DNA of 64,000 bases from Asaia bogorensis. GTDB lineage: Bacteria > Pseudomonadota > Alphaproteobacteria > CACIAM-22H2. The notes under the pieces are model-generated. The model saw only the letters and a list, made by a program, of their open reading frames with translations. It did no database searches and had not been told where the DNA came from. A program made the position numbers and the translations under genes. The DNA is taken from contig CAMDLT010000013.1 in the NCBI GenBank assembly GCA_945901855.1, positions 3,421 to 67,420 of the forward strand, read 5' to 3'. This document shows, one piece after another, positions 1 through 64,000 of this stretch (within the stretch, counting starts at the first letter, position 1; the number at the start of each line of letters is the position of its first letter).

Positions 1-125
1 AACGGCGCGCTGTCGCCCGCATCGAACCCGGCCCAGGCCCGACGACCCTTCGCGCCCCACGAGTTTCCGCCAAGACACACGCGACTGACGAGCAAACCCG
101 ACCGGCCCAGCGTTCCGTATTTCAT
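1..125 (-). CDS. aldo/keto reductase family protein, N-terminal fragment (gene runs off the left edge)
   Basis: Reverse complement of 1-125 reads ATG-MKYGTLGRSGLLVSRVCLGGNSWGAKGRR..., the typical AKR N-terminus (MKYRxLGxSGLxVSxLxLG). A GGAG lies about 8 nt upstream. No stop before the window edge. Not in the ORF track because it is truncated. Confidence 0.5.
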   Translation of the reverse strand, partial: MKYGTLGRSGLLVSRVCLGGNSWGAKGRRAWAGFDAGDSAP

Positions 126-382
126 GGTCCTAATCTCCAAAAAACGTCGACGAGCGAGTATGCACGACCCGTGCCTCGAATGCCTACGACCTGCCTCCGT
201 CGACCGACAGAATATGGCCCGAGATCCAGCCCGCCTGCTCGCTTGCAAAAAAACAGTATGCGCCCATACGCCGCTCATGCTGAGCCGCAGTCCCGCCCCC
301 GACGAAATCATCACGATGTGTCCATAGCCCGCTTCGCGCATCGGGGCCACGGCCGCCTGGGCCAGCCAAAACGCGCTGTCGA

Positions 383-1267
383 CTAAAGCGGTTTGAATTC
401 GACCGCCAGCCGGTAGCGCGCGGCTTCGCCCGGCGCCAAAACGCGCACGCCAGGCCGCCGTTCGAGGGCGCCGTCGCTCGTTTCGACCTCGGCCAGTCCC
501 TGCCACGGCTCGATGCACAAAAACGGCGCACCGGGTTTGGTCCAAATGCCAAGTTGCGGGCTGTCGGGAAAACGCACCTCCAGCCCCGGCTCGCCGGGCA
601 CGCCGGGCACGCCGAACCAAATTTTGCGCGAAGCAACGGTCTCGAAATGCAAGGCGCCGGCCTCGAACAACCTGTCGTCGAGGGCCAGCGTGCGCCCTGC
701 AACCGGCGTAGCGAATGTCGCGCGCGCCAGCAAGCCGGTCGTCGGATCCGCGTGCCGGATCGGGGCCGTTTCGTCGCGCTCGAAAACGCACACATAGCGC
801 TGGCGACGCTCGGCTGCCTGCGGCCACAAAAAGCCGGGATGGTAACCAAAGCAAAACGGCATCGCTGCCGTATTGCGGTTCTCGACCGTCGCCGCCATCG
901 CGAGCCCGCTTGCGCGCACTTTGGCCTCGATGCGCAGGGAAAAGCCAAATGGAAACATGGCGCGCGTCTGCGCATCGTCGGTTTGCTCGAACGACGCGTG
1001 CGCGGCTTCATGCCGGACGAGCGCAAACGGACGATCGCGCGCAAAGCCATGCGGCGTCATCTTGAACGTTTCTCCAGCAATCTTGATGGCGTTGCCGGGC
1101 GAACGCCCGATAACCGGAAACAAGATTGGCGCGCGCATGTCCCACCACGCCGGGTTGCCGTGCCAGAGTTGTTCTTGTCCGCGAAAACGCAGACGAACAA
1201 GTTCGGCGCCTGTGGGGGCAAACCAAGCTTCGACCTCTCCGTCCGCAATTTTCACGAGTTCAGTCAT
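383..1267 (-). CDS. aldose 1-epimerase (galactose mutarotase-like) family protein
   Basis: 294-aa ORF with aldose-epimerase-like motifs (GNPAWWDMRAPILFPVIGR, FCFGYHPGF, EPWQGLAE). Sits next to a sugar catabolic locus. Confidence 0.75.
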   Translation of the reverse strand: MTELVKIADGEVEAWFAPTGAELVRLRFRGQEQLWHGNPAWWDMRAPILFPVIGRSPGNAIKIAGETFKMTPHGFARDRPFALVRHEAAHASFEQTDDAQTRAMFPFGFSLRIEAKVRASGLAMAATVENRNTAAMPFCFGYHPGFLWPQAAERRQRYVCVFERDETAPIRHADPTTGLLARATFATPVAGRTLALDDRLFEAGALHFETVASRKIWFGVPGVPGEPGLEVRFPDSPQLGIWTKPGAPFLCIEPWQGLAEVETSDGALERRPGVRVLAPGEAARYRLAVEFKPL

Positions 1268-1395
1268 AACGCGATTTTTCCTTGTCTTGGATCGCCACTA
1301 TATGGATTTTCGAGCATAAAGCGCGACCAACAAGTATCCCGATACCGATAAATTGGTCGAGAACCCGGGATTGACATGGAACAAGCGTCCATAAT

Positions 1396-3171
1396 ATGAG
1401 ATTCGAACTGGCCAAAGAGCCGGATTCGTCCGAGGGAAAACGTCGTTTGAAGAAGCTGGCGATCATCGACAACTCGGAATCGGTTGTCGATCAGGGGCGC
1501 GAAATTCCGGGCGCGCAGGCGCTGCGACGGGGTCTGTCGCTGCTCGATCTTGTCGCCGAACACCCTAGTCGGCTGCGCTTCAGCGAAATTGCGGACCGCG
1601 CAGGGCTCACGCGCGCAACGGTCCATCGCATGCTAGCCACGCTTGTCGAGGCGGGGTTGCTGCGCATCGACGAACGCGACCAGACCTACAGCCTCGGATT
1701 TCGCCTGTTCGAAATGGCGCATCGCGTGTGGGACCAGTTCGATCTGCGCTCGGCGGCGGAACCTGAACTCGAGCGCTTGCGCGATTTGACGGGCGAAACG
1801 ATCCGCCTTGGCATATTGGACGCGGGCGACATTCTCTATATCGACCAGCGCGAGGCGGCCCAGGCGGTGCGTCTTGGCAATGGTGTCGGCTCGCGCACCG
1901 CAAGCTTCGCCAGCGGTGCCGGCAAAGCCATTCTGGCGCACCTAGACCCGCTGCATCGCGAACAACTGCTCAACGCGCTTGAGCTGCGCAAATTTACGCC
2001 CAACACCATCGCCTTGCGCGCCGAACTCGACCGCGAACTCGATCTCACCAAAGCGCGCGGCTACGCCGTGTCGCTCGAAGAACAGCATCTTGGCATCAAT
2101 TCGGTTGCCGCCCCCATCCTCGACCAGCGTGCGCGCTCGATCGGCGCCATCGCGATCGTCGGCCCGTCCTACCGGCTGTCGGCCGATCGGCTGCATGCGC
2201 TGGGCCGCGAGGTGATGGAAGCGGCGCGGCGCATCTCTGGCAATGCAGGACAAGTCGCGATGTCGATCCAAATCAACCCGCGACCGCTCGGCGCCGATCG
2301 CGACGATCTGGTTTCGGCCATTCCGACCACCGCGTTTTTGGGCGAGGGACCGGTTTGGCTTGCCGCCGAAAACCGTTTGATGCTGGTCGATATTTTGGCC
2401 CCCGCGATCGTCGTGGCAGACCCCCAGACGGGTAGCTATGTCTCGCACAAGATGCCGGAGCTGGTCGGCGCGGTCGTGCCGCGTCGTCGCGGCGGCTATG
2501 TCGCGGCGATGCAAAACGGCTTTAAAGCGATCGACCTTGCGGGCGGGCGTGTCACGACGATCGCGGCCCCCGAGGTCGACAGGCCCGGCAATCGCTTCAA
2601 CGACGCCAAGTGCGACCGACGCGGGCGTTTTTGGGCAGGCACGCTCGCGATCGACACCACGCCGGGGCACGGCGCGCTCTATCGTCTCGACCCCGACGGG
2701 CGCTGCCTCAAAATGGACAGCGGGTTTCATATCTCGAACGGGCTTGGCTGGAGCCCCGACGACAAGGTTTTTTACTTCACGGACTCGGGCGCCAAACGCA
2801 TCTACGCCTACGATTTCGACATCGAAAACGGCGAACTCGCCGGGCGGCGCGCGTTCGTACAGGTGCCCGACGGCGTCGGCACGCCCGACGGCCTTGCGGT
2901 CGATGCCGAGGGTTTTGTGTGGTCCGCGCATTGGGATGGCTGGTGCGTCACGCGCTACGACCCCGACGGCAAAGTCGAGCGCGTGATCAACCTGCCTGTG
3001 CCGCGCCCGACCAGCTGCGCGTTCGGCGGCGCCGACCTTGGCACGCTTTTCATCACCAGCGCGCGCATCCGCCTGTCGGCCCAGCAATTGGCCGAAGCGC
3101 CGCTGTCGGGCAGCGTGTTCGCGCTCAATGCGGGCGTGCGCGGTCTTGCCGAAGTCCCGTTCGCGGGCTGA
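1396..3171 (+). CDS. IclR-family transcriptional regulator fused in frame to an SMP-30/gluconolactonase/LRE-like (SGL) domain
   Basis: Residues 1-288 have an IclR HTH ([43 protein letters not shown]) and an IclR ligand-binding region. Residues 289-591 have SGL beta-propeller motifs ([72 protein letters not shown]). No stop codon separates the two parts. An internal ATG at 2261 is preceded by AGGAC. Confidence 0.7.
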
Positions 3172-3184
3172 AGGAAAAACGCCA

Positions 3185-4261
3185 ATGGCCAGCGTCACGC
3201 TCGACAACGTGCAAAAAGATTTCAACGGCACAAAAGTTCTGCACGGCATCGACCTGCAGATCGACGACGGCGAGTTCGTCGTATTTGTCGGCCCCTCGGG
3301 CTGCGGCAAATCGACCTTGCTGCGGCTGATCTGCGGGCTCGACGATGCAAGTGCCGGGCGCATCGCGATCGACGGCGAAATCGTCAACGACGTGCCGCCC
3401 GCCAAGCGCGGCATCGCGATGGTGTTCCAGTCCTACGCGCTCTATCCGCATATGAGCGTGGCCGACAATATGGGCTACGCGTTGCGGCTGGCGGGCACGC
3501 CGCGCGCCGAAATCGACCGCCGCGTCGGGGCGGCCGCCGCCATTTTGCGGCTCGATGCGCTGCTCGACCGCAAGCCGCGCCAGCTTTCCGGCGGCCAGCG
3601 CCAGCGCGTCGCGATCGGTCGCGCTATCGTGCGCGAACCGCGCATCTTTCTGTTCGACGAACCGCTCTCCAATCTCGATGCGGCCTTGCGCGTCGACATG
3701 CGCGCGGAGATCGCCGGGCTCAAGCGGCGCTTGGGCACCACGATGGTCTATGTCACGCACGACCAGATCGAAGCGATGACACTCGCCGACAAAATCGTTG
3801 TCATGCATGCCGGACGCGTCGAACAGGTCGGCTCGCCGCTCGATCTCTATCGCCGCCCGGCCAACCGGTTCGTCGCGACGTTCATCGGATCGCCGCGCAT
3901 GAATCTCGTTGCGGCCCGCAGCGACGGCACCGGCCGCGTGCAGCTCGCGGACCAAACGCCGGTTCCTTTGCGCGCGGCGGCGTCGCTGACGGGCCTCGAA
4001 ATCGGCTTGCGCGCCGAACATATCCGCATTCGCGCCGACAGCAAGACGGCCGACTTCGTCGGCACCGTGCAAACGCTCGAACATCACGGGGCGGATATCT
4101 TTGCCCATGTCGTGCTGCCGGGGTCGGATGCCAAACTTGTCGTGCGCCAGTCCGGCGACAGCACGCTGGCTATCGGCACGTCAGTGCCTCTAGCCGTCGA
4201 TTGGAGCCAAACGCATCTGTTTGGAAGCGACGGCACGCGCCTCGATCTGGTGGCGGCATGA
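3185..4261 (+). CDS. sugar ABC transporter ATP-binding protein (MalK/UgpC type)
   Basis: Walker [10 protein letters not shown], signature [14 protein letters not shown], Walker [14 protein letters not shown], and a C-terminal MalK-like regulatory domain. Start chosen at [10 protein letters not shown], 14 nt after the upstream stop. Confidence 0.9.
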
Positions 4262-5025
4262 GCGCGATTTATCCCGATCTAGCTGGCATGCCCGTGCTCG
4301 TAACCGGCGGGGCGTCGGGCATTGGCGAGGCGATCGTGGCCGCTTTTGCCGCGCAAAAAGCGCGCGTTGCCGCGATCGACATCGACGGCGACCGTCTGGC
4401 CAAAACGGCGGCCAGCATCGCGGCGGCGACGGGCACGACGATCGAAACCCATGCGGTCGATCTGCGCGACATCGCGGCCCTGCGCGCCGCCATCGCCGCA
4501 CTTGCCGCTCGCACCGGGCCGTTCAAGGCGCTGGTCAACAATGCGGGCGACGATGCGCGCCATCCTTGGCGGGACGTGACGCCCGAATTGTGGGACGACC
4601 GGTTTGCGGTCAATGCGCGCCACCAGTTTTTTGCGGCGCAAGCCGTTGCCCCCGCAATGGCCGATGCCGGCGGCGGCGCCATCGTCAATCTCGGCTCCAT
4701 CTCGTGGATGTTCGGCGCGGCCGGCCTCATCGCCTACACGACGGCAAAGTCCGCCATCATGGGGCTGACGAAGTCGCTGGCGCGCGAACTGGGCGGGCTT
4801 GGCATTCGCGTCAACTCGATCGCGCCCGGCTGGGTCTTGACCGAAAAGCAGATCGCGCGCGCCAACGCCGACGATCCCGCCAAGTTCAAGGCCTATCTCG
4901 ACCGGCAATGCCTCAAAGAACATCTGGCGCCCGACGACGTCGCCAGACTCGTGCTGTGGCTTGCCAGCGCAGAATCGCGCCGGTGCAGCGGGCAGACGTT
5001 CGTGCTCGACGCGGGTGTCGTGTGA
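4258..5025 (+). CDS. SDR-family oxidoreductase (probable sugar or sugar-acid dehydrogenase)
   Basis: [11 protein letters not shown] glycine-rich NAD(P) motif, NNAG, and the YxxxK catalytic pair ([16 protein letters not shown]). The start overlaps the upstream stop as ATGA. Confidence 0.85.
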
Positions 5026-5115
5026 AGATCCGGTTCTGAATATCTGCGCAGGCGCGGCGCGCAGCAAAAAAAAACACGGACCATCCGCGAGGTCCGAACC
5101 TAGGGAGAGGACAGC

Positions 5116-6399
5116 ATGCTCGATCTCAATCGCCGCCAGTTCGGCGCTCTTGCCGCGGCGGGCGTCGCCAGTGCCGCCGTGCGGCCCGCGCGCGCGCAAG
5201 CAAGCCAGATGAACTTCATGAGCTTTACCTTCGCCGAAGAACCCAACAAACCGTTTGTCGTAAGTCTGATCGACACGTTCAAGAGTTCGAGCGGCGTGAG
5301 CGTCGAGCCGATCGCGACCGCCTGGGGCGACACCCAGCGCAACGTCATGCTGCGCCAGCGCTCGCGCACGCTGCCCGACAGCGTGCAGTTGCAGGACCGC
5401 TGGCTTCCCTCGATGGCGTCCTTGCCCGAGATCGTCGATCTCGACGCGCTGATCGGTCGGCCTGCGATCGAAGCGGCTTTGGCGCCCACGGCCTTGGGCC
5501 TGGGTCGCGTCGGCGGCAAACAGATCGGCATTCCGCTGATCTCCGGCTCGGTCGGCATGGTCGCCAATTCCGAAGTGCTGGCCAAAGCGGGCGTGGCCAA
5601 GATTCCCGAAACGCTGGCCGAATTCCGCGCGGCTTTGATTGCCGTGCGCGACCGCGTGCCCAACTCGGTGCCGTTCGCTATGGCCACCAAAAATCCCAAT
5701 TCCATCCCGCTCGACGTGCTGCTGATCTATTGGGCATTCGGCGCGCGCATGATCGACGAAACGGGCGAAGTGCATGTCGCCTCGGCCGAAGGCAAGGCGG
5801 CCATGGACTTCATCGCGGGCCTCATGAAGGACCGGCTCGTCGCACCGGAAATCGACCGACCCGATTCGCGGCGCCTGTTTGCGCAAGGGAATGCTGCGTT
5901 CTATTTCGACCCGCCTGTCGCCCGCACGTTCGCGCGCAGCTTCTCGGGGCGCGGGCCCGCGGCCGACGCGTTTGTCGTGCCGATGAAAACGCCGGTTCTA
6001 AAGGCAGGCGACGTGCCGCGCTCGGTCGAGTGGGGCCATATCGTGACGCTGTTCAACAGTCCGGCCAATCGCGACCGCAACGGCCCGGGTGCGAAGTGGA
6101 TTTCGCACATCCTGTCCGATGCCGTGCAGACGACATTCCCGCTGCAGGTTGGCGGCCTGCCCGTCACCAAATCGGGGCGTGCCGCACCTGTCGTGCAGAA
6201 CGACCCGTTCCTCAAAGCTTGGGCCGAGGCGACCGTCGCTACCGGCAAACACGAGATCGGCATTTGGGACAACTCGCCCGAATTGTCGACCATCTTGAGC
6301 GAGGAAACGCAAGCCGCCTTGCTCGGCCAGAAAACCGCCAACGCCGCCGCCGATTCCATGCAGAGCCGCATGAAAGCGTCGATGGCCAAGCGCGGCTGA
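5116..6399 (+). CDS. ABC transporter substrate-binding protein (family 1 / CUT1, sugar-type) with Tat signal
   Basis: N-terminal MLDLNRRQFGALAAAGVASAAVRPARA twin-arginine signal. About 43 kDa periplasmic protein, followed by two MalFG-type permeases. Confidence 0.8.
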   Translation: MLDLNRRQFGALAAAGVASAAVRPARAQASQMNFMSFTFAEEPNKPFVVSLIDTFKSSSGVSVEPIATAWGDTQRNVMLRQRSRTLPDSVQLQDRWLPSMASLPEIVDLDALIGRPAIEAALAPTALGLGRVGGKQIGIPLISGSVGMVANSEVLAKAGVAKIPETLAEFRAALIAVRDRVPNSVPFAMATKNPNSIPLDVLLIYWAFGARMIDETGEVHVASAEGKAAMDFIAGLMKDRLVAPEIDRPDSRRLFAQGNAAFYFDPPVARTFARSFSGRGPAADAFVVPMKTPVLKAGDVPRSVEWGHIVTLFNSPANRDRNGPGAKWISHILSDAVQTTFPLQVGGLPVTKSGRAAPVVQNDPFLKAWAEATVATGKHEIGIWDNSPELSTILSEETQAALLGQKTANAAADSMQSRMKASMAKRG

Positions 6400-6401
6400 C
6401 G

Positions 6402-7337
6402 GTGGCTCGCACGACCACCTTGGAGGAACCGCCTCTTCGCATCTCCCCCGCCGCACGGCGGGGGGGATTGAAGGCGGGCGAACGGCGCATCGGCTGGCTG
6501 TTCTTGGTGCCGGCATTGGTCGCCTTTACCGCCGTGATCGCATTGCCGTTTGTGCGCGCGCTTGGCATCGCGTTCACGCGAAACGATCTGCGCACGCCGG
6601 TGCCGCGTTTCATCGGCTTCGACAATTTCCGGACGATCCTCGCCTCGCCCGAGATCATGGGATCGTTCTTCACGACCGCCATCTATGTCACGGCGGCGAC
6701 CGCCTTTACGCTCGTGCTGGGTCTGGCATGGGCGCTTATTTTGAACCAGCCGTTTCGCGGCCGCACGGCGTTGCGCGCCGCCTCGCTGATTCCCTGGGTG
6801 CTGCCCAGCACTGTTACGGCCTTTGTCTGGGGCTGGATTTTCAACAGCCGTTACGGCGTGCTCAATGCGGCCCTGATCGAAATCGGCGCCATCGACAGCC
6901 AGCAAGCCTGGCTTTCGGACGCGACAGGCGCCATGGTCGCCGTTGTCATAACCAAAGTTTGGTTCTCGATCCCGCTCTTCATGTCGTTTTTTCTGGCAGG
7001 CCTGCAAGGGCTCGATCGCGAGCAGATCGACGCCGCGCGCGTGGACGGTGCGGGCAATTTCGCGATCCTGCGCGACCATATCCTGCCGCATCTGCGCCCC
7101 GTGACGCTGGTGGTCGTCGTCCTCGGCTTGATCGGCAATTTGCAGCATTTCGACACGATCTTCGCCTTGACCAGCGGTGGCCCCGTGCGCTCGACGACCG
7201 TGCTGTCGATCGAAGTGTTTAGGCGCGCGTTCGACCAATGGGACATCGGGCTTGCGTCGGCGATCGGACTTTTGTGGGTGCTGACGATCCTGCCGGCCGC
7301 CTATTTTTATATTCGCCACCTGCTGAAAGGCGTCTAG
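6402..7337 (+). CDS. ABC transporter permease (MalF/UgpA-like)
   Basis: Multi-TM protein with the EAA-type loop (IDAARVDGAGNFAILRDHILP). Start taken as the GTG immediately after the binding-protein stop; the real start is somewhere in 6402-6480. Confidence 0.75.
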   Translation: MARTTTLEEPPLRISPAARRGGLKAGERRIGWLFLVPALVAFTAVIALPFVRALGIAFTRNDLRTPVPRFIGFDNFRTILASPEIMGSFFTTAIYVTAATAFTLVLGLAWALILNQPFRGRTALRAASLIPWVLPSTVTAFVWGWIFNSRYGVLNAALIEIGAIDSQQAWLSDATGAMVAVVITKVWFSIPLFMSFFLAGLQGLDREQIDAARVDGAGNFAILRDHILPHLRPVTLVVVVLGLIGNLQHFDTIFALTSGGPVRSTTVLSIEVFRRAFDQWDIGLASAIGLLWVLTILPAAYFYIRHLLKGV

Positions 7338-7341
7338 GGAC

Positions 7342-8178
7342 ATGCTGGATCTCTCGTCTCTCAGGGCCCGCACGGTTTTTGCGATCGCCGCCGCTTTGAT
7401 CGGATTTTTCCTGTTCTTCCCGATCTACTGGCTCGCCATCTCGGCCTTCAAGGGCAATGCCGAGCTCTATCGCATCGTGCCGACCTTGTGGCCGCAAGAC
7501 CCGACATTGGCGAATTTTGTGACTGCTTTCACGCGCGGAAATCTGCTGCTGCATCTCAAGAACAGTCTGTTCGTCTCGGGTAGTGCGGCCGCGATCAATT
7601 CGATCCTCGCGATGTACGCGGGCTATTCGTTCGCCAAATTCCGCTATCCGGGACGGCGCGCGGTGATGCTGCTGCTGCTGTCGGCGCAGGTCTTTCCGTT
7701 CGGCCTGCTGCTGATCAGCCTCTATCCGATGATGACCGATCTCGGTCTTATCGACACGCGGCCGGGCCTGATCTTGTCCTATATCGTCTTCGCTTTGCCG
7801 GTTTCGACCTACATGCTTTACAGCTATTTCAGCCAGGTGCCGAGCGAGCTCATCGAGGCCGCGCGCGCCGACGGGGCGAGCGAGCTGCGCATTTTCCACA
7901 CGATCGTTCTGCCGGTTTCGATCCCGGCCGTCGTGACGGTGTTCCTCTACGGCTTCATGTGGTCGTGGAACGATCTGCTCTACGCGATGACGCTGATCGT
8001 CTCGGAAGACAAACGCACGGTCGGGCCGGGCCTGCTGCTGAGCTATCTCAACGAAACCAATGCCGATTGGGGCGGTGCCATGGCCGCCTCGCTGGTCGCG
8101 TCGCTGCCGATCGTTCTGGCATTCGGATTTTTGCAGCGTTGGTTCATCGAAGGCGTCACAGCGGGGTCGGTAAAATGA
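7342..8178 (+). CDS. ABC transporter permease (MalG/UgpE-like)
   Basis: 278 aa, six predicted TM segments, EAA motif (IEAARADGASELRIFHTIVLP). Confidence 0.85.
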   Translation: MLDLSSLRARTVFAIAAALIGFFLFFPIYWLAISAFKGNAELYRIVPTLWPQDPTLANFVTAFTRGNLLLHLKNSLFVSGSAAAINSILAMYAGYSFAKFRYPGRRAVMLLLLSAQVFPFGLLLISLYPMMTDLGLIDTRPGLILSYIVFALPVSTYMLYSYFSQVPSELIEAARADGASELRIFHTIVLPVSIPAVVTVFLYGFMWSWNDLLYAMTLIVSEDKRTVGPGLLLSYLNETNADWGGAMAASLVASLPIVLAFGFLQRWFIEGVTAGSVK

Positions 8179-9092
8179 GTATGCTCGAAGGCGTTTTTCC
8201 AGTTCTGCCGACGCCGTTTGCGCCCGACGGCACGATCGACCGAACTGCCTTTGCGGGACTCGTCGACTTCGTCGTCGGCGCGGGCGCGGACGGCGTCGTC
8301 TTCCCAGGCATGGCAAGCGAGGTCGAAAAACTCGCGCCGGACGAGCGCGCATTGCTCGTCGCCGACCTTGGCAAGCATATCGGCGGCCGCGTGCCGATCA
8401 TTGTGGGCGCCAGCGCGGCGACGCCCGATGCCGCCGCCGCGTTTGCCGAAGAAGGACGCAAGATCGGCGCAGTTGCCGCAATGATCATGGCGCCCGCCGC
8501 GTGCGGTGCCGACATTCCAAGCCATATCGCGTTCTACAGCGCGGTCGGCGCCAAAACCGGCATCAAACTGATGCTGCAAAACGCCCCGTCGCCGATGGGG
8601 GCAGGCCTGTCGCCAGACGCGGTCGCCCAGATCGTGCTCGCCGTGCCCGCAATTCGCTACGTCAAGGAGGAGACCCTGCCCTGCGGCCAGCACGTGACGA
8701 AGATTCTGGCGCTCGCGGGACATCGGTTGGACGGCGTGTTCGGCGGCGCCGGGGCGCGTTACGTCATCGACGAGCTGGCGCGCGGCGCGCGCGGCACCAT
8801 GCCCGCCAGCGAACTTGCGGACGTGCATGTGGCGTTGATGCGCGCGTGGCGCGACAGCGACAAAAAGCGCGCGCGCGCGCTCTATTCGCGCACGCTGCCG
8901 CTGCTGCTTTTCCAGGCGATCTTCCGCGTGCGCGCGACCAAGACGCTGCTGCGCATGCGCGGCCTGCTCGACTGCGATTTCGCGCGCGCCGCCGGCCCCG
9001 AACTCGACGCCAACGACCGCCTAGAGTTCGCGGCACTCGCCGCCGAAGCCGCCGATCTGTTCGAACGCCATCCTTTGCAGCGAGACATCTGA
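8175..9092 (+). CDS. dihydrodipicolinate synthase (DapA/NAL) family lyase, probable 2-keto-3-deoxy sugar-acid aldolase or dehydratase
   Basis: Starts MSMLEGVFPVLPTPFAPDGTIDRTAF (the N-terminal fold signature of the DHDPS family), with GTMP and YS motifs. ATGA overlap with the upstream permease. Confidence 0.8.
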   Translation: MSMLEGVFPVLPTPFAPDGTIDRTAFAGLVDFVVGAGADGVVFPGMASEVEKLAPDERALLVADLGKHIGGRVPIIVGASAATPDAAAAFAEEGRKIGAVAAMIMAPAACGADIPSHIAFYSAVGAKTGIKLMLQNAPSPMGAGLSPDAVAQIVLAVPAIRYVKEETLPCGQHVTKILALAGHRLDGVFGGAGARYVIDELARGARGTMPASELADVHVALMRAWRDSDKKRARALYSRTLPLLLFQAIFRVRATKTLLRMRGLLDCDFARAAGPELDANDRLEFAALAAEAADLFERHPLQRDI

Positions 9093-9093
9093 C

Positions 9094-10269
9094 ATGCCCC
9101 AACTCGACGCGATCGCCAAAGTCGAAAGCTTCATCGTTTCGATCCCGCGCGACGTGCCCTATCTGGGCCCGCTGCGCGAGGGCGAGCATATCAACGAAAA
9201 AGGCTATCTGATCCGCAAGGGCAACAAGTCGATCTATCCGTCGACCGACATGTCGGTGTTGATCAAGATTACGGGCGAAAGCGGCAAGGTCGGCTGGGGC
9301 GAGACCTACGGCATCGTCGCGCCGCACGCGGTCAAGGCGATCGTCGACGACGTGCTGGCACCCGTGATGCGCGGGCGCGATCCAGCCGACCCCGTCGTGC
9401 TGCACGAAGATCTCTACGACCTCATGCGCGTGCGCGGGTTTTTCGGCGGCTACTATGTCGACAGTCTCGCGGGCGTGGATATCGCCGTGTGGGATCTCTA
9501 CGGCAAACTTGCGGGACTGCCGCTGGCCAATCTTTTGGGCGGCAAACGGCGCACATCCATTCCGGCCTACGTGTCGGGGTTGCCGAAGGCAACCTTGCAG
9601 GAGCGCTGCGACCTAGCCCGCGAATGGGTCGCCAAGGGTTTCAAGGGCATCAAGTTCGCCGCCGCCATGTCGGACGACGGCATCGTCAAAGAGATGGCGG
9701 CGCTGCGCGAGGCCGTGGGCCCCGCCATCCATCTGATGGTCGATCTGCACTGGAAGTTCGAGGCAGCCGAAGCGATCCGCCTGATCCGCAAGCTCGAGGC
9801 TTACGATCTTTATTTCGCCGAAGCGCCGTGCGACCCCGAAGACATGGAAGGCCAGATCGCCGTCGCGCGCGGCATCGGCACCACGCTGGCGCTCGGCGAG
9901 GAGTGGCGCACCGTGTTCGAATACCGGCCGCGCTTCGTGGGCCGCGCGATGGGCGTCATCCAGCCCGAGATGGGCCATACCGGCGTGACCGAGTTCATCC
10001 AGATCGGGCATCTGGCGCATGCGTTCCACGTCGCGACGATCCCGCACGCGTCGATCGGCATCGGCGTGTTCATGGCCGCAAGCCTGCACGCGACGGCGGC
10101 GCTGAAGCGCGTGCCCTACCACGAGTACCAGCATTCGATCTTCGACAAAAATCTGCGCTACGTCACGGGCGATATGTCGTGCGGCGGCGGCGAATACACG
10201 CTTCCAAGCGGTTTCGGGCATGGCGTGGAGCCTGCCGACGCGGTCTTCAACCATATCGTCAAGGGCTAG
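9094..10269 (+). CDS. enolase-superfamily enzyme (mandelate racemase / muconate lactonizing enzyme family), probable sugar-acid dehydratase or cycloisomerase
   Basis: 391 aa with MR/MLE-like capping and barrel regions (AGVDIAVWDLYGK, MVDLHWKF, EAPCDPEDMEG, GIGTTLALGEEW). Lies between two DHDPS-family genes. Confidence 0.8.
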   Translation: MPQLDAIAKVESFIVSIPRDVPYLGPLREGEHINEKGYLIRKGNKSIYPSTDMSVLIKITGESGKVGWGETYGIVAPHAVKAIVDDVLAPVMRGRDPADPVVLHEDLYDLMRVRGFFGGYYVDSLAGVDIAVWDLYGKLAGLPLANLLGGKRRTSIPAYVSGLPKATLQERCDLAREWVAKGFKGIKFAAAMSDDGIVKEMAALREAVGPAIHLMVDLHWKFEAAEAIRLIRKLEAYDLYFAEAPCDPEDMEGQIAVARGIGTTLALGEEWRTVFEYRPRFVGRAMGVIQPEMGHTGVTEFIQIGHLAHAFHVATIPHASIGIGVFMAASLHATAALKRVPYHEYQHSIFDKNLRYVTGDMSCGGGEYTLPSGFGHGVEPADAVFNHIVKG

Positions 10270-10274
10270 GCGCC

Positions 10275-11210
10275 ATGGCCGTTGCGCATCGCTTTTCTGG
10301 AATCTACCCGATCCTCTATTGCTTCTACGGCGCGGACGGCAAGGTCGATGCGGGCGCCATGCGCCGCCAAGTCGAACACTGCATCGAGGCAGGCGCGCAC
10401 GGCATCGCCGTCCTGGGGCTTGTTACCGAAGTCCACAAACTCGACACCGCCGAGCGGCGCGCCCTCGTCGAGACCGTCGGCGCCGCCATCGGCGGGCGCG
10501 TTCCCTATGCCGTCACGGTCGGCGAACCGACGGTCGAGGGCCAGCTCGAATTTGCGCGCATGGCGCGCGCCAACGGCGCGGACTGGGCGATCTTGCAACC
10601 GCCGCCGGGCAAAGGCATTGATGCCGCCGCCCTGCAGCGCCATTTCGGCACGGTCGCCGATGCGCTCGACTTTCCGGTTGCGATCCAAAACAACCCCGTC
10701 AATCTCGAAAGCTCGCTCTCGCCGACCGATCTTGCCGCCCTTGTCGCCCGCCACGACAACATAGCGCTGCTGAAGGCGGAGGGCTGGTCGGTCGACATCG
10801 CGACGACGCTTGCCGCGCTCGACGGCAAGGTCGACGCATTTGGCGGCCATGGCGGTCTGGAATTTTTGTCGTTGCTGCGCAGCGGCGGCGCCGGGCTCAT
10901 CCCGGCGCCCGATTGCCTCGCGATCCAAGTCGCGCTCTACGAAGCATTCCGGGCCGGCACGCCCGAAGCGCTTGCGCACGCCGAGCGCCTGCATCGCGAG
11001 ATCCTGCCGCTGATCGTGTTCATGACGCGCGGCGTACCCGGCATTCTTTGCTACGGCAAACGCTTGATGGCACGCCGTCTTGGCATATCGGCCGTCTTCG
11101 ACCGCGCCCCGGCCTTGACGCCCACCGCCTTCGGCCTGGCCGAAATGGAGAAACTTCTGGCACACGCCAGCAGCATCGAAAAAACACTGCCAAAAATGGC
11201 CAACGCCTAA
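10275..11210 (+). CDS. dihydrodipicolinate synthase family protein (second paralog)
   Basis: 311 aa, MAVAHRFSGIYPILYCFYGADGKVDAGAMRRQVEHCIEAGAHGIAVLGLVTE. Start at ATG 10275, 6 nt after the upstream stop. The part of ORF 9489..11210 before this start overlaps the enolase gene out of frame. Confidence 0.75.
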   Translation: MAVAHRFSGIYPILYCFYGADGKVDAGAMRRQVEHCIEAGAHGIAVLGLVTEVHKLDTAERRALVETVGAAIGGRVPYAVTVGEPTVEGQLEFARMARANGADWAILQPPPGKGIDAAALQRHFGTVADALDFPVAIQNNPVNLESSLSPTDLAALVARHDNIALLKAEGWSVDIATTLAALDGKVDAFGGHGGLEFLSLLRSGGAGLIPAPDCLAIQVALYEAFRAGTPEALAHAERLHREILPLIVFMTRGVPGILCYGKRLMARRLGISAVFDRAPALTPTAFGLAEMEKLLAHASSIEKTLPKMANA

Positions 11211-11225
11211 AAAAGGGAGACAACC

Positions 11226-12467
11226 ATGGATCGCCGGACCGTTCTGAAAGGTGCCCTCGCCCTCGCCGCCGCCCCCGCGCCGGTCTTCGCCCAAGGCGCT
11301 GCCGTCACGCTCGATTTCCCAAGCTGGCAAGCCGAAGAACCCGGCGTATCGGGCTGGTGGCGCGCGCTGATTGCCGAATTCGAAACGGCGAATCCTGGCG
11401 CCAAGGTCAATCTCTACTCGATCCCCTTCACCCAATATGTGCAGCAGTTGACGGTACGGTTCGCCGGCAACAACGCGCCCGACATCGTGCATCTACCGAC
11501 GCGCAACTTCGCCGCATTCGCATCGCAAGGCTGGCTCGCGCCGATGGACGAGCGGCTGGCGCGCACCGACATCCTGCAGAACTGGACGCCGCTGCAGTCG
11601 GAGATGAAGTGGGAGGGCAAGACCCAGGGCCTGCTGCTGATGGGCTACGGAAGCTTGCTCTACTACAACGAAAAGCTTCTGGCCGAAGCGGGCGTGGGCG
11701 TACCGACCACGCCAGCCGAATGGCTCAACGCCATCGAAAAAACGACCAAACGCGATCAAGGCATCTTCGGACTCGTCGCGACATCGATCGAACATCCCAA
11801 TCTGGTCGTCGAGGCGGGCACGTGGGTGATGGGTCAGGGGCTCGATTGGTTGCGCCAAGGCCGCTACGATTTCACCAATCCGCAGCTGGTCGCGGCTGTC
11901 GAACAATATCGCCGGTCGATGCGTTTCGCCCCGCCCGGCATGAACTCGACGACCGGGCGCCAGCTTTTCATCGACGGCAAGGCGACGTTCCTGCGCGACG
12001 GGCCATGGGTTTGGGCGTTCGTCGCGCGCGCACCAGAAGCGACGCGTCCGCACCTGAAAGTCGCGCGCGTGCCCTTCCCCAAGGAAACCGGCGGCACGTC
12101 GAACAGCCTGCACATGCCCGCAAACCTCGCGGCCAACAAGCGGGAACTGGTGTGGAAGTTTGTCGAGCTTGCAGCCTCCCCCAAATGGCAGTCCGAATAC
12201 GTGCTGCAATCCGCTTCGCCAGCACCCCGCCGAGGGGCGCTCGCGGCCGATGCCGCGCAGCGCCTGCCGCATCTGAAACTCGTCATGGATGCCGCCGCCA
12301 GCGCCACGTCGGTGTTCCCCACGCATCCGAGCCTGATGGAAAGCTACAACGAATACGCCTCGATCTTCGGGCGTTCGATGATGCGGCTGATCTCGACCGA
12401 GGAGCCGACCGCGACCGTGATGGCCAATCTGCAGCGCGAGCTCGAGCGCGCCGTGCCGCTGCGGTGA
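11226..12467 (+). CDS. ABC transporter substrate-binding protein (family 1 / CUT1) with Tat signal
   Basis: MDRRTVLKGALALAAAPAPVFAQG twin-arginine signal, 413 aa, followed by two permeases. Confidence 0.8.
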   Translation: MDRRTVLKGALALAAAPAPVFAQGAAVTLDFPSWQAEEPGVSGWWRALIAEFETANPGAKVNLYSIPFTQYVQQLTVRFAGNNAPDIVHLPTRNFAAFASQGWLAPMDERLARTDILQNWTPLQSEMKWEGKTQGLLLMGYGSLLYYNEKLLAEAGVGVPTTPAEWLNAIEKTTKRDQGIFGLVATSIEHPNLVVEAGTWVMGQGLDWLRQGRYDFTNPQLVAAVEQYRRSMRFAPPGMNSTTGRQLFIDGKATFLRDGPWVWAFVARAPEATRPHLKVARVPFPKETGGTSNSLHMPANLAANKRELVWKFVELAASPKWQSEYVLQSASPAPRRGALAADAAQRLPHLKLVMDAAASATSVFPTHPSLMESYNEYASIFGRSMMRLISTEEPTATVMANLQRELERAVPLR

Positions 12468-13342
12468 GACGGCAGACCGCCATCGCCTACGGGCTGCTGG
12501 CGCCTGCATTTGTGCTGGTCGCGGCGCTGATCGTCTATCCGCTCTACACGGTGGCCGAAACCAGCCTGCGACAGGGCCGCTCGCCCAACATCGCCAGGCT
12601 CGACCGGCTGCCGCTCGGGTTCGACAACTATCTGCGTGCACTGGCGGACGAGCAGGTCTGGCACTCGGCGGGCGTCACCGTGCTGTACGCGCTGGGAACC
12701 ATCGGGCCGGGCTTTGCGATCGGTCTTGGTTTCGCCCTGCTGCTCAACCGCGAGTTTCCGGGACGGCGCTACGTGCGCAGCTTGATGCTGCTCCCGTGGG
12801 CCGTTCCCGGCGTGGTCGCGGCGATCGCGTTTGTATGGATGTTCGATGCGTCTTATGGCGTCGTCAATTCGGTGCTACGGCGCCTGGGGCTTGCCACCGA
12901 CGACATCGCCTGGTTCGTCGACGGGGACACGGCGCTTGTTGCCGTGCTGCTGCCGACAATCTGGAAATGCTTTCCGTTTTTCACGCTGACCTTGCTGGCG
13001 GCGCTGCAATCGGTGCCCCAAGCGCTCTACGAGGCGGCGCGCATCGACGGTGCCGGCGCATCCGCCGAATTCCGCTACGTTACGTGGCCCGGCATTCGCG
13101 GTGCGGCCGTGTTGGCGGTGATTCTGCAAACGCTTTGGGTGGTCAAGGATTTCGATCTGGTGTTCGCCACGACCGGGGGCGGACCGTCGCGTGCCACGCA
13201 GACGCTGTCGCTGTTCGTCTACGAAGAAGCGTTCCAGTTTTTCCGCATGGGCTACGCGTCGGCGGTGGGCGTCATGATGTTGCTGGTGTGCGCGCTGCTC
13301 GCGTTCGTGGCGCTGCGTTGGGGCAAGCGGGAGTTCCATTGA
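12464..13342 (+). CDS. ABC transporter permease (MalF-like)
   Basis: TM-rich C-terminal 293 aa of ORF 10913..13342, EAA loop (YEAARIDGAGASAEFRYVTWP). Start GTG 12464 overlaps the binding-protein stop (GTGA). The upstream 1.5 kb of that ORF is antisense noise. Confidence 0.75.
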   Translation: MRRQTAIAYGLLAPAFVLVAALIVYPLYTVAETSLRQGRSPNIARLDRLPLGFDNYLRALADEQVWHSAGVTVLYALGTIGPGFAIGLGFALLLNREFPGRRYVRSLMLLPWAVPGVVAAIAFVWMFDASYGVVNSVLRRLGLATDDIAWFVDGDTALVAVLLPTIWKCFPFFTLTLLAALQSVPQALYEAARIDGAGASAEFRYVTWPGIRGAAVLAVILQTLWVVKDFDLVFATTGGGPSRATQTLSLFVYEEAFQFFRMGYASAVGVMMLLVCALLAFVALRWGKREFH

Positions 13343-14175
13343 TGGGCCGGAAGCAAGACGGACTATGGGTTCTGGCGCTGTGCGCCACTTTGGCGGCGAT
13401 CGTGCTGTTTCCAGTCTATTGGATTGGCATGACCTCGATCTTGCCGACGGAGATCATGCTGTCGCGCAATCCACCGCTGCTGCCGCCATTGTCGCGCGTC
13501 ACGTTCGACGCCTATCCGGAAGTCTTCGCGCGCAAGCCAATGCTGCTGTGGCTCGCCAACAGCGTGACCGTCGTGCTCGGCACGCTTGCCGTCACGATCG
13601 TGGCGGCGGCGATGGCCGGCTACAGCCTGTCGCGCTATAGCACCAAAGCGCAGCAAGCGATGGGCTTCGGGCTGCTCGCTAGCAAGATGCTGCCGGGCTC
13701 GCTCGTGATCATCCCGTTCTTCATCATGTTCTCGAAAGTCGGGCTGATCGAAACCAAGCTCGGCGTGATCCTGGCCAATTCCGCGATCGCGGTTCCGTTC
13801 GCCACCTGGCTGCTCAAGGGATTTTTCGACGCGATCCCAAGGGAACTCGAGCAAGCAGCCTTGATCGACGGCTGCAACGAATGGCAGGCCTTCCGCCATA
13901 TCGTGCTGCCGATCGCGCGGCCCGGCATCGCGGCATCGGCAACCTATGTCGCGATCGTGACGTGGGCCGATCTTGTGTTTGCAAGAACCTTGATGAGCAA
14001 ACCCGAGAACTGGCTCGTCACGGTCGGGCTGCAGTCTTTCATGGGCGAGTATTCGGTCGAATGGTCGGCCTTGATGGCTGCCGCCACGATCTCGCTCGTT
14101 CCCATGCTGATCCTGTTTTTCCTGCTCGAGCCTTTTCTCGTCAAAGGCATGACGCAAGGCTCGCTCGCTAACTGA
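13342..14175 (+). CDS. ABC transporter permease (MalG-like)
   Basis: Starts MGRKQDGLWVLALCATLAAIVLFPVYW, EAA loop (EQAALIDGCNEWQAFRHIVLP). ATGA overlap with the upstream permease. No ATPase gene follows, so it probably shares the 3185..4261 ATPase. Confidence 0.8.
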   Translation: MGRKQDGLWVLALCATLAAIVLFPVYWIGMTSILPTEIMLSRNPPLLPPLSRVTFDAYPEVFARKPMLLWLANSVTVVLGTLAVTIVAAAMAGYSLSRYSTKAQQAMGFGLLASKMLPGSLVIIPFFIMFSKVGLIETKLGVILANSAIAVPFATWLLKGFFDAIPRELEQAALIDGCNEWQAFRHIVLPIARPGIAASATYVAIVTWADLVFARTLMSKPENWLVTVGLQSFMGEYSVEWSALMAAATISLVPMLILFFLLEPFLVKGMTQGSLAN

Positions 14176-14185
14176 GAGGAACGCC

Positions 14186-15199
14186 ATGCCGACCGGTGGG
14201 CCGAAAACGAACGGCAGCAAAGAACTCAAGATCGGCTGCACGGCCGGCGGCGCCACGCACAGCGACGCGCGCATTCCCGACATCGGCGAAAAAGTTCGCA
14301 TGATCAAAGAGGCGGGCGTGTTCGACTATATCGACCGCTCGCCGCCGGACGAGGAGTTTCGCGACCTGCTCAAAGCGTGCGAACGCCACGATCTGCCGGT
14401 CCGTGCCAGCGGCTGGTACTACACGCGCGGCCGCGACGAAGCATTGTTCGAACAGAACATCGTCAAGGCACGCTTGCTTGGCAGCATCGTGCACAACGTC
14501 CAGCTTCTGACGCATCATGCCGACGGCCACGCGCTCGACGACGCCGAGGTCGCCGAGACCTATCTGCGCTGGCGCGATTTTGCGATGCGCCACGGCGTCG
14601 AGCCTTCGTTCGAAATCCATGTCAATATGTGGTCCGAGCATTTTGGCCGCGTGGCGCGCGTCGGCAATCTGGTGGAAGCGCGCGGGGTGCCCTTCCGCCT
14701 CACGCTCGACCACAGCCACGTCATTTTTAAGATCGACAATCCGTCCGAGCAGGACGTGCAGCATATGCGCGCCGACGTCGAAGCGGGCCGCGTGATTCTC
14801 GATCCGTCCGCGCCCGGCAATGTCTGCGCGATGTGGATCGAGCGAAACTGGGTCGTCCACGCGCACGCGCGCGCCGCGATCCCGGCCAATCCCCTCAATG
14901 TCTGGGCCAAACATCCCGACGGCAGCTTCGGGCGCGGCATCCAATATCCGTTCGTGTCGCCCGCCCCCGGCACCTACCCAGCCCCCTGGGACGCGGCGAA
15001 GCTCGAACCGTGGAAGCGCGTGGTGCGCGATCTGCTGCGCCATCGCGCGGTCGACCCGAACAGCCCGCTTGGCCAGATCTCGTGCGAATTCATCCCGAAC
15101 ATCGATTACGGCGCCGGGCACGGCTATTCGATCTTCGACAACAACGTGGCCTGCGCGCGTTGGCTCCGGGGCGAATGGGAAGCCACGTCCAACGCCTGA
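14186..15199 (+). CDS. sugar phosphate isomerase/epimerase (xylose-isomerase-like TIM barrel) family protein
   Basis: 337 aa with TIM-barrel His/Glu/Asp metal-ligand pattern (HVNMWSEHFG, LDHSHV, ERNWVVHAHARA). Closes the ABC operon. Confidence 0.65.
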   Translation: MPTGGPKTNGSKELKIGCTAGGATHSDARIPDIGEKVRMIKEAGVFDYIDRSPPDEEFRDLLKACERHDLPVRASGWYYTRGRDEALFEQNIVKARLLGSIVHNVQLLTHHADGHALDDAEVAETYLRWRDFAMRHGVEPSFEIHVNMWSEHFGRVARVGNLVEARGVPFRLTLDHSHVIFKIDNPSEQDVQHMRADVEAGRVILDPSAPGNVCAMWIERNWVVHAHARAAIPANPLNVWAKHPDGSFGRGIQYPFVSPAPGTYPAPWDAAKLEPWKRVVRDLLRHRAVDPNSPLGQISCEFIPNIDYGAGHGYSIFDNNVACARWLRGEWEATSNA

Positions 15200-15256
15200 C
15201 GCGGCCGCTCTGGCGCTACGAATACGGCGCTCGGCGCAGATGCGGTTGACGAAAGC

Positions 15257-15270
15257 GACACGCCCGTGTC
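15257..15270. promoter_or_regulatory. 14-bp palindrome GACACG-CC-CGTGTC upstream of the TRAP operon
   Basis: Perfect 6-bp inverted arms seen directly, 41 nt upstream of the dctQM start. Candidate operator. Confidence 0.25.
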
Positions 15271-15310
15271 AACTCGTCTTGCTTGTCGGACAAAAGGACA
15301 CTCGGCGTAG

Positions 15311-17185
15311 ATGCACGAAACGGCAATCGAAGCGCCCCAGCGACGCGGGCCCCGGACGATCCCGACGGTCCTTCTCGACGCGATCGATGCGATCGTTGGA
15401 ACGCTCGCGGTCTTCTGTCTCGTGGCCATCGCGGCGACAACCTTGTCGGGCGTCGTCTCGCGCTACGTTTTTTCGGCATCCCTCACTTGGACCGCCGAAG
15501 CGGGACAATGGCTGTTCATCTATCTTATTTTTCTGGGCGTGCCGCTCGCGCATCGCGGCCGACTGCATATCGCCATTGTCGGCATCGACCGGCTGCTGTC
15601 GCCCGCGCTCAAGCGCATGCACCAGTTGCTTGTGGATGCGGCGGTCGCCTACGCGACGATCGTGCTGATGTTCGGCGCACACGAGCTGATCGGGCTGATC
15701 GGCGGCCGGTCGACCGCATTGGCTCTGCCCGCATGGCTGCAATACGCAGGCATTCCGGCCAGCTGCGCTGCGGGTTTGATCTATATCGCGCTGCGCGACC
15801 TCGATCGCGATGATAACCGGTTTTTGGGCGCATTCGGCGTCGCTCTTGCAGCCTTGGTCTACTGGGCGCTCGACGTTGCGCGCTTGGTGCAGCTGCCCGA
15901 ACTCGATCCCGTTTGGACAATGGCGGGCGTGTTCGTCGCTGGCCTGGCGCTCGGCGTGCCGGTCGCTTTTTCGATGCTGCTGGCCGTGTTTTTTGCCAAT
16001 CTTTCGGTCGATATTCTGCCCACACCCGCTATCGTGCAGAACGTCGTGCGCGGCTCCGGCCAGTTCCTGCTGCTCGCCATTCCGCTGTTTTTGCTGGCGG
16101 GCGCGCTCATGAATGTCGGTGGACTTACACAGCGCTTGATCGATTTTGCGCATACGCTCGTGCGCCATATGCGCGCAGGCATGGCGCAAGTCACCGTCGT
16201 TTCGGCCACGCTGTATGGCGGCATTTCGGGCTCGTCCAATGCCGACGCCGCGCTGAACGCCAAAATGTTGCACCCGGCCATGCTGCGCGACGGCTACAAA
16301 CCCGGCTTCTCGGCGGCAGCGTGCGCGGCATCGGCCGTGCTGCCGAATATCATTCCGCCCTCGGTCGGCATGCTGATCGTCGGCGCAGCGACCGGCATCT
16401 CGGTCGGGCAAATGTTCGTGGCCGGGATCGTGCCGGGCTTGCTCTATGCGGCGGCGCTGATGCTCGCAGTCGCCTATGTCGCGCGGCGCGACGGCTACAA
16501 GCCCTCGCAGGCGCGCGCATCTTGGGGCGAGCGCGGGCGGGCGGCCAAGGCCGCGATCCCGGTCATGCTGCTGGCGGTTTTCATTGTCGCGTCGCTGCGC
16601 TTTGGCATCGCAACGCCGACCGAAACGGGCGCCATCGCCGTCGCCTATTCGTTTGTCGTCGGCGCTTTGTGGATGCGCAGCTACACGCTGAAAGGCCTGT
16701 GGGCCATTCTGTCGCAGACGGCCGTCGACTCCGCGATGATCGGGCTGCTGATCGGCGCGGCGGTGCCGTTCGGATTCGTGCTGACGACCGAACGCGTGCC
16801 GCAGGCGATCGTCGCGTTCGGAACGGCGTGGCTGACCGAAGGCTGGGTCGTGCTGCTTTTCTTGAACTTCGTGCTTCTGGTCGCGGGCATGGTGCTGGAT
16901 ATCGGCGCGTCGATCCTGATCCTGGCACCGCTGTTTTTGCCGCTCGTCGAAAAATTCGACATCGAGCCCGTGCAGTTCGGCCTCATCGTGATCTGCAATC
17001 TGATGATCGGGGGCTTGACGCCGCCTGTCGGGATCCTTGCCTATATCGTGTCGACCGTAACAAGATTGCCGGTGATCCAGGTCTTCTCGGCGCTGGGACC
17101 GTTTCTGGTGGCACTGCTGGCAGCGCTCGCCCTGATTACCTACGTTCCCGTCCTCTCGATGGGCCTGCTTTGGCTCGGCTTCTAG
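15311..17185 (+). CDS. TRAP transporter fused small/large permease (DctQ-DctM fusion)
   Basis: 624 aa. The N-terminal ~170 aa form 4 TM segments of DctQ type. The remainder is DctM-like with about 12 TM segments (GGISGSSNADAA, GIVPGLL). Confidence 0.85.
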   Translation: MHETAIEAPQRRGPRTIPTVLLDAIDAIVGTLAVFCLVAIAATTLSGVVSRYVFSASLTWTAEAGQWLFIYLIFLGVPLAHRGRLHIAIVGIDRLLSPALKRMHQLLVDAAVAYATIVLMFGAHELIGLIGGRSTALALPAWLQYAGIPASCAAGLIYIALRDLDRDDNRFLGAFGVALAALVYWALDVARLVQLPELDPVWTMAGVFVAGLALGVPVAFSMLLAVFFANLSVDILPTPAIVQNVVRGSGQFLLLAIPLFLLAGALMNVGGLTQRLIDFAHTLVRHMRAGMAQVTVVSATLYGGISGSSNADAALNAKMLHPAMLRDGYKPGFSAAACAASAVLPNIIPPSVGMLIVGAATGISVGQMFVAGIVPGLLYAAALMLAVAYVARRDGYKPSQARASWGERGRAAKAAIPVMLLAVFIVASLRFGIATPTETGAIAVAYSFVVGALWMRSYTLKGLWAILSQTAVDSAMIGLLIGAAVPFGFVLTTERVPQAIVAFGTAWLTEGWVVLLFLNFVLLVAGMVLDIGASILILAPLFLPLVEKFDIEPVQFGLIVICNLMIGGLTPPVGILAYIVSTVTRLPVIQVFSALGPFLVALLAALALITYVPVLSMGLLWLGF

Positions 17186-17217
17186 AACAAACCCCCGCGA
17201 CACAGGAGAACGCATCC

Positions 17218-18219
17218 ATGGTCACACGCCAAAAACTCGCCGGTGCTGCCGCGATCGTCGCGGCCGCGACATTCTCGCTGCTGGCGGCCCTGCCCGATGC
17301 CGCCGCCCAGACGCGCGCCCAACCCGCGCGCATCGGCGTGGTGCAGCCCGAAACGGCGCCCAACACCGTCATGTGGCGCCGTTTCGCCGAACTCGCGCGC
17401 GAACGCACGGGCGGCACGGTCGATCTGCAGATCTTCCCGGCCGGCCAGCTTGGCGGCGAGCGCGAAAATGCCGAAGGCATGCGTCTTGGCTCCATCCAGG
17501 GCGCAGATTCGACGCTGGCGGCTCTTTCGCAATGGGTGCCCGAAGGCCAGATCTTCGACATGCCGTTCATCTTCCGCGATTGGGAGCATGTCGAAAAAGT
17601 CGTCAACGGTCCGATCGGCGAACGCTACAAAGCGCTCTATCGGGCGCAAAATTTCGAGGTGCCAGCCTTTTTCACCTACGGCGCGCGCCATCTGGTGAGC
17701 CGCACGCCGATCCTGCAAATTTCCGACGTTCGCGGCAAAACCATGCGCGTGCTGCAAAGCCCGCTGCATATCTCGATCTGGCGCACGCTGGGGGCGAACC
17801 CGACGCCGATCCCGATCACCGAAACCTACAACGCGCTGTCGACGGGCGTTGCCGATCTGATGGACCTGACCAAGGGTCCGATCGAAACGCTGCGCCTGTT
17901 CGAAGTGGCCCCGAATATCACCGAAACCGGCCATATCTGGGCCGTGGGTGCCATCGTATTCTCGCGTCAATACTGGCAACGTCTGTCGCCCGAGCACCAG
18001 CAGGCGATGACGCGCACGGCGCTTGAAATGGCGACCTTCATCAACAACCTCCACAAAGAGCAGGAAGACGCCGCCATGGGCCGCATCACCCAGCGCGGCG
18101 CCAAGCTACACAAGGTCGACCAAGGCCCGTGGCGCACGGCGTTGCAGCCGATTTGGGAGCAAGAAGCGCCAAAATTCGGCGGCATGAACGCGATCACGGA
18201 AATCGTCAACACGCGCTGA
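17218..18219 (+). CDS. TRAP transporter substrate-binding protein (DctP family)
   Basis: Starts MVTRQKLAGAAAIVAAATFSLLAALPDAAAQ (signal peptide), with an AGGAGA RBS 7 nt upstream. DctP-family motifs (QIFPAGQLGGERE, DMPFIFRDWEH). Confidence 0.85.
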   Translation: MVTRQKLAGAAAIVAAATFSLLAALPDAAAQTRAQPARIGVVQPETAPNTVMWRRFAELARERTGGTVDLQIFPAGQLGGERENAEGMRLGSIQGADSTLAALSQWVPEGQIFDMPFIFRDWEHVEKVVNGPIGERYKALYRAQNFEVPAFFTYGARHLVSRTPILQISDVRGKTMRVLQSPLHISIWRTLGANPTPIPITETYNALSTGVADLMDLTKGPIETLRLFEVAPNITETGHIWAVGAIVFSRQYWQRLSPEHQQAMTRTALEMATFINNLHKEQEDAAMGRITQRGAKLHKVDQGPWRTALQPIWEQEAPKFGGMNAITEIVNTR

Positions 18220-18247
18220 CGCCTGCCACGATCGGCGATCGTGCGAA

Positions 18248-18284
18248 AGCGGCCGTCAAGCTTGTGCTTGGCGGCCGCTTTTTG
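18248..18284 (+). terminator. rho-independent terminator after the TRAP binding-protein gene
   Basis: AGCGGCCG (18248-55), a 16-nt loop, CGGCCGCT (18272-79), then a TTTTT run. Confidence 0.5.
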
Positions 18285-18388
18285 TTGGCGGTACGGTCCG
18301 GCGGCAACAGACACGCCGAAAGCGCTTTACGGGATTATCGGCCCGGCATTAGTATGTATACGAACGACCTCGAACAAGGAAAGCGCCC

Positions 18389-19315
18389 ATGGAAGCCTCA
18401 ATGCTCGAAGATATCGTCCAAAACCCCAATCCGTATCCGATCGTTGCCGCGATGGCGTACGACGATATCTGGAAGCTGTGCGAACAGGCACGGGACCTTG
18501 CCTGGGATCCGGCCAAGCTCGATTTCTCCGACCTCAAGCGCGCCGACTTGCCCGACGAAGTGCGCAAGGCCGGCGCCGAATGGTGGTCGCTGCGCGCGTG
18601 GATGGAACACGGCGCTACGCCCTACGGGGCCGAGCGTCTGCGCGATGCGATCTTCGGCCACCAGCCGTTCGAAGTGAAGCAGCACGTTGTCAATTTCATC
18701 GCCGAAGAGCTGCGCCACCACGAAGCGAGCTTTCGCATCGCCAACGCGCTCGACGCCTACCAGCCGTCGCCGCAATCCGACTATTTCATGAAGATCATCC
18801 CGAAGTTCCACAACGAGAAGGAAGAGAAGCAAATGAGCTTCTTTGCCGGCCTTGCCGTAAACACGCTGTTCGAGCAGCTGTCGGGCGAACTGCTGCAGGC
18901 GCGCTACGAAAACGCGCGCTACGAATCGATCCGCGAAGCATGCCGCTTGATCCTTCGCGACGAGGCGCGCCACATTCAATTCGGTCGCATCGTCATGCGC
19001 CGCTTCTTCGGCGAATTGTCGGACTTCGACAAAGAGATGCTCGGCAAGAAGTTCGCCAAGAAACTGCGCGGCTCGCTGCTGAACGGCGTTTATGCGGTCG
19101 TCAATTTGCCGAGCGAAGAGCGCAAGCGCTCCTCGCGCGCGCGCCAGCTTGCCGCCGAGCACGGTCTTGGCGCAACGCACCCCGACCATGAAGTCGCGAT
19201 CATCGCCGACGCGCTGAAGAAGATCCGCGCGGACGTGGCGCCCTACAACGTGCCGATCCCGCCGATCCCGGAAATCGAAGGACCCGCAACGGGCCCTTCG
19301 GCGAAGGCGGCATGA
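18389..19315 (+). CDS. ferritin-like di-iron-carboxylate superfamily protein (putative oxygenase / oxidase)
   Basis: 308 aa with two E...ExxH motifs about 90 aa apart (FIAEELRHHEA and ILRDEARHIQFG), typical of ferritin-like di-iron proteins. No signal peptide. Confidence 0.55.
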   Translation: MEASMLEDIVQNPNPYPIVAAMAYDDIWKLCEQARDLAWDPAKLDFSDLKRADLPDEVRKAGAEWWSLRAWMEHGATPYGAERLRDAIFGHQPFEVKQHVVNFIAEELRHHEASFRIANALDAYQPSPQSDYFMKIIPKFHNEKEEKQMSFFAGLAVNTLFEQLSGELLQARYENARYESIREACRLILRDEARHIQFGRIVMRRFFGELSDFDKEMLGKKFAKKLRGSLLNGVYAVVNLPSEERKRSSRARQLAAEHGLGATHPDHEVAIIADALKKIRADVAPYNVPIPPIPEIEGPATGPSAKAA

Positions 19316-20292
19316 GCGCGCGTTCGCGCCGCGCGATTCTGATCGGCGGCGCCGCCTTGCTGGCGGCGCCCGCGATCGCTCGGGCCCAAGCGGCGTGGCC
19401 CAATCGGCCGGTGCGGTTCGTCGTGCCGTTTCCGCCCGGCGGCGCTGCCGATATTTTGGCGCGCAGCCTGGGCCAGCGCCTGGGCGAGCGCTTGGGCCAA
19501 AGCTTCGCGATCGACAACCGGCCGGGTGCGGGCACCGCCATCGGCACGGCCGCAACCGCGCAGTCCGCCGCCGACGGCTACACAATCATGATCGGCACCG
19601 TCAGTTCGCACGCGATGAACCCCAGTTTGAACCCCAAAGTCGGCTACGATCCGGTTGCCGATTTTGCGCCCGTTGCCGCGTTCGCAACGCTGCCGTTCTT
19701 TTTGGTGGCACACCCGAGCGTGGCCGCACGCGATGCGGGCGAACTCGTGGCCCTCGCGCGCCGCCAGCCAGGACGCCTCAACTACGCGTCGGCGGGCAAC
19801 GGCACGTCGAACCATCTGGCGGGCGAACTGCTCAAGCTTTCGACCCGAACCGACATGGCGCATATCCCCTATCGCGGCTCCGCGCCCGCTTTGGCGGCGG
19901 TCGTGGCGGGCGAATGCCAGATCATGTTCGATCTGTCGATCACGGCGCTGCCGCAGATCCAAGCGGGCGCGGTGCGCGCCTTGGGCGTTGCCAGCAAAAG
20001 CCGCTCGTCGCTGCTGCCCGACGTGCCGGCGATCGCCGAAGCGGTGCCCGGATTCGAGGCGAGCGCGTGGTTCGGCATTTTTGCGCCCGCGCGCACGCCG
20101 GACGCGATCGTGGCGCGATTGGCGGGCGAGATCGACAGCGCGCTCGAAGATCCAGCCATTCGCCAACGTCTGGCCCAGCAAGGGGCGGAACCGATGCGCC
20201 TTGGCCCTGCCCCGTTCGCGGCTTTTGTGCGTGCCGAACTGGCACGCTGGGGCGGCGTCATCCGCGACGCGAAGATCGAAGCCGACGGCTAA
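19312..20292 (+). CDS. tripartite tricarboxylate transporter substrate-binding protein (TctC/Bug family)
   Basis: [51 protein letters not shown] is the canonical Bug-family N-terminus. ATGA overlap with the ferritin-like gene. Confidence 0.85.
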   Translation: [326 protein letters not shown]

Positions 20293-21806
20293 TAGGCGAG
20301 CGCCAGCGCGTCGCGCCGATGGTCGGCGATGGCGATCTTCAGATCGCCGCGCACGCCGACTAGACCGATCGATCCCATCAGCCAATCCGACGGCGGCCGC
20401 AGCGCCAGCCTGTGGCCGCGCGCCGCCAGCGCATCGAGTTCGCCTGCCGGCATTCGCGCTTCGACCGCGATCTGCTCGTCGCCGATAAAACTCCAGCGCG
20501 GCGCCGCAACCGCAAGCTCGGGCCGCGCCGCATCGCGCATCAGCCCGACTGCGATCTGCAGATTCGTTTGCGTCTGCGCTTGCGCGCCCGGCGTGCCGAA
20601 GGCCCAGCAGCCTTCCTCCGCGTGCTGCATCAGCAGGCCGACCAGCGTGTGGCGCGGGCGCTTGCCGGGTGCGGGCGCGTTGGCGCCGTTCGTGAACGAC
20701 GCGCCGCGATCGTTGGAAAGCCAACCGTTGGATGCCAGCACGCGCCCGCCAAAGGGTCGGTAGAGCGAGTGGATCAACGTACACACGCCGCCTTCCGCAT
20801 CGGCGGCGGCGACTTGCGTCGTCTCGCCGTAGTTGCGCGACATGGCCGCGCCAGGCGCCGCGCGGTGGCCGATCGACTCGCGCCGCACGCGCATGCCGGC
20901 CGTTTCCAGCATCGCGGCCGCAACGCGCGTCTGGGCGCCATCGTCGCCCAGCGCCGCAAGATCGCCAAACGCGCGCTTGAACGCCTCGATCAGCATATGC
21001 GTGCGATGGCTCGCATCGTTCTCGCGAACCGTATCTGCGCCTGCGATGCCAAGGGCTGCCAAAGTGGCGCAACTCTGGCTCATCGGCGGTTGGCCGTAGA
21101 TCGTCCACGCACCGAAGGAAAGCGCCAGCGGCCTTTCGACGACGGGCGCAAAAGCGCAGGCTTCGTTTGCGCCAACGGCCGTGCCCGCCTTCAGCCAATC
21201 GTCGCAGGCGCGCGCAAGTTCGCCCTGCGGGCCCGATTTGCGCCATGCCAAAAGACTGTCGGCAAGGCCGGGGACGACAAAACGCGCATCCGTTCGCGGC
21301 AAGCGACCGCCATTGGCATCTGCCAAGGCCGTTCGCAACGCGCCGTCGCGCAATGCTTGCAACTGGCGATCGAGCCTTGCCGTCACGGCAACGCCGCGCG
21401 TGGCAAGTGCGATCGCCGGCACCAAAGCCGCCGCACGCCCCAAGCGCGAGGCTTGCGATGCCAAAAGTTCGAATGCGGCCGACGCCCCCGGGATCAGGCA
21501 GAGCCCGGCGCGATCCGCATCCGTTGCCGGATGCACGTATTCTTTGGGCGCGGGTCCGGCCCCGTTGACCGCATGGACGGCCCCCGTCGCGTCGCGCCAC
21601 AGCGCGAACAGATCGCCGCCGGGACCGCACATGTCGGGCATCGCTGCCCAGTCGCATGCAGCCATGGCAAGGCACGCATCGAGCGCGTTGCCGCCCGCCG
21701 CCATTGCCTGCACGCCCGCAAGCGCGGATGCCGGATGCCCCGCCACGGCAGCGCCGCCAAGTCCGCGTGCGGCATGGCCGCTGCCATACGCGATGTCGCC
21801 GCTCAT
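20289..21806 (-). CDS. gamma-glutamyltransferase (GGT) family protein, no signal peptide
   Basis: GGT-family autoprocessing/nucleophile region YGETTQVAAAD. Start chosen at MSGDIAYGSG (ATG 21806), which overlaps the stop of the upstream Fe-ADH gene. The N-terminal 159 codons of ORF 20289..22283 are rejected. Confidence 0.7.
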   Translation of the reverse strand: MSGDIAYGSGHAARGLGGAAVAGHPASALAGVQAMAAGGNALDACLAMAACDWAAMPDMCGPGGDLFALWRDATGAVHAVNGAGPAPKEYVHPATDADRAGLCLIPGASAAFELLASQASRLGRAAALVPAIALATRGVAVTARLDRQLQALRDGALRTALADANGGRLPRTDARFVVPGLADSLLAWRKSGPQGELARACDDWLKAGTAVGANEACAFAPVVERPLALSFGAWTIYGQPPMSQSCATLAALGIAGADTVRENDASHRTHMLIEAFKRAFGDLAALGDDGAQTRVAAAMLETAGMRVRRESIGHRAAPGAAMSRNYGETTQVAAADAEGGVCTLIHSLYRPFGGRVLASNGWLSNDRGASFTNGANAPAPGKRPRHTLVGLLMQHAEEGCWAFGTPGAQAQTQTNLQIAVGLMRDAARPELAVAAPRWSFIGDEQIAVEARMPAGELDALAARGHRLALRPPSDWLMGSIGLVGVRGDLKIAIADHRRDALALAY

Positions 21807-22966
21807 TCGGCGAAGATCGGGCGCGCGCCGCCCGTGGGCGTGCGCATGGCTTCCAGCATTTTGCGCGCGTCTTCGATCGTCGCCAGACGCGGGTTCATGC
21901 GCACTTGGCCCGACCGCATTGCGGCTTGCGCCACTTTTTCGCGCGCCGCATCGTCGGGAACGTAACGGTCGAGCGACAGATCGAGCCCGACCGCGAGGCG
22001 CAAGCGCGACATCGCATCGGCCGCCGACAGCGCGTCGAACGCCGCCGCGATTGCCTGCGCTTTGGCGCCCATTTTGGGCTCGTTGAACGCCGTCACGATC
22101 GGCAGCGCCAGCGCGTTGCCAAGTCCGTGCGCCACGTGATGCAACGCGCCCAGCGGCGCCGCAAACGCATGCGCCAAACCCAGATTGGCGCTGTTGAACG
22201 CAATGGCGGCCTGGCACGAACCGATAAGGCACGCCCCGCGCGCTTCGAGATTGCCGGGCTCGCGATACGCAACGGGCAGCCATTTGGCAAGCAGACGCAT
22301 CGCTTCGAGCGCATAGGGATCGGTCATGACCGACGACGCGTTCGAGACATACGCTTCAACCGCGTGCGTGACGGCATCGTAGCCCGATTGGGCCGTGACG
22401 ACCGGCGGGCACGAAGCGCTCAACGCCGGGTCGAGCAGCGCGATCGCCGCCGTCATCTCGGGCGACCGGAAGATGAGTTTGACATCCGAGCCCGATTTGG
22501 ACGCGATGGCGGATTCCGAAACTTCCGAGCCGGTTCCGGCCGTGGTCGGCACGCACACGAACAGCGAGGCGTGCGCGCGCAACGTCTTGCCGAACCCGGC
22601 GACGCCCTCGACCGGACCGGGGTTCGAGAGCAGCATGCGCGCGACCTTGGCCGTATCCATCGCCGAACCGCCGCCGATCGCCACGATCATGTCGGGATCA
22701 GCCTCGGCCAATTCGACGGCCACCGCCGCGATCGTGTCGGAGGTCGGTTCGTGCGTCGGCACGCCGATGGCGCGCGGAACGCTGCCCGTGCCCGCCTGCA
22801 ATGCAGCCGTCGCGCGGGCCACGATTTCGCCGCCGATGAAAAACCCGTCGACGACCAAAACCGGTCGCGTGCAGCCGAACTCTTTGGCGATCGCCGCAAG
22901 TTTGTCGAGCGCATTGGCGCCGAACACGACGCGGCGCGTCGAATGGAAAAAGACCAGATCGTTCAT
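21803..22966 (-). CDS. iron-containing alcohol dehydrogenase family protein
   Basis: Fe-ADH motifs GGGSAMDTAK, metal-binding histidines AHAFAAPLGALHHVAHG. Start at MNDLVFFHSTRRVVFGANAL (ATG 22966); a GTG at 22996 is an alternative. Confidence 0.85.
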   Translation of the reverse strand: MNDLVFFHSTRRVVFGANALDKLAAIAKEFGCTRPVLVVDGFFIGGEIVARATAALQAGTGSVPRAIGVPTHEPTSDTIAAVAVELAEADPDMIVAIGGGSAMDTAKVARMLLSNPGPVEGVAGFGKTLRAHASLFVCVPTTAGTGSEVSESAIASKSGSDVKLIFRSPEMTAAIALLDPALSASCPPVVTAQSGYDAVTHAVEAYVSNASSVMTDPYALEAMRLLAKWLPVAYREPGNLEARGACLIGSCQAAIAFNSANLGLAHAFAAPLGALHHVAHGLGNALALPIVTAFNEPKMGAKAQAIAAAFDALSAADAMSRLRLAVGLDLSLDRYVPDDAAREKVAQAAMRSGQVRMNPRLATIEDARKMLEAMRTPTGGARPIFAE

Positions 22967-23044
22967 GGGGTTTTGGGTCCAATCGCAAATTGACACGATT
23001 GTCGTAGCCTAGCCCCGCCGCAATGCCTGCGCAACCGAGATGGC

Positions 23045-23233
23045 CTAGGTCCGGGCGACCGCTTCAAGCTCGTCGATCAACGCGACGATCACGGGCATGG
23101 GCCGACAATCGCGCAGCAATCCGACGGCCGCCGCCGCCAGTGCCGGGTCATGCATCACGCTATGCGCGCTGGCTTCGGGAAAGCCCTGCACGCGCAAAGT
23201 CTCCAGGCAAATGTCGAGAATTTCAGCGCGCAT
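23045..23233 (-). CDS. hypothetical small protein (62 aa)
   Basis: An ORF that exactly fills the 20-nt-flanked gap between the deacetylase and Fe-ADH genes on the same strand. No recognisable motif. Confidence 0.3.
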   Translation of the reverse strand: MRAEILDICLETLRVQGFPEASAHSVMHDPALAAAAVGLLRDCRPMPVIVALIDELEAVART

Positions 23234-23253
23234 CGCGAGGCCTCAAAGATGCT

Positions 23254-24120
23254 TTACCGACGCCAATGATCGGCTATCGCGTCGCTGGTCGCAAGCCATA
23301 CGTCGTCGCGCCGTTGGGCCACGTGCTGCAACGCCAGGCGCAAGGCCCGAATGCGAAATGGCTGCCCCGCCACATAGGCATGCAGGGCAATCCCCATCGC
23401 CAAGGGCTGGGCTTGGGCCTGCTCGCGCATTTCGTCGAACTGGGCCACGATCATGTCGGCAAATTGTTCGGCCGTGTGGCGGCGCGCGACGATCGCGTTC
23501 GAATCGTTGAGCTCTTGCGGATACGGGACCGCGAGCAAACGACCGGCCGTTGTCGCAAGCCACACCGGCTGGTCGTCCAAGCACCAATCGAGCGTGTAGC
23601 CAAAGCCTGCCTCGGCCAAAATCTCGGGCGTGACCGGCGTTTGGGCGATCCAGGGGCCAAGCCAGCCTTGCGGCGGCGCGCCTTCGTGCCGCGCGATTGT
23701 GTCGCGCGCAGTTTCGACCAGCGAGCGCTCGTTTGCCGGATCGAGCCCGGCTTGGCTTTCGCTGTTGGTGCGGCCGTGCGCCACGATCGCGGCGCCCGCC
23801 GCGCGATAGGCCGCAACCAGCGGCGCATGGCGGTCGTAGATCGCCGAATTCACCAGCAGCGACACCGGCAGATCGAGCGCTTTGAACATCTCGAGCAAAC
23901 GCCAAGCGCCCACGCGATTGCCGTATTCGCGCCACGACCAGTTCAGCACATCGGGCTGGCCGGCGCCCGGCACGATATCCTCGCTCAAACCTACGCCAAA
24001 CGCGTAGCTCTCCAAATTGAGCGCGACGTACACGGCCAGGCGCTTGCCCTGGGGCCATAGCGGCGTTTGGCGCGCGACGATCGGCGTGTCGTCGAAGCGT
24101 CCGGGATGCGGAAGTTTCAT
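23254..24120 (-). CDS. polysaccharide deacetylase family protein (PuuE-type allantoinase-like)
   Basis: 288 aa, NodB-like fold motifs (LAVYVALNLESY, HGRTNSE, DWCLDDQP). 4-nt overlap with the upstream racemase gene. Confidence 0.75.
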   Translation of the reverse strand: MKLPHPGRFDDTPIVARQTPLWPQGKRLAVYVALNLESYAFGVGLSEDIVPGAGQPDVLNWSWREYGNRVGAWRLLEMFKALDLPVSLLVNSAIYDRHAPLVAAYRAAGAAIVAHGRTNSESQAGLDPANERSLVETARDTIARHEGAPPQGWLGPWIAQTPVTPEILAEAGFGYTLDWCLDDQPVWLATTAGRLLAVPYPQELNDSNAIVARRHTAEQFADMIVAQFDEMREQAQAQPLAMGIALHAYVAGQPFRIRALRLALQHVAQRRDDVWLATSDAIADHWRR

Positions 24121-24860
24121 TCGCCCTTCAGCCGAGCGGCCAACGCGGCGTCGAGCCCGACGGTCTCGCGGCCCTTCGGCGTCGAGAAACTGCCCACAAG
24201 CGGCTTGGCGATCTTCATGCGCACAAACGCTTCGAGCATCGGCACGCCCGTGGTGATGCCGTCGACGACCGGCACTTCGATGCGCGGCTGCAGCAAGGCC
24301 GGCACGCCTGCCATTACGGCACCGGTCAGCAAAATCGCTTCGGCCCCGTCGCGTGCGACAAGATCGGCGCAGGCAGCAACGATCATCTCCTCCACTTCCG
24401 ACTGGTCGCCGGGCGCGTAAGGTGCCGCACTGTCGATCGCGCGCCAGCCCGCAACTTTGCCTGCAAGACCGGTCGCATCGACCACGTCGCGATAAAGCCC
24501 GAGCACGCGCGAACCGAACACGATCACGCCCACGCGTCCGCCCGCGATCGTGGCGGCATGCAAGGCAGCCTCCGTCATCCCCAGAACCGGGATGCCGAGC
24601 ATTTCGCGCAAGGCTTTGGCACCCGTGTCGTAGGAAACGGCGATCAGCACGCCGTCGAACCCCGCCGCATGGGCAGCGCCCAGCGCCACGGCCGAGTGCT
24701 CGCCGATCGCATTTTCGGTACGCGAGCCGATCACGCGCGCGCCAAAGCTGCCCGTCACGGCCTCGATCTGCGTGTCCGGCAGCGCTGCTTTGCGCGCCGC
24801 TGCAAGAACCTTGGCCGTGACGAAGGCGGACGTGTTGGCATTGATCAGCAAAAGACGCAT
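24117..24860 (-). CDS. Asp/Glu/hydantoin racemase family protein (allantoin/hydantoin racemase-like)
   Basis: 247 aa, MRLLLINANTS... with the paired Cys/Ser-containing half-domains typical of the family (IAVSYDTGAKA, ILLTGAVMAG). Confidence 0.75.
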   Translation of the reverse strand: MRLLLINANTSAFVTAKVLAAARKAALPDTQIEAVTGSFGARVIGSRTENAIGEHSAVALGAAHAAGFDGVLIAVSYDTGAKALREMLGIPVLGMTEAALHAATIAGGRVGVIVFGSRVLGLYRDVVDATGLAGKVAGWRAIDSAAPYAPGDQSEVEEMIVAACADLVARDGAEAILLTGAVMAGVPALLQPRIEVPVVDGITTGVPMLEAFVRMKIAKPLVGSFSTPKGRETVGLDAALAARLKGE

Positions 24861-24867
24861 GGAATCC

Positions 24868-26187
24868 TCAGTCGAACGATTGGCGCGGCAGCCACAGCGC
24901 GATGTCGGGCCATACCCACAGCAGCCATACCCACAGCAGCCAGACCAGCAGCAGCATCATCAGCAAGAACGGCAGCGTGCCGACGATCACGTCGGTAATC
25001 AAGCCCTCGCCGCGAATTCCCTGCACGACGTACAGGTTCATGCCCACCGGCGGCGTGATCAGCGCAAGTTCGGCCATCACCACCAGATAGATGCCGAACC
25101 ACACCGGATCGATCCCAACCGCCATGACCAGCGGGAAGACAACCGGGATAGTACCGATGATCATCGCCAGCGCATCGAGAAAACATCCAAGAATAAGATA
25201 GAATACGGTCAGGATCGCGATCAGCAATCCAGGCGACGCGCCGATCGACTTGACGTACTCGGCCAGCGCCTGCGGCACGCCCATCAGTCCCAGCACGAAG
25301 TTCAGATAGAAAGCCGCCGCCGCGATCAGCATGATCATCGCCGTCACCGAAACGGTGGAGACGAAGCTTTCATGCAGCATGCTCCACGAAAGTTTGCCGT
25401 AGCCCGCTGCCAGTGCGAGCGCGACCGCAACGCCGATCGCGGCCGATTCGGTTGGCGTTGCCCAGCCAAGATAGATCGTCCCCATAACGGCCACAAAAAT
25501 AGCCATCGGCGGCAGCAAATCCACGAGCCGCGCCAGACGCACCAAAAGCGGCGCCGCCTTTTCGACCGGCCCCGACAGCGACGGCCGCCACTTGCAAAGC
25601 AGGATGACGATCAGCATGAACAGGGCCGTCAGAATCAATCCCGGAATGACGCCCGCGGCGTACAAGCGCCCGACCGACGTATTGGTCATGGCGCCATAGA
25701 TGATCATATTGATGCTCGGCGGAATAAGAATGCCGAGCGTTGCGCCCGCCGCGACGGTGCCCAGTACCAGACGGTCGTCGTAGCCGCGATTGCGGAAGGC
25801 CGGAATGGCGACCGTGCCGATCGTCGCAGCCGTTGCAACGGACGAACCCGAAACGGCCGCAAACATCGCGGACGCACCGATATTCGTGTGCAACAGGCCG
25901 CCCGGCAGCGGGTTGAGCCAGTCGGACAAAGCGCGATACATCCGGTCGGTAAACCCGCCGCGCACCAGAATTTCGCCCAGCAGCACAAAGAGCGGAATCG
26001 CGACCAGGACAAAATTGTTGGTCGCGCCCCAAAACTGATTGCCGAAATTCATTACCGCCGGCGTGCCGAGATAAAGTATCGCGCCCACCATGCTGACGGC
26101 GAACATCACGAACGCGATATGCAGGCCAAGCGTCATCAGCCCCACAAGCAGGAAAAACCCGATCGCCGCCGATCCGACATCGATCAT
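24868..26187 (-). CDS. TRAP transporter large permease (DctM)
   Basis: 439 aa from MIDVGSAAIGFFLLVGLMTL, 12+ TM segments, DctM motifs (AVSGSSVATAATIG, GVIPGLIL). ATGA overlap with dctQ. The C-terminus contains the WLLWV tandem repeat. Confidence 0.85.
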   Translation of the reverse strand: MIDVGSAAIGFFLLVGLMTLGLHIAFVMFAVSMVGAILYLGTPAVMNFGNQFWGATNNFVLVAIPLFVLLGEILVRGGFTDRMYRALSDWLNPLPGGLLHTNIGASAMFAAVSGSSVATAATIGTVAIPAFRNRGYDDRLVLGTVAAGATLGILIPPSINMIIYGAMTNTSVGRLYAAGVIPGLILTALFMLIVILLCKWRPSLSGPVEKAAPLLVRLARLVDLLPPMAIFVAVMGTIYLGWATPTESAAIGVAVALALAAGYGKLSWSMLHESFVSTVSVTAMIMLIAAAAFYLNFVLGLMGVPQALAEYVKSIGASPGLLIAILTVFYLILGCFLDALAMIIGTIPVVFPLVMAVGIDPVWFGIYLVVMAELALITPPVGMNLYVVQGIRGEGLITDVIVGTLPFLLMMLLLVWLLWVWLLWVWPDIALWLPRQSFD

Positions 26188-26771
26188 GGTTTTTCTCCAA
26201 GCTGCTTGCGCGCGTCGAGTTCGGCGTCGATTTCGTCCTGGGCCGTCGTCGGCCCGTAGAGCCGATTGAGACGCCGACGGTTGCTCGCCAGCAGCCAAAG
26301 CGCGTGCACGCAGTAGGCCGTCGCGAACGATGCGAACAGGCCCAACCCGAACAGCCACGCGCCTTGCGGCAACCACAGCGGCGTCTGCAGCGGATTGGTT
26401 GCGACAGAGCGGAACTCGATGCTCTCCAGCAGCACGCTCGATCCGCGCCAAAAGGCGAAACACGCGAACCCGGCGAGCGCAACCATCGCAACGGCATTCA
26501 GCAGCGCCTGCACGCTCGCCGGGAAGCGGACCAGAAAGACGTCGATGCGCGTATGGCCGCGCATCGCCATGGTGTAGGATGCGCCAATCGCCGACGCGAT
26601 CGCCAGCGCATAGCCGCCGATATCGTCGACCCCTTGGAGCGAAAAGGCGAAGAATTTGCGGCCCAGAACCTCGACGACGATCGCGAACGACAGCGCCAAG
26701 ATTCCGTAACCGCAAACGATCGCGGCAAACCGAGCGACGGGCAATGCGACCTTGCCGACCGGATTGTCCAT
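26184..26771 (-). CDS. TRAP transporter small permease (DctQ)
   Basis: 195 aa, 4 TM segments, adjacent to and overlapping dctM. Confidence 0.85.
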   Translation of the reverse strand: MDNPVGKVALPVARFAAIVCGYGILALSFAIVVEVLGRKFFAFSLQGVDDIGGYALAIASAIGASYTMAMRGHTRIDVFLVRFPASVQALLNAVAMVALAGFACFAFWRGSSVLLESIEFRSVATNPLQTPLWLPQGAWLFGLGLFASFATAYCVHALWLLASNRRRLNRLYGPTTAQDEIDAELDARKQLGEKP

Positions 26772-26782
26772 CGCGCGCTCCC

Positions 26783-27838
26783 CTATTCGATCTTGAAGCC
26801 GCGGGCGCGGCCGACCGTCTCGTTCCAGGCGGTCGAACAGGCCGGATCGACGCGGTTACAGGTCTGCTTCCAGATCGGCAGCACAACGGCCGTGACAGCC
26901 GCATTGATCTTGCGCTGGTCTTCGGGCGAAACCTCGACCAGGCGCATGTTGTACTTGGTGCCTTCCGTGCAGGGATCGCGACCGATATTGCAGTTGATCG
27001 CGTCGCCGTTGGCGGTTTCGGCCAGCGCCCACATCTGGTCTTCCATCTTCTTGAACTCCGCCAGCAGACGCGTCTGCGCTTGCGGCGAATAGCGCTTCCA
27101 ATGGTCCAAGTTCATGAAGTGACCCTGCACCGAACCCGACACCGACAGCGGCAGGAAGTGCGAGGTGACTTCCGGCCATTTGCCCGAATTGCCCGAGGTT
27201 GGCGAGGTCACGCCGCAATCGACCACGCCGCGCTGCAGCGACGGATACACTTCCGAGAACTGCAGCGTGACGGGAATGGCGCCCAGATGCTGCACCAAAG
27301 CCGCCATCGAAGGCGTGAAGCTGCGCACTTTGAGGCCGCGCACGTCGTCGATGCTGCGGATTTCTTTGTTGCAGTAGAAGACCTGCGGGCCGAACGGCCA
27401 CAAGGTCATGACCTTGGCATTGAAACGCTGCTGCAGGCGCGCGTCGAACGCGTCCCGATAGGCATCGACCGCCGCGCGCAACTGCTTCATGTCGGTCGAA
27501 ACGCCGATCAAATCGATGCCTTCGAAAAAGGGATCGTCGCGCGAGGCCATGCCGATCTGCACCGACATCACGTCGAACGTGCCCGAGCGCAGCAGACGCA
27601 GCGCGTCGGCGGCCTGGACGTTCAGCACGTCCATCGGGTTGTAGTTTATCGTCATCGCCACGCCCGACGTCGTCGGCAGGCTCGCGAAAAACGGTTTCTC
27701 GATGTTGTCGACATGCTTGGTGTTCGACGAAAAATTGCCTGCGATGCGCATCGAATTGGGATTTTGCTGCGCCTCGGCTCCGTTTGCCCAAACGAACAAG
27801 GCGGCGGCGGCAATGGCAGTCAAGTTTGCGTATCTCAT
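26783..27838 (-). CDS. TRAP transporter substrate-binding protein (DctP family)
   Basis: Starts MRYANLTAIAAAALFVWANGAEA (signal peptide), GAGGAAG RBS upstream. 351 aa. Confidence 0.85.
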   Translation of the reverse strand: MRYANLTAIAAAALFVWANGAEAQQNPNSMRIAGNFSSNTKHVDNIEKPFFASLPTTSGVAMTINYNPMDVLNVQAADALRLLRSGTFDVMSVQIGMASRDDPFFEGIDLIGVSTDMKQLRAAVDAYRDAFDARLQQRFNAKVMTLWPFGPQVFYCNKEIRSIDDVRGLKVRSFTPSMAALVQHLGAIPVTLQFSEVYPSLQRGVVDCGVTSPTSGNSGKWPEVTSHFLPLSVSGSVQGHFMNLDHWKRYSPQAQTRLLAEFKKMEDQMWALAETANGDAINCNIGRDPCTEGTKYNMRLVEVSPEDQRKINAAVTAVVLPIWKQTCNRVDPACSTAWNETVGRARGFKIE

Positions 27839-28623
27839 CGTATCTTCCTCTCTTTTGCGTTCGTAGACGGTTCGGGGCCAAGATCCAGCCCCGCGACAAC
27901 ATGGTCGAGATGATGGCGCATCAGCGTTACAGCGAGCTTGGCATTGCCGGCCTCGATCGCATCGACGATGGCCGAATGTTCGTCCGGCGGGCAGGCTTTG
28001 TCGTCCGGGCGACCATGGGCGAGGATGGCGAGGCACGTGATCGCCTCGATCTGCTCCAAGGTCTGCGCCAAAACCCGGTTTCCGGCGGCCCGCGCCAGGA
28101 TCAGATGGAATTCGCCGGTGAGCCTTACGAGCAAGTCCGAATCACCGCGCGTGCGCGCCTCGTCTTCGGCCTGCAAGTGTTTGCGAAGCACCGCAACCGT
28201 ATCGCTGTCCGCCCGGCACGCCACGCGCGCGACCAAATCGGATTCAATCAGCCGACGCGCATCGAACACTTCGCGCGTGCGCCGCGCGTCCGGCGTCGCG
28301 ATTGTAGCGCCGCGATTGGGCAGCATATCGACCAGACCGGCTTGCGCCAATTTGGCGATTCCGTGCCGCACGATCGTGCGGCTCACGCCAAAATATTTGC
28401 CGAGTTGCTCTTCGACCAGACGCATGCCGGGCGCCAAACGATGGGCTTGGATTGCCTCGACGACGCGCACAAAAACGGTGTCGGCGGAGGCCACGGCGCG
28501 CGGCGCAGGCACCAGCGCCCGCTTCCGGCGCGATCTGACCAATCCACGAACCGCATCTGCCTTCGAATTGAGCATCATTCCCCGGAATAGCTGCGCCGCC
28601 CGTTGCATGCATTCTGGATGCAT
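27835..28623 (-). CDS. GntR-family (FadR-like) transcriptional regulator
   Basis: HTH GVSRTIVRHGIAKLAQAGLV followed by an all-alpha FCD-type C-terminal domain. Start ambiguous (ATG 28623, 28608 or 28578). The 3' end overlaps the dctP start. Confidence 0.7.
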   Translation of the reverse strand: MHPECMQRAAQLFRGMMLNSKADAVRGLVRSRRKRALVPAPRAVASADTVFVRVVEAIQAHRLAPGMRLVEEQLGKYFGVSRTIVRHGIAKLAQAGLVDMLPNRGATIATPDARRTREVFDARRLIESDLVARVACRADSDTVAVLRKHLQAEDEARTRGDSDLLVRLTGEFHLILARAAGNRVLAQTLEQIEAITCLAILAHGRPDDKACPPDEHSAIVDAIEAGNAKLAVTLMRHHLDHVVAGLDLGPEPSTNAKERKIR

Positions 28624-28631
28624 AGATCGGG

Positions 28632-28650
28632 CCAATTTGTATCCAATTGG
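28632..28650. promoter_or_regulatory. inverted repeat CCAATT-N7-AATTGG immediately upstream of the gntR start
   Basis: An AT-rich palindrome with TGTAT core in a GC-rich background, lying in the 34-nt gap between the amidohydrolase and gntR genes. Resembles GntR/FadR-type operators. Confidence 0.3.
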
Positions 28651-28657
28651 TCGCGCG

Positions 28658-30169
28658 TTATCCTTGCCCGCCGCGCCGCTCGAGGCCGACATCGCACGAC
28701 ATTGCGCGCAGATAGAGCGCGCGGTAGTAGGGCTCGAGTTCTGCCGCTTGCGCGCGCAACGTCGCCATTTCGGCCGAAAGTTTGGGCGCCAGGGCGGCGA
28801 TTTCGGCATACAAAGCGCCTTCGTCGAGCGACAGCAATTTGCCGCTTTCGACCACCTGGCGACCGGCGACAAAAACGTCGCGCACGGAGGCGCCCGTCTC
28901 GCAATAGACCAGCTGGCGATCAAGATCGTTGAGCGGCACGTAAGCCGGATTGGCCATGTCGAGCAGGATGAAATCGGCCGCCGCGCCCGCCGCCAAAACG
29001 CCGAGCTGCTCGGGGCGTCGCGCCGCCCGCGCGCCGCCGACGTAGAGCGTTTCGAGGATCTCGGGCGCCGTGGGCCAGTCGCGCCAGTCGTCGCGCGTCA
29101 GATTGTGGACGAGCCCCGCCGCCTTTGCCGCCAGCCACAAATTATGCGTATCGTCGACCGTGGCCTCGTCGGTGCCGAGCGCAAGGGGCACGCCCGCGTT
29201 GCGCAGCCGCCGCCACGGCATGGTCCCGCTGCCCAGGCGCATATTGCACACCGGATTGTGCGCGACCGTGCAGCCCGAGCGCGCCAGTATCGCGATATCG
29301 GCATCGTCGACCCAGATCGCATGGATCACCAGCATGCGTTCGTCGAGCAGGTTCAGATCGTCGATATAGCGCACCAGCGACTTGCCGAACTTCTGCGCGC
29401 CGAACACGCGCTGGGTTTTGGTTTCCAGCACATGCACGAAGAACGGCAAATCGCGGCTGCGCGACAGCGCCGACAGACGCTTGAAATAGTCGACGGTCAC
29501 GCGGTGCGGTGCCGAACACGAGACCGCCGCCGCCAAGCGCCCCTCGGCCGCGCCGTGCCAAGTTTCGACCAGATGCGCGTAGTTCGCCATCAGCTCGTCG
29601 GCCGACTGGAGCGGCGCTTCATCCATCCTGCGGCGGAGGGACGAAGGCAGCAGTTCCGCCAAAAACGGCTGCTTGTCGTATTCGACGATGTTCTGCTGGT
29701 CGAGTGCCAGTGTCGCGCGCATGCCGCTGTCGCGATAGGCCGACATGACGGCGTCGATAGCACCGGGCGATACGGTCGGCACAAAAAATGCGTCGTCGAG
29801 CACGGTCGTAATGCCGAGCTTCAGCATTTCGATCGCGCCCAATGCCGTGCGCAGATAGGCAAGCCGCGCCGCGCTCTCGCCCGACGCCAAGGGCGGCACC
29901 TCGTAGAGCATGAAAATTTCGAGCGGATACGAATCGAGCGTGCCGCGCATCAGATTGCCGGGCGAATGGACATGCGCGTTGATCAGACCGGGCAAAGCCA
30001 GTTTTCCACCCGCATCGATGCGCGGCGCGTCGCCTGCGAGCATTTCGGCCGGCACGTATCCGACAGCCAAAAACTTTCCGTCGCGAATCGCAATCTCGCC
30101 GCTTACGATGCCGCGCGGACTTTTTGCATCGGGCAGGCGGACATTTGCGATCAGCAGATCGTTCGGCAT
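28658..30169 (-). CDS. amidohydrolase (cytosine/guanine deaminase, chlorohydrolase-like metal-dependent hydrolase) family protein
   Basis: 503 aa from MPNDLLIANVRLPD. Metal-binding N-terminus LPGLINAHVHSPGNLMRG (HxH), HAIW, and a C-terminal aspartate region GTDEATVDD. Confidence 0.8.
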   Translation of the reverse strand: MPNDLLIANVRLPDAKSPRGIVSGEIAIRDGKFLAVGYVPAEMLAGDAPRIDAGGKLALPGLINAHVHSPGNLMRGTLDSYPLEIFMLYEVPPLASGESAARLAYLRTALGAIEMLKLGITTVLDDAFFVPTVSPGAIDAVMSAYRDSGMRATLALDQQNIVEYDKQPFLAELLPSSLRRRMDEAPLQSADELMANYAHLVETWHGAAEGRLAAAVSCSAPHRVTVDYFKRLSALSRSRDLPFFVHVLETKTQRVFGAQKFGKSLVRYIDDLNLLDERMLVIHAIWVDDADIAILARSGCTVAHNPVCNMRLGSGTMPWRRLRNAGVPLALGTDEATVDDTHNLWLAAKAAGLVHNLTRDDWRDWPTAPEILETLYVGGARAARRPEQLGVLAAGAAADFILLDMANPAYVPLNDLDRQLVYCETGASVRDVFVAGRQVVESGKLLSLDEGALYAEIAALAPKLSAEMATLRAQAAELEPYYRALYLRAMSCDVGLERRGGQG

Positions 30170-30246
30170 GAATCGATTTTCCCGAAAAAGCATCGGCGAC
30201 AAGTGTGCGGGCCGAACGGCCTGCGAGGCAAGAGGACACAAGGCAG

Positions 30247-30990
30247 ATGGCATTCAATCCCGCAAACCGCAAGCTCGTCGGCATGCTGACCCCGTCGTCC
30301 AATACGGTCCTCGAGCCCATGACGGCCGAGATGCTGGCAGGCCTGCCGGACGTGAGCGCGCATTTCGCGCGTTTTCGTGTGACCGAAATTTCGCTCGAGC
30401 CCGGCGCGCTCAAGCAGTTCGACGAAGCGCCAATTCTGGAAGCCGCACGCCTGCTGGCCGATGCGCGCGTGGGCGCCATCGTGTGGAACGGCACGTCGTC
30501 GGGGTGGCTTGGCCTCGATGCCGACCGGCGTCTGTGCGCTTCGATCCGCGACGCGACGGGCATTGCGGCAGGCACGTCCGTGCTGGCGCTGGTCGATATC
30601 CTGCGCCGCCAGACCGCCAAAAAAATCGGCTTCGTGACGCCGTATCTGGACGATATCCAAACGCGCATCGTCGCCAACTTTGCCGCGGAGGGCTTCGAAA
30701 CAGTCGCCGAGCGGCATCTTGGCGACCGCGGCAATTTTTCGTTCTCCGAATACAGCGAAGAACGGATTGCCGGGCTAGTGCGCGAGGTCGCCCAAGCGAA
30801 GCCCGATGCGATCAGCGTCTTTTGCACCAACATGCGCGGCGCGCGGGTTGCGGCGGCGCTCGAAAAAGAACTCGGCATTCCGATCTACGACACGGTCGCG
30901 ACCGCCGTGTGGACCGGCTTGCGGCTGGTCGGCGCAGCGCCCCGGCGCATCGCGGGCTGGGGCAGCCTCTTTTCCAATTTCGGCGATTGA
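30247..30990 (+). CDS. Asp/Glu racemase superfamily protein (maleate isomerase / arylmalonate decarboxylase / EutA-like)
   Basis: 247 aa, MAFNPANRKLVGMLTPSSNTVLEPM...AIVWNGTSSGW...VFCTNMRGA, the two-half-domain pattern of this family. Divergent from the 10 kb operon. Confidence 0.7.
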   Translation: MAFNPANRKLVGMLTPSSNTVLEPMTAEMLAGLPDVSAHFARFRVTEISLEPGALKQFDEAPILEAARLLADARVGAIVWNGTSSGWLGLDADRRLCASIRDATGIAAGTSVLALVDILRRQTAKKIGFVTPYLDDIQTRIVANFAAEGFETVAERHLGDRGNFSFSEYSEERIAGLVREVAQAKPDAISVFCTNMRGARVAAALEKELGIPIYDTVATAVWTGLRLVGAAPRRIAGWGSLFSNFGD

Positions 30991-31013
30991 AAATGCGGCT
31001 GCGGGGGCGTCGC

Positions 31014-31394
31014 CTATAGCGTCGTTGGACGCCCGTAATCGTCCGACAGACGCTCGATATCCGACTCCGCAAGCTCTGCCCCAAGCTGGACCTCGATCAG
31101 CGTCAGCATCGCCTTGCCCGTGTTCGCAAGCCGATGCACGGTCCGCGGCCCGACGCGAACGACATCGCCTGCCGCGATCTTGCGCGTGCGCGCGCCCAAC
31201 GTTACGATGCCTGTGCCCGCGACGATCGTCCAGCGTTCGATACGCTTGAAATGCCGTTGCAACGAAAGCCGCCGCCCCGGCGCCACGTCGATACGTTTGA
31301 CGGCGTACCCCTCGCCCACCGCCAGAACGCGCCAGCTTCCCCAAGGCCGCTTGCCGGTCGCGCCCACCCGATAGCCGCGCGCTGCCGTCGACAT
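31014..31394 (-). CDS. cupin domain protein
   Basis: 126 aa, a small beta-barrel (LSLQRHFKRIERWTIVAGTG), last gene of the TRAP operon. Confidence 0.6.
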   Translation of the reverse strand: MSTAARGYRVGATGKRPWGSWRVLAVGEGYAVKRIDVAPGRRLSLQRHFKRIERWTIVAGTGIVTLGARTRKIAAGDVVRVGPRTVHRLANTGKAMLTLIEVQLGAELAESDIERLSDDYGRPTTL

Positions 31395-31395
31395 C

Positions 31396-32670
31396 TCAGC
31401 GCCCCATTACAAGTTTGGGCAGCCACGTGGTCAATGGCGGCCACAGCGTGATGGCCAGCAGCACGCCCATCAGCGGCACCAGCCACGGCACGATCGCGCG
31501 CGACATCGCCGCAAACGAAATGCCCGCGATCCGCGAGGTCACGAACAGCACGACGCCAACCGGCGGCGTGATCGTGCCGATCATCAGATTGAGCACGAAA
31601 ATCAGCCCGAATTGGATCGGATCGATGCCAAACGCGTCCGCAGCCGGCGTCAGAATGGGGATCAAGATCAGCATGGCCGCCAGCGCTTCCATGAAACATC
31701 CCACAAACAGCAGCAGCAGATTGACCGCCAGCAAAAACATCAGCGGATCGCCCACCAAATCGACGATCTGCGGACCGACGGTCTGGGGGATGCGCGACAA
31801 GGACAAGCACCAGCCCAGCGCCGACGCGGTCATCACCAGCGCCAGCACAACGCCGGTCGTCTCGACCGTTTCGGCCGCAATGCGCGGCAGATCGGCGAGC
31901 TTGAAATCACCGTACACAAAAAGCCCCAGAATCAACGCATAGACGGTCGCGACGCCCGCCGCCTCGGTCGGCGTGAAGATGCCCGCAACCATGCCGCCGA
32001 ACAGAATGACCGGCGTCATCAGCGCCCAATGCGCGCGGCGATAGGCCCGCCAAAGGTCGCCAATGCCTGGAAACGGATGGCGCGGCAGTCCGCGTTTGCG
32101 CGCGATATACGTGACCATCGCCATCAACGCGCCCGCCATCAGCAGCCCCGGAATGACGCCCGCCAGAAACAAACCGCCGATCGACACGTCCGCGCTCACG
32201 CCATAGATCACCATCGGCAGCGAAGGCGGAATGATCGGCCCGATCGTCGCCGATGCCGCCGTGATCGCAGCGGCCGTTTCGGCGTCGTATCCTTCGTCGC
32301 GCATCGCTTTGATCTCAAGCGTGCCCACGCCCCCCGCGTCGGCCACGGCCGAGCCCGACATGCCGGCGAAAATCACGCTCGCCAAAATATTCGCGTGGCA
32401 CAGTCCGCCGCGCAGCCACCCGACGCACGCCGTTGCGAACGCGAAAATTCGGTCGGTGATGCCCGCCGAATTCATGATGTTGCCCATCAAGATGAACAGC
32501 GGCGCCGCCAGCAGCGGAAACGAGTTGGCGGCCTGCGCGATCTTTTGCGGCACGATCGACGGCGTGATGCCGGAAAGCGCCACGAACGCGAGCGCCGCCC
32601 CGCCCATCGACGCGTAGAGCGGCACGCCCAGCAGCAAGGCCGCGAACCACACGACCAGAATCTGCGTCAT
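31396..32670 (-). CDS. TRAP transporter large permease (DctM)
   Basis: 424 aa from MTQILVVWFAALLLGVPLYASMGG. An alternative GTG start at 32682 overlaps the dctQ stop. Confidence 0.85.
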   Translation of the reverse strand: MTQILVVWFAALLLGVPLYASMGGAALAFVALSGITPSIVPQKIAQAANSFPLLAAPLFILMGNIMNSAGITDRIFAFATACVGWLRGGLCHANILASVIFAGMSGSAVADAGGVGTLEIKAMRDEGYDAETAAAITAASATIGPIIPPSLPMVIYGVSADVSIGGLFLAGVIPGLLMAGALMAMVTYIARKRGLPRHPFPGIGDLWRAYRRAHWALMTPVILFGGMVAGIFTPTEAAGVATVYALILGLFVYGDFKLADLPRIAAETVETTGVVLALVMTASALGWCLSLSRIPQTVGPQIVDLVGDPLMFLLAVNLLLLFVGCFMEALAAMLILIPILTPAADAFGIDPIQFGLIFVLNLMIGTITPPVGVVLFVTSRIAGISFAAMSRAIVPWLVPLMGVLLAITLWPPLTTWLPKLVMGR

Positions 32671-32678
32671 CGTTTCGA

Positions 32679-33161
32679 TCACGGGTTCGCCCCCGTCGGG
32701 ACGGGACCGCGCAAGGCTTCGACGATCTGCGCCAGCGCTTGCAGCAGAATCGCCGCTGCCGCGATCGGAACCGGCACGTACAGCAAGGCCGCCGACAACG
32801 GAACGCTGATCCACTCGACGTCCAGATTGCGCTCGATCAGCAAGGGGCCATACCGCAGCATCACCAGCGCGAGCGCCACGACGCAGGCTTGGATCGCGAC
32901 CTCCGCAATGCGGCGCGCCGTCGGTCCCAGTTTGTCGATGAACACGTCGATCCGGATATGGCTGCGATTGCGCGCGGCCAAGATCCACCCGACGAACCCG
33001 GTCCATACCAGAAGATACTGCGCCGCCTCGTCGGTCCATGGCAGCGGCGCGCCGACCTGGCGCGAGACGACGCCCGCCACCACGCTCGCCAAAAGCGAAA
33101 ACAACAGCAGCGACGCCGCGACGCGCAGCGCAAGATCGCTCGCGCGTCGCAGCCCCGCCAT
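32679..33161 (-). CDS. TRAP transporter small permease (DctQ)
   Basis: 160 aa, MAGLRRASDLALRVAASLLLFSLLASVVAG, 4 TM segments. ATGA overlap with dctP. Confidence 0.8.
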   Translation of the reverse strand: MAGLRRASDLALRVAASLLLFSLLASVVAGVVSRQVGAPLPWTDEAAQYLLVWTGFVGWILAARNRSHIRIDVFIDKLGPTARRIAEVAIQACVVALALVMLRYGPLLIERNLDVEWISVPLSAALLYVPVPIAAAAILLQALAQIVEALRGPVPTGANP

Positions 33162-34144
33162 CACAGCGCCTTCAGCGATTCGAACGTATCGCGGCCCCAG
33201 CGCTCGGCGAACTGGGCAGGCACCCGCGCCAGCACCGGGTCGCGGAACAGCTTGAGGTCCGGCTCGATGACCGTCATGCCGGCCGCGCGCAGAGTTGCGA
33301 CCAGCGTCGCCTCCTGTGCCAGCAATTCCGTGTCCTGCCACTTGGCGCCGTTGGCGATCGCGGTTTCCAGAATGTCGCGATCGGCCGGGCGCAAGCCGCG
33401 CCAGAAACCTTCGTTCACGATCACCATGCGCGGCGTGATGATGTGCTCGGTCAGAACAAGGAACTTCTGCACCTCGAAAAATTTGCCGCTTTGAATTGTC
33501 GGCAGCGGATTTTCCTGGCCGTCGACGGCGCCTTGATTGAGCGCGAGATACAGCTCGTTGAAATTGACAGGCGTGGCTTGCGCGCCCCACGCTTCGGCCA
33601 TCGCGCGGAACACGTCGACGGGCGGCACGCGCAGCTTGAACCCGACCATATCGGCGGGCGTCCGCACGGCCTTGCTGCCGGTCGTAAGGTGGCGCTTGCC
33701 GTAATAGGTGATGGCCGCCAAGCGCATGCCGCGGCGCGCCACCAGATCGTCGTTCATGCGCTTGAACTGCGGCGCGCCCGCAGCCTTCGCCATGTGCGCT
33801 GCATCGCGCCACAGATAAGGCGCTTCGACGACCGAAAGTGCGGGCAGCAATGCCGCAAGCGCGCCGGCGCCGTCGGTTGTCATCTGCAGGGCGCCGGCCG
33901 ACACCGCTTCCATCATGTCGCGCCCGGACCCCAACTGCCCGTTGGGGAAGGACTGCACGTCGATGCGGCCCGACGTCTTTTCCTTCACCTCGCGCGCAAT
34001 GCGGTCGATCATCTGCACCTGCGGGTGCGAAGGCGCCAGCATTTCGCCCCAGCGAATGGCGGTGGCCTGCGCGCGCAGGATGGTCGGTGCGGCAAGCAGT
34101 GCGCCGAGTGCCGCAGTGCCCGCTAGAAGGTTCCGGCGATTCAT
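33161..34144 (-). CDS. TRAP transporter substrate-binding protein (DctP family)
   Basis: MNRRNLLAGTAALGALLAAPTILRAQA signal, 327 aa. Confidence 0.85.
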   Translation of the reverse strand: MNRRNLLAGTAALGALLAAPTILRAQATAIRWGEMLAPSHPQVQMIDRIAREVKEKTSGRIDVQSFPNGQLGSGRDMMEAVSAGALQMTTDGAGALAALLPALSVVEAPYLWRDAAHMAKAAGAPQFKRMNDDLVARRGMRLAAITYYGKRHLTTGSKAVRTPADMVGFKLRVPPVDVFRAMAEAWGAQATPVNFNELYLALNQGAVDGQENPLPTIQSGKFFEVQKFLVLTEHIITPRMVIVNEGFWRGLRPADRDILETAIANGAKWQDTELLAQEATLVATLRAAGMTVIEPDLKLFRDPVLARVPAQFAERWGRDTFESLKAL

Positions 34145-34240
34145 GTTTTATCTCCCTTTGTTGCGACGCCTTTTGGCGCCTTTGACGCCGCCAGCGGTTG
34201 ACCCGCCGGCGATTTTGCGCTGGATCGGTCGTTTCTTTGG

Positions 34241-34918
34241 CTAGATCTCCATGGCGCGGTTGCGCGCATCGACGATGTGCGCGGCGAGTGCGGCTTGCGC
34301 GCCCGCAGGATCGCGCGCCGCCATGCGCTCGACGATGCCCAAATGCTCGCGCATCACGGTTTCGACGCGCGCGGGATCGAGACGCGTCTCGGCCTGGCGG
34401 ATCAGGCGTATCTTGATCGAGTTGACGCGATAGGCGCTCGACACGATCTCGTTCGACAGCCAGTCGACGATCGTGTCGTGCATGTCCCAATCGACGATCT
34501 GCGCGCGGCGAATGATATCGGGCGTCACGCGTTTGGACGCGTCCTTGATGATGCGCAGATGCGCCTCCTTCAAGCGCGCAATGGCCGCATCCGGCGCTTC
34601 GCGCACGAACACGGCGACCGCCTCGCGCTCCAGCATCAGGCGAAACTGGAAGGCGCAGCGAATGAGATTGAGATCGACATGCGCTACCTGCATGCCGCGC
34701 TGCGGCACGGTCACGATCAGCCCCTCGGCCTCAAGCCGCGGCACCAGTTCGCGGATCGCCCCCAGCGGCAGGCCCGTGATCTCGACAAGCTCGCGCTGCG
34801 AAACGAACTGGCCCGGCACGATCGCGCGCGACATCAGACGGTCGGTGAAGGCGGTATAGGCGCGATCGCGCAGCTTGCCGGACTCGGCGCTCGATTCCGC
34901 GATCGGCAGAGTTTTCAC
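34241..34918 (-). CDS. GntR-family transcriptional regulator
   Basis: HTH VSQRELVEITGLPLGAIRELVPRLEAEGLI plus an FCD-like C-terminal domain. A GTG start at 34918 overlaps the aldolase stop (GTGA). ATG 34834 is an alternative. Confidence 0.7.
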   Translation of the reverse strand: MKTLPIAESSAESGKLRDRAYTAFTDRLMSRAIVPGQFVSQRELVEITGLPLGAIRELVPRLEAEGLIVTVPQRGMQVAHVDLNLIRCAFQFRLMLEREAVAVFVREAPDAAIARLKEAHLRIIKDASKRVTPDIIRRAQIVDWDMHDTIVDWLSNEIVSSAYRVNSIKIRLIRQAETRLDPARVETVMREHLGIVERMAARDPAGAQAALAAHIVDARNRAMEI

Positions 34919-35823
34919 GCGGCGACCGCGGTTTTCGCCGCCTCGAAACGTGCGACCAATGCCTTGGCGCGCGCATCGTCGAGTGCGACGAGCGGCGCCC
35001 GCATGCGCAGCCACTGGGCATCGCCCGTGCGGTGCGCGATCAGCGCTTTGACAGCCGACATGAACGGGTCGGCGATGATCGCCGTCACGCATGCCGCAAT
35101 CAGCGGATCGTCCTTGCCGTCCCACACGGCAGCGCGCAACAGGTCGGGGCGAAGATTGGCAAGTCCGCAAATCGTACCCGACCCGCCCTCGCGCACCGCG
35201 CGCGCGATCAGGCGTTCGTCGCCGACCAGGATCTGCAAATCCTTGTGCGCGTCGAGAAAGCCCTTGGCCGACTCCCAACTGCCCGTGCTGTCCTTGATGC
35301 CGATCACGGCGCCCGGAAACGCCGCGCGCAGGCGCGCCATCAACGCGGGCGTGAAGCCGACGCGCGTCATGCTCGGAATATGGTAGATCAGAACGTCGCG
35401 AAGACTGCCGCCGAGCCCTTCGAAAACGGCCGCAAACCAGGCGAACACGCCGTCCTCCGACGGTTCCGGGAAATAGAAGGGCGGAGTCATCAGCAGCGCG
35501 CGGCAGTCGGCCGCATAGGCTGCCTTCGCCTGCGCGATCGCGTCGCCCACGGTCGCGGCCGTAACGCCCGCAACGATCTGTTTGCGCATCGCAAGCCCAG
35601 CGCCCGCAAACGTGCCGAGCAGCGCATGGCGCTCGCCCAAATCGAACGAAGCGCCCTCGCCCGTCGTGCCGAACAGCGTGACGCCATCGCCCCCGTTCGC
35701 CAGCACCCATTTGCCCTGTTCGAGCGTACGCACGGCATCGACGGTGCCATCGGCCTTGAACGCGGTCGACAGCGCGCAGCAAACGCCGATGCGCGACCCG
35801 GTAGCGGTTTTTTCGACTGGCAT
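34915..35823 (-). CDS. dihydrodipicolinate synthase family aldolase (probable 2-keto-3-deoxy-sugar-acid aldolase)
   Basis: 302 aa, DHDPS fold motifs (GVTLFGTTGEGASF, IYHIPSMT, IGIKDSTG containing the Schiff-base lysine context). Confidence 0.8.
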   Translation of the reverse strand: MPVEKTATGSRIGVCCALSTAFKADGTVDAVRTLEQGKWVLANGGDGVTLFGTTGEGASFDLGERHALLGTFAGAGLAMRKQIVAGVTAATVGDAIAQAKAAYAADCRALLMTPPFYFPEPSEDGVFAWFAAVFEGLGGSLRDVLIYHIPSMTRVGFTPALMARLRAAFPGAVIGIKDSTGSWESAKGFLDAHKDLQILVGDERLIARAVREGGSGTICGLANLRPDLLRAAVWDGKDDPLIAACVTAIIADPFMSAVKALIAHRTGDAQWLRMRAPLVALDDARAKALVARFEAAKTAVAA

Positions 35824-35922
35824 TTTGTTCGCTCCCCCAACAAGCTTTGATTCGAAGTTTGACGTACCAAACGACTTCAGTCAACGCTAACATGTCAGTC
35901 AGTTGAGAAACAGGAGTTGGAA

Positions 35923-36939
35923 ATGGCCGCAATCCCCTTGCGCACGCTCGGCAAAAGCGGTCTTGGCGTGTCGGCGCTGGGTTTCGGCAGCGCGCCGCTC
36001 GGCGAAATATACGCGCGCATCGACGAGCGCCAGGCGCAAGAGGCGGTTGCCGCAGCCCTCGTCGGCGGCATGACGCTGCTCGACAGTTCGCCGCTCTACG
36101 GCCACGGGCTCGCCGAACATCGTATCGGTGCTGCCTTGCGCCTGGCGCCGACGATCGCGCCGGTCATCTGCACCAAGGTCGGTCGCACCGTCGATCCGTT
36201 TGCCGCGCGCGGGGGCGAAAGCGGATTTGTGGGCGGCCTGTCGCACGCGCTGCGCTTCGACTATTCGTACGACGGCGCGATGCGTTCGATCGAGCAGTCG
36301 CTGCTGCGTCTGGGCGTGGATCGGCTCGATATCGTGCTGATCCACGATGTCGACGTGTGGACGCACGGCGCCGACGCGATCGACCGGCGCTTTGCCGAGG
36401 CCGTCGCGGGCGCCTACAAAGCGCTCGACCGGCTGCGCACCGACAAGACGATCGCGGCCGTCGGCGTGGGCGTCAACGAGGCCGACATGTGCGTGCGCTT
36501 CGCGCAAGCGTGCGATATCGATTGCGTTCTACTGGCAGGCCGCTACACGCTGCTGGAACAGCCCGCCGCCGCAGAATTTCTGCCACTCGCCCTAAAACGC
36601 AACATCGGCGTCATGCTGGGCGGCGTTTTCAATTCGGGCATCCTTGCCACCGGCGCTGTCGCTGGCGCCAAATACAATTACAAACCTGCCCCGCCGGACA
36701 TCCTGGCCAGGGTCGCCAAAATCGACGCGATCTGCAAACGCCGCGACGTCAAACTGTTCGATGCGGCGCTGCATTTTGCGTTGGCCCATCCTGCGGTGTC
36801 GAGCGTGGTGCTCGGCGCCGTGTCGGCGCATGAAGTGGCCGCCCAGATCGACAGTATGGGCGCCACGATCCCGCCCGATCTTTGGCGCGATCTCAAAGCG
36901 GCCGGATTGCTTGCGAGCGACGCGCCGGTGCCGACATGA
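35923..36939 (+). CDS. aldo/keto reductase (probable aldose / 6-deoxy-aldose 1-dehydrogenase)
   Basis: MAAIPLRTLGKSGLGVSALGFGSAPLG AKR N-terminus, LDSSPLYGHG, IVLIHDVD. CAGGAG RBS upstream. Confidence 0.85.
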   Translation: MAAIPLRTLGKSGLGVSALGFGSAPLGEIYARIDERQAQEAVAAALVGGMTLLDSSPLYGHGLAEHRIGAALRLAPTIAPVICTKVGRTVDPFAARGGESGFVGGLSHALRFDYSYDGAMRSIEQSLLRLGVDRLDIVLIHDVDVWTHGADAIDRRFAEAVAGAYKALDRLRTDKTIAAVGVGVNEADMCVRFAQACDIDCVLLAGRYTLLEQPAAAEFLPLALKRNIGVMLGGVFNSGILATGAVAGAKYNYKPAPPDILARVAKIDAICKRRDVKLFDAALHFALAHPAVSSVVLGAVSAHEVAAQIDSMGATIPPDLWRDLKAAGLLASDAPVPT

Positions 36940-37760
36940 GCACGCCGCGCATCGACGCTCACCAGCATTATTGGCGCCTGGATCGCGGCGATTACGGGTG
37001 GCTCACGCCCGAACTCGTCGCCATCTATCGCGATTTTGGACCGGCCGACCTCGCACCGGCACTCAAACGAAACGCGATCGCGCGCACCATTCTGGTCCAA
37101 GCCGCGCCCACGCTTGCCGAAACCGACTATCTTCTTGCACTCGCGGCCGAAAATCCGACCATTGCGGGCGTCGTGGGCTGGTGCGACTTTGCCGCCGCAG
37201 CGCAAGTCGAAGCGCTCGCGCACAACCGCCTGCTCGTCGGCCTGCGCCCGATGGTGCAGGACATCGACGACGACGATTGGCTTCTGAATGCCGATCTCGA
37301 TGCCGCGTTTCGCGCGCTCGAATTGCATAACATTGTGTTCGACGCGCTCGTCCTGCCGCGCCATTTGTCGCGTTTGCTCGTTCTGGCGGACCGCTACCCT
37401 GCCCTTGCCATCGTCGTCGACCACGCGGCAAAGCCCCATCTGCGCGAACGGCGTTTCGAGCCGTGGCGCAGCGACATGGCCGCGCTTGCCAAACGTCCCA
37501 ACGTGGTCTGCAAATTCTCCGGCTTGGCGAGCGAGATGGGCGCAGCCTGGACGCTCGACGATCTAGCACCCGTCGCCGACCATTTGCTCGCGACGTTCGG
37601 CGAGGCGCGTCTTTTGTGGGGCAGCGACTGGCCGGTCCTCGAACTTGCCGGCGGCTACGATCGCTGGTTCGAGGCCGCGCAAAAGCTGGTCGGAAGCTCC
37701 GACGCGATTTTTGGCGCCAACGCGAGGCGCGTCTATCTCGAAAAAAGAGGAAGGTTCTAG
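36936..37760 (+). CDS. amidohydrolase_2 (TIM-barrel metal-dependent hydrolase) family protein, probable aldonolactonase
   Basis: MSTPRIDAHQHYW (HxH metal motif at the N-terminus), DHAAKP, WGSDWP. ATGA overlap with the AKR gene. Confidence 0.8.
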   Translation: MSTPRIDAHQHYWRLDRGDYGWLTPELVAIYRDFGPADLAPALKRNAIARTILVQAAPTLAETDYLLALAAENPTIAGVVGWCDFAAAAQVEALAHNRLLVGLRPMVQDIDDDDWLLNADLDAAFRALELHNIVFDALVLPRHLSRLLVLADRYPALAIVVDHAAKPHLRERRFEPWRSDMAALAKRPNVVCKFSGLASEMGAAWTLDDLAPVADHLLATFGEARLLWGSDWPVLELAGGYDRWFEAAQKLVGSSDAIFGANARRVYLEKRGRF

Positions 37761-37762
37761 AC

Positions 37763-38212
37763 ATGCTCATATCCGTCGATCCAGTGCTGACGCCCGACTT
37801 GCTGTGGATCCTTGCGTCGATGGGACACGGCGACGATCTGGCGCTCGTCGATGCGAACCACCCGGCCGAGCGCATCGCGGCGGCAACGATATCCAAACGT
37901 CTTGTGCGTCTGCCCGGATTGACGATGGAACGCGCCGCGCGCGCGATCCTTTCGGTCTTGCCGCTCGACACTTACGTGCCCGATCCTGCGCGACGCATGG
38001 AAGTTATCGGCGACACCGCAACGGTGCCCGCCGTGCAACAAGCGGTGCAAGCCGAAATCGACCGCGTCAGCGCGGGCCCGCAGCCCCTTGTCGGCGTCGA
38101 GCGCTTCGCATTCTACGATGCGGCAAAGGCCGCATTCGCGGTCGTGCAAGTCGGCGATGCGCGCCTTTACGGCTGCTTCTTGTTCCGCAAAGGCGTGATC
38201 GCGGGCGAGTAA
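37763..38212 (+). CDS. fucU: L-fucose mutarotase (RbsD/FucU family)
   Basis: 149 aa MLISVDPVLTPDLLWILASMGHGDDLALVDANHPA...RFAFYDAAKAAFAVVQVGDARLYGCFLFRKGVI, closely matching the FucU pattern (MGHGDEI..D..FP; RFAFYERAQKAFAIV..GE...YGNILLKKGV). AAGAGG RBS. Confidence 0.75.
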   Translation: MLISVDPVLTPDLLWILASMGHGDDLALVDANHPAERIAAATISKRLVRLPGLTMERAARAILSVLPLDTYVPDPARRMEVIGDTATVPAVQQAVQAEIDRVSAGPQPLVGVERFAFYDAAKAAFAVVQVGDARLYGCFLFRKGVIAGE

Positions 38213-38291
38213 GCGGCAGTTCGGGCAAACCGCCCTTGCACGCGCCTGTTTCTTCAAGCCGCGTTCTACCGGCGGCTGCGTGCCGGCCCGG

Positions 38292-41200
38292 TCACGCCCG
38301 CGCTTGCGGGTGCGTCGCACGCACCAGCGCTGCCGCCAACTCGGCAGCACGCACCGGCTTGGAAACATAATCGTTCATGCCCGCCGCCAGATACATCTCG
38401 CGGTCGCCGGACATCGCATTGGCGGTCAGCGCGACGATCGGCACCTGGCCGAAGGGCACCGGCAGCAGACGGATCTGGCGCGTTGCCTCGTCGCCGTCCA
38501 TCTCGGGCATCTGCGCGTCCATCAAGATCGCGTCGAAACGCTTGGCGCTGGCGCGGGCGACCGCCTGCACGCCGTTCGAAACAAATTCGTGGCGATGGCC
38601 CATGCGCGCCAGCATTTCGCCGACGACCATGCGATTGACCTCGTTGTCCTCGGCAACCAGCAGGTCGAGCGAGATGCTTGCGGCAGGCACAATCGGCGCC
38701 TGCGCGGCTTCGGGCGCAAGCGGCACCAAAGCGCCGAGCGGGATCGCAAAGCGGAAGGTCGAGCCCACCCCTTCCACGGACTCGACGCTCAAATCCCCGT
38801 CCATTAGACGGGCAAGTTCGCGCGATATCGCAAGGCCAAGCCCCGTGCCGCCGAAGCGCCGCGCGATGCTCTCGTCGGCTTGGCTGAAACGCTCGAACAG
38901 CCGGTCCAGCGCATCCGGCGCGATGCCGATGCCGGTATCCACGACCGAAAACACCACCCCGGCAGCGCCCGACGCGCACCGCCCCGTCGCCAGCGCGACA
39001 TTGACGCTGCCCGTTTGCGTGAATTTGATCGCGTTGCCGAGGAGGTTGAGCAGCACTTGGCGCGCGCGGGTTGCATCCACCGCCAATGCGCGCGGAACGT
39101 CCGGCGCCGCGCTTGCGGTCAGCCTCAATCCCTTTTTATCAGCCGTTGCCGACATCAGCGCTACCGCTTCGTCGATCAGATCTACCGGATCGACGATCCC
39201 GCGTTCGAGCCGCATTTCGCCCGACTCAAGTTTGGAATAGTCGAGAATGTCGTCGATGATGGTCAGCAACGCCGTCACCGAACGCTCGACCACCGCGACG
39301 TAGCCGCGTTGGCGCTCATCGAGTTCGGTGCCCGCCAGCAACTCGGCCATGCCCAGCACGCCGTTCATCGGCGTGCGAATTTCGTGGCTCATCGTCGCCA
39401 AGAAACGCGTCTTGGATTGATTTGCCCCCTCTGCCGCATCCTTGGCCGCGGCCAGATCGTTTGCGATGCGGCGCTCGTTTGTGACGTCGCGGTAGAGCGA
39501 GACGATCGAACCGTCCGGCCCGCGCGATTCGAGCACTTCGATCGTCGCGCCGTTGGTATCGACAAAAGCGAACCGCCCCGTGGGCGCTTGGCGGCGCGCC
39601 AGACGCTGGTGCAGATACGCCTCGCGTTCCGACGCCGTCACATGCGCCATGTCGACCGCAAGTTTGGCCGCCAGCACGTCGGCATAGCGCGCACCGGGCA
39701 CAAGCGACACTTGGGCGGTGGCCTCAAACAGTTCGCGGACCTTGCGATTGGTTGCGACGATGCGATCCTCGGCATCGCACAGCAAAAATCTTTGGCCATC
39801 GAATCGAGCCCGCTGTCGAGCGTGGCGCGCGCAAACTCGGCTTCGCGCCGCAGACGTTCGATGTCGCTCAGATCCAAAAGAGTCCCGAAGACGCGAACCA
39901 GTTCGCCCGACGGCCGCCGCTCGACCAAATAGTCTTCGCGCAAATGGCGGATCGAGCCGTCCGGCGCGACGATGCGATAGCTGCAATTGCCCCGGCCTGC
40001 AGGGCACAGGGTCAGATCGGGCCGCATCGCGCGGTCTTCCGGGTGCAAAAGCTGCCGGAAGCCATCGTCGCCTGCGCGAGTCGCCGGATCGACGCCGCAA
40101 ATCGCGCGCGTGCGCTCCGACGAGACCTGTATTCCCGATGCAGCGTCGAATTCCCACCACCCCAACGAACTGGTCTCCATCGCCAGTTCCAGGCGCGCGC
40201 GAACGTCTTCCAAGCCTGCCAGCAAATCCGCCTGCACGCCGTTCGACAATCTCAAGTTTTTTTCGGCTTTGATTTGCAGGGTGATGTCGCGGTCCGCGCC
40301 GCGATAGCCCCGAAACTGCCCGGATTCGTCGAAGATCGGCTTGCCCGATCGCGCGACCCAGATCGAGGCGCGGTCGGGCAACACTATGTGGACAATACGA
40401 TCCCGAAAACGCTCATGCCGACGCATGGTTTCGCCAAGCGTCGGTTCGCTGCCGTCAACCCCGTTTTTGGTGTCCCAGCCGCCCGGATGCTTGCCCATGC
40501 GCCAGGCCGGATCGACCCCGAGCGAACGGAACGAATCCGACACGTACGAAAAACGATGCGCGGAGTCGGTTTCCCAGACCCAGCCGGAGACAATTTCGGA
40601 GAAATCTGCAAAACGTTCGCGCTCGTCGGCCAGCGCGTCCATCGCGGTCAGGCGCTCGTCGGCCGTGCGCACCAACTCGCCGTGTTGGCGCGCTTGCACG
40701 CGTGCCGTTTGCCAAACCACCGCCAACAAGGCCGTGTAAAGTCCGAAAATCAGGACCGATATCCCGTATTCAAAAACGAGCAAACTGTCGTGGATGGTCT
40801 TGCTCGTCTGCGATACGTCGAAGCAAATCTCAAAAATTGCCTCGACGCGACCGTCCGATGCGCGGATCGGCGCGTAGCTGGCAACGATTTTGTCGAATCG
40901 ACGAGGTCCATCGAAACTGTTGATCAAGCGATCCACGTAGAGCGCGGTCGCAACGCGGCCTTCCAACGCGGATTGCAGGGCATTGAGGTTCGACAAACGG
41001 CGTCCCAGATCGGTCGCGACAGGCGCGTAAATCGTGCGCCCGGCAAGATCGAAAATCTTGATCGCAACAATGTCGGTTTCGCGCGCGAAGCGTCGCATCA
41101 TCGGCGCCACCGTCGCAATTTCGGGGCGTTCGGCCAGAGCTTGGTCGGATAAATTTTCAACCCCGATCGCAATGGCGCGAATCTGGGGCCAGATCGTTTG

Positions 41201-41380
41201 GGAAAGCGCGGTTGCAATCGTTTCGCCGGCCGCTCTGCCATACTCGGTCGTCGCCGCGTCGAACTGACGGTGTTTGATCTCGATTGCGACAACGATGGCG
41301 ATCAACGTCGCGACCAGTCCCGCAACCGCGAACGGCGCAAAGAACCTGACGCGCAGCAAACGATCTTGATTTTGCATCAA
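38292..41380 (-). pseudogene. hybrid sensor histidine kinase / response regulator (TM sensor domain, PAS, PAS, HisKA, HATPase_c, REC), interrupted by a -1/+1 frameshift near 39790-39810
   Basis: ORF 39638..41380 carries a TM-flanked periplasmic sensor and a PAS domain. ORF 38292..40160, in another frame, carries a PAS domain (FLLCDAEDRIVATN), the H-box SHEIRTPMNGVLGMAELL, the HATPase G-boxes and a REC domain (LLVAEDNEVNRMV...ILMDAQMPEMDG). The two frames join at the homopolymer CAAAAATCTTTGG (39791). Confidence 0.6.
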
Positions 41381-41399
41381 TAATGGAACTCACGCGACA

Positions 41400-41670
41400 A
41401 GGTAAAGTCGGTCGAAATTTTTTCGCGGCGAAGCTAGCCCTAATATCTCCTGCCCGCAATCGGTCAAACCACAAAATTAGACATTGGGTTAAAAATCTAT
41501 GTTCTTGATAATACCCTCTTAAAATGCTTCACTTTGGCCATCGTCCTGTCCGGACGTTTGCTGTTTGAAAAGTGAATATCGTACCGATTTCCGATTTTGT
41601 CGGCGAGGCGACATGCGTTTAAAATCAAATACATAAATAGGTAACTGTCGCCTCTCGTCGCCTAGAGTCG
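41400..41670. promoter_or_regulatory. 270-bp AT-rich intergenic island upstream of the sensor kinase, with phased repeats
   Basis: Roughly 40% GC versus the 65-70% background. Contains palindrome CGAAATTTTTTCG (41401-13), three TTAAAAT motifs, tandem CCGATTT x2, and three GTCGCCT copies at exact 10-bp spacing (41647, 41657, 41667). Confidence 0.4.
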
Positions 41671-41671
41671 C

Positions 41672-41968
41672 CTATTTCGCATCGAGCAATGTCTGGACGA
41701 TCACGGTCCATTCGACATCCAACGAGCCCGAGGCTTCCGGCTTGTTTGCCCGCTTATACCAGTAGCGTGCATTCGACGCATCGCCTTCGACGCGGTGGAG
41801 ATAGGCATGCACCCAATCGTGCTGCGCATCGCCCTCTTGCTGCTGGGCCAATTCGTGCGCTTGGTTCCACGCGCCGTTTGCCGCATGCCACAGCGCGGCA
41901 AGCGGGCGCGAGATGTCCTCGGGCGGTTGGGGTTGGGCCAGAGACTGGCGAAAGGCTTCGAGCTTCAT
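41672..41968 (-). CDS. hypothetical small protein (98 aa)
   Basis: Compact ORF with a protein-like composition (MKLEAFRQSLAQPQPPEDISRPLAALWHAANGAWNQAHELAQ...WVHAYLHRVEGDASNARYWYKRANKP). No other gene explains the region. Confidence 0.45.
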   Translation of the reverse strand: MKLEAFRQSLAQPQPPEDISRPLAALWHAANGAWNQAHELAQQQEGDAQHDWVHAYLHRVEGDASNARYWYKRANKPEASGSLDVEWTVIVQTLLDAK

Positions 41969-42030
41969 CTTGACCCGCTCCGACTTTTCCTGGCGAAGTT
42001 GGTGGCCCCAAGAAAGCGAGGAACCGTAGC

Positions 42031-42903
42031 ATGAAAGTTGGATTTGTCGGCCTTGGCATCATGGGGCGTCCGATGGCGCTCAATCTTCTGAAGGCGGGCC
42101 ACGACGTGGCGGTCTGGGCGCGCCGCGAACAGTCGATGGCGCCGTTGCTCGATGCCGGCGCCGAGGCCGCCAATAATCCGGCCGACGCCGCCGCGCGGTC
42201 GCAAATCGTCGTCTCGATGGTGGGCGATGCGCCCGACGTCGCGACCGTCATGCTGGGACCCGATGGCGTCGCCGAGGCCGCAAAACCGGGGCTTGTCGCT
42301 GTCGATATGAGCACGATCCTGCCCGATGCCGCGCGCCAAATCGCGCTCGAACTTGGCGCACGCGGCATCGACTTTCTCGACGCGCCCGTGTCCGGCGGCG
42401 AAGGCGGCGCGATTGCAGGCGCGCTTACGATCATGGTCGGCGGCTCCGAGAGCGGATTTGCGTTTGCAAAACCCGTGTTCGAAGCAATGGGCAAAACGAT
42501 CGTGCATATCGGTCCCTCCGGGGCGGGCCAGGTTTCCAAGGCGGCCAACCAAATCGTCACTGGGATCGGCGTTCTGACGATCGCGGAGATGTTCAATTTC
42601 GTGCGCAAAAACGGCGTCGATCCCGCCAAGGTACGCGAAGCCGTGATGGGCGGATCGGGCGCATCGAAGATCCTGGAGAACCACGGCGGGCGCATGCTGG
42701 CGCGGAATTTCAAACCGGGCTTCAAATCGTGGATGCACCAGAAGGACATGAACATCGTCCTGCAAACGGCACACAAGCTCGGCGTGCCGCTGCCCGCAAC
42801 CGCCGCCGCGGCGCAAATGTTCAACGCGATGGTCGGCAGCGGACTTGGCGAGGAAGATTCGGTCGCAATGCTAAAATTGCTCGAACGGCTCTCCGGCGAG
42901 TGA
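42031..42903 (+). CDS. NAD-binding 3-hydroxyisobutyrate / 2-hydroxy-3-oxopropionate (tartronate semialdehyde) reductase family dehydrogenase
   Basis: MKVGFVGLGIMGRPMALNLLKAGHDV Rossmann N-terminus, catalytic Lys region GPSGAGQVSKAANQI, 290 aa. Confidence 0.85.
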   Translation: MKVGFVGLGIMGRPMALNLLKAGHDVAVWARREQSMAPLLDAGAEAANNPADAAARSQIVVSMVGDAPDVATVMLGPDGVAEAAKPGLVAVDMSTILPDAARQIALELGARGIDFLDAPVSGGEGGAIAGALTIMVGGSESGFAFAKPVFEAMGKTIVHIGPSGAGQVSKAANQIVTGIGVLTIAEMFNFVRKNGVDPAKVREAVMGGSGASKILENHGGRMLARNFKPGFKSWMHQKDMNIVLQTAHKLGVPLPATAAAAQMFNAMVGSGLGEEDSVAMLKLLERLSGE

Positions 42904-42958
42904 GGCGCTTTCGCCCGGCGCCGATCCCGCGTAGACTCTGTCGCCAAGGAGTGCTGCC

Positions 42959-43351
42959 ATGATTTGGGTCGATCGTCGAAAATTCTTGATTCTGGGCGCT
43001 ACGGCGCTGGCGACGTTACCGCGTCTTGCGGCGGCAGCAACGCCGTTTTCGGCCGCGGCATTTGCAGATGCCCAAGCCGCCGACAAGGCCATCTTGGTCG
43101 AAGTCTCGGCCCCTTGGTGCCCCGTCTGCAAAGTGCAGAAGCCGATCCTGGCGCGGTTGCTGGCCGATCCGCGCTTCGCCGAGTATGTGCAGTTCGAAAT
43201 CGATTTCGACACCCGCAAAGACGCCCTGCGCACGGTGAATGCGCGCGTGCAGAGCACGCTGATCGTGTTTCGCGGCAAGGACGAAATCGGCCGCTCGCTC
43301 GGCGATACCAATCCCGCCTCGATCGAAAATCTGCTGAGCATGGCGCTCTAG
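42959..43351 (+). CDS. periplasmic thioredoxin-family protein (SoxW-like)
   Basis: Tat-type signal MIWVDRRKFLILGATALATLPRLAAAA, CxxC active site WCPVCK, 130 aa. Confidence 0.7.
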   Translation: MIWVDRRKFLILGATALATLPRLAAAATPFSAAAFADAQAADKAILVEVSAPWCPVCKVQKPILARLLADPRFAEYVQFEIDFDTRKDALRTVNARVQSTLIVFRGKDEIGRSLGDTNPASIENLLSMAL

Positions 43352-43360
43352 CCGCAAGCG

Positions 43361-44059
43361 ATGCTCGCAACGCTTCCGCTCGCCTTTGTGGCGGGGCTGC
43401 TGTCGACCCTGTCGCCCTGCGTGCTGCCGATCTTGCCGATCGTGCTGGCCGGGGCTGCGACCGCAGGACGAACCGGCGCCGTGGCGCTGGCGGCCGGGCT
43501 CGCTTTGTCGTTCACGGCGATCGGCCTGTTTGTCGCCACGATCGGATTTTCGATCGGCATCGATATCGGCGCGTTTCGTGCCCTCGCCGGGGCGTTGTTG
43601 GTCGCCTTTGGCGCTTTGCTGCTGCTGCCAGCCCTGCGCGCTCAAGTTTCGGCCGCGCTGGGACCGCTCGGCGACCGATTGAACGCGCTGTTTGGGAGCG
43701 CCGGAAATGGTGGCCCGTTTGCGATGGGGCTCGTGCTGGGGGCCGTGTGGACGCCATGCGTGGGCCCGACACTCGGGGCCGCCAGCTTACTTGCGGCCAA
43801 GGGCGAAAATCTTGGCGAGGTCGCGCTCACCATGTTCGTCTTCGGCATCGGGGCGGGTGCCCCGCTGCTGCTGCTGGGCTTCGCCTCGCAAAAGACCCGC
43901 CGCAAGCTCGGCGAGGCCAGCCGCAAACTCGACAAAGTTTTGGGCGGCGGGCTGGTAGTCGCTGGCACATTGGTGCTGACCGGCGCCGACAAATGGCTTG
44001 AGACGCGGCTGCTCGACCTCTCGCCCGAGTGGCTCACGCGCCTGACGACGGCGATCTAG
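43361..44059 (+). CDS. cytochrome c biogenesis protein CcdA / DsbD-family thiol-disulfide transporter (SoxV-like)
   Basis: 6 TM segments with the two conserved cysteines (LSTLSPCVLPILP and VWTPCVGPTLG). Confidence 0.8.
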   Translation: MLATLPLAFVAGLLSTLSPCVLPILPIVLAGAATAGRTGAVALAAGLALSFTAIGLFVATIGFSIGIDIGAFRALAGALLVAFGALLLLPALRAQVSAALGPLGDRLNALFGSAGNGGPFAMGLVLGAVWTPCVGPTLGAASLLAAKGENLGEVALTMFVFGIGAGAPLLLLGFASQKTRRKLGEASRKLDKVLGGGLVVAGTLVLTGADKWLETRLLDLSPEWLTRLTTAI

Positions 44060-44548
44060 TCAGAACGTAATCTCGTCGACGATCGCGGCGAGACCGGCCT
44101 TGGCGCATTTGTCGTCGGCCGCGCCGCCGGGCGCGCCGGAAACGCCGATGCCGCCGAAAATCGTGCCCCCGCCTTCGACCACGACGCCGCCGCCGACCGC
44201 AACGATGCGCGGAAAACTACGCAAACCCGACATTTCGCCCGACTGCGAAAGCTGCGCGATGGCCAGCGTATCCTGGCGCAGCGTGATGGCCGTGTAGGCC
44301 TTGTCGATCGCAACGCCAACCGTGTGGGGGCCCGCAAACCGATCGCGCAGCACGATCTGCGCCACGCCCGAGCGGTCGACCACCGCGACGGCAATTTGGA
44401 ATCCGTCGGCACGGCACGCGGCTAAAACGGCTTGGGCCGCCTTCAGCGCCGTCTCCGGCGTCAAATGCCGAACCGCGAACGTGCCTTCCTGGGCATTCGC
44501 GCCGGATGCGAAGATCGCAACCGCCAAAACGACAGAACGAAATGCCAT
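44060..44548 (-). CDS. GlcG/HbpS-like (DUF336) putative heme-binding protein with signal peptide
   Basis: MAFRSVVLAVAIFASGANA signal. DUF336-type segments (AVAVVDRSGVAQIVLRDRFAGPHTVGVAIDKAYTAITL, GGGVVVEGGGTIFGGIGVSGAPGGAADDKCA). Confidence 0.65.
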   Translation of the reverse strand: MAFRSVVLAVAIFASGANAQEGTFAVRHLTPETALKAAQAVLAACRADGFQIAVAVVDRSGVAQIVLRDRFAGPHTVGVAIDKAYTAITLRQDTLAIAQLSQSGEMSGLRSFPRIVAVGGGVVVEGGGTIFGGIGVSGAPGGAADDKCAKAGLAAIVDEITF

Positions 44549-44557
44549 AACGACTCC

Positions 44558-46279
44558 CTAGCGCTCAAAACCGGGGTTGGACTCCATGCCGACCAGACGC
44601 GGCAAGTTGGGCTCGATCGCCGCGACCGTTTTGCGCGATCGCAAATGCCGCGCGACCAAATCCCAGATCGGCTCGCCGCCGGCATCGCGCGCCTCGCCCG
44701 ATACCGGCGCCCACCCGGCCACCTTGTAGCGCCCGGATGGTTCGACATCGCGCCCGCGCACCTGCATATCGCGAATGCGTCGGCCCATCGCCGCAGTCGG
44801 ATCGCAAGCGTAGGTCAGCCCCCCGACCCGCACCATGTCGCCGCCCTGCTGCTGGTAGGGATCGGGATTGAACAGATTGTCGCACACGTCCTCGAGCACA
44901 GTCTTCAATGTCTCGCCGGTCATTTCGGTCAGCGTCGAAAACGGATACGTGATTGCAGTCTGGTCCAGCAGTTGGTCCATCGTAATCGCGTCGCCCGGCA
45001 GCACGGTGGTGCCCCAGCGGAAGCCCGGCGAAAGCGCAATCTCGGCGTCTTTTTCGGCCATCAGCGCGTCGCAGATCAACTGGTCGAAACTCCCGTTGAA
45101 ATTGCCGCGCCGGTAGAGCAAGCCCTCGCTGGTCGCAAGTTTCTCGCCGAGCTTCGCTGCATGCGGCGCACGGACCTGCTCGATCAATGCCGCCATCTCA
45201 AGGTCGGCCGGCAGCAAATCTGCGAACACTGGCATTAGCTTGTAGCGCCAGCCTGCAACACCGCCCGCCCCGACATCCAGATCCAGCACGCCCAAGAACT
45301 TGCCGTTCGAGCCGGCATTCGTCACGATCGTCTTGCCGCCGCCGTTAGCGACCACCGTCGGTGCCGGCATGCCATCATGCGTATGGCCGCCCAATATCGC
45401 GTCGATGCCGCGCACGCGGGCCGCCATTTTCAGGTCCACATCCATGCCATTGTGCGAGAGCAGGACGACGACTTTGGCGCCTGCGGCACGCGCCGCATCG
45501 ACCGTCTTCTGCATGTTTTCTTCTTGGATCCCGAAGGTCCATTCTTCGACGAAATAGCGCGGGTTGGCGATGGGCGTATAAGGAAAAGCTTGGCCAATCA
45601 CCGCCACTTTGACGCCGCCAATCTCGCGCTCGACATAGGCCTGGAAAACCGGATCGTTGAAATCGGCCGTCTTGATGTTCTGCGCGACAATGTCGATTTT
45701 GCCCGCAAAATCTTTCTCGGCGATCTCCAGTACGCGCGCATGGCCGTAGGTGCATTCCCAATGCAGCGTCATGACATCGACACCCAGGAGCTTGGCCGCA
45801 TCGACCATGTCCTGGCCTTTGCTCCAAAGGGATGTCCCGGAGCCTTGCCACGTATCGCCCCCATCGAGCAGGACCGCACCGGGACGCGAAGCGCGCACCC
45901 GTTTGACCAGCGAGGCCAAATGCGCAAATCCACCAACCTTGCCGTAGAGACGAGCCAAGCGCGCAAAATCTTCGTAGCCGAAGGCGTGCGCTTCATGGCC
46001 ACCGGGCCGGATGCCATAATGCGCCAACAGTTTGGCGCCTACCAGATGCGGCGGCTGGCCCGCCATCGTTCCGATGCCGAGATTGACGTTCGGCTCGCGG
46101 AAATGGACGGGCAGCAGCTGGGCGTGACAGTCGGTGAAATGCAGCAGCGAAACTTGGCCAAAACGCGGCATTTCATAGAGCCGGTCGGCCTCGCTCTGGG
46201 CGTGCGCCGGGTCGAAGGACAGCGCCATGCCAGCTGCCGACGCAGCGCCAAGCACTTGCAGGAACTCTCGGCGGTCCAT
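44558..46279 (-). CDS. soxB: thiosulfohydrolase SoxB (5'-nucleotidase / metallophosphatase family)
   Basis: Tat signal MDRREFLQVLGAASAAGMAL, 573 aa. Dinuclear metallophosphatase motifs (LLHFTDCHAQ, GGDTWQGSG, LSHNGMDVD, GGHTHD) and a C-terminal 5'-nucleotidase domain, within a sox gene context. Confidence 0.85.
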   Translation of the reverse strand: MDRREFLQVLGAASAAGMALSFDPAHAQSEADRLYEMPRFGQVSLLHFTDCHAQLLPVHFREPNVNLGIGTMAGQPPHLVGAKLLAHYGIRPGGHEAHAFGYEDFARLARLYGKVGGFAHLASLVKRVRASRPGAVLLDGGDTWQGSGTSLWSKGQDMVDAAKLLGVDVMTLHWECTYGHARVLEIAEKDFAGKIDIVAQNIKTADFNDPVFQAYVEREIGGVKVAVIGQAFPYTPIANPRYFVEEWTFGIQEENMQKTVDAARAAGAKVVVLLSHNGMDVDLKMAARVRGIDAILGGHTHDGMPAPTVVANGGGKTIVTNAGSNGKFLGVLDLDVGAGGVAGWRYKLMPVFADLLPADLEMAALIEQVRAPHAAKLGEKLATSEGLLYRRGNFNGSFDQLICDALMAEKDAEIALSPGFRWGTTVLPGDAITMDQLLDQTAITYPFSTLTEMTGETLKTVLEDVCDNLFNPDPYQQQGGDMVRVGGLTYACDPTAAMGRRIRDMQVRGRDVEPSGRYKVAGWAPVSGEARDAGGEPIWDLVARHLRSRKTVAAIEPNLPRLVGMESNPGFER

Positions 46280-46291
46280 TGCTCGCGGCCG

Positions 46292-46924
46292 CTACTTGTT
46301 GACCGGCGATGCGGGATCGAGCAACAACGCCATAATATCCTTCAATTGCGTCTCGTTGAGGATGCCCATATGGCCCGCGCGCGGCATATTCGAACACGCG
46401 TTCGAAGATTTCGAGTTGTAGATTTTTGCCCAAGTCGCGCGCAGCACGTCCGCCTCGGTGCCGCGCAGTTTGCCGTAACCAAGCAAACTGGGGCCGATCG
46501 TGCCGTACGAAATCTCGGATGCCGAGATTTGGTGGCAATTGTAGCAATTGCCGCCGCTGACCTGGGTCGCGCTGTCGGTCCAAGTGAGTCCGCGTCCCGA
46601 TTGCGCGATCGTCTCGCCGCGCCGCCAGTCACCCAGATACTGCCCGTCCGCCGGAAACTTCACGGCGGCAAGATTGGCCTGCTCAATCGCCTCAGCGCGC
46701 TTGGCGTTCGCAGGCGCAGCCGCAGCAACCGGATCGGAACAGAAGGCCTGCGTTTCGTCCTGCTGAAGCCGATCAGTTTTGACGGCGTTGCGGTCGCGGA
46801 AGCTCGTGCGGAGCAACTCGCCGAACGTATTGTCGTTCGCACCCGCCCCCCAGGAAGAACTCTGTGCCAGCGCATCTCCCGATAGAGCGAATACAAGCAC
46901 GACGGCGTAAAAAATAGCTTTCAT
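46292..46924 (-). CDS. soxX: monoheme cytochrome c SoxX
   Basis: Signal peptide MKAIFYAVVLVFALSGDALA, single CxxCH (GGNCYNCHQ), 210 aa, GGAG RBS. Located between soxA and soxB. Confidence 0.7.
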   Translation of the reverse strand: MKAIFYAVVLVFALSGDALAQSSSWGAGANDNTFGELLRTSFRDRNAVKTDRLQQDETQAFCSDPVAAAAPANAKRAEAIEQANLAAVKFPADGQYLGDWRRGETIAQSGRGLTWTDSATQVSGGNCYNCHQISASEISYGTIGPSLLGYGKLRGTEADVLRATWAKIYNSKSSNACSNMPRAGHMGILNETQLKDIMALLLDPASPVNK

Positions 46925-46935
46925 GGACCTGCTCC

Positions 46936-47757
46936 TTAGCGCTTGATGCCAGGTGTCTGGATTTCTTCGCCGTTCGCTGTCGCCCCCATGTAGACCGAAA
47001 GCGCGATCGTCGCGTCGGACGCATAGATCGGCTCGGGGAAACGCTGCTGACGGAAGCAATCCTGCAAACGCCATTGCATCGACCACATTTGGCCTGCACT
47101 GACGCGGTAGGCAGGCCAACTCGTCCAGCCCAACGCAGCGCCCTTGGTCGAGGGAATGAAAGGCAGTTCTTGAAGGCGGATGCGCTGGCCTTCCTGTCCG
47201 TGACATGTCGCACACGAAAAATCGTGCGGGCCGCCTTGGAAATAGAACATGCGCTTGCCCAGATCGAACATCGCCTTTTCTTTGGGATGGGTCGTCGGAA
47301 CCTTAACCGGCATGCCCTTCGATTCCGCCGAGATATAGGTCGCCAACGCCACCAACTCGTTCTTCTTCGGCGTATTGAAGCTAGCCGACACATGCTCGCG
47401 CACGTCGATGCCCTGCAGCGTCTCCATGCATGTGAGCAAGCGCGATTCGACATCTTGAACACGGTCGGTATCGGCAAAATAACGCGGCAACTGTGCGAAG
47501 GCGCCCTCGACTTTGCCGGGTCCCACCCCAAGATCGCAGGCGGCAAAAGAGGCATTGCGCGGACCTGCGGGTTTTTTCCACAGTTCCTCGCCCATTGCCT
47601 CGAACAACTCGGCCGGATTGCCTTGCTTGAGCTGTTCGCGATAGGCCTCGATCCCGCGCAGCGAATCGTCTTTTTCCTGGGCACCCAGCCCCGCCGCAAA
47701 CCCGCCAACCAAAGCAATGCCCGCGATCGCTGCGATCACCTGGAATCGAACCTTCAT
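46936..47757 (-). CDS. soxA: L-cysteine S-thiosulfotransferase subunit SoxA (monoheme type)
   Basis: Signal MKVRFQVIAAIAGIALVGGFAAG, heme motif CATCHG, SoxA-typical C-terminal segment WPAYRVSAGQMWSMQWRLQDCFRQQRFPE, GGAGG RBS. Confidence 0.8.
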   Translation of the reverse strand: MKVRFQVIAAIAGIALVGGFAAGLGAQEKDDSLRGIEAYREQLKQGNPAELFEAMGEELWKKPAGPRNASFAACDLGVGPGKVEGAFAQLPRYFADTDRVQDVESRLLTCMETLQGIDVREHVSASFNTPKKNELVALATYISAESKGMPVKVPTTHPKEKAMFDLGKRMFYFQGGPHDFSCATCHGQEGQRIRLQELPFIPSTKGAALGWTSWPAYRVSAGQMWSMQWRLQDCFRQQRFPEPIYASDATIALSVYMGATANGEEIQTPGIKR

Positions 47758-47797
47758 GCGCCTTCCTCCCCGTTGCCGTCCGCCCGACAATTCCGCT

Positions 47798-48109
47798 TCA
47801 AGCGATCGTTGCCTCATCGGTGCGCGATTCGTTTTTGTTGTCGGTCCATTTCACGACGACCTTGTCGCCGGCTTTGCCGCCACTGAACTTGAATGCGAAA
47901 TAGGGGTTCTTCGAAACAGCCGGCCCCCAACTCGACGTCATCACGACCTTGCCATTATGCGTCGCCGTCACTTCATTGATGAACCAAGCCGGAACGACAG
48001 CACCGGCGGCATCCAAGCGCTGGCCCGTTTCCATCTCGTGGTTCATCAAGACGCGAACTTCAGTCACGCCGTCGCGCGTCGCTGCGCGTATGCGCATGGG
48101 ATTTGCCAT
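47798..48109 (-). CDS. soxZ: thiosulfate oxidation carrier complex protein SoxZ
   Basis: 103 aa, MANPMRIRAATRDGVTEVRVLMNHEMETGQR...VPAWFINEVTATHNGKVV, the conserved SoxZ pattern. Confidence 0.85.
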   Translation of the reverse strand: MANPMRIRAATRDGVTEVRVLMNHEMETGQRLDAAGAVVPAWFINEVTATHNGKVVMTSSWGPAVSKNPYFAFKFSGGKAGDKVVVKWTDNKNESRTDEATIA

Positions 48110-48136
48110 TGTCCGATCTCCTTCTTGAAGACAGCT

Positions 48137-48604
48137 TCAGCCGCCGCAGCCGCCGAGCGTGACCTTGATCTCTTTGGTCGCCGAAAACACCTTGCCGCCT
48201 GCAACCGCAAGCGCCACCACGTTCGACGTCTGGCCCATTTTGACCCGCGTGGTCACGTCCGCAACGGCCTCCGGCAAAATGTCGAAGGTCGCCGCCAACA
48301 TGTTCGGGTTCTTTTCGACCATCAGCGCGAGGCGCGTCGTATTCGCGATCCGGCTGACGATCTGGATGGGCACAACCGCGCCGTTCTCGGCGATATCAGA
48401 AGCGATCAGTTGCAACTCGCCCGATGCTGTTGGCGTCTCGAGGCCGAGCGCTTTGAGCGTGTCGGGAATGTTCTTGCCCTCGAACGCGGCTTTGTTCCAC
48501 TCTGCCAAAGCGGCACGGCTGGGCAAAAGGCCTAGCGACACGAGAGCGGCAAACAGCCCTCCGCTCGCCAAGACCTGTCGGCGTTCTCCATTTACGTGGC
48601 TCAT
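48137..48604 (-). CDS. soxY: thiosulfate oxidation carrier protein SoxY
   Basis: Tat-like signal (RRQVLASGGLFAALVSLG) and the diagnostic C-terminal GGCGG substrate-carrying cysteine motif. Confidence 0.85.
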   Translation of the reverse strand: MSHVNGERRQVLASGGLFAALVSLGLLPSRAALAEWNKAAFEGKNIPDTLKALGLETPTASGELQLIASDIAENGAVVPIQIVSRIANTTRLALMVEKNPNMLAATFDILPEAVADVTTRVKMGQTSNVVALAVAGGKVFSATKEIKVTLGGCGG

Positions 48605-48625
48605 TCGCTTCTCCTTCGGGTCCCG

Positions 48626-49681
48626 TCATTTTTCCGGCGCACCGGCCAGAATCCAATCCACTAGCATCTTGGTGTCGGCGTCGTTCAAGTCGGGGTGCGG
48701 CGGCATCGGCAGATTGCCCCAAACGCCCTCCCCCCCATTGCGCACACGCGCGAACATTAACCCGGCGACATCTTGGTTACGATACTTCAAAGCGATTTCG
48801 TTGTAACCTGGCCCAATGATTTTCTGGCTGACGCCGTGGCAAGCAAGGCAGCCGGATTCCTGGGCTAACCGCATTGGCGCGCCGATCTCGTCATCGAAAT
48901 CGAACTCGCCCGGCCCCGTCACGAGCCCGCGCATTGGCCCAACAATGCGGTTCTGCAGGGCCAAATTGCCGTGTGCACCGCGCGCATGGTCGGGAAGGCG
49001 CGAAGCAATTTGCGCGTCGGACTTGCAATCCTTCATGCAGGCCTGCGCATTCGTGTCGGGCTTGATCGCCGTGTTGCCGAAGCCTTTGCCCGGCCACATC
49101 GCATGTTCGGTCGACATGCCGTTGCGATTGGGCAAACTTGCTTGGACGTCGCGAATCGTACGTTCGTTGAGCTCGAATTCGGCCGGAACAATGTCGGCCA
49201 AATTAAGCATGTACGCCACGACCGCATAAACTTCGTCGTCGGTCATCGATTTGGGTGCGGTCCACGGCATGGCGCGGCGCACATAGTCGAACAAGGTGGC
49301 GATCGTAGGCAGTTTCATAAAGGTCGAGCGCTGCGGATAATCGGGGCGCGCCAAGGTGGCGACGCGTCCGGTCTCAATGTCGCGCGCAGTGGTGCCACCG
49401 ACGATCGGCGTAAATGTGTGGTTGGCCTCGCCGAATGTACCGTGGCACGAGGCGCATTTTTCGTCCCATAGAATCTCGCCCTGCGCAACGGTCCCCCGGC
49501 CGCGCGGCAAACCCACAAAGTCGGGGCGCACGTCGATATCCCATGCTTTTATTTCGTCAGACGTAGCCAGACGTCCGATGCCTGGGAAGCGGTCGGCAGC
49601 CGATGCCGCCGCGGCCAACGTCAAGCCTAAACAAACAAGGAGCAATCGGCTAAAAGATCTGAACATTGCCGACCTCGCCAT
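48626..49681 (-). CDS. soxD: diheme cytochrome c SoxD
   Basis: Signal MARSAMFRSFSRLLLVCLGLTLAAAASA, two CxxCH motifs (CASCHG, CLACHG), directly downstream of soxC. ATG 49666 is an alternative start. Confidence 0.7.
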   Translation of the reverse strand: MARSAMFRSFSRLLLVCLGLTLAAAASAADRFPGIGRLATSDEIKAWDIDVRPDFVGLPRGRGTVAQGEILWDEKCASCHGTFGEANHTFTPIVGGTTARDIETGRVATLARPDYPQRSTFMKLPTIATLFDYVRRAMPWTAPKSMTDDEVYAVVAYMLNLADIVPAEFELNERTIRDVQASLPNRNGMSTEHAMWPGKGFGNTAIKPDTNAQACMKDCKSDAQIASRLPDHARGAHGNLALQNRIVGPMRGLVTGPGEFDFDDEIGAPMRLAQESGCLACHGVSQKIIGPGYNEIALKYRNQDVAGLMFARVRNGGEGVWGNLPMPPHPDLNDADTKMLVDWILAGAPEK

Positions 49682-51020
49682 TTGCCGCGATCTGCCAGGA
49701 TTGGATTGCATTGTTGTGGTAGATCGAGCGCGTACCGCGCACCTCGCGCAGCTGGCCGTAAGAGGGCTGCACATAGCCCGTCTCGTCGATCGCGCGCGAT
49801 TGGAGCAAGCGATCGCTGCCGTCCCAAACGAAGGGCAGCGAGAAGCGCGTTAGGCATTTGGAGAGTACCGGCGTTTGCAGCGCCGCCGTTGTCCAATTGC
49901 GCCCGCCATCGATCGACACATCGACACGCCGGATCCGCCCGCGCCCCGACCACGCCAGACCGCTGATCGTGTAAAATCCTTTTTCGAGCAACGCTTGGCC
50001 GCCTGATGGCGACGTGATCACCGACTTGCATTCCTGGATCGACGTGTATTGGCGGTGCGTGCCATCGGACATCAAATCGATGTAATGAACGGCCTCGTCT
50101 TTGGCGCCGTAGGGCTGGTCGCCAAGTTCGATACGACGCAGCCACTTGACCCACGATACGCCCTGCACGCCGGGCACCACCAGACGCAGCGGATAGCCGT
50201 TTTCGGGCCGCAGCATCTCGCCGTTTTGCCCGTAAGCGACCAGCACTTCACCAGCCAAAACCGAATCGAGCGGGATCGTACGCGTCATTGACGAACCGTC
50301 CGCACCTTCGGCCAAGACGAATTTCCCACGCGCAAAATCGGCGCCGCAATCCTCGAGCAGCGTGCGCAGCGGGACGCCCGTGAACTCGCTGCACGACAGC
50401 ATGCCGTGCGTATACTGCACGGTGGGAACAGCAACGTTTCCCCATTCCATACCGGTATTAGCACCGCATTCGATGAAACAAATCCGGGATACCGACGGCA
50501 GGCGCATCAGATCGTCAAGCGTATAGACTTTTGGCCGTCGCACGAGGCCCGGCACGGCGCCAGTCACCATAAACCGATGCCGACGCGGATCGATATCGTG
50601 CCAACCTTGATGATGGCGCTCAAAATGCAAACCTGAGGGCGTAATGATGCCGAACAAGCCCTGCAACGGCGCAAACGAGACACTCGACCCGGCCGTCTGC
50701 GTCAGGCCCGGACTTTGTCGCCGACCAAGTCCGCGTTCATAGCGCGATGGCGAACCGTAGGGTGTGGTTGCGACGGGTTTGCCAAGCGACGTGCTCCACG
50801 GCGGCAAATTGAGTATCTGCGAGTCGCCCGTTGCTGCTACAGCGGGACCCGCAGCGACAGCACCAGTCGAAACGAGTGCCGTTTTCAAAAAGGCGCGACG
50901 CCCTTTGGATATCTCGGAAATTTCGAGCGGCGACAGAAAATTCTCGGGCGCCCGGCGTAGGGCGCCGCGCGTTTCCAGTCCCTCACCCGCCGGGTTTTCC
51001 CCTGACGATATCTTGCTCAT
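49650..51020 (-). CDS. soxC: sulfane dehydrogenase molybdopterin subunit SoxC (sulfite-oxidase family)
   Basis: Tat signal KGRRAFLKTALVSTGAVAAGPAVAA, 456 aa. Sulfite-oxidase family Mo-domain motifs (GLHFERHH, FIECGANTG with the Mo-ligand Cys) and a C-terminal dimerisation domain. Confidence 0.8.
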   Translation of the reverse strand: MSKISSGENPAGEGLETRGALRRAPENFLSPLEISEISKGRRAFLKTALVSTGAVAAGPAVAATGDSQILNLPPWSTSLGKPVATTPYGSPSRYERGLGRRQSPGLTQTAGSSVSFAPLQGLFGIITPSGLHFERHHQGWHDIDPRRHRFMVTGAVPGLVRRPKVYTLDDLMRLPSVSRICFIECGANTGMEWGNVAVPTVQYTHGMLSCSEFTGVPLRTLLEDCGADFARGKFVLAEGADGSSMTRTIPLDSVLAGEVLVAYGQNGEMLRPENGYPLRLVVPGVQGVSWVKWLRRIELGDQPYGAKDEAVHYIDLMSDGTHRQYTSIQECKSVITSPSGGQALLEKGFYTISGLAWSGRGRIRRVDVSIDGGRNWTTAALQTPVLSKCLTRFSLPFVWDGSDRLLQSRAIDETGYVQPSYGQLREVRGTRSIYHNNAIQSWQIAANGEVGNVQIF

Positions 51021-51066
51021 TCGTTTCCTTCCCGAATGAACATTAGCAGCATCTAATACGAAAATG

Positions 51067-51097
51067 CAAGAAATCTAACGAGGTCGTTTAGATTTCT
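51067..51097. promoter_or_regulatory. perfect 11-bp-arm palindrome AAGAAATCTAA-N9-TTAGATTTCTT upstream of soxC
   Basis: Seen directly in the AT-rich 215-bp gap between soxC (start 51020) and the upstream dehydrogenase gene (end 51236). Could be an operator for a sox regulator, or a weak U-tailed terminator for the upstream minus-strand gene. Confidence 0.4.
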
Positions 51098-51235
51098 TTC
51101 CGAGAGTCCGGATCGCAGTTTGCCGCCAGTGTGGCGGGCGTGTCCCCGCAGTCGAGTGCCCGCTCAACCGACAGAGCTTGCCGTTATGCCGCCAGGCGCG
51201 ACGCGTAGGGTCGAAGCGTTTTTTGTCAAGCGCGC

Positions 51236-52204
51236 CTAGACAACGATATCGTCGGCCGGCAGCGGCTCGCCGCGCGAGACGGCCATAATATTGGCAAACA
51301 TGCGGTTAACGGTTGGCGCGTAATTGTCGGCGGCGATTGCCGCCAGATGCGGCGTAAGAATAAGATTGTCGATGCCGACTAGATTGCTGTTGGCGGGCAG
51401 CGGTTCAACTGCAAACACATCCATCGCTGCCGCATGGATTGTGCCGTCGCGCAAAGCACGCACCAGATCACCCTCGACCACCACACCGCCGCGCGCCACA
51501 TTGACGAGGATGGCGCTCCGCTTCATCGTCGCGAGTGCTTGGAAATCGATCAAGTTCTTGGTCTCGGGAGTCATTGGACAATGCAGCGACACAACGTCGC
51601 TGCGGGCGAGAAGTTCGGACAAGGGCGCATAGCGCGCACCTAACGCCCGCTCTTCATCGGCCGAAAGTCGGTTCGGCTTGTGGTAGAGAATCGTGCAGCC
51701 GAACCCCTGCAGTATACGCGCAACTGCTTTGCCGATGGCGCCAAATCCGATCAGGCCAACCGTTTTGCCCGACAGCATAAAAGTTTCGCGCGTTTGCGCG
51801 TCCACGCCGCGCCAAGCACCGCCACGCAAATCGGCATGCCCATTGGCGATATGGCGCAGCGTCGCCAACATGAGCCCGAGCGTGAATTCCGCGACTGGAA
51901 TCGCGTTGCTGCCTGTCGTACGCGCCACCTTGATGCCGCAGGCGCGTGCGGCCTCCAAGTCGAAGTTATCGACGCCAACTCCCCATTTGTGCAGCAGCTT
52001 CAGCTTGCGCGCCGCGCGCATAACGTCGCCGCCAACGCCCACTTGGCCCGAAATCGCGTAGTCGGCGTCGGCGATCAGCTCCTTCAAATGCAGATCGCCG
52101 CGCGCAGTGGCGCAACTGAGAGAAAACCCCGGCGGCACATAGTGCCGCAGCTTTGCTAGGTTTTTTTCGGTAAGCGGATCGACGACGACGATCGATTGGG
52201 CCAT
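51236..52204 (-). CDS. D-isomer-specific 2-hydroxyacid dehydrogenase family protein (NAD-binding)
   Basis: 322 aa from MAQSIVVVD. GxGxxG NAD motif GLIGFGAIGKAVA and the catalytic Arg/Glu/His triad region (VARGGVV...EPL...LTPH). Confidence 0.85.
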   Translation of the reverse strand: MAQSIVVVDPLTEKNLAKLRHYVPPGFSLSCATARGDLHLKELIADADYAISGQVGVGGDVMRAARKLKLLHKWGVGVDNFDLEAARACGIKVARTTGSNAIPVAEFTLGLMLATLRHIANGHADLRGGAWRGVDAQTRETFMLSGKTVGLIGFGAIGKAVARILQGFGCTILYHKPNRLSADEERALGARYAPLSELLARSDVVSLHCPMTPETKNLIDFQALATMKRSAILVNVARGGVVVEGDLVRALRDGTIHAAAMDVFAVEPLPANSNLVGIDNLILTPHLAAIAADNYAPTVNRMFANIMAVSRGEPLPADDIVV

Positions 52205-52232
52205 GGCGCTTGTTCCACTTGGCTTGATGAGA

Positions 52233-53891
52233 TCAGATCGAAAAACGAACGCCCGCGCGCGCAAGTCCGCCCGAGATCGCAACAGGTGTGCCGTCCGCAC
52301 GCCAGCACGCAGCGCCGGTCATCATGCCGTCCGGTGCAAACGCAATGGCACCCATGCCGCCCGCGATACGGGCCACGCGCGCAATGCGATGGCCGCGCTT
52401 GGCAAGATCGTCCGCAACAGTTTGCGCAATGCCAGGTTCGAGCTCGAGATCCCCGCCTTCTGTCCAGACGCGCGGTGCTTCGACCGCCTCTTGGACAGTC
52501 ATGCCATAGTCGATAAGATTGACGATTGCCTGCATGGCGGACGGGAAGATACGAAGAGCCCCCGGCAAGCCCAGCGCGAACGCGATTTTGCCGTCGTACA
52601 GCGCCATCATCGGCGCCATCGACGTGTACACCCGCTTGCCGGGCTTGATCGAGAGCGCCAAACCTGGGTGCGGATCGAAATTATGCATGTAGTTATTGGC
52701 CGTGAGTCCGGTTTCAGGAATCTGCACGCAAGCCCCGAAAATACCGTTCAACGTTTGCGTGCTGGCGACCACATTGCCGGCCGAATCGGCCACCGTGACG
52801 TGCGTCGTGTTTGCGGACTCGCCGGCGGCCAAGCCAGGGCCCCAGTTTTGGCTGGCATCCATGCGGAGTTGCGCGCGCCGCTGTGCGGCGTACTCTTTGG
52901 AGATAAGTTTTGCGACCGGCACATCGACGAAAGCCGGATCGGCCGTCGCAACTGCACGGTCGGCAAAAGCGATGCGCATCGCCTCCGCCAGCAAGTGCGT
53001 GGCGTCTGCCGACCCAAAACCCATTGCGCTAATGTCGTCGCCCTCAAGTAGATTGAGCATCTGCACGATATGCACGCCCGACGACGAGGGCGGCGGCGGT
53101 CCAAAAATCTCGTAACCGCGATATGTGCCCACGACAGGTTCGCGCGTAACGATGCGGTAGTCGGCAAGATCGTGCCGATCGATCAAACCGCCCGTTCGCC
53201 CCATATAGCTTTCAAGCGCCTGGCCAAGTGTTCCGCCATAGAGCGTTCCCGGCCCTTCGGCAGCAATCGAGCGCAAGCTCTGCGCCAAGAGCGGCTGAAC
53301 GACGCGGGCGCCTGCCTGGAGCGGTGCTCCACGCGGCAAGAACAGCGCCGCCAATCCAGGATCGCGCGCCAGATCGACCGCGCAATCCTTCACACAATCC
53401 ACAAGATAGTCGGTCGCCGCAAACCCGTTTTCGGCAAGGCGGATTGACGGAGAAATCGCGTCGGCCAGCGCGATCGTTCCGTGGCGGGCCAGCGCTTCGC
53501 ACCAGCCAAGCAACGCCCCTGGTACCGCAACGGCGAGGGCGCCCAATTGGTTGGCGCGATCTTTAGTGTCGCGATAAGTTGGCAAATCGTAGCCGGTCGG
53601 CACGTACATATCCGGTGTCGCGCGGTGCGGCGCGGTACCAAGCGCGTCGATCACAGTGTGGCGCCCGTTCGCCAGCCGGATGTGCGCCATTCCGCCGCCC
53701 AGCACCCCGACCATCATCGGTTCGACCACCGACAGCGCAAAAAACGAAGCGACGGCCGCATCGATCGCGTTGCCGCCACCAAGCAAAATCTCCGCACCAA
53801 CCGCCGAGGCAAGCGGATGGTTGGTCACGACAACGCCGCGCGATCCCGACGCGGATTGCTTCTCGCACACGAACGGACTTGCTCGCGACAT
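52233..53891 (-). CDS. gamma-glutamyltransferase family protein (second paralog, no signal peptide)
   Basis: 552 aa from MSRASPFVCEKQSASGSRGVVVTNHPLAS. Nucleophile region ANTTHVTVADSAGNVVASTQTLN, C-terminal GG motif. Confidence 0.8.
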   Translation of the reverse strand: MSRASPFVCEKQSASGSRGVVVTNHPLASAVGAEILLGGGNAIDAAVASFFALSVVEPMMVGVLGGGMAHIRLANGRHTVIDALGTAPHRATPDMYVPTGYDLPTYRDTKDRANQLGALAVAVPGALLGWCEALARHGTIALADAISPSIRLAENGFAATDYLVDCVKDCAVDLARDPGLAALFLPRGAPLQAGARVVQPLLAQSLRSIAAEGPGTLYGGTLGQALESYMGRTGGLIDRHDLADYRIVTREPVVGTYRGYEIFGPPPPSSSGVHIVQMLNLLEGDDISAMGFGSADATHLLAEAMRIAFADRAVATADPAFVDVPVAKLISKEYAAQRRAQLRMDASQNWGPGLAAGESANTTHVTVADSAGNVVASTQTLNGIFGACVQIPETGLTANNYMHNFDPHPGLALSIKPGKRVYTSMAPMMALYDGKIAFALGLPGALRIFPSAMQAIVNLIDYGMTVQEAVEAPRVWTEGGDLELEPGIAQTVADDLAKRGHRIARVARIAGGMGAIAFAPDGMMTGAACWRADGTPVAISGGLARAGVRFSI

Positions 53892-53958
53892 GCCGACCTT
53901 GGCTTTCTTCGAAAACACGCACCCCATGCTAGCGAACGAAGATCGGCGTCACAACGAA

Positions 53959-55581
53959 TTAGGCGTGCAGGCCCGGCGCCTCATGGCCCGAGCGAGCCAC
54001 ATACTCCGTGTAGCCGCCGTCGTAGCGATGGATGCCCTCGGGCGTAAGTTCCAGCACGCGGTTCGACAGCGCGGCCAAGAAGCGCCGGTCGTGCGACACG
54101 AACAGCATCGTTCCTTCGTATTGCGAAAGCGCCGCAATCAGCATTTCCTTGGTCGCAATATCGAGATGGTTTGTCGGCTCGTCGAGGACGAGAAAGTTCG
54201 GCGGATCGTAGAGCATCTGGGCCATCACGAGTCGTGCTTTCTCCCCGCCCGACAGCACGCGGCATTTTTTTTCGATCTCGTCGCCCGAGAATCCGAAGCA
54301 GCCCGCAAGCGTACGTAACGACCCCTGCCCGGCGCGCGGGAACGCGTACTCGAGCGATTGGTAAACCGTCCGCTCGCCGTCGAGCAATTCCATCGCATGC
54401 TGCGCGAAATAGGCCATCTTGACGCTGCCGCCGAGCGTGACCGTCCCTTCGTCGGGCGCCGTCGTGCCGGTGACGAGCTTCAGCAGCGTCGATTTGCCGG
54501 CCCCGTTGACGCCCATGATGCACACACGCTCCTTGCGGCGCACCATCAAATCGAGATTTTCGTAGATCGTGCGGCTGCCGTAACGTTTCGAGACGCTGCG
54601 CAGATTGACGACGTCGTCGCCCGAACGCGGGGCAGCCATAAACTCGAACGAAACGGTCTGGCGGCGTTTTGGCGGCTCGACCCGATCGATTTTGTCGAGC
54701 TTTTTCACGCGGCTTTGCACCTGCGCCGCGTGCGAGGCGCGAGCCTTGAAACGCTCGATGAATTTGATCTCCTTGGCCAGCATCGCCTGCTGTCGGTCGA
54801 ACTGCGCCTGCTGCTGCTTTTCGTTCTGGGCGCGCTGCATCTCGTAGAACTCGTAATCGCCCGAATATGTCGACAACGTTCCGCCATCGATCTCGACGAT
54901 CTTGGTCACGATGCGGTTCATAAACTCGCGGTCGTGGGAAGTCATCATCAATGCGCCGTCGTAGTTTTTTAAAAATGCTTCGAGCCAGATTAGGCTTTCG
55001 AGATCGAGATGGTTGCTCGGTTCGTCGAGCAGCATCACGTCCGGACGCATCAGCAAGATGCGCGCGAGGGCGACCCGCATTTTCCAGCCGCCCGACAATG
55101 CGCCTACGTCGCCGTCCATCATCTCCTGGCTGAAACTGAGGCCGGCCAGCGTCTCGCGCGCACGGCTTTCGAGCGCGTAGCCGCCAAGCTCCTCGAATCG
55201 AGCCTGTACCTCGCCAAACCGTTCGATCGTTTCGTTCAGACTGTCCGCGTGTTCGGGATCGCCCATTTTGGCTTCGAGCGCGTGCAATTCGGCGGCTACG
55301 TCGCTGACGACGCCAGCCCCAGCAGTGGCTTCGGCCACGGCGCTTCGCCCCGACATTTCGCCGACATCCTGGCCGAAATAGCCGATGCTGACGCCCCTAT
55401 CGATTACGATTTGGCCTTCGTCGGGCTGTTCCTGCCCGCAAACCATTCGAAAGATCGTCGACTTGCCGGCCCCATTGGGGCCTACCAGTCCGATCTTTTC
55501 GCCCCTGAGAAGAGTAGCAGAGGCTTCGATAAAGAGGATCTGTTGGCCGTTTTGCTTGCTGATCTTGTCGAGGCGAATCAT
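53959..55581 (-). CDS. ABC-F family ATPase (tandem ABC domains, no TM domain; EttA/Uup-like translation factor)
   Basis: Two Walker A motifs (GPNGAGKST, GVNGAGKST) and two signature motifs (LSGGWKMRVALA, LSGGEKARLVMA), with a charged inter-domain linker. Confidence 0.85.
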   Translation of the reverse strand: MIRLDKISKQNGQQILFIEASATLLRGEKIGLVGPNGAGKSTIFRMVCGQEQPDEGQIVIDRGVSIGYFGQDVGEMSGRSAVAEATAGAGVVSDVAAELHALEAKMGDPEHADSLNETIERFGEVQARFEELGGYALESRARETLAGLSFSQEMMDGDVGALSGGWKMRVALARILLMRPDVMLLDEPSNHLDLESLIWLEAFLKNYDGALMMTSHDREFMNRIVTKIVEIDGGTLSTYSGDYEFYEMQRAQNEKQQQAQFDRQQAMLAKEIKFIERFKARASHAAQVQSRVKKLDKIDRVEPPKRRQTVSFEFMAAPRSGDDVVNLRSVSKRYGSRTIYENLDLMVRRKERVCIMGVNGAGKSTLLKLVTGTTAPDEGTVTLGGSVKMAYFAQHAMELLDGERTVYQSLEYAFPRAGQGSLRTLAGCFGFSGDEIEKKCRVLSGGEKARLVMAQMLYDPPNFLVLDEPTNHLDIATKEMLIAALSQYEGTMLFVSHDRRFLAALSNRVLELTPEGIHRYDGGYTEYVARSGHEAPGLHA

Positions 55582-55650
55582 GCGAACCCTATGTTTTGGG
55601 AACGCGGAAACTACCCGGTCCGGCCGACCGATGCGAGAGACTTTCGACGA

Positions 55651-56397
55651 TTACCCCACGGCATGGCGCGGAAGCGGAATGGCTTCGATGGCCCTGTCGC
55701 CGAAGCGCAAATAGCCCTCCTCAAGCGGCAATTCGCGCGCGACGATGAGCCCGTCGCTTTGGACGCCGTGCGTCGGGTCAAGCATCCGTCGACCTTTTGT
55801 GCCGGGCGGATCGAATGTCCATTCCTGAAATCCCAGAATGTAGAAATTCAGCATCACTGCGGGTTTGTCGTCGGCACAAAACCAGTGCGCATTGCGCGAA
55901 ACCTCGGTCGTCTCGAACCTGTCACCGATGCCGAACCAGCGGTCAGTGCGCGTGCGCAGCAGCAGCGTGTCGGGCGCGACGCGCGCAACGCGATCCCATT
56001 CGCGTGCATAAACGCGCCCCTCGAGCACGACCTGGGTTGAAATCAAATTGTGATGGCAATGCGGCGGATGCACCTCGCCCGGATCGAGATACAGAAGCTG
56101 CATCGTCCAGGATTTAGCGGGCGTCGTCATTTGGTTGAGCACTTGGTCCGTCCGCTCGTCGAGCGCCTTGCGGATCCAGGGTTTGAGTTCGGCGACCAAA
56201 TCGATCGACCGGTGCAACGCGCGAATCCGATCGATATAGTCATCGGGTGTAATCGCATGGCAGCCCAACGCGTCGATCGAGGCTTCGGCTTGCGTCCATA
56301 GACGCTCGCGATAGGCATCGACATCGGGCAGCACGGCCCCTGCGCGCGTGTTTATCTTCACGATCTTGCCGGACGCCGTTTTGATCTCTTTGGCCAT
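55651..56397 (-). CDS. cupin-fold protein (metal-binding HxH...E motif)
   Basis: MAKEIKTASG..., cupin motif GEVHPPHCHHNLISTQVVLEG. A GAGGGAG RBS lies upstream of ATG 56397; the ATG at 56412 lies inside that RBS. Confidence 0.55.
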   Translation of the reverse strand: MAKEIKTASGKIVKINTRAGAVLPDVDAYRERLWTQAEASIDALGCHAITPDDYIDRIRALHRSIDLVAELKPWIRKALDERTDQVLNQMTTPAKSWTMQLLYLDPGEVHPPHCHHNLISTQVVLEGRVYAREWDRVARVAPDTLLLRTRTDRWFGIGDRFETTEVSRNAHWFCADDKPAVMLNFYILGFQEWTFDPPGTKGRRMLDPTHGVQSDGLIVARELPLEEGYLRFGDRAIEAIPLPRHAVG

Positions 56398-56408
56398 CGC
56401 CAACTCCC

Positions 56409-57620
56409 TCAATCGACCATCGTATCGACCAGCATCCGCTGAAAATGATGGACGTTCTTTTCCCAGACCGGCGAGAAAACGACTTTGTCGGCGACTGGCG
56501 AACGGCGTGCGATCTGCTGCTGTTCCCAGATTTTCATGTCCTGGCTGCGGATGCCGCCGTAGTCGCGCATAATTCCCGTTTCGCCGAGCCAGCGCGCCAA
56601 GGTCTTTTTGCGCTGTTCGGCGAACTCAGGAGCTGTCGCCGCATCGCCGACGAAAAAATAACCCATCTTCGAGACCGTTCGGTCCGCCGCGATCGGATCG
56701 GCAATCACTGACGCAAGATGGTCGGACTGCAGCGTCAGCGTCATATTCGGAAACACGACGCTCGTACAGCGCACGCGCTTGCGACCTTCAGCGTATGGAA
56801 TTAAAGGCAATTGGCCTGCCGCCGGATAGAAATCTTGGTCGCCCCGGCGCTTCAATGTGACGACCGTGCCAAGCGGAATGGGCTCCGCAAGAGGTTGGCC
56901 CGTTGCAAGATCGAGATCGTCCGACATCTTTGTGAAGACGTTTTTATGCACCCATATATGATGGTACGTCTCCCAATTGTCGTTCTGCATTTTCCAATTT
57001 GCATTCCACGCCCAATCTTCGCGGTGCCCGATGCGGGTCGCTCCCAAATCGGCACCGTCGATCAATTGCTCGAGAGGGCGAATATGCTCGGCGAACTGGG
57101 CCGCATTGGAATCGAGATTGATAAAAATCCAATGGTGCCAAATCGCCGTCCGAACCGGGATCAAGCCCAACGCGGCAAGATCCAAACTGCCCGACCGATT
57201 GCCCTCCTTCGTGCCGTCGAAATAGGGCGTGGATTTCAAACGGCCGTCCAAATCGTAGGCCCATGCATGATAAGGACAGGCAAATTGCTTCAGATTCGAG
57301 CATGGTTCCGTCACCATCATCGCCGCGCGATGGCGACAGACGTTGTGGAAAACTCAGATCGACCCGGCTGCATCGCGAACCAGGATTAATGGAATTCCTG
57401 CGGCCATGAGGGGGATTGCGTCCCCTACCTTCGGCACGTCGCTGGCAAAGGCCAAGCACATCCATGTGCGCGCAAACAGTTTTTGCTGTTCCAGTCGGAA
57501 AAAATCGCCGTCCGTGTAGGCTAATCCTGGAAGGCCGCAAGATTGCTCGATCGGTTTGCGGATTGAGTCGATAGCGTTTTGACCGAGGATGTTTTCGATG
57601 GTGTGCAGCATCTTCGACAT
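56409..57620 (-). pseudogene. Rieske [2Fe-2S] non-heme-iron oxygenase alpha subunit, interrupted by an in-frame TGA (codon 57352-57354)
   Basis: ORFs 57354..57620 and 56409..57320 are in the same frame. The reverse complement across the gap reads GSI-TGA-VFHNVCRHRAAMMVTEPCSNLKQFACPYHAWAY. This is the intact Rieske CxH...CxxH motif with a stop where Arg (CGA) is expected. The C-terminal part has the mononuclear-iron catalytic domain (WETYHHIWVH). Confidence 0.6.
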
Positions 57621-57768
57621 AACGCCTCCTTTCGGCTCTCAGAAGAATGTATGCCAAATCTGTACCATTCGAAAGACAACGGCGGTGATTACGGTGGCCC
57701 GTATTTTGCTCTCACTATGAAACCGGAGACGCCCACACCTGCCTCCGGCTTTCGTCCGAGGAAAATGC

Positions 57769-58623
57769 ATGAAGGCGCGCTGGCACTGGGTTCTGCTTCC
57801 GTCGCTAACTTTGTCGCTGGCATTGCTGTTGGCGTCACAGATCGCTTTTTTACGCGGCAGTTTTTTCCAAGATCTTCGGCTCGGTCGTTTGGGCACGACT
57901 TTTACGATCGAAAACTACGCGCGCTTTTTTGCCGACGACATCTATTGGAACTCGTTGCTTCTCACGGTCCAACTCTCCGCGACAGTGGCGCTGCTCACGC
58001 TGGCATGCGGCTTTCCGATTGCCTACATCCTGGCTCGGATGCGCTCGCGCTGGTCATTGATGTTGCTGGCAGCACTGATTGCAGCTTCATTCGTTACGAT
58101 CGTGATCAAGGTGCTAGGGTTGATCATTATCTTCTCGAGCAGCGGCACACTTAACCGGCTCCTTGTCGGCTCGGGATTGCTCGACAAACCGCTGACGATC
58201 ATGGGGCAATCCTCGGGCGTTGTCATCGGCCTCATGCATTTCACCATGGGGTTTGCGGTACTATTGCTCTATTCGGTTGTGCGCACGATTCCACGCTCGC
58301 TGGAGGAGGCAGCCGAAATCCATGGCGCGCCGCGCTGGAGAGTTTTTCTTCGCGTCGTTCTGCCGCTTGCGACGCCCGGGATCGTCGTCACCGCGTTGAT
58401 TGTTTTCAATCTCTGCATGGGCGCCTTCACCTCGGCGGCCCTGATTGGCGGCGGCAAGGTCTTTACCCTACCGGTATTGATCCAGCAGACGGTAATTTTA
58501 CAAACACGCTACGGGATGGGTGCCACGATCTCCGCTGTTCTGATGGTGGTTACACTTGCAATCAATTTGATTTCGGTTGTGATCATGGCGCGCTTCGGTT
58601 CGCATCGCGGAACGACGGCATGA
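57769..58623 (+). CDS. ABC transporter permease (PotB / spermidine-putrescine type)
   Basis: 284 aa, 6 TM segments, EAA loop EEAAEIHGAPRWRVFLRVVLP. Confidence 0.8.
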   Translation: MKARWHWVLLPSLTLSLALLLASQIAFLRGSFFQDLRLGRLGTTFTIENYARFFADDIYWNSLLLTVQLSATVALLTLACGFPIAYILARMRSRWSLMLLAALIAASFVTIVIKVLGLIIIFSSSGTLNRLLVGSGLLDKPLTIMGQSSGVVIGLMHFTMGFAVLLLYSVVRTIPRSLEEAAEIHGAPRWRVFLRVVLPLATPGIVVTALIVFNLCMGAFTSAALIGGGKVFTLPVLIQQTVILQTRYGMGATISAVLMVVTLAINLISVVIMARFGSHRGTTA

Positions 58624-59459
58624 ACCGCTATCGGGCCATCGGCAGTTTACGCAAAACCGTTGCCGCGTTCTGGGTATTTGCCGTATTCGTATTTTTGTTC
58701 GCACCGCTCGTCGTCGTCGTCGGGGCCTCCTTCGACGGCGGCGAACGCACCTTCCTCAGCTTTCCGCCGCGCGAACTTTCGCTTCACTGGTATGGCCGAA
58801 TCGATCCAGATCTTTTTCAAGCGCTGGGTCTCAGCATACTGCTCGGCACGATCACCGCGATCCTTGCATGCTTGATCGGCGTGCCTGCCGCCTTGGGACT
58901 GGTAAGGGCACAGTTTCCAGGCAAGGCACTGGTTGCGGCTGCGTTTCGCGCACCTTTGCAGATCCCGGCCGTCGTGATCGGGGTCTCGTTTCTCAAACTC
59001 TTTTATTTGATCGGCGATGTGACCGGCATCTATATCGTCGGCACGTTACCAGGTCTCGTGGTCGCGCACACGTTCCTTGCAACTCCCTATTTGATCGGAT
59101 CCGTATCGGCCGTTCTCCTACGCTTCAATGCGCGGCTCGAGGAGGCGGCGTTGAGTCTCGGAGCGAGCCGCTGGCGTACATTGAGGCGTGTGACGCTGCC
59201 GGTGATCATGCCCGGCATCTACACCGGCGCAATGTACGCGTTCTTGGTTTCGTTCGGTGACGTGCCGGTAGCATTGTTTCTGGGCGGATCTGGTATGCAG
59301 CCTTTTGCCGCCAAGATATTCCATTTGATGGAGTTCGATTTCGATCCGTCCTTGCTAGCGATCTCGACTTTCATCATCGTCGGCTCGGTCGCCGCCATTT
59401 ATCTGCTGCAACGTGCAGTCGGCCTCGAAGAGCTAGGCCGCTCCGGCGGTGCCAATTGA
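58620..59459 (+). CDS. ABC transporter permease (PotC type)
   Basis: 279 aa, EAA loop EEAALSLGASRWRTLRRVTLP. ATGA overlap with the upstream permease. Confidence 0.8.
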   Translation: MNRYRAIGSLRKTVAAFWVFAVFVFLFAPLVVVVGASFDGGERTFLSFPPRELSLHWYGRIDPDLFQALGLSILLGTITAILACLIGVPAALGLVRAQFPGKALVAAAFRAPLQIPAVVIGVSFLKLFYLIGDVTGIYIVGTLPGLVVAHTFLATPYLIGSVSAVLLRFNARLEEAALSLGASRWRTLRRVTLPVIMPGIYTGAMYAFLVSFGDVPVALFLGGSGMQPFAAKIFHLMEFDFDPSLLAISTFIIVGSVAAIYLLQRAVGLEELGRSGGAN

Positions 59460-59490
59460 CCTCAACCTTCGCAAAATCAGGAGAATGCCC

Positions 59491-60570
59491 ATGACGACGA
59501 TCGCAAGACGACGCCTCCTCGCGGGCCTAGCCGTATCGGGCGCTGCGTTGGCAGCACCCGCCTTGCGGGCCCAGACGCCTCGTTTTGCGGGCGTTACTCT
59601 GCGCGTCGCGACCTTTGGCGGCGGCTGGGACCGCGCGGTCCACAAATATGCAGGCATCAAGCTCGAAGAACTTGGCGCCAAAGTCGAATACGTGACAGCA
59701 CCGCCGCGCGACAATCTTGCCAAGCTAATCGCGGCCAAAGGACGTCCGGCTCCATTTGACGTCGTCGAGATGGCGGACCTGACCTGGGTCGATACGTACG
59801 ATGCCGGATTTCTGCAAAAAATCGATCTGGCGAACATACCCAACCGCCGCGACCTGCTGCCAAGCCAATCCGACGAATGGAAGGTCGCAAGCTGGGCCAC
59901 GCAAGAGGGCATCGTCTTCAATGCCGATCGCTTCGCCGCCGCCGGCATTCCAAGGCCCGAACGCTACAAGGACCTGCTCGACCCGCGGCTTGCAGGCAAG
60001 CTTGCGCTGATCGATATCTCCCAGGCCGGTGCTGCCCAACTTCTCGTCGGCGCTTCGACCGACGAGGGTGGCAGCATGCGCGACATTGAAGCAGGTTTGC
60101 GGTTCGTTCGCGCAGCGAATCCGTTCCAGTTTTGGAAAGTCGGCGCCCAGGCTGTAACGCTGTTCAATTCGGGCGACATATGGGCCTCGACGATGCACGC
60201 CGGTTTTGCCGTGCAGATGCGCCGTGCCGGGTTGCCCGTGAGCTTTGCCCACCCGCGTGTGGGTCCGCGCCAGCGCGGCCTGCTCAAAGAAGGCTGGCTT
60301 GGCGTTGTGCGCGGCACACCGCAACCGCGCGCCGCCGAATTCTTCATCAACGAATACGTGTCCGAAGCCACGCAACACGGGCTTGCGACCGAACGCGGAG
60401 TCGTTCCCGTGAACGGCAAAGCGCGCGCGCGCCTGGCAAGCGATCCGATCTTAAACGAGATGTTCTTGCTGAGCGATGCTGACGTCGCGAACATGGTCCA
60501 AGTCGACTTCAACGTTTTCAACATCGACGACGCAACGCAACGCTGGACTCGTGCCGTAAGCCAACGCTAG
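59491..60570 (+). CDS. ABC transporter substrate-binding protein (PotD/PotF-like) with Tat signal
   Basis: MTTIARRRLLAGLAVSGAALAAPALRA, AGGAGA RBS 7 nt upstream, about 360 aa. Confidence 0.75.
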   Translation: MTTIARRRLLAGLAVSGAALAAPALRAQTPRFAGVTLRVATFGGGWDRAVHKYAGIKLEELGAKVEYVTAPPRDNLAKLIAAKGRPAPFDVVEMADLTWVDTYDAGFLQKIDLANIPNRRDLLPSQSDEWKVASWATQEGIVFNADRFAAAGIPRPERYKDLLDPRLAGKLALIDISQAGAAQLLVGASTDEGGSMRDIEAGLRFVRAANPFQFWKVGAQAVTLFNSGDIWASTMHAGFAVQMRRAGLPVSFAHPRVGPRQRGLLKEGWLGVVRGTPQPRAAEFFINEYVSEATQHGLATERGVVPVNGKARARLASDPILNEMFLLSDADVANMVQVDFNVFNIDDATQRWTRAVSQR

Positions 60571-60577
60571 CGCCGAG

Positions 60578-61561
60578 ATGCAGATCGCGATCGTCGGAGC
60601 GGGCGCTATCGGCGGTGCGCTCGCGCATGCGCTTACGAAAAGCGGTGCCGACCCTCTTCTGGTCGCGCGCGGCGCAGTTGCGGCTGCGATCCGTCGCGAC
60701 GGGCTGCGTGTGGACCGCATGGGCACTGCCGAAACCTCTCGGCCACGCGTCGTCGTGGATACAAACACGGCTGGCGTACAGGATGTCGTGATCGGCACGC
60801 TGAAAGCCCAAGATTGGCTAGCAGCCGCCGATCTCTTTCGACCGCTGATCGGCCCCCGCACGGTGATATTGCCAGCGCTCAACGGCGTTCCGTGGTGGTA
60901 CTTTCATGGCGAGGGCGGACGCCACAACGGTATGCACTTGGTGAGCCTCGACCCTGATCGGATTCTAGCCAATCTATTTCCAGTGAAGCAGTTGATCGGA
61001 ACAGTCGTATATATGGCTGTTTCTCGGGCAGATCCCGGTGTCTTATCGTGGCCAACCGGCAATCGCCTCGTGCTGGGACGCGCGCAAGAAGATGGCGGAG
61101 ATCCAGCGCCTATCGCCAAGCTTTTGCGGGACGCAGGAATGGCGATAGACGAAGCCGAAGACATTCGCCACGCCGTCTGGAGCAAGCTGCTCGGCAATGC
61201 GAGCCTTAATCCCGTGTCGGCGCTTTCCTTGCAGACGGTCGAAGGAATGCTCGACGACCCCGACCTACTCGCCGTATGTGCCGATGCTGTTCGCGAGACA
61301 ATCGCCCTGGCAGCGGGCGTCGGCAGACCCATCGAGACGAGCGTGGAAGCGCGCCTGGATTTGGCCCGACAGCTCGGCCCATTTCGCACGTCAATGCTAC
61401 AAGATTTCGAAGCGGGTCGCGCGCTTGAAATTGCAGCCATGCTCGATGCGCCCATAGAAATCGGACGCCTCGTCGGCGTGCCCACACCGGTTCTGGAAAC
61501 GTTGGCGCGTCTTACTCGTGCAGCCGTCTTGCGCCGCAACCGTTCCCGCTCGCCCGCATGA
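60578..61561 (+). CDS. 2-dehydropantoate 2-reductase (PanE/ApbA) family oxidoreductase
   Basis: MQIAIVGAGAIGGALA Rossmann N-terminus, ApbA N- and C-terminal domain pattern (LPALNGV, KLLGNASLNP). Confidence 0.8.
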   Translation: MQIAIVGAGAIGGALAHALTKSGADPLLVARGAVAAAIRRDGLRVDRMGTAETSRPRVVVDTNTAGVQDVVIGTLKAQDWLAAADLFRPLIGPRTVILPALNGVPWWYFHGEGGRHNGMHLVSLDPDRILANLFPVKQLIGTVVYMAVSRADPGVLSWPTGNRLVLGRAQEDGGDPAPIAKLLRDAGMAIDEAEDIRHAVWSKLLGNASLNPVSALSLQTVEGMLDDPDLLAVCADAVRETIALAAGVGRPIETSVEARLDLARQLGPFRTSMLQDFEAGRALEIAAMLDAPIEIGRLVGVPTPVLETLARLTRAAVLRRNRSRSPA

Positions 61562-61630
61562 ATGCGCACCCGCACGAGCCCGACCGAATCTCATTAGACA
61601 CGCGCGGAAACCGCCCCTAGGCTGAAGCGA

Positions 61631-62788
61631 GTGGTGGTTGCAACGGAGAAAGGGCGCGTGGTTTCGAAACTGGCATCGCCTTACGACGGACTGGCTTGGG
61701 CGACGGCGCCAATTCGTGCGTTGCCGCCCTATCGCGGTCCAGTAACGCTAGCGGATTTCCCGGATCCGACACGGTGCCCGCGTCTCATCCATCTAAACGA
61801 GTCACCGCTGCCGCCCTCCCCCCATGTGGCCGAAGCGATCCGCGCGGCGACTCACGATCTCAACCGCTATCCCGATATTGCTGGTCGCGCGTTGGCCAAC
61901 GCAGTCGCAGAGCGTGTCCAGATGCCGCGCGAAAATATCGTTTTCGGCTGCGGTAGCGACGAGTTGCTGCATTTCTCAACGACGATAACGCTGGCAGCCG
62001 GTGACGAAGCAGTGGTACCGGCCCCCGCGTTTCCGCGCTACGCGTTATCGACAAGACTGGCGGGCGCCATTCCCAGGCGTGCCAAGCTCGACGCCGAAGG
62101 AGCTTGCGATCCTGACGAGATCTTGGCTGCGATAGGACCACGCACCCGTCTGGTGTTCGTGTGCACGCCCAATCCGCCGTCCGGCGGCATGATGACTGGC
62201 GAAGCCCTGCGCGCCGTGGCGCATGGCGTGCCCGAAGATGTGCTTTTGCTGTTGGACGAAGCCTATTACGAATTCGGACACCATCGCGGGGGGCCGGATA
62301 CACTGGCGATCATGCGCGAGCGAAAAGGCCCGTGGCTCGCAACGCGCACTTTCTCCAAGGCGTACGCATTGGCCGCGTTGCGCGTTGGCTACGCAATCTG
62401 CGGCGATGCGTCGGTCGCAGAAGCGTTGCGCCGCGCCAAACTGCAGTTCAACGTCCCGACCTTGAGCCAAGCCGCCGCATTGGCAGCATTTCAAGACCAA
62501 CCCTACCTCGACAAATTGCTCGACGCCGTTTCGGCCGAGCGCGCAAATCTTGCAACCGGCCTCGCGCGACTTGGACTGCGCGTCTGGCCGTCGGCAGCGA
62601 ATTTCGTTTCGTGCGTGCTGCCAGGCCCGGCAACCCTGGCGATGGCGGCGCTTGAGAAGGACGGGATCCTGGTACGCGACTGGCGAGACCCCGAGCATCT
62701 CAACGAACTTCGCATCGGCGTTGGTATGCCGGACGACACGCACGCAGTGCTAGCCGCGTTGGAGCGCTATTTGGGAGATGCCGCGTGA
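61631..62788 (+). CDS. class I/II PLP-dependent aminotransferase (histidinol-phosphate aminotransferase-like)
   Basis: HisC-like motifs: NESP, FGCGSDE, TPNPPSGG, and the PLP-lysine region RTFSKAYALAALRVGY. GTG start; exact start uncertain. Confidence 0.8.
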   Translation: MVVATEKGRVVSKLASPYDGLAWATAPIRALPPYRGPVTLADFPDPTRCPRLIHLNESPLPPSPHVAEAIRAATHDLNRYPDIAGRALANAVAERVQMPRENIVFGCGSDELLHFSTTITLAAGDEAVVPAPAFPRYALSTRLAGAIPRRAKLDAEGACDPDEILAAIGPRTRLVFVCTPNPPSGGMMTGEALRAVAHGVPEDVLLLLDEAYYEFGHHRGGPDTLAIMRERKGPWLATRTFSKAYALAALRVGYAICGDASVAEALRRAKLQFNVPTLSQAAALAAFQDQPYLDKLLDAVSAERANLATGLARLGLRVWPSAANFVSCVLPGPATLAMAALEKDGILVRDWRDPEHLNELRIGVGMPDDTHAVLAALERYLGDAA

Positions 62789-63303
62789 GTCCGGCGCCGA
62801 TGCGCGGTAAGGCGATCATCGCGGCGCTGAAGCGCGCGGGTGTGGAATTCGTCGTGGCGTTGCCCGACATCGTAACCAGCGATGGGCTGCTATGGCCACT
62901 GTCGCGAGATCCAGACATAAAATTGTTGCGCGTGTGCAAAGAAGACGAAGGGATTGGAATTTGCGCGGGCCTGGCATTTGCCGACCGACGCGCGGTTTTG
63001 CTGATCCAGCAGACCGGCTTGCTCGACTCGATCAACGCGCTGCGCGCAGTGGGCGTGGAATATAACCAGCCGATCGTTCTCCTCGTTGGCATGCAAGGCA
63101 AGGAGCCGGGCATCGATCCTGCGGTATCCCAAAAAATATCCGTACGCATCGTCCCCCCAATCCTGGATGCGATGGGCGTTGAATATCGTTGGCTCGAGCA
63201 GCAAGCAGACGAGATGCAGGTGGAGCCTGCCATCGAAAGAGCCTATGCCATGTCGCATCCGATCTGCCTGCTGATCGGCTCCAGCCCGAGCACAGAACCA
63301 TGA
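62785..63303 (+). CDS. comD: sulfopyruvate / phosphonopyruvate decarboxylase alpha subunit (TPP enzyme N-terminal PYR domain)
   Basis: 172 aa, resembles the pyrimidine-binding domain of split TPP decarboxylases (EDEGIGICAGLAF). ATGA overlap with the beta-subunit gene. Confidence 0.7.
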   Translation: MSPAPMRGKAIIAALKRAGVEFVVALPDIVTSDGLLWPLSRDPDIKLLRVCKEDEGIGICAGLAFADRRAVLLIQQTGLLDSINALRAVGVEYNQPIVLLVGMQGKEPGIDPAVSQKISVRIVPPILDAMGVEYRWLEQQADEMQVEPAIERAYAMSHPICLLIGSSPSTEP

Positions 63304-63875
63304 TGAAACGCGACGAATGCCTGCGTGTGCTGGCGGGCCATGTGCGCGACGAAGCGGTCGTTGCGACCTACCAAGCGGCATTCGACTGGATGGCGGTAGC
63401 GCCACGCGATCTCAACTATGTTTCAATCGGCGCTATGGGTATCGCGTCGTCGCACGGGCTTGGTTTGGCATTGGGGCAGCCTGACCGACGCGTAATCGTG
63501 CTCGATGGCGACGGCAGTCTGCTGATGAACTTGGGTTCCCTTGCCACGATCGCATCAACGGCCCCGCGCAACCTGGTGCATTTGGTTTGCGTCAACGGTG
63601 TCTACGAGGCCAATGGCAGCCACCCCCTGCCGGGCGCCGCCACGCTCGATTTTACCGCAATCGCGAAAGGTGCAGGGTTGGCAGACTCAGCAACGTTAGC
63701 AACGCTGGACGAATTCAAGGCGGATATTCCCCATATCCTGTCCGGTAACGGTCCGATTTTTCGCGCTTTGATCGTAACTGCAGGTGCTCCAAGCCCCCAG
63801 AACTACGCCTACATCCATGGCGCCGAAACTCGCAGTCGTTTCAAGGCTGCGTTTACGCGGCCTTCAACCCATTAG
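63300..63875 (+). CDS. comE: sulfopyruvate / phosphonopyruvate decarboxylase beta subunit (TPP-binding PP domain)
   Basis: 191 aa, TPP diphosphate-binding motif GDGSLLMNLGSL...N. Confidence 0.7.
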   Translation: MMKRDECLRVLAGHVRDEAVVATYQAAFDWMAVAPRDLNYVSIGAMGIASSHGLGLALGQPDRRVIVLDGDGSLLMNLGSLATIASTAPRNLVHLVCVNGVYEANGSHPLPGAATLDFTAIAKGAGLADSATLATLDEFKADIPHILSGNGPIFRALIVTAGAPSPQNYAYIHGAETRSRFKAAFTRPSTH

Positions 63876-63882
63876 GACTCCG

Positions 63883-64000
63883 ATGAAACGTAGCCCCTTG
63901 CTCGATACGCAGTGGCGCTATGCAGCGCCCGGCAAGCTTGAAGATTTTACGCGCACCGATTGGGAAGTGCTCGCCGCCCAGCGCCCGCCCTATCAAGCGC
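63883..64000 (+). CDS. hypothetical protein, 5' fragment (runs off the right edge)
   Basis: ATG with AGGAC upstream. MKRSPLLDTQWRYAAPGKLEDFTRTDWEVLAAQRPPYQA... No family recognised. Confidence 0.25.
   Translation, partial: MKRSPLLDTQWRYAAPGKLEDFTRTDWEVLAAQRPPYQA

What the first reader, a model, noticed from the sequence alone, without database searches (positions are those of the whole stretch)
1396..3171. IclR regulator fused in frame to an SMP-30/gluconolactonase beta-propeller domain
IclR proteins are normally about 250-280 aa, an HTH plus their own effector-binding domain. Here a complete IclR (aa 1-288) continues without any stop into a complete 303-aa SGL lactonase-like propeller. The propeller has its own ATG (2261) and an AGGAC RBS. 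The result is either a one-component regulator that carries the pathway's lactonase or lactone-binding module, or two genes merged by loss of a stop. Either way the lactonase step of the adjacent sugar-oxidation pathway is physically tied to its regulator, which I do not know as a described architecture.
Basis: partly seen in the sequence, partly recalled or inferred. Interest (0 to 1): 0.6.

Follow-up and report, generated by a model that had tools for sequence, protein, structure and literature searches.

The report
Sugar-operon repressor fused to its lactonase
This gene really does encode one protein that joins an IclR-type DNA-binding regulator to a working-looking sugar-lactone hydrolase; the same fusion is conserved in hundreds of soil and water bacteria, always next to the same sugar-oxidation operon, yet no paper I could find describes it.

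Summary
Window 1396-3171 is one uninterrupted frame with a complete IclR regulator (HTH_IclR plus IclR_C) followed by a complete SMP-30/gluconolactonase six-bladed propeller. It is not an artefact. At least 587 relatives were found in species genomes. The 80 best are all fused single ORFs from Alpha-, Beta- and Gammaproteobacteria, down to 40% identity, with linker length fixed to within one residue. A further 185 plasmid or chromid records carry it, including Sinorhizobium pSymA and Agrobacterium pAt.

The lactonase metal ligands and substrate residues are invariant or nearly so. The operon has no other lactonase. It encodes a XylB-like dehydrogenase, an enolase-type dehydratase, two DHDPS-type enzymes and ABC importers. 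A palindrome built on the TGGAAC half-site sits upstream of the gene across clades; here it fills the -35/-10 spacer.

Most likely this is a bifunctional repressor and pathway lactonase.

Corrections: the true start is probably TTG 1447 (574 aa), and the internal ATG is at 2260-2262.

The internal ATG with its AGGA shows comparative synonymous-site support as a second start site in several clades, but not in all.

Public annotation pipelines record the architecture. I found no experimental description. I class it as a new variant of a known kind, of moderate interest.

The parts
1371..1397 (+). Promoter-like element with embedded operator: TTGACA (1371-1376), palindrome TGGAACAAGCGTCCA (1377-1391), TAATAT (1392-1397)
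   Evidence: The same TTGACA-N15-TAATAT layout, with a TG[G/A]AAC-N3-xTxTCC palindrome in the spacer, is conserved in L001, L005, L006, L007 and L039, and partly in L024 (operator half-sites and AT-rich element, no clear TTGACA). The related perfect palindrome TGGAACTNAGTTCCA lies 50-95 nt upstream of the fusion gene in about 27 alpha loci. Beta loci carry GTTyC-N7-GGAAC. Promoter function and binding by this protein are inferred.
1432..1449 (+). Probable true ribosome-binding site GAGGGA (1432-1437) and start codon TTG (1447-1449)
   Evidence: Most orthologs begin at the residue aligned to window L18. L001 has GGGGGA-N-GTG at the same place.
1396..3171 (+). The fused ORF as reported (591 aa); the likely CDS is 1447-3171 (574 aa)
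1519..1671 (+). HTH_IclR winged-helix DNA-binding domain (aa 42-92)
   Evidence: Pfam PF09339, 9.3e-18. T75, H77 and R78 are invariant in 33 orthologs.
1726..2238 (+). IclR_C effector-binding domain (aa 111-281)
   Evidence: Pfam PF01614, 2.7e-41, full length. Fold TM 0.84 to 2ia2_D.
2239..2307 (+). Conserved inter-domain linker (aa 282-304, [23 protein letters not shown])
   Evidence: Length fixed to +/-1 residue in 80 loci. AF2 hinge with pLDDT below 50 at aa 286-291.
2247..2262 (+). Candidate internal translation start: AGGA (2247-2250) and ATG codon 289 (2260-2262)
   Evidence: Codon 289 is ATG, GTG or TTG in 70 of 74 distinct junctions. Gly285 uses the rare GGA codon in 33-38% of cases against a 7.5% background, the highest of 32-33 conserved Gly columns. 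An SD core lies upstream in 31-38% of loci against 4-5% for other Met codons. The site is absent in the Agrobacterium/Sinorhizobium clade, which has Ile289.
2308..3168 (+). SMP-30/gluconolactonase (SGL) six-bladed beta-propeller (aa 305-591). Catalytic residues: E317 (2344-2346), R400/N402/D403 (2593-2604), N448 (2737-2739), D498 (2887-2889)
   Evidence: Pfam PF08450, 2.9e-90. Residues map onto human SMP30 E18, R101, N103, D104, N154 and D204 and are invariant or at least 90% conserved. TM 0.92-0.94 to SMP30 and XylC.
383..1267 (-). Divergent aldose 1-epimerase (mutarotase) gene
   Evidence: Pfam PF01263, 2.5e-19. Conserved only in L001.
3185..4261 (+). ABC transporter ATPase (UgpC/MalK type)
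   Evidence: Present in 51 of 80 loci.
4258..5025 (+). SDR sugar 1-dehydrogenase; best NCBIfam model is D-xylose 1-dehydrogenase XylB, below its cut-off
   Evidence: 279 bits against a 400-bit cut-off. Present in 47 of 80 loci.
5116..8178 (+). CUT1-type ABC importer: substrate-binding protein (5116-6399) and two permeases (about 6402-7337, 7342-8178)
8175..9092 (+). DHDPS-family enzyme, closest to L-2-keto-3-deoxyarabonate dehydratase
   Evidence: PDB 3fkk, 9e-34. Present in 56 of 80 loci.
9094..10269 (+). Enolase-superfamily acid-sugar dehydratase
   Evidence: MR_MLE_N and MR_MLE_C. PDB 2ppg and 4h1z at about 1e-146. Present in 51 of 80 loci.
10269..11210 (+). Second DHDPS-family gene
   Evidence: Pfam PF00701, 5e-21

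Best explanation
The gene encodes a genuine, anciently fused bifunctional protein. The N-terminal IclR module (winged HTH plus effector domain) binds palindromes built on the TGGAAC half-site at the operon promoter. In this window the site fills the -35/-10 spacer, so the protein most likely acts as a repressor that also regulates its own gene. The C-terminal SMP-30-type propeller is the operon's only lactonase. It hydrolyses the aldonolactone made by the adjacent SDR sugar dehydrogenase to the aldonate. The enolase-type and DHDPS-type enzymes encoded downstream then process the aldonate, in a Weimberg/Dahms-like oxidative route fed by the CUT1 ABC importer. A pathway intermediate, probably the aldonate or its 2-keto-3-deoxy product, is presumed to release the repressor. 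Shown here: the fusion, the completeness of the domains, conservation of the catalytic residues, the conserved gene context and the conserved upstream palindromes. Inferred: DNA binding by this protein, repression rather than activation, the effector, enzymatic activity and the sugar. In addition, in this window and several clades, an internal start at codon 289 probably also yields free lactonase.
For: Single ORF with three complete Pfam domains. More than 120 fused clusters at 62-98% identity and about 43 fused clusters at 50% clustering, down to 32% identity. All 80 best genome loci are fused, across three proteobacterial classes, and 185 plasmid records carry it. Junction length is fixed to +/-1 residue. 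The identities of the two halves co-vary, r = 0.92. SMP30 metal ligands and substrate residues are invariant or at least 90% conserved, and are kept in Agrobacterium and Sinorhizobium copies. Propeller TM 0.92-0.94 to SMP30 and XylC; IclR half TM 0.84. Context: DHDPS in 56, enolase in 51, ABC ATPase in 51 and SDR in 47 of 80 loci. No second SGL hit was found in 76 of 80 loci. Operators: TGGAACTNAGTTCCA upstream in about 27 alpha loci, a window-clade variant within TTGACA-N15-TAATAT, and GTTyC-N7-GGAAC in beta loci. The last matches the GTT-11-AAC sugar/sugar-acid motif class of IclR regulators (PMC8222616). In Betaproteobacteria the gene is transcribed divergently from the operon, as regulators usually are.
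Against: There is no experimental evidence for either activity. The window's own palindrome is degenerate: 4 mismatches to the alpha consensus, and no match at 3 or fewer mismatches anywhere in the window. The -35/-10 spacing is 15 nt, shorter than optimal, and the generic promoter scan did not call it. AF2 does not fix the relative orientation of the two halves (pTM 0.56), so any structural coupling is unproven. The sugar is unidentified: the SDR and enolase proteins fall below all NCBIfam equivalog cut-offs. In Agrobacterium pAt the gene sits late in the operon rather than in a regulator-like position.
Confidence: 0.7

Rival explanations
1. The propeller is a sensor only. It binds the lactone or sugar as an extra ligand-sensing module for the IclR regulator and does not contribute meaningful catalysis.
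For: It is fused in cis to a transcription factor, and the linker is conserved and of fixed length, which would suit signal transmission. Non-catalytic enzyme-fold sensor domains fused to DNA-binding domains are known, for example GntR/MocR and ROK regulators (my own knowledge).
Against: Every catalytic or metal residue of SMP30 is invariant or at least 90% conserved down to about 47% identity. Sensor-only domains usually lose such residues. The operon otherwise lacks the lactonase step. The IclR_C effector domain is itself complete.
Confidence: 0.12
2. One gene yields two products. As well as the ~62 kDa fusion, ribosomes start at codon 289 (ATG 2260, AGGA 2247-2250) and make a free ~33 kDa lactonase, which uncouples enzyme dosage from repressor dosage. 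This complements the main explanation rather than replacing it.
For: Codon 289 is start-capable in 70 of 74 distinct junctions. Gly285 is GGA in 33-38% of cases against a 7.5% background, top of all conserved Gly columns; the runner-up is the last codon, which sits in the next gene's SD region. An SD core is present at 31-38% of loci against 4-5% at other Met codons (Fisher p = 1e-8 on 52 de-duplicated representatives). All four representatives with GTG or TTG have an SD, and the three with non-start codons have none. M289 lies in a low-confidence hinge, not in a folded core.
Against: About two thirds of loci lack a canonical SD there. The Agrobacterium/Sinorhizobium clade has Ile289. The tests are not fully corrected for phylogeny. 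Met could instead be conserved for an oligomer contact. The ATG and SD could be a relic of the ancestral lactonase gene start.
Confidence: 0.35
3. Artefact or pseudo-fusion: two adjacent genes merged in this assembly by a sequencing error or a recent loss of a stop codon.
For: One genome (L081) has the two halves as overlapping separate ORFs. Genuine standalone lactonases 62% identical to the propeller exist.
Against: Hundreds of independent assemblies, including complete genomes, carry the same uninterrupted ORF with the same junction. L081 is explained by a net 2-nt loss within the conserved linker, so it is derived from the fusion.
Confidence: 0.01
4. The IclR half is vestigial and the protein is in effect only an enzyme with an N-terminal appendage.
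For: NCBI names the protein only as a lactonase. In Agrobacterium pAt the gene is embedded late in the operon and its start overlaps the upstream gene's stop.
Against: The HTH and effector domains score as strongly as in standalone IclR proteins. Recognition-helix residues are invariant. A matching palindromic motif co-occurs with the gene across classes.
Confidence: 0.04

Closest known systems
IclR-family regulators of sugar and sugar-acid catabolism (e.g. KdgR; the GTT-11-AAC motif group of Suvorova & Gelfand 2021, PMC8222616)
   Same: N-terminal HTH_IclR plus IclR_C effector domain. A palindromic operator next to a sugar-acid catabolic operon. Placed first in the operon or divergent from it.
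   Different: About 290 extra C-terminal residues form a complete enzyme domain. Typical members are 250-280 aa with no catalytic module. No NCBIfam IclR equivalog cut-off is reached; the best is BhcR at 198 bits against a 350-bit cut-off.
SMP-30/regucalcin gluconolactonase and Caulobacter crescentus xylonolactonase XylC (PDB 3g4e, 4gnc, 7plb)
   Same: Six-bladed propeller, 36-38% identity, TM 0.92-0.94, identical metal-ligand triad and Arg/Asn/Asp substrate residues. Operon with an XylB-like dehydrogenase.
   Different: Those enzymes are standalone ~290-300 aa proteins. Here the propeller is the C-terminal half of a transcription factor. Substrate is unknown.
Bifunctional enzyme-regulators ('trigger enzymes': PutA, BirA, NadR; from my own knowledge)
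   Same: One polypeptide combines a DNA-binding domain with an enzyme of the pathway it controls.
   Different: Different DNA-binding family and different enzyme fold. In those proteins the enzyme domain is itself the sensor, whereas here a separate, complete IclR effector domain is also present. No coupling has been demonstrated.
526-aa 'putative transcriptional regulator' with two IclR-like stretches (PDB 5w1e)
   Same: Shows that the IclR scaffold tolerates a large C-terminal extension.
   Different: That extension is a second IclR-like stretch, not an enzyme.

Membership tests
IclR family of transcriptional regulators | N-terminal winged helix-turn-helix of the IclR type | tested here: met
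   PF09339, 64 bits against a 22-bit cut-off, aa 42-92. T75, H77 and R78 invariant.
IclR family of transcriptional regulators | C-terminal IclR effector-binding domain | tested here: met
   PF01614, 141.5 bits against a 24-bit cut-off, profile 3-173 of 174. Fold TM up to 0.84 to full-length IclR structures.
IclR family of transcriptional regulators | Two-domain protein of about 250-280 aa with nothing after the effector domain | tested here: not met
   574-591 aa. About 290 aa of SGL propeller follow the effector domain.
IclR family of transcriptional regulators | Binds a palindromic operator near the regulated promoter | tested here: inconclusive
   Conserved palindromes built on TGGAAC lie upstream of the gene across clades. 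Binding was not tested, and the window's copy is degenerate.
SMP-30/gluconolactonase/LRE (SGL) family | Full-length match to the SGL profile above the gathering score | tested here: met
   PF08450, 302.6 bits against a 26.3-bit cut-off, profile 1-246 of 246.
SMP-30/gluconolactonase/LRE (SGL) family | Six-bladed beta-propeller fold | tested here: met
   AF2 model, pLDDT mostly above 85 over aa 305-578. TM 0.92-0.94, rmsd 1.6-1.7 A to 3g4e, 4gnc and 7plb.
SMP-30/gluconolactonase/LRE (SGL) family | Divalent-metal ligands Glu18, Asn154 and Asp204, and Arg101/Asn103 (human SMP30 numbering) | tested here: met
   E317, N448, D498, R400 and N402 align to them. They are invariant or at least 90% conserved in 33 orthologs and kept in Agrobacterium and Sinorhizobium.
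SMP-30/gluconolactonase/LRE (SGL) family | Lactone hydrolase activity | not testable with these tools
   Needs an enzyme assay.
Xylonolactonase XylC orthologs (Weimberg pathway) | Orthology to C. crescentus XylC and co-occurrence with XylB, XylD and XylX | tested here: inconclusive
   38% identity to 7plb. The SDR scores 279 bits on the XylB model, below the 400-bit cut-off. The dehydratase is enolase-type rather than the XylD type.
Trigger enzymes (enzyme-regulator bifunctional proteins) | The same polypeptide both catalyses a pathway step and controls transcription of that pathway | not testable with these tools
   Both modules look intact. Neither activity was measured.

The most novel reading that the evidence does not exclude
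The gene is a dual-output device. Full-length protein is a repressor whose own propeller makes the aldonate effector right beside its IclR pocket, so regulation depends on catalysis (substrate-processing sensing). A conserved internal start at codon 289 makes free lactonase from the same mRNA, so enzyme dosage can rise on induction without a matching rise in repressor dosage.
Probability: 0.25. Interest if true: 0.75.

Novelty: new variant of a known kind. Interest (0 to 1): 0.55.

Why it matters
IclR regulators are among the commonest controllers of sugar-acid and aromatic catabolism, and they are treated as two-domain proteins. A large, ancient subfamily that carries the pathway's own lactonase would add a new class of enzyme-regulator fusion. 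It occurs in model organisms (Sinorhizobium meliloti pSymA, Agrobacterium fabrum pAt, Variovorax, Paraburkholderia), where it can be tested directly.

It also matters for annotation. NCBI labels these proteins only as lactonases, so regulon reconstructions miss the regulator.

The operon pairs the fusion with enolase-superfamily proteins that have solved structures (2ppg, 4h1z, 2nql) deposited only under generic names. Working out the regulator's effector could therefore reveal the substrate of an unassigned oxidative sugar pathway.

The possible internal start is a clean test case for nested genes in bacteria.

Tried and rejected
Eight full-text literature searches found no paper on this architecture: IclR+SMP-30+fusion; IclR+lactonase+fused; xylonolactonase+IclR; PDB and UniProt ids 2PPG, 4H1Z, 2NQL and Q92ZS5; IclR+gluconolactonase; trigger enzyme terms; Atu544-546 locus tags; IclR+propeller. 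The two papers opened for IclR and lactonase terms did not mention it either.

The generic sigma-70 scan found no promoter in the 1268-1446 intergenic region. It requires a 16-18 nt spacer, and the conserved element has 15.

The alpha-clade palindrome TGGAACTNAGTTCCA has no match at 3 or fewer mismatches anywhere in the window. The window's operator is a diverged variant recognisable only by alignment with its own clade.

The S. meliloti 2011 pSymA record carries no annotation in the plasmid collection, so no locus tag could be obtained.

The substrate could not be assigned. The SDR, enolase and DHDPS proteins are all below NCBIfam equivalog cut-offs.

I considered that the standalone hits P0144 and P0139 represent an ancestral split state. 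P0144 is a frameshifted fusion. P0139 is a true standalone lactonase on a 1.4-kb contig with no informative context.

AF2 on the monomer did not resolve inter-domain packing (pTM 0.56).
Full report
OBSERVATION. Window 1396-3171 (+) is a single open frame of 591 codons. Against Pfam it gives three complete domains in order: HTH_IclR (aa 42-92, 9e-18), IclR_C (aa 111-281, 2.7e-41, profile 3-173 of 174) and SGL, the SMP-30/gluconolactonase/LRE region (aa 315-557, 2.9e-90, profile 1-246 of 246). By sequence the N-terminal half matches solved IclR regulators (1mkm, 6e-32). The C-terminal half matches regucalcin/SMP30 (5.8e-54) and the Caulobacter xylonolactonase entry 7plb (2e-47). An AlphaFold model built on 33 orthologs gives two confident domains. 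The IclR part ends in a long helix at 263-288. A short low-confidence hinge follows at 286-291. A propeller runs from about 305 to 578. Foldseek places the propeller on SMP30 and XylC at TM 0.92-0.94 and the N-terminal half on full-length IclR structures at TM up to 0.84. No solved chain covers both halves.

TWO CORRECTIONS. The internal ATG is codon 289 at nt 2260-2262, and AGGAC is at 2247-2251. The annotated ATG 1396 is probably not the start. Most orthologs begin at the residue aligned to L18, which is TTG 1447-1449 with GAGGGA 9 nt upstream. ATG 1396 also lies within a TAATAT element that is conserved as non-coding DNA in related loci. AF2 gives residues 1-37 pLDDT below 30. The likely product is 574 aa.

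NOT AN ARTEFACT. The large protein database returned more than 120 clusters (90% clustering) with the same architecture and lengths of 539-605 aa (most 565-597), at 62-98% identity. They come from Bosea, Microvirga, Devosia, Rhizobium, Neorhizobium, Prosthecomicrobium, Inquilinaceae and others. An exhaustive HMMER scan of 1.84 billion 50%-identity representatives listed about 43 fused clusters among the top 150, down to 32% identity. A scan of one genome per species found at least 587 relatives. The 80 best loci are all fused, and 79 of them read as one uninterrupted ORF spanning both domains (L039 is broken in the IclR half). They come from Alphaproteobacteria (Hyphomicrobiales, Rhodospirillales, Rhodobacterales, Sphingomonas), Betaproteobacteria (Paraburkholderia, Variovorax, Rhodoferax, Polaromonas, Ramlibacter and others) and Gammaproteobacteria (Stenotrophomonas, Steroidobacter). 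The closest is a Telmatospirillum MAG at 86% identity. The plasmid collection holds 185 records, 138 of them full length, including Sinorhizobium pSymA and Agrobacterium pAt. Across the 80 loci the junction never varies by more than one residue in length. The identities of the two halves to the window protein co-vary (r = 0.92). This is what a single old fusion inherited as a unit would give. The only split copy I found (L081) has a net 2-nt loss a few codons after position 289 inside the conserved linker, so it derives from the fusion. Genuine standalone lactonases 62% identical to the propeller also exist.

BOTH HALVES LOOK FUNCTIONAL. The alignment to human SMP30 maps its metal ligands E18, N154 and D204 and its substrate residues R101, N103 and D104 onto E317, N448, D498, R400, N402 and D403. 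In 33 orthologs all are invariant except D498, which is at least 90% conserved and is Asn in two sequences. The 47%-identical Agrobacterium and Sinorhizobium copies keep them too. In the HTH, T75, H77 and R78 are invariant.

GENE CONTEXT. The gene is followed by:
- an UgpC/MalK-type ABC ATPase (3185-4261);
- an SDR whose best NCBIfam model is D-xylose 1-dehydrogenase XylB, at 279 bits and below the 400-bit cut-off (4258-5025);
- a CUT1 binding protein and two permeases (5116-8178);
- a DHDPS-family protein closest to L-2-keto-3-deoxyarabonate dehydratase, 3fkk at 9e-34 (8175-9092);
- an enolase-superfamily dehydratase nearly identical in family to the structural-genomics entries 2ppg, 4h1z and 2nql, which are deposited only under generic names (9094-10269);
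- a second DHDPS paralog (10269-11210).

An aldose 1-epimerase gene is divergent upstream. This is an oxidative, non-phosphorylative sugar route: dehydrogenase, lactonase, dehydratase, then a second dehydratase or aldolase. The fused propeller is its only lactonase. Homologs of these neighbours accompany the fusion in most loci long enough to show them: DHDPS in 56, enolase in 51, ABC ATPase in 51 and SDR in 47 of 80. Only four loci have a second SGL, and there it is a second fused paralog. In Alphaproteobacteria the fusion is usually the first gene of the operon. In Betaproteobacteria it is transcribed divergently from the operon. In Agrobacterium pAt it sits late in the operon.

OPERATOR. 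A de novo search for inverted repeats upstream of the gene found TGGAACTNAGTTCCA. It is perfect or has one mismatch in about 27 alpha loci from several orders, 50-95 nt before the start. Beta loci carry GTTyC-N7-GGAAC, built from the same half-site and often present twice in the divergent intergenic region. This corresponds to the GTT-11-AAC motif class that Suvorova and Gelfand associate with sugar and sugar-acid regulons of IclR proteins (PMC8222616). The window's own clade shares the layout TTGACA, then TG[G/A]AAC-N3-xTxTCC, then TAATAT, then a further GGAAC-like half-site. In the window this is TTGACA 1371-1376, TGGAACAAGCGTCCA 1377-1391 and TAATAT 1392-1397. An operator inside the -35/-10 spacer suggests repression and, because the gene is first in the operon, autoregulation. 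This is inference. The window's palindrome is degenerate, the spacer is only 15 nt, and the generic promoter scan did not call it.

INTERNAL START. Codon 289 is ATG in 64, GTG in 5 and TTG in 1 of 74 distinct junctions. The Gly four codons upstream uses the rare codon GGA in 36-38% of loci, against 7.5% for all Gly codons in these genes and 2-9% for Gly followed by Glu, Gly or Gln. This creates GGAG, GGAGG or AGGA 10-13 nt before codon 289. It is the most GGA-rich of 32 conserved Gly columns. The runner-up is the very last codon, which lies in the ribosome-binding region of the next gene and so serves as an internal positive control. After collapsing to 52 representatives below 85% identity, an SD core precedes codon 289 in 31% of them, against 4.3% for other Met codons (Fisher p = 1e-8). 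All four lineages with GTG or TTG have an SD, and the three with a non-start codon have none. Residue 289 lies in the model's flexible hinge. Against this, most loci have no canonical SD, the Agrobacterium/Sinorhizobium clade has Ile289, and the statistics are only crudely corrected for relatedness. I rate internal initiation in this window's gene at about one in three.

COMPARISON WITH KNOWN SYSTEMS. The protein passes the domain and fold tests for both the IclR and SGL families. It fails the usual IclR definition of a ~250-280 aa two-domain protein. It reaches no NCBIfam equivalog cut-off; the best is BhcR at 198 bits against 350. Functionally it belongs with bifunctional enzyme-regulators such as PutA, BirA and NadR (my own knowledge). 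It differs from them in also keeping a complete dedicated effector domain. Automated pipelines already record the architecture under two names. None of eight full-text searches found a paper that describes or tests it.

VERDICT. This is a real, ancient and widespread fusion of an IclR regulator to the lactonase of the oxidative sugar operon it most likely represses. I class it as a new variant of a known kind and of moderate interest. The sugar, the effector, the sign of regulation, the two activities and the second translation start all remain to be shown experimentally.

Noticed in passing
L043, L044, L066, L054 (about 7930-11690 in each locus): Some Paraburkholderia and betaproteobacterial genomes carry two fused IclR-SGL paralogs side by side, transcribed divergently.
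   Followed up: no
L081 4001-5729: One genome (GCA_046292825.1) has the fusion split into overlapping IclR (295 aa) and SGL (298 aa) ORFs. The cause is a net 2-nt loss just after codon 289. Both halves are intact, and the operon context is the same.
   Followed up: partly
window 3166-3187: The last codon of the fusion (Gly591) is the second most GGA-rich conserved Gly column across orthologs. This is consistent with it forming part of the Shine-Dalgarno of the downstream ABC ATPase gene, whose ATG is at 3185.
   Followed up: partly
window 10269-14175: A second DHDPS-family gene directly follows the enolase gene, and a second CUT1-type ABC transporter follows that (SBP 11226-12467, then a permease region up to 14175). 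The cluster may therefore handle more than one sugar.
   Followed up: no
window 15311-17185 and 19312-20292: A fused DctQ-DctM TRAP transporter permease (624 aa) and a TctC-family tripartite tricarboxylate receptor lie further downstream.
   Followed up: no
L083 1712-11439 (Agrobacterium fabrum pAt): In Agrobacterium the order is DHDPS, MR/MLE, SBP, permeases, UgpC, an NAD(P) oxidoreductase, the fusion, then an SDR. The fusion's start overlaps the stop of the upstream gene, and a 2-dehydro-3-deoxygalactonokinase gene is divergent. This hints at a hexonate-type route in that clade.
   Followed up: no
L006 (assembly titled Halotia wernerae) and L028 (Desulfarculaceae MAG): Fused genes at 70% and 52% identity appear in assemblies labelled as a cyanobacterium and a deltaproteobacterial lineage. 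These are probably contaminating or binned alphaproteobacterial contigs, or horizontal transfer.
   Followed up: no

Follow-up and report, generated by a model that had tools for sequence, protein, structure and literature searches.

Two abutting conserved catabolic modules, one probably for uptake and breakdown of a small acidic nitrogen-ring compound

Hydantoin-utilisation clusters consist of a hydantoin racemase, a hydantoinase/dihydropyrimidinase and an N-carbamoyl-amino-acid hydrolase. Ectoine clusters unite a TRAP transporter, an EutA racemase-superfamily enzyme, a ring hydrolase, a deacetylase and a GntR-superfamily regulator (PMC5924519). The allantoinase PuuE, whose Glu-His-Trp triad has been defined (PMC11424739), belongs to a family with a wider range: PuuE-family enzymes proper hydrolyse cyclic imides too, and the PuuE-type enzyme BpIH of Burkholderia phytofirmans opens rings other than allantoin without a metal (PMC11424739). 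Genes for arylmalonate decarboxylase (AMDase) are often found beside TRAP or TTT transporters, and their natural role is unknown (PMC4996985).

Here, we describe a locus in a DNA stretch of 64,000 nucleotides (the window) that contains members of these families. As judged from sequence conservation, the region is composed of two independently conserved catabolic modules, abutting at 23233/23254 (Table 1). Module A is a widespread uptake and breakdown system, probably for a small acidic nitrogen-ring compound. Two independent modules, with a carboxylated N-heterocycle as the substrate of module A, make the best joint explanation, which we rate somewhat above even.

Gene content of the window

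Ten intact minus-strand ORFs span positions 30169-20289, with a divergent gene at 30247-30990, and independent gene calls on the source contig gave identical proteins. An earlier note had described the ORFs as a single run with 4-nt overlaps. The ten same-strand ORFs stand, but such overlaps occur at only four of the nine junctions (GntR stop/dctP start, DctQ/DctM, racemase-fold stop/PuuE-like start, and ADH/GGT); the other five are gaps of 49, 11, 7, 20 (from the PuuE-like stop to the start of the 62-aa gene) and 78 nt. Its family-level calls agree with Pfam, namely Amidohydro_1 (PF01979, 132.7 bits for AmiH), GntR plus FCD, DctP (89 bits), DctQ (77.7 bits), DctM (301 bits, with TIGR00786 above its cut-off), Asp_Glu_race (123 bits for the racemase-fold protein), Fe-ADH (with ADH_Fe_C) and G_glu_transpept (200 bits), and its PuuE-type call is backed by a weak Polysacc_deac_1 match and a PuuE-like NCBIfam match. 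The contig's gene call also gives the regulator 257 aa. A 15-bp tandem repeat (3.1 copies) is present at the 3' end of dctM (24909-24955).

Table 1. Features of the two modules in the window
Feature	Position	Strand	Size and remarks	Module
Module A	23254-30990		AMDase-like gene, AmiH, FCD-GntR, DctPQM, racemase-fold protein, PuuE-like hydrolase	A
AMDase-like gene	30247..30990	+	divergent from operon	A
AmiH, Amidohydro_1 enzyme, cytosine-deaminase/chlorohydrolase (ATZ/TRZ) type	28658..30169	-	503 aa	A
Predicted FCD-GntR operator	28637..28646		TTGTATCCAA on + strand, TTGGATACAA on gene strand	
GntR-family regulator with FCD effector domain	27835..28608	-	257 aa; alternative start 28578	A
DctP, TRAP solute-binding protein	26783..27838	-	351 aa; signal peptide	A
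DctQ, TRAP small membrane subunit	26184..26771	-	195 aa	A
DctM, TRAP large membrane subunit	24868..26187	-	439 aa	A
Hydantoin/allantoin-racemase-fold protein	24117..24860	-	247 aa; catalytic cysteines absent	A
PuuE-like hydrolase, polysaccharide-deacetylase fold	23254..24120	-	288 aa	A
Module B	about 14186-23233		62-aa protein, Fe-ADH, GGT, TctC, diiron protein, own TRAP transporter	B
Conserved 62-aa protein	23045..23233	-		B
Iron-type alcohol dehydrogenase (Fe-ADH)	21803..22966	-	387 aa	B
Signal-less GGT-family Ntn hydrolase	20289..21806	-	505 aa	B
TctC-family solute-binding protein	19312..20292	+	326 aa; convergent with GGT	B
Ferritin-like diiron protein, weak AurF and R2 similarity	18389..19315	+	308 aa	B
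Module B TRAP transporter	15311..18219	+	fused DctQM 15311-17185, DctP 17218-18219	B
337-aa protein	14186..15199	+		B (probable)

Conservation and distribution of the two modules

A neighbourhood survey took the PuuE-like gene as its anchor and covered 80 genome loci. In 21 of them this gene was joined by both AmiH and the racemase-fold gene, and a DctP 70-87% identical to that of module A was found in 15; for betaproteobacterial DctP orthologues, identity is 70-85%. Module A recurred without ADH or GGT in more than 20 betaproteobacterial loci as well as in Tagaea, and none of the 80 anchored loci contained the ADH, GGT or 62-aa gene. Homologues of the GGT (51-76% identity), on the other hand, neighbour the small protein, Fe-ADH, TctC, the diiron protein and a TRAP transporter where module A is absent. 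In five such contexts the ADH, GGT and small protein are accompanied by TRAP, TctC and diiron genes and a UTRA-GntR regulator, all of their own, and in two (L091 and L093) the module B genes form one co-directional operon. The idea that the ten genes are one conserved unit is not borne out, since the 62-aa ORF, ADH and GGT belong to a different module, and their proposed place in the same pathway is likewise unsupported. Module B would then be a separate unit that trails module A on the same strand by chance in this lineage. By contrast, the core (amidohydrolase, TRAP, GntR, racemase-fold protein, PuuE-like hydrolase and second racemase-superfamily gene) proved to be a real conserved module with no assigned function, in keeping with the uncharacterised system of the earlier note: none of the module A proteins reached an NCBIfam equivalog cut-off. 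Literature searches found no description of module A.

The genes of module B recur as a set. Homologues of the 62-aa protein (62-78 aa) adjoin Fe-ADH and GGT where module A is absent, and Fe-ADH (best NCBIfam match ErcA, 224 bits, cut-off 550) lies next to a GGT homologue in every module B locus examined. TctC (Pfam, 236 bits) is kept beside ADH/GGT in L084, L091 and L093, which also contain the TRAP genes; the Pfam families of this transporter are present in the source-contig gene calls (module B DctP, 214.7 bits). The diiron protein is conserved across module B loci, with AurF (24 bits) and Ribonuc_red_sm (22 bits) both below their cut-offs. The 337-aa protein had no match in Pfam and NCBIfam searches; L091 has a gene of about 340 aa after TctC, and L083 has one positioned as in the window. 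The GGT is signal-less, as noted earlier, and keeps the Thr-Thr nucleophile motif (Thr329/Thr330), with a TIGR00066 score of 125 (cut-off 358). The earlier argument that a cytoplasmic GGT is foreign to purine routes is not supported: the oxamate amidohydrolase HpxW of Klebsiella is a GGT-fold enzyme. Its PDB chain, 5hft, matches the window's GGT at 39.6 bits and is only a distant relative.

The reading of the earlier note, in which the ten minus-strand genes form one operon and one new pathway, with Fe-ADH and the cytoplasmic GGT-like amidase processing the products of the heterocycle-opening enzymes, appears decidedly unlikely to us. It is consistent with the common strand, the short gaps (20 and 78 nt) and the lack of a clear terminator, as terminator-like sites at the module boundary are no commoner than in shuffled sequence and none is conspicuous. 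The juxtaposition is also kept in one close relative (L083), the only other place where it was found, and the small ORF there overlaps the PuuE-like stop. Predicted regulatory sites bear on this reading as well. The predicted operator TTGGATACAA has one exact match in the 64-kb window. Of 28 module-A loci, 22 have its motif in the 330 bp preceding the GntR gene, where its density is 5.0 sites per kb versus 0.013 per kb elsewhere in these loci (about 390-fold). An operator-like site, TTGGACCCAA, with one mismatch lies at 22973-22982, 7 nt upstream of the ADH start, which favours a single operon given how rare such sites are outside GntR promoters. However, this site is degraded in L083 (two mismatches) and absent in Telmatospirillum, and the distribution of the genes, with none of the 80 loci combining them and five contexts carrying module B genes without module A, argues for two modules.

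Active sites, substrate class and predicted route of module A

Within the preferred two-module reading, the most likely role of module A is to import an anionic cyclic amidine or ureide and open its ring. Arg172 of its DctP (GLKVRS) aligns with the conserved Arg of typical DctP proteins and is, by this alignment, the carboxylate-binding Arg; the closest PDB chains, 2pfz/2pfy, match at only 49-52 bits. ABC, MFS or TonB-dependent transporters accompany the PuuE-like/AmiH pair in other lineages, and a carboxylate is therefore suggested for the TRAP-linked version only. The best NCBIfam scores of AmiH are 190-215 bits against cut-offs above 520 (520-610). Across 38 orthologues it conserves HxH (66/68), HxxE (246/249), H304 and D334, so that the full deaminase metal and acid set is kept at the sequence level. 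The PuuE-like protein, for which more than 6700 homologues were found, keeps E37, H115 and H247 and has N119 in place of the Trp of the triad. Relatives on Sulfitobacter plasmids lie beside a racemase, a dihydropyrimidinase and an N-carbamoyl-D-amino-acid hydrolase, and those on Polaromonas plasmids beside a ring-opening amidohydrolase of the cyanuric acid hydrolase family, a ureidoglycolate lyase and a dihydropyrimidinase. On the strength of the DctP Arg and of these hydantoinase, carbamoylase and ring-opening clusters, a carboxylated N-heterocycle, as proposed earlier, is still the most sensible substrate class; it most likely has an amidine/guanidine-type C-N bond and a cyclic amide, ureide or imide.

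A variant allantoin/ureide (purine) route, with an allantoin racemase, a PuuE-like allantoinase and AmiH deaminating a precursor derived from a purine, for instance an oxidised guanine product, seems very improbable. The nearest solved structures are indeed allantoin racemases (85-99 bits for the racemase-fold protein) and PuuE allantoinases (PuuE and relatives, E about 1e-27), the racemase-to-hydrolase order with its 4-nt overlap mirrors known pairs, and AmiH scores about 190 bits with 8-oxoguanine and guanine deaminase models. Yet the PuuE score is 126.8 against a cut-off of 424.6, and the triad Trp is Asn. In the racemase-fold protein, both catalytic Cys columns hold other residues (Val75 and Gly180), the sole Cys (164) is not conserved, thiols are absent from these columns in all orthologues aligned, and Phe-Gly replaces the substrate-binding Thr118/Thr119 of the Klebsiella allantoin racemase (KpAllR). 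An HpxA-type racemase is thereby contradicted, and the analogy with hpxAB holds for folds and gene order but not for active sites. The Pfam-annotated 21 kb around the genes contain no uricase, HIU hydrolase, OHCU decarboxylase, allantoate or ureidoglycolate enzyme, and a TRAP transporter with a carboxylate Arg argues against neutral allantoin.

The divergent gene had been called maleate isomerase/EutA-like. In its product the first catalytic residue is Gly, and together with a single Cys this makes up the pattern of arylmalonate decarboxylase: G82/T83/S84, Y133 and C193 align with AMDase G74/T75/S76, Y126 and C188, and orthologues retain WNG[TS] and CTN, the latter resembling the maleate isomerase motif. 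It matches Pfam Amdase at 66.6 bits and also Asp_Glu_race; in NCBIfam, EutA comes first (74, cut-off 318), and AMDase NF052327 scores 62 (cut-off 225). The window's gene is of a paralogous WNGTSSG subtype, about 41% identical to the WNGSKGG subtype of most betaproteobacterial clusters. The EutA match raises another reading, a route analogous to ectoine catabolism with a cyclic amidine carboxylate as substrate, in which AmiH would open the ring like HutI/DoeA, the PuuE-like protein deacylate like DoeB, the AMDase-like protein act as a EutA-like epimerase, and the TRAP transporter match UehABC. We consider this reading unlikely. Ectoine clusters do unite the corresponding components (PMC5924519), and AmiH has weaker matches to HutF and HutI, whose substrates are acyclic and cyclic amidine carboxylates. 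Nevertheless, EutA remains far below its cut-off, the ectoine-binding TeaA and UehA (2vpn, 3gyy) match DctP at only about 26 bits, below 2pfz/2pfy, no aminotransferase or semialdehyde dehydrogenase is linked, and carriers are mainly freshwater and soil Burkholderiales.

The racemase-fold protein may be catalytically inert. A broader form of this idea, that both it and the AMDase-like protein are non-catalytic or passengers and that AmiH and the PuuE-like enzyme make up a two-enzyme nitrogen scavenging system, is in our view quite improbable. AmiH is the commonest family near the PuuE-like gene (37 of 67 loci, versus 28 for the racemase-fold and 14 for the AMDase-like family), and two loci (L004 and L006) keep AmiH, TRAP and the PuuE-like gene without a racemase-fold gene. 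On the other hand, even distant orthologues of the racemase-fold protein keep its Ser-Tyr-Asp and GAVMAG motifs unchanged, and most of about 120 cluster representatives are of the Cys-less form, which points to selection on a function. The catalytic set of the AMDase-like protein is conserved as well.

For a module A acting on a carboxylated N-heterocycle, the families and residues are established from sequence, and we infer the chemistry of every step from superfamily membership. Periplasmic DctP would bind the acid via its conserved Arg, with import by DctQM. AmiH, as a metal-dependent enzyme, would swap an amidine nitrogen (or similar leaving group) for oxygen, releasing ammonia, or alternatively open a cyclic amidine. 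The PuuE-like enzyme would then open the resulting cyclic amide, ureide or imide, or strip an N-acyl group. With its dioxyanion-hole Gly-Thr-Ser, Tyr and single Cys, the AMDase-like protein could form an enediolate beside the carboxylate, and either decarboxylate a malonate-type intermediate or epimerise the carbon next to the carboxylate. The racemase-fold protein, translationally coupled to the PuuE-like gene, is not a two-thiol racemase and would therefore use other residues (Ser-Tyr-Asp) or serve as an accessory partner. Finally, FCD-GntR would repress the transporter and hydrolase operon at TTGGATACAA until a pathway metabolite binds.

Comparison with known systems

AmiH shares Amidohydro_1, HxH, HxxE, His and Asp with the cytosine-deaminase/chlorohydrolase group (AtzA/TrzN, and MTA/SAH, guanine and 8-oxoguanine deaminases, and HutF). 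It is about equally far from every characterised member, and therefore falls under none of the named specificities. The Gly-Thr-Ser, Tyr and single Cys of Bordetella bronchiseptica AMDase match the AMDase-like protein one-to-one, although the match to AMDase structures is only 58 bits and the Cys motif SCGG reads CTN. BpIH has the fold of the PuuE-like protein in common, but it is 61% identical to PuuE and keeps Glu-His-Trp, whereas the PuuE-like protein, a distant paralogue, has Asn.

Compared with uehABC-eutABCDE and EnuR (Ruegeria pomeroyi, Sinorhizobium meliloti), module A shares a TRAP transporter, which takes up a cyclic amidine carboxylate in those systems and would do so here, a EutA-type enzyme, a hydrolase, a deacylase and a GntR-superfamily regulator. 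The ectoine hydrolases come from other families (DoeA M24-like, DoeB aspartoacylase-like), the regulator is MocR-type rather than FCD-type, and in module A the EutA score is far below the cut-off and DctP is not TeaA- or UehA-like. Folds, gene order and tight coupling are common to module A and allR-puuE (Pseudomonas) or hpxAB (Klebsiella), and the PuuE Glu and both His are kept, but module A is without the catalytic Cys, the allantoin-binding Thr-Thr and the triad Trp, takes up its substrate by TRAP and has no purine-pathway neighbours. In place of the hydantoinase and carbamoylase of hydantoin-utilisation clusters, module A carries a deaminase-type amidohydrolase and an AMDase-like protein, and the racemase of the Sulfitobacter cluster keeps both Cys that the module A racemase-fold protein lacks. 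The logic of these clusters is nonetheless the same, with a racemase-fold protein, a ring-opening hydrolase, a transporter and a GntR regulator, and PuuE-like relatives are found inside them on Sulfitobacter and Polaromonas plasmids.

Gene layout and conservation of modules A and B

The gene run at 20289-30990, which an earlier note had taken for one operon encoding a single pathway, very probably consists of two modules, A and B, rather than one conserved unit, as judged from comparative gene content. Raw ORF lists are noisy because the window is GC-rich (~64%); reading frames were picked by third-position GC and start context, and independent gene calls on the source contig (metagenomic, 223 kb) gave the same proteins. 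The 4-nt overlaps described earlier are present at four junctions, whereas the other junctions have gaps of 49, 11, 7, 20 and 78 nt. The family-level calls of the earlier note were borne out by Pfam and NCBIfam, and none of the proteins of the run or of the divergent gene reached an NCBIfam equivalog cut-off.

Features of the gene run and recurrence of their families beside PuuE-like genes (all ORFs of the PuuE-like loci were clustered; counts out of 67 loci)
Feature	Coordinates	Strand	ORF	Loci with neighbour family
AMDase-like gene	30247-30990	divergent from the ten-gene minus-strand run		14/67
AmiH	28658-30169	minus	intact	37/67
FCD-GntR	27835-28608	minus	intact	37/67
DctP	26783-27838	minus	intact	16/67
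DctQ	26184-26771	minus	intact	
DctM	24868-26187	minus	intact	25/67
Racemase-fold protein	24117-24860	minus	intact	28/67
PuuE-like protein	23254-24120	minus	intact	
62-aa ORF	23045-23233	minus	intact	
Fe-ADH	21803-22966	minus	intact	
GGT-like protein	20289-21806	minus	intact	

A scan of the genome collection, anchored on an alignment of PuuE-like homologues, returned 80 loci that were compared with all window proteins. AmiH, racemase-fold and PuuE-like genes occur together in 21 of the 80, which come from Tagaea MAGs and many Betaproteobacteria, including Uliginosibacterium, Variovorax, Rubrivivax and Aquincola. Cultured carriers include Variovorax robiniae KACC 18901 and Uliginosibacterium sediminicola KACC 19271, the latter with a 75%-identical DctP. 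The DctP of 15 loci is 70-87% identical to that of the window, and the FCD-GntR and AMDase-like genes are present in most of the scanned module-A loci. The neighbourhood profiling suggested earlier gave a divided answer: the core genes recur with PuuE-like genes, but the Fe-ADH, GGT and 62-aa genes were found in 0 of the 80 loci. The remaining recurrent PuuE-like neighbours are transporters (ABC, MFS with porin, or TonB-dependent receptors). In loci L063, L064, L046-L059 and L082 (Acetobacteraceae and Steroidobacteraceae), the genes linked to the AmiH/PuuE-like pair encode a TonB-dependent receptor and a peptide/opine-type ABC transporter, and in L063 and L064 also a canonical two-Cys hydantoin racemase; thus neither TRAP uptake nor a Cys-less partner is a fixed companion of the pair. 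Overall, conservation of module A extends over Tagaea-like Alphaproteobacteria and many Burkholderiales, and metagenomes hold thousands of PuuE-like homologues. A module A with 76-87% identity to that of the window, collinear with the Tagaea MAG locus L006, is also present in locus L004 (JAYGHB010000002.1), a contig from a cyanobacterial assembly under the label Halotia wernerae UHCC 0503; this contig probably belongs to a heterotroph in a non-axenic culture, not to the cyanobacterium. A long ORF in locus L024 that resembled a fusion of the racemase-fold and PuuE-like genes was rejected as an artefact of ORF extension in high-GC DNA.

The contexts of six GGT homologues were also examined, and module A is missing from five of them. 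The window's module B arrangement recurs exactly in Telmatospirillum (L084), where TctC, a 308-aa diiron protein, DctP and a fused DctQM converge on the 62-aa gene, Fe-ADH and GGT; a LacI/sugar-ABC cluster occupies the place of module A. Loci L091 and L093 have the order diiron protein, DctQM, DctP, GGT, small protein, Fe-ADH and TctC in a co-directional operon behind a UTRA-GntR gene, and L086 and L092 have the same core with an ABC transporter. The small counterparts of the 62-aa protein in these contexts are clearly homologous to it. Among the six, only the close relative L083 (GGT 85% identical) repeats the juxtaposition of modules A and B. From the GGT contexts and the 80-locus scan, the run is read as module A (23254-30990) plus the first three genes of module B. 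Judging from this gene order, module B is a separately conserved unit; it extends past GGT on the plus strand to ~14186. Its genes encode a 337-aa protein, a fused DctQM, DctP, a diiron protein, TctC, a GGT-fold hydrolase, Fe-ADH and the 62-aa protein. The 337-aa protein has no family match, and the ferritin-like diiron protein shows weak AurF/R2 similarity. The GGT-like protein scores 125 bits on TIGR00066, below the equivalog cut-off of 357.85, and is assigned to the GGT-fold Ntn hydrolases since it passes the Pfam family cut-off and has the Thr nucleophile motif; its N-terminus lacks a signal peptide, as had been noted. No convincing terminator was found in the 20-nt gap between the PuuE-like stop and the 62-aa gene, and terminator-like sites were not enriched relative to shuffles. 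The single-operon proposal fails on co-conservation, in the PuuE-like loci as well as in the GGT contexts, and the placing of ADH and GGT in a heterocycle pathway is not supported, as they travel with module B genes instead. In annotation, ADH and GGT are best kept out of the pathway of module A.

Transport and predicted regulation

The full TRAP transporter reported earlier was confirmed in module A: DctP, DctQ and DctM all pass their Pfam cut-offs. DctP diverges from its family (Pfam score 89 bits) and has a signal peptide (residues 1-23); its conserved Arg172 falls on the corresponding Arg of the typical DctP encoded at 33161-34144. Carboxylate binding by the conserved TRAP Arg is established for SiaP, and the module A DctP is, as predicted from sequence, a carboxylate-type TRAP binding protein. 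Its nearest PDB chains, the Bordetella pyroglutamate binders 2pfz/2pfy, score only 49-52 bits. The 3' end of dctM contains a 15-bp tandem repeat (3.1 copies, 24909-24955) encoding LLWVWLLWVW, and the DctM orthologue in L083 is shorter by 5 aa, which corresponds to one repeat unit. A further TRAP system at 31014-34144 comprises the DctP at 33161-34144 (closest to PDB 4p9k/4pak, 173 bits), a DctQ and a DctM at 31396-32670, together with a 126-aa cupin (mannose-6-phosphate-isomerase C-terminal type). This system converges on the AMDase-like gene and is common to L083 and not to other module-A loci. It was considered and rejected as part of module A: the binding protein of the second TRAP system in betaproteobacterial clusters is only 28-30% identical, and the cupin was found only in loci L001 and L083.

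A search for perfect palindromes upstream of GntR genes found nothing, and k-mer counting gave the 8-mers of TTGGATACAA/TTGTATCCAA as the commonest words in these regions. When one mismatch was allowed and up to 330 bp upstream of the regulator gene were scanned in 28 module-A loci, at least one predicted operator site was found in 22 of them, with a density of 5.0/kb upstream of GntR genes vs 0.013/kb in the rest of the loci. Operator-like TTGKATMCAA sites in compared loci L004-L078 are often paired 23 bp apart (e.g. -200/-177 and -51/-28), and this spacing suggests tandem binding by the FCD-GntR regulator. The window has one exact predicted site at 28637-28646, between AmiH and GntR; no predicted site was found in the divergent region between AmiH and the AMDase-like gene. 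A single-mismatch site, TTGGACCCAA (gene strand, 22973-22982), precedes the ADH start codon by 7 nt and was weighed as a possible sign that the two modules share a regulon; it is degraded in L083 (two mismatches) and absent in Telmatospirillum.

Active sites of the module A enzymes

By their conserved residues, AmiH, the PuuE-like protein and the AMDase-like protein carry competent catalytic sets, and the thiol pair is lost in the racemase-fold protein. AmiH scores 132.7 bits on PF01979 (cut-off 25). Its HxH (H66/H68), HxxE (H246/E249), H304 and D334 are conserved in all 38 orthologues and make up the full metal/acid set expected of the cytosine-deaminase/chlorohydrolase (ATZ/TRZ) group. Scores are about equal (190-215 bits) on the MTA/SAH, 5'-deoxyadenosine and 8-oxoguanine deaminase and "chlorohydrolase" models and lower on HutF and HutI; the closest structures are AtzA and structural-genomics deaminases.

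The PuuE-like protein matches PuuE and relatives with E ~1e-27, and scores 126.8 bits on TIGR03212, below the equivalog cut-off of 424.6 (120 bits for the orthologue in module-A locus L010). As relayed in PMC11424739 (Ramazzina 2008), PuuE has a Glu-His-Trp triad in place of the Asp-His-His metal site, plus a second catalytic His. The PuuE-like protein keeps Glu37, His115 and His247, and the Trp position (His+4) is Asn119, invariant in 14 homologues, so that the triad of PuuE allantoinase is incomplete. The earlier assignment as a PuuE-type hydrolase thus holds for the fold, the Glu and both His, but not for the triad Trp or the allantoinase cut-off. No urate/allantoin pathway Pfam families were found among the called genes of 13254-34121 or the recurrent neighbours of the 80 loci.

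The racemase-fold protein aligns with allantoin racemases over its full length. The earlier reading as an HpxA-type allantoin racemase nevertheless fails on the two catalytic Cys (Cys79 and Cys184 in the Klebsiella enzyme): both columns have changed (Val75 and Gly180), and the sole Cys (164) is unconserved, as is also the case in 25 orthologues. Since the Pseudomonas fluorescens allantoin racemase chain 5lfd has Gly at the first Cys column, the missing first Cys alone is not decisive, and the loss of both is. Of the substrate contacts of Klebsiella KpAllR (Asn12, Thr118 and Thr119; PMC12661438), the Asn is kept (Asn9, the second Asn of INANTS), and the two Thr are replaced by Phe115 and Gly116. 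AVSYD and GAVMAG are invariant among the orthologues, and racemase paralogues within the same loci retain one or both Cys. An exhaustive search over 1.8 billion cluster representatives was then scored for Cys in the ~120 nearest full-length representatives (50%-identity clusters): both are present in 4, only the first in 16 and none in ~100, which shows that the loss is no local decay. Two motifs, [AG][VIM]S[FYWL]D[TS] and GA[VA]xAG, are common to the Cys-less representatives. They form a large, apparently uncharacterised Cys-less clade within the hydantoin/allantoin-racemase fold.

For the divergent gene, previously called maleate isomerase- or EutA-like, the alignments point to an arylmalonate decarboxylase (AMDase)-type site. 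Maleate cis-trans isomerases have two catalytic Cys, one per half-domain, with a Cys at the first site; here Gly82 (WNGTSSG) takes the first position, which leaves Cys193 as the only Cys, a pattern repeated in 16 of 16 relatives, so the maleate isomerase reading was dropped. In a HMMER alignment to 2vlb/3dg9, G82/T83/S84, Y133 and C193 fall on AMDase G74/T75/S76, Y126 and C188, reproducing the dioxyanion hole (Gly74-Thr75-Ser76, Tyr126) and the single proton-donor Cys188. The protein scores 62.2 bits on NF052327 (arylmalonate decarboxylase; cut-off 225) and 74.2 bits on TIGR02990 (EutA; cut-off 318), and no eutB, eutC, eutD or eutE family was found among the called genes of its neighbourhood. 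Two AMDase-like subtypes, ~41% identical, can be told apart: WNGTSSG (window and Tagaea) and WNGSKGG (most betaproteobacterial clusters). The Tagaea MAG locus L003 has both flanking AmiH (WNGTSSG at 5983-6912 and WNGSKGG at 8300-9043), and the window has the first only. AMDase-like enzymes have so far been known chiefly as biocatalysts. No natural role is known for AMDases, whose genes are often linked to transporters (PMC4996985).

Candidate substrates and comparison with known systems

A PuuE-like gene on a Sulfitobacter plasmid (56% identical) comes after two-Cys racemase and NTF2-like genes and before genes for an N-carbamoyl-D-amino-acid hydrolase and a dihydropyrimidinase. A 48%-identical copy on a Polaromonas plasmid is accompanied by genes for an NTF2-like protein, a racemase-family protein and an ABC transporter, as well as a ring-opening amidohydrolase of the cyanuric-acid-hydrolase family, ureidoglycolate lyase and dihydropyrimidinase. 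Cyclic imides are also hydrolysed by true PuuE-family enzymes (PMC11424739), and DdaH, of the polysaccharide-deacetylase family, has been reported to mediate conversion of a hydantoin-containing iprodione intermediate (PMC12927932). These contexts and precedents place the PuuE-like family in cyclic amide/ureide metabolism. We give about an even chance to an acidic N-heterocycle of the cyclic amidine, amide, ureide or imide type as the substrate class of module A. Individual compounds considered were hydantoin-5-acetate, hydantoin-5-propionate, iso-orotate/5-carboxycytosine, 2-aminothiazoline-4-carboxylate, alloxanate/oxonate and pterin-6-carboxylate, each of them improbable when taken singly. 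A reading in which AmiH and the PuuE-like enzyme may be counterparts of the thiohydantoin desulfurase and hydantoin-5-propionate hydrolase of ergothioneine breakdown was also considered. Hydrolysis of 5-oxoproline requires ATP, and this compound was ruled out on thermodynamic grounds as a substrate of the PuuE-like enzyme.

In the route we propose, an acidic N-heterocycle would be imported by TRAP, and AmiH would convert an amidine-type C-N bond to a carbonyl via deamination or ring opening. The PuuE-like enzyme would then act hydrolytically, either on a cyclic amide, ureide or imide or on a product with an N-acyl group. The AMDase-like enzyme may form an enediolate next to a carboxylate, leading to decarboxylation or epimerisation, and the racemase-fold protein may use a non-thiol mechanism or act as a partner of the PuuE-like enzyme. 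More speculatively, and with rather low confidence, this could be an undescribed carboxylated cyclic amidine/ureide/imide route in which a Cys-less racemase-fold clade works with or alongside the PuuE-like enzyme and an AMDase-type single-Cys enzyme is a physiological decarboxylase or epimeriser, both being non-canonical; if true, it would be the first natural metabolic role for the arylmalonate-decarboxylase lineage.

No published description of the gene combination of module A was found in the literature on cyclic imide hydrolases, TRAP with hydantoin, AMDase with allantoinase, or ergothioneine/hydantoin-propionate enzymes. The earlier proposal of an undescribed system for a carboxylated cyclic amide or ureide survives for module A, but without ADH and GGT. 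Module A offers several entry points, including the high conservation of its binding protein, a clear predicted operator for its regulator and four small soluble enzymes. Solving it would give a new nitrogen/carbon-scavenging route for an environmental N-heterocycle and a role for Cys-less members of the hydantoin-racemase fold, and could reveal a natural function for AMDase-like enzymes. On present sequence evidence, module A is best seen as a cluster for hydrolytic catabolism of an N-heterocycle; its proteins belong to known superfamilies, and their active sites are atypical. It is alike in logic to the allantoin racemase/allantoinase pair, to hydantoin-utilisation clusters and to the ectoine cluster (PMC5924519), but fails the defining tests of each.

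Follow-up and report, generated by a model that had tools for sequence, protein, structure and literature searches.

A large hybrid sensor histidine kinase gene is split between two reading frames in the window (the whole 64,000-nt stretch of DNA that was analyzed), and its orthologs in related strains are read in one uninterrupted frame. The break consists of a 1-nt deletion and an adjacent substitution in two neighboring codons. Judging by assemblies alone, we consider it very probable that this lesion is a real, recent mutation confined to one strain lineage. The allele is an ordinary recent strain-specific pseudogene allele, and nothing about it suggests a new mechanism.

Two minus-strand open reading frames, here called ORF A and ORF B, overlap at 39638-40160 in different frames offset by one base, just as the initial annotation had described. 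The frame of ORF A is open from 41392 to 39640 and that of ORF B from 40415 to 38294. Long overlapping ORFs are frequent by chance in DNA of 63-65% GC, and many are present in the window's ORF list; we therefore tested whether ORF A and ORF B form one gene. To do so, we joined them at the site proposed in the initial annotation, which gave a fused protein of 1,029 aa. Its domain order was a transmembrane (TM) segment, an extracytoplasmic sensor, a second TM segment, three PAS domains, HisKA, HATPase_c, and REC (Table 1). The extracytoplasmic region spans ~170 aa between both TM segments of the intact protein. The kinase has no Hpt domain, and neither an Hpt gene nor a partner response regulator gene adjoins the locus.

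Table 1. Features of the interrupted kinase gene and its upstream region (window coordinates, or residues of the fused 1,029-aa protein where indicated)
Feature	Position	Strand	Remarks
ORF A	41380..39638	minus	580 aa from TTG 41380; 579 aa from ATG 41377
ORF B	40160..38292	minus	622 aa
Upstream half	39638..41377	minus	TM1, sensor, TM2, PAS_9-like, PAS_3; last 49 codons (39787..39641) out of frame
Downstream half	38292..39789	minus, -1 frame	PAS_7, HisKA, HATPase_c, receiver; stop codon 38294-38292
Lesion	39790..39793	minus	Placed by DNA alignments and a codon alignment against intact orthologs
T5 run (A5 on plus strand)	39784..39788	minus	Five bases in all nine intact sequences
End of ORF A	39638..39650	minus	TGA 39640-39638 overlaps downstream-frame GTG 39641-39639 (GTGA); downstream-frame ATG 39650
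PAS_4-like stretch	fused residues 134-192		Faint match, sensor region
PAS_9 (PAS_9-like)	fused residues 268-367
PAS_3	fused residues 421-500
PAS_7	fused residues 525-639		Third PAS domain
HisKA (PF00512)	fused residues 657-721		E 1.5e-20; H-box MSHEIRTPMNG invariant across 8 sequences
HATPase_c (PF02518)	fused residues 769-882		E 1.3e-28; NLLGNAIKFT, DTGIGI, and GGTGLGL conserved
Response_reg (PF00072)	fused residues 908-1019		E 1.7e-23; D955 and K1008 columns invariant
AT-rich spacer	41381..41671	minus	290 nt, GC 0.41-0.47; between kinase and 98-aa gene
98-aa ORF	41672-41968	minus	Conserved in the window and eight contigs (L001, L086-L092)

When the fused sequence was searched against 5.8 billion proteins, it aligned with single proteins of 1,023 to 1,047 aa at 97-100% query coverage. 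The identity of these proteins to the query was 96% (P0001), 80% (P0002), 70% (P0003), or 44-49% (P0004 to P0007), and the distant orthologs were labeled Tagaea and Rhodospirillales. Because the fused protein aligns end to end with single proteins, we could confirm that ORF A and ORF B are halves of one membrane-bound multi-PAS hybrid sensor histidine kinase. The domain content of the fusion and its full-length alignment thus bear out the original reading of a large PAS hybrid kinase divided between two frames.

At the DNA level, eight syntenic contigs from different samples, with 75-97% nucleotide identity, carried an uninterrupted gene for a protein of 1,023 to 1,031 aa. Six of these intact genes were 96.5-97.0% identical to the window (L001, L088, L089, L090, L091, and L092), one was 82% identical (L093, on a 5.9-kb contig covering the downstream flank only), and one was 75.5% identical (L094). 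Between the L001 gene (96.9% identical) and the window, there was one gap in the whole coding region. A ninth, partial sequence (L086, Logan ERR12084911) was 98.9% identical over the first 2,016 nt and also read through the junction. Altogether, intact copies were found on contigs from at least eight samples other than those of the window lineage. The kinase genes formed three groups of ~97% mutual identity (the window with L086, L001 with L092, and L088 to L091), with L093 and L094 as outgroups. Also, the Logan contigs of L083 and L086, which come from two sequencing runs, both end at the match to window position 39363, in the H-box stretch HEIRTPMNG. This shared end is likely an assembly-graph branch caused by k-mers common to paralogous kinases.

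The neighbors of the kinase were the same in all relatives whose contigs span both flanks. These included, on one side, the 98-aa gene, a reductase, thioredoxin and DsbD-like genes, and a sox cluster and, on the other side, genes for RbsD/FucU, an amidohydrolase, an aldo-keto reductase, a DHDPS-like protein, GntR, and a TRAP transporter. A look-up of the flanking RbsD/FucU protein returned the same lineage and one short contig only. In a motif scan of reference-genome contigs with the fused protein, the matches listed were to the generic motifs HEIRTPMN, IIDDILDY, and MDAQMPEM and included no true ortholog; such generic kinase motifs swamp the scan, which is uninformative on the presence of orthologs there. 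Likewise, neither the junction pattern (N{5,6}) nor the adjoining conserved 29-mer had a match in the metagenome contig collection, where the samples are evidently not indexed, as L001 has both.

Comparison with orthologous intact kinases, which the initial annotation had proposed as a check, located the lesion precisely. A codon alignment of ten sequences (the window, L001, L088 to L094, and the partial L086) placed all nine orthologs in frame at the junction. Thus, a hybrid kinase in a single frame was found in the eight complete orthologs and in partial L086, and in the window, that frame is broken at 39790-39793. Intact orthologs read GCC GAA GGA TTT TTG/A (A-E-G-F-L), versus GCC AAA G-A TTT TTG in the window. 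One G has been lost from the GG pair (plus-strand C, 39790), and an adjacent G-to-A change (plus-strand C to T, 39793) replaces the otherwise invariant Glu529 with Lys. The two codons affected, 529 and 530, lie at the very start of the third PAS domain. The frame switch had been put at about 39791, within the plus-strand sequence CAAAAATCTTTGG (39783-39795), and the missing base does map there, to 39790-39793. It had also been ascribed to the A5/T5 homopolymer, and in this respect, the initial annotation needs correction. We rejected the run as the mutated element: the window has five bases there, as does each of the nine intact orthologs down to 75% nucleotide identity, and the run is thus ancestral and unchanged. 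The change from GAAGGA to AAAGA lies immediately 5' to it in gene orientation. A homopolymer beside a frame switch need not be its cause; here, the lesion could be assigned to the two adjacent codons by comparison with a strain of 98.9% identity.

As for the consequences for the protein, translation from the normal start would run into 49 out-of-frame codons and end at the TGA at 39640-39638. The predicted product is a 579-aa membrane sensor stub without phosphotransfer domains. The kinase-receiver part lacks a dedicated start and could, at best, be made in small amounts through re-initiation. Given a sensor-only stub and a kinase-receiver part with no start of its own, the allele is most likely a loss-of-function allele. 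The only plausible candidate sites of re-initiation for a stand-alone kinase-receiver fragment would be the GTGA overlap and ATG 39650. In intact orthologs, GTG 39641 and ATG 39650 are ordinary internal codons (..DMAHVTAS..). The gene caller placed the start of the downstream product elsewhere, at GTG 39677 (461 aa). No Shine-Dalgarno-like match stood out near the candidate re-initiation starts, and the true start also scored weakly. A re-initiated product would be devoid of sensory input and of ~50 residues of PAS_7. It is possible that re-initiation or rare ribosome slippage leaves some residual function.

We considered whether the missing base might be a sequencing or assembly artefact, which had been named as an option at the outset and would mean that the organism's gene is whole and that the gap is a consensus error. 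A 223-kb MEGAHIT-style contig (ENA ERZ27280227 k141_1968847) matches the window with 100% identity along 21,740 bp, and a Logan contig of ERR3719139, produced by a different assembler, does so along 11,041 bp. Both contigs have the deletion and code for precisely the same 579-aa product, and this exact agreement between the MEGAHIT k141 and Logan assemblies speaks against an artefact. However, the two data sets may be the same reads assembled twice, in which case the allele has been seen in one sample. A third copy was also reported, and it could represent the same contig in a deposit as a metagenome-assembled genome (MAG). We found no literature on the run and analysis accessions. Among the sequences compared, only the window lineage (ERZ27280227/ERR3719139) has the frameshift allele, and a lone 1-nt gap in an otherwise well-conserved gene, carried by a single lineage and possibly from one sample, is also what a consensus error would look like. 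Against this, indel errors in short-read consensus are rare, and a deletion with an adjacent substitution, in a GG pair within a nonrepetitive hexamer and with no long homopolymer, is not their usual signature. Additionally, over ~23 kb (28.3-51.5 kb) compared with eight relatives, the only window-specific indels were the kinase lesion and one in the upstream spacer. As there was no other coding indel, a generally error-prone assembly is improbable, and we regard an artefact as unlikely. A real mutation is the reading we prefer, and the pattern of substitution bears on its age. When differences between the window and L086 were polarized with the other two groups, the terminal branch of the window had 4-6 nonsynonymous and 7 synonymous changes (dN/dS of 0.19-0.29), and that of L086 had 0 and 8, respectively (dN/dS of 0). 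The window value is as expected for a whole gene, in line with the artefact explanation, and falls inside the range of 0.17-0.39 seen on the gene's other branches. It is also significantly below neutral (binomial P = 0.008-0.025), and a dN/dS this far below neutral means that the branch was mostly under constraint and that the disruption is recent. The excess of replacements on the window branch over that of L086 (4-6:7 versus 0:8) gave a Fisher P of 0.05-0.10. Three window-specific replacements are at residues conserved in all orthologs (A523G, E529K, and R655Q, the last a two-base change). These figures may be a weak hint of early decay of the window allele. Of the three options put forward in the initial annotation, recent pseudogenization is the best fit, with a lineage-confined break and a dN/dS that is still low.

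Other readings would keep the interrupted gene in use. Programmed or leaky -1 ribosomal frameshifting, another of the original options, would have tRNA-Phe slip back on U UUU U (GAU UUU UGC) and yield a full-length kinase (..AKDFLLCD..), regulated or at a low level, with the trans-frame peptide AKDFLLCDAEDR. The direction is the one needed, UUU re-pairs perfectly one base back within T5, and the restored protein would differ from its orthologs at two residues only. However, neither the strain at 98.9% identity nor any other ortholog has the shift (nine sequences in frame), and the site lacks an X XXY YYZ heptamer; the zero frame, GAU UUU UGC, permits only single-tRNA slippage on U UUU. Nor does the downstream 111 nt fold unusually well (minimum free energy of -35 kcal/mol versus a shuffle mean of -35.35, z = 0.11), as 108 of 200 shuffles equaled or surpassed it. 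With an unconserved shift, no slippery heptamer, and no stimulatory structure, programmed frameshifting is unsupported, and we consider it exceedingly improbable. Efficient transcriptional slippage requires a longer run than T5. Homopolymer phase variation, as at a contingency locus, was excluded because the T5 length is constant in the window and the nine intact sequences. A functional gene fission, with two working proteins, the sensor-PAS half as a membrane protein and a PAS-less kinase-receiver as a soluble one, the latter translated via GTGA (39641-39638) or ATG 39650, has in its favor the stop/start overlap and the nearby in-frame ATG, the 461-aa downstream product given by the gene caller from GTG 39677, and a complete kinase core and receiver. 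Yet the two-gene arrangement occurs in no relative, the candidate starts are plain internal codons of the intact gene with no outstanding Shine-Dalgarno-like match (the true start is weak too), the product would have no sensory input and would begin some 50 residues into PAS_7, and the 49-codon out-of-frame tail looks accidental. The protein clusters are relevant here as well, as separate conservation of the two ORFs as independent genes would have spoken against a single split gene. The 90% cluster of ORF A comprised three different proteins of 1,028 aa, along with a 545-aa fragment whose frame continues across the junction, and that of ORF B contained fragments from short contigs only, the one examined (P0153) beginning at the contig end. 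Separate conservation of the two ORFs is thereby excluded. Fission is, in our estimation, very unlikely. Overall, we see a slim chance that the allele is alive, through slight -1 slippage on U UUU U or GTGA re-initiation. If it were, a sensor-only membrane protein would exist alongside trace full-length kinase or an input-less kinase-receiver; signaling would then be rewired, not simply removed, and the locus would represent a gene fission caught in progress.

The kinase was originally described as sitting next to an AT-rich island. This stretch turned out to be the kinase's own 290-nt upstream spacer, the sole AT-rich stretch near the kinase at 150-nt resolution. Its length is much the same in all relatives with contigs that cover it, and it is thus not an island; it presumably comprises the promoter and 5' leader of the kinase. 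Between 38100 and 41750, promoter and terminator predictions were no more numerous than in shuffled sequence. Within the spacer, ~95 nt upstream of the kinase start, the window lacks one base of an A-run (41472-41476) compared with all eight relatives, among them L086 and L087 at 99% identity, so that the locus carries a second 1-nt deletion specific to the window. The 98-aa ORF beyond the spacer had no Pfam or NCBIfam match, and in L094, a 106-aa ORF occupies its position. Rfam and tRNA scans of the whole window gave no match, and no rRNA or tRNA genes were found.

Small disruptions were also observed elsewhere in these strains. In L001 and L092 (~97% identical), the amidohydrolase gene contains a 1-nt deletion at the match to window position 29543, and L092 has further ones at 28814 and 29087. 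The window's contig keeps this gene whole (503 aa, as called on L082), and in L001 it is called as two pieces of 223 and 253 aa. Strains of the species thus differ by small frameshifts that affect different genes. A few kilobases from the kinase, and syntenic in relatives, is a complete-looking sulfur oxidation cluster (~44558-51020, minus strand) with a SoxCD-like molybdoenzyme and cytochrome, SoxY, SoxZ, SoxA, and SoxB. The window SoxB shares 76-78% identity with its counterparts in Azospirillum and Tagaea MAGs. Together with the labels of the distant kinase orthologs, this indicates that the source is an uncultured, lake-type alphaproteobacterium of Rhodospirillales-like affinity, documented solely in metagenomes. 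In L088 (JGI 3300042502), soxB lacks 165 nt in frame, matching window ~45509-45673, and encodes 518 aa versus 573 aa. The gap lies between two CCGTCTT direct-repeat copies and may reflect either a repeat-mediated deletion or an assembly collapse.

Taken together, the kinase break is one of several small disruptions between ~97%-identical strains of a sulfur-oxidizing alphaproteobacterium. Its practical consequence concerns annotation: the protein collection that we searched holds separate 579-aa and 461-aa products for the split kinase, and both ORFs should instead be recorded together as a single frameshifted hybrid histidine kinase pseudogene rather than a pair of genes. Beyond annotation, the finding has little import.

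The intact kinase resembles hybrid kinases of the BarA/TorS/ArcB/RcsC type in its HisKA, HATPase_c, and C-terminal receiver. The kinase core and receiver gave strong partial matches to the TorS, BarA, ArcB, LuxQ, and RcsC NCBIfam models (E values of 1e-114 to 1e-81), and the closest solved structures were generic hybrid kinases, such as 6qrj (E 1.4e-64). No NCBIfam equivalog (TorS, BarA, ArcB, LuxQ, RcsC, or NahK) reached its cutoff, the best being TIGR02956 TorS (384 versus 676.5 bits). Unlike kinases of that type, the window kinase is without Hpt, falls below the equivalog cutoffs, and is interrupted; its N-terminal sensor and PAS array are confined to a small clade of uncultured bacteria that resemble Rhodospirillales. 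Overlapping -1 frames and a short T run at the junction recall the -1 sites of dnaX and IS3-family transposases as well as homopolymer contingency loci. In contrast to the former, the shift in the window is unconserved and has neither a slippery heptamer nor a stimulatory structure; in contrast to the latter, the T-run does not vary from strain to strain and is shorter than phase variation would require. The allele also resembles frameshift pseudogenes of two-component sensors in natural bacterial populations, which share the single-base indel in one lineage, the whole syntenic gene in close relatives, and the little downstream decay to date; the only distinction is that the window combines an indel with an adjacent substitution in place of a simple change in homopolymer length.

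Follow-up and report, generated by a model that had tools for sequence, protein, structure and literature searches.

Phased heptamer repeats upstream of a sensor kinase gene probably belong to a dispersed, structured noncoding element

An AT-rich island between a small ORF and a sensor kinase gene

Within the 64-kb stretch of DNA analyzed here (the window), an intergenic island extends from the stop codon of a small ORF on the minus strand to the ATG of a minus-strand sensor kinase gene (41377), in a neighborhood that also includes genes for a dehydrogenase, a thioredoxin and DsbD. A preliminary description of the sequence had placed the island between the small ORF (41672–41968) and the kinase start and had called it AT-rich, and both points are borne out. 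It is the lowest-GC 270-bp stretch of the window, with a minimum of 0.41 against a window mean of 0.63 (sd 0.04), and GC is 0.44 across 41381–41671.

The most conspicuous sequence feature of the island is the heptamer GTCGCCT, which occurs on the plus strand at 41647, 41657 and 41667. The exact 10-bp spacing that had been reported for these three copies is correct, and the array is unique in the 64 kb: GTCGCCT is the sole 7-mer with three copies at a period of 9–12 bp, and any 7-mer triple of this kind arose in just 1 of 300 Markov-1 simulated windows. The heptamer itself is not rare (18 copies in 64 kb, 12 expected); its unusual feature is clustering, with four exact copies in 68 bp. Some further features had been overlooked, namely an exact inverted copy, AGGCGAC on the plus strand (41606–41612), a degenerate inverted copy, AGGTAAC (41639–41645), and the position of the small-ORF stop codon within the third direct repeat.

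Other short motifs listed for the island held up less well. Three TTAAAAT elements had been claimed, of which two are present (41519 and 41619), the third site reading TTAAAAA. The palindrome CGAAATTTTTTCG has CGAAA/TTTCG arms around TTT but is not kept in a relative of 95% identity, and the tandem CCGATTT, although real in the window, is degenerate or absent in relatives. The phased repeats behave differently: looked for in related copies, the three units and their 10-bp phase are kept in all eight sequences. Table 1 lists the features, with repeat units named along the minus strand, the sense of both the small ORF and the kinase, as direct units S1–S3 and inverted units I1 and I2; related loci carry the prefix L.

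Table 1. Features of the island and the adjoining ORF, in window coordinates.
Feature	Coordinates	Strand	Basis or remark
Whole conserved noncoding element	41487–41678	-	alignment and nhmmer profile matches
S1, first AGGCGAC unit; extended form AAATAGGCGAC includes the small-ORF TAG stop	41667–41673	-	
S2, second AGGCGAC unit, 10 nt from S1	41657–41663	-	GCGAC core invariant in 8/8 sequences
S3, third AGGCGAC unit, 10 nt from S2	41647–41653	-	
I1, inverted unit GTTACCT (GTCGCCT or GTCACCT in relatives), followed by U-rich tract ATTTATGTATTTGATTTT	41639–41645	-	
P4 hairpin; loop holds the invariant TTGA of TTGATTT (41622–41628); stems differ by lineage	41613–41634	-	alignments and folds
I2, inverted unit 2 (minus strand GTCGCCT; plus strand AGGCGAC)	41606–41612	-	
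Tandem AAATCGG x2 (CCGATTT on the plus strand)	41584–41597	-	
22-nt core GATATTCACTTTTCAAACAGCA, most conserved part	41559–41580	-	20/22 positions identical in 7 full-length copies
H3 hairpin, immediately 3' of the core; stem sequence differs per lineage	41542–41556	-	
3' block GAAGCATTTTAAG...ATTATCAAGAACA.AG.T.TTT; conserved only in window-type copies (window, L006, L013)	41487–41541	-	
Poorly conserved spacer adjoining the kinase; holds the CGAAA-TTT-TTTCG palindrome (41413–41425)	41381–41486	-	
98-aa ORF without a Pfam family; stop codon supplied by the element	41672–41968	-	

Read along the minus strand, the parts follow one another as three GGNNAC-type units at 10-nt spacing, two inverted GTNNCC units, a hairpin with a UUGA loop, the core and a variable hairpin. 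The whole measures ~190 nt in the window and 200–250 nt elsewhere. In copies of the L019 type, the segment with the tandem AAATCGG is replaced by a GGTTAC-type arm and ~30 extra nucleotides. Both hairpins keep their position while their stem sequences change between lineages: P4 has AUGU/GCAU in the window, UAUGUGC/GCACAUA in L013 and GCGCG/CGCGC in L020, and H3 has CGTCC/GGACG in the window, CGCCC/GGGCG in L013 and other stems in L019, L020, L027 and L044.

Conservation of the element and copies at unrelated loci

The window lies on a 223-kb metagenome contig of an uncultured alphaproteobacterium (ENA ERZ27280227, k141_1968847), and homologues of its small ORF come from MAGs that bear the labels Tagaea, Azospirillum or Telmatospirillum. 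The gene order dehydrogenase, small ORF, spacer, kinase is kept in relatives at 95% (L006–L009) and at 76% small-ORF identity (L013–L015). Between the window and L013, the element is 72–74% identical, whereas the 105 bp adjoining the kinase start are 39% identical and the third codon positions of the flanking genes 57–70%. Since the element stands far above the adjacent spacer in identity, the conserved object is the distal two thirds of the island, not its kinase-proximal part. The L013 small ORF reads on through S1–S3 and stops at a TGA inside S3. The element is not tied to the small ORF, since homologues of that ORF at 60–64% identity are found in other contexts, where downstream spacers are 0–30 nt and the element is missing. 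Two contigs of the same species as the window, L003 and L004, diverge from it right after H3, and their variant tail, TGTGCAGGGAC, was not found elsewhere in the window.

Beyond the kinase locus, an nhmmer profile matched L019, L020, L024, L027 and L044 at E values of 1e-52 to 1e-75. When one genome per species (185,579 species) was scanned for the exact core, a single genome matched, Rhodospirillaceae D4_MAG_00038, with two copies on different contigs; such a scan misses diverged cores, for example that of L044, and the copy count is thus one of exact-core copies in one genome. In both D4_MAG_00038 copies the alignment to the window spans the full element, with the three phased units, the two inverted units and the core. 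The L044 core differs at one of the 20 otherwise identical positions, and this copy therefore escaped the exact scan and was found by look-up.

In all, the element was found at three unrelated loci, two of them within one MAG. In L019, crtB and a predicted ORF of 57 aa precede the copy; on its far side comes the 3' end of an ORF in convergent orientation, which is called crtC-like from its sequence and has no Pfam hit. The L020 copy follows a LysE-family gene, with a convergent gene of ~240 aa ending ~60 nt beyond and then asd. Further LysE-locus copies come from a metagenome scan (L024, L027) and from the look-up (L044), that of L024 lying between convergent LysE and GMC oxidoreductase genes. 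The element abuts the stop codon of a same-strand gene in all contexts, and in the window, L006 and L019 the TAG of an AATAGG sequence is itself the stop codon of the upstream ORF. The element occurs in freshwater Rhodospirillaceae-like bacteria.

At the LysE locus, relatives with and without the element can be compared. Members of the LysE clade at 86% identity or more (L020, L024, L027, L044) have a spacer of ~260–300 bp that contains the element. LysE relatives at 67–76% identity (L038–L043) are without it; in these, LysE and the convergent gene overlap by 4 nt (CTAG), apart from L043 with a 24-nt spacer. L045, at 82% LysE identity, also lacks the element and has a different neighbor 10 nt downstream. 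This distribution indicates that the LysE-locus copy was acquired and is not an ancestral feature. The preliminary description had offered acquired DNA and a small RNA as fallback ideas for the low GC, and the insertion at LysE lends the first of these partial support.

Because the element reached at least one locus by insertion, it resembles an intergenic repeat of the RIME, ERIC or MITE kind more than a locus-specific regulatory region. Like MITEs, it is small and noncoding, has copies at unrelated loci and shows presence/absence polymorphism; unlike them, it shows neither terminal inverted repeats between its ends nor a target-site duplication at the LysE junctions. With REP, BIME, RIME and ERIC-type repeats it shares imperfect palindromic structure, an intergenic position 3' of genes and an orientation matching that of the upstream transcript. 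Such repeats have tens to hundreds of copies per genome. Here, the exact scan, which diverged cores escape, gave two copies in the one matching genome, and the 64-kb window has one, a profile built from the copies detecting no second element there. Searches of a plasmid collection by blastn with the window, L019, L025 and L026 versions returned chance hits only.

The core is the least variable part of these copies. The 22-mer, which may also be given as GATATTCACNTNTCAAACAGCA (41559–41580, minus strand) or GAUAUUCACNUNUCAAACAGCA, is nearly invariant, and it is conserved as well as, or better than, flanking protein-coding sequence. Within the 64-kb window it has one match only at up to 3 mismatches, and no site complementary to it was found there. 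In metagenomes, core-only matches occur in L021, L025 and L028 (69–72% GC) and in L026 (49% GC). What adjoins the core in these contigs is REP-like hairpins unrelated to the element, and L028 has a cluster of them with a core-like copy on either side. From base composition, we estimate that a chance match of an AT-rich 20-mer in 70%-GC DNA is very unlikely. Other hits carry less weight. Those in L022 and L023, which are AT-rich, look like chance, as do the two identical low-GC hits given by a scan of viral and phage contigs, and a 22-nt Indioceanicola hit in the plasmid collection was discarded, as it falls inside an apparent coding sequence (desaturase-like by eye, in an unannotated region). 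A literature search for the core sequence gave unrelated primers only. Compared by eye with the boxes known for CtrA, DnaA, IHF, FNR/FixK, parS, matS, the pho box, the nod box and LexA, it fits none in both spacing and sequence.

A conserved sequence of this kind might mark a hidden gene for a small protein. Candidate ORFs exist in the window (45 aa and 31 aa on the minus strand, 23 aa on the plus strand), and in one frame both variable positions of the core belong to the same codon (NTN). However, the 45-aa frame has stops in L006, the 31-aa frame lacks a start in L020 and is interrupted by a stop in L027, a 1-nt indel separates L019 from L020, and L025 has a stop two codons before the core. 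A protein-coding reading was rejected in all six frames, each candidate being broken in at least one copy by stops, missing starts or frame shifts. Pfam gave no family for two island ORFs. We consider a small protein gene extremely improbable.

Complementarity among the repeat units

Alignment of the repeat units shows that they have no common consensus within or between copies, but that each inverted unit has a complementary direct partner (Table 2). The clearest case is the helix between S1 and I2. It forms as GGCGAC/GTCGCC, as GGTTAC/GTAACC or as GGTTGC/GTAACC, the last being the L044 version, in which G.U pairing keeps the helix. S1 and I2 are paired in 47 of 48 alignment cells, while controls in which the segments were slid against each other gave 26–47%. 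In two columns both partners changed (C-G to U-A and G-C to U-A), and the covariation score exceeded that of all 500 of 500 shuffles; with only some four independent lineages, this covariation reflects essentially a single evolutionary event, seen at two positions.

Table 2. Repeat units in the eight aligned sequences, minus strand.
Copy	S1	S2	S3	I1	I2
Window	GGCGAC	GGCGAC	GGCGAC	GTTACC	GTCGCC
L006	GGCGAC	GGCGAC	GGCGAC	GTCGCC	GTCACC
L013	GGCGAC	TGCGAC	GGTGAC	GTCACC	GTCGCC
L019, L020, L024, L027	GGTTAC	CGCGAC	GGCAAC	GTCGCC	GTAACC
L044	GGTTGC	CGCGAC	GGCAAC	GTCGCC	GTAACC

Several further pairings compete with this helix or accompany it. An alternative helix between extended forms of S1 and I1, AAAUAGGNNAC/GUNNCCUAUUU, is paired in 88.6% of cells; S2 is complementary to I1 (GTCGC) in L019-type copies; the S3–I2 pair GAGGCGACA/TGTCGCCTC is a perfect 9-nt complement; and S3 and I1 of L013 form a perfect 10-1-10 palindrome, AATAGGTGAC-G-GTCACCTATT. 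A helix between I2 and a further segment, S4, is well formed in L019-type copies. Both the extended S1/I1 helix and the I2/S4 helix contain several U.G pairs, which would be A.C if read on the other strand. H3 gives the opposite indication in L006, where a C.A mismatch on the sense strand corresponds to U.G on the antisense strand. A possible long-range helix between the CTGTTTA..TTGATTT segment and the core was not adopted; it is 69% paired, against 30–50% in slid controls, and shows no covariation.

Predicted folding energies of the left domain range from -22 to -42 kcal/mol. By fold z-score, L013 stands out (-4.65), and the window (-0.3), L019 (+0.25) and L027 (-0.3) are unremarkable; the minimum free energy folds differ among copies, and in the window fold some of the core is predicted to pair. 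From these comparisons we conclude that the repeats serve as arms for base pairing, whether in RNA or in single-stranded DNA, with the sense strand the more likely of the two.

The pairing pattern bears directly on the function that the preliminary description had favored, in which the phased heptamers would be bound cooperatively by a regulator, possibly the cognate response regulator of the kinase or a nucleoid protein. In the form considered here, the inverted copies would be operator sites as well, and the bound protein would control the kinase promoter. Direct repeats at 10–11 bp are typical of OmpR/PhoB-type regulators, and the island has repeats of matching 10-bp spacing, phased exactly in eight of eight sequences, upstream of the kinase gene. 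In operator arrays such as pho boxes, 7-bp direct repeats likewise recur at 10–11 bp on one helix face. Here, however, the unit sequence is not conserved within or between copies and changes with its inverted partner, following complementarity and not a consensus. The same three-unit element occurs at loci without the kinase, including those with no same-strand gene downstream: in at least two contexts, L019 and L024, it lies between convergent genes, a placement at odds with a kinase operator. In L013 the units fall inside the small-ORF coding region. At the window locus itself, the array is ~270–290 bp from the kinase start with an unconserved 105 bp in between, and the kinase is a PAS-rich hybrid histidine kinase that has its own receiver domain, with no gene for a DNA-binding response regulator next to it. 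Cooperative regulator binding is thus a very improbable explanation of the array.

A different DNA-level function is suggested by the overall layout. Like phage attP/attL regions with their arrays of arm-type sites, the element has three tandem direct repeats in phase, further copies in inverted orientation, a spacer rich in A and T, and a conserved core that is asymmetric and not palindromic. It could accordingly be imagined as an att-like recombination site, as a transposon-end-like region, or as a repeat whose core is the site of a DNA-binding protein. Variation sets in immediately beyond the core and H3 on their 3' side, as the divergence of L003 and L004 there illustrates, and the joining of the core to unrelated REP-like hairpins in high-GC soil contigs, flanking a hairpin cluster in L028, would also fit. 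Against this, no integrase or transposase gene is adjacent at the three loci, synteny is conserved on both sides among relatives, phage contigs gave chance-like hits only, and a protein-site model does not predict the RNA-like compensatory and G.U changes seen in the repeats. We regard a DNA-level site as distinctly unlikely.

Proposed role and relation to known repeat families

We propose that the island is mostly one copy of a low-copy, dispersed, structured noncoding element that is probably the 3' UTR or terminator of the upstream gene, and we assign this reading a probability of roughly 0.55. In its best reading, the element is a previously undescribed member of the intergenic-repeat kind. 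The phased heptamers would act as alternative 5' arms, S1 pairing with I2 or I1, and S2 or S3 pairing with I1, so that the arms and inverted units together may build a strongly structured domain of ~100 nt. Because the element starts at the upstream stop codon and a U-rich tract follows, it is most likely transcribed as the 3' UTR of the upstream gene. A hairpin of the S1/I1 type, together with the U-rich tract, might then serve as a terminator, as an exonuclease barrier that protects the 3' end, or as both, and the core and H3 could have an additional, sequence-specific role. In the window, the element would also separate or insulate the small ORF from the kinase, whose promoter would then lie within the kinase-proximal 105 bp of low conservation.

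In seven of eight copies, a stable, GC-rich stem formed by the extended S1 or S3 with the extended I1 lies just 3' of the stop codon with a dG of -10 to -21 kcal/mol. The tail after I1 has 9 U in 15 positions in the window type and 5–6 in 15 elsewhere. With S1 as the 5' arm, the predicted terminator loop is ~21 nt, and a consensus scan called no canonical short-loop terminator on the minus strand. A terminator or 3'-UTR role leaves the near-invariance of the 22-nt core unexplained.

Neither a scan nor manual reading of the alignments revealed a conserved sigma-70-like promoter in or upstream of the element on either strand, and no sigma-54, EcfG, sigma-32, RpoE or SigF-like motif was seen by eye to be conserved in the alignments. 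The sole sigma-70-like hit of the scan (plus strand, 41597–41625) was rejected, not being kept in L013. For the kinase, a weak sigma-70-like candidate promoter, TTGACC-N16-TATTAG, was read by eye at 41462–41467 (-35) and 41440–41445 (-10); it was not called by the consensus scan.

The copies might alternatively represent paralogous small-RNA genes or 3'-UTR-derived sRNAs, in which the left domain would be a scaffold, the core a single-stranded seed for target mRNAs and H3 part of the 3' end. A core that is near-invariant while flanking stems vary is the usual pattern of an sRNA seed, and this account would also accommodate multiple copies in one genome, the strand-specific G.U pairs that favor the sense strand and the UUUU that follows H3 in L044. 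It is weakened by the missing conserved promoter, by the absence of a U tract after H3 in the window, L013, L019, L020 and L027, by the lack of a complementary site in the 64-kb window and by the partial pairing of the core predicted there. No known RNA family accounts for the element: Rfam 15 returned no gathering-score hit for the window and none in the element at E up to 10, nor any in the element at seven related loci at E up to 1, and a tRNA/tmRNA scan found none. The small-RNA idea of the preliminary description thus survives in part, with helices that show compensatory and strand-specific G.U changes but with no promoter/terminator pair found that would define an independent sRNA. On balance, we consider the sRNA account unlikely.

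A bolder version of the RNA reading, which we find doubtful and offer tentatively, is that the element represents a structured noncoding RNA of a new class, perhaps mobile as 'cuckoo' sRNAs are. The core would then be a seed for trans-regulation or the site of an RNA- or DNA-binding protein, common to freshwater Rhodospirillaceae and to unrelated high-GC soil bacteria in which it is combined with different hairpin modules, and the arms would form a switch between S1-I1 with I2-S4 and S1-I2 with S2-I1.

If the element is an intergenic repeat, as we prefer, its closest counterparts may be sought among known families. ERIC/IRU, REP/BIME and Correia-type repeats are ORF-less imperfect palindromes with MITE-like character that lie 3' of genes or within operons. 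Transcribed together with the gene that precedes them, they influence termination or the stability of the mRNA; some provide stop codons, and their cores are conserved across genera. The element is likewise noncoding, intergenic, 3' of genes, structured and dispersed, but differs in having apparently far fewer copies and no terminal inverted repeat or target-site duplication that could be found. It is also asymmetric, unlike these families, with a structured domain, a non-palindromic core and a variable hairpin.

Among alphaproteobacteria, the rhizobial repeats known as RIMEs and the Sm-repeats (AB-C palindromes) of Sinorhizobium are described as conserved in both primary sequence and secondary structure (PMC2573895). 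According to the title of Osteras et al. (1995), cited in the same source, RIMEs were first described within a two-component system locus. RIMEs, Sm-repeats and the element are alike in being alphaproteobacterial, dispersed, noncoding and intergenic, with lengths of roughly 100–200 bp. The element differs from RIMEs in its apparently low copy number, at two exact-core copies in one scanned genome, and resembles no sequence in the plasmid collection, rhizobial and Azospirillum replicons included. To our knowledge, three arms phased at 10 nt and a 22-nt non-palindromic core are not known from RIMEs.

Taken at face value, the operator-like look of the island would misdirect experiments. With the phased repeats read as stem arms within a dispersed element, the search for the kinase promoter should turn to the 105 bp next to that gene. 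What the island contains is an uncatalogued conserved noncoding family of uncultured freshwater alphaproteobacteria, without a match in the Rfam, plasmid or phage collections. If its core has no role as an sRNA seed or protein recognition site, the element is one more intergenic repeat, of use mainly for annotation and as a strain marker; if the core does have such a role, a little-studied clade would gain a further family of regulatory or mobile RNA.

Hybrid histidine kinase gene and its neighbours

The hybrid histidine kinase gene is encoded in the window as two overlapping minus-strand ORFs (39638-41380 and 38292-40160), whereas its counterparts in relatives are single uninterrupted proteins of 1023-1028 aa. 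The reading frame is split because of a 1-nt deletion at window position 39794 relative to L006, a relative with the same locus order (GGCC-AAAG in the window, GGCCGAAGG in L006), and the interruption reflects either pseudogene formation or a mistake in the assembly. The genes on either side of the kinase gene in the window include none for a response regulator or transcription factor, and the kinase is therefore an orphan hybrid kinase.

Features of the locus and of the compared contigs
Feature	Location	Strand	Remark
Hybrid histidine kinase gene	38292-41377	minus	split into two overlapping ORFs
Aldo/keto reductase, amidohydrolase and RbsD/FucU-like protein genes	35917-38212	plus	convergent with kinase 3' end
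98-aa ORF	41672-41968	minus	member of large family
Same-species short contigs	L003 944-993; L004 727-776; L005 628-666		matched to window
Core copies in soil-metagenome contigs	L028 5029-5247; L021 3679-3760; L025 3852-3935		69-72% GC

Small ORF and low-GC sequence

The 98-aa ORF on the other side of the AT-rich island belongs to a family of 296 homologues (E <= 1e-3) that contains no Pfam domain and is spread over Alphaproteobacteria and some Gammaproteobacteria, where its members have many different sets of neighbouring genes. The C-terminus of this protein runs on through the repeat units of the element in L013, another relative with the same locus order.

The TTAAAAT motif has just two copies in the 64 kb, both within the island (41519-41525 and 41619-41625) and spaced exactly 100 bp apart, one lying in the 3' block of the element and one where the P4 hairpin has its loop region. 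Over the whole window, this count is not above chance. Two further spots of moderately low GC (1160-1520 and 57450-57720, GC 0.48-0.50) look, by eye, like ordinary intergenic spacers and have no similarity to the element.

Core copies and variation 3' of the element

In all three GC-rich soil contigs, the 22-mer core adjoins a common REP-like hairpin (GTAGCCCGGATGAG...CATCCGGG). Two core copies, one exact and one diverged (CATATTCACCTGTCAACCAACGA), bracket the REP-like cluster in L028.

Contigs of the window's species from other samples (L003, L004 and L005) are identical to the window as far as the 3' arm of the H3 hairpin, where L005 terminates. Beyond this arm, L003 and L004 switch to another sequence, TGTGCAGGGAC, that is absent from the rest of the window. 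The switch may mark a structural variant or an insertion point directly behind H3. At the LysE locus, L024 differs from L020 and L027 by the insertion of a GMC-oxidoreductase gene (3814-5445) that separates the element from the genes on the asd side, and the region 3' of the element has therefore been rearranged in the L024 lineage.
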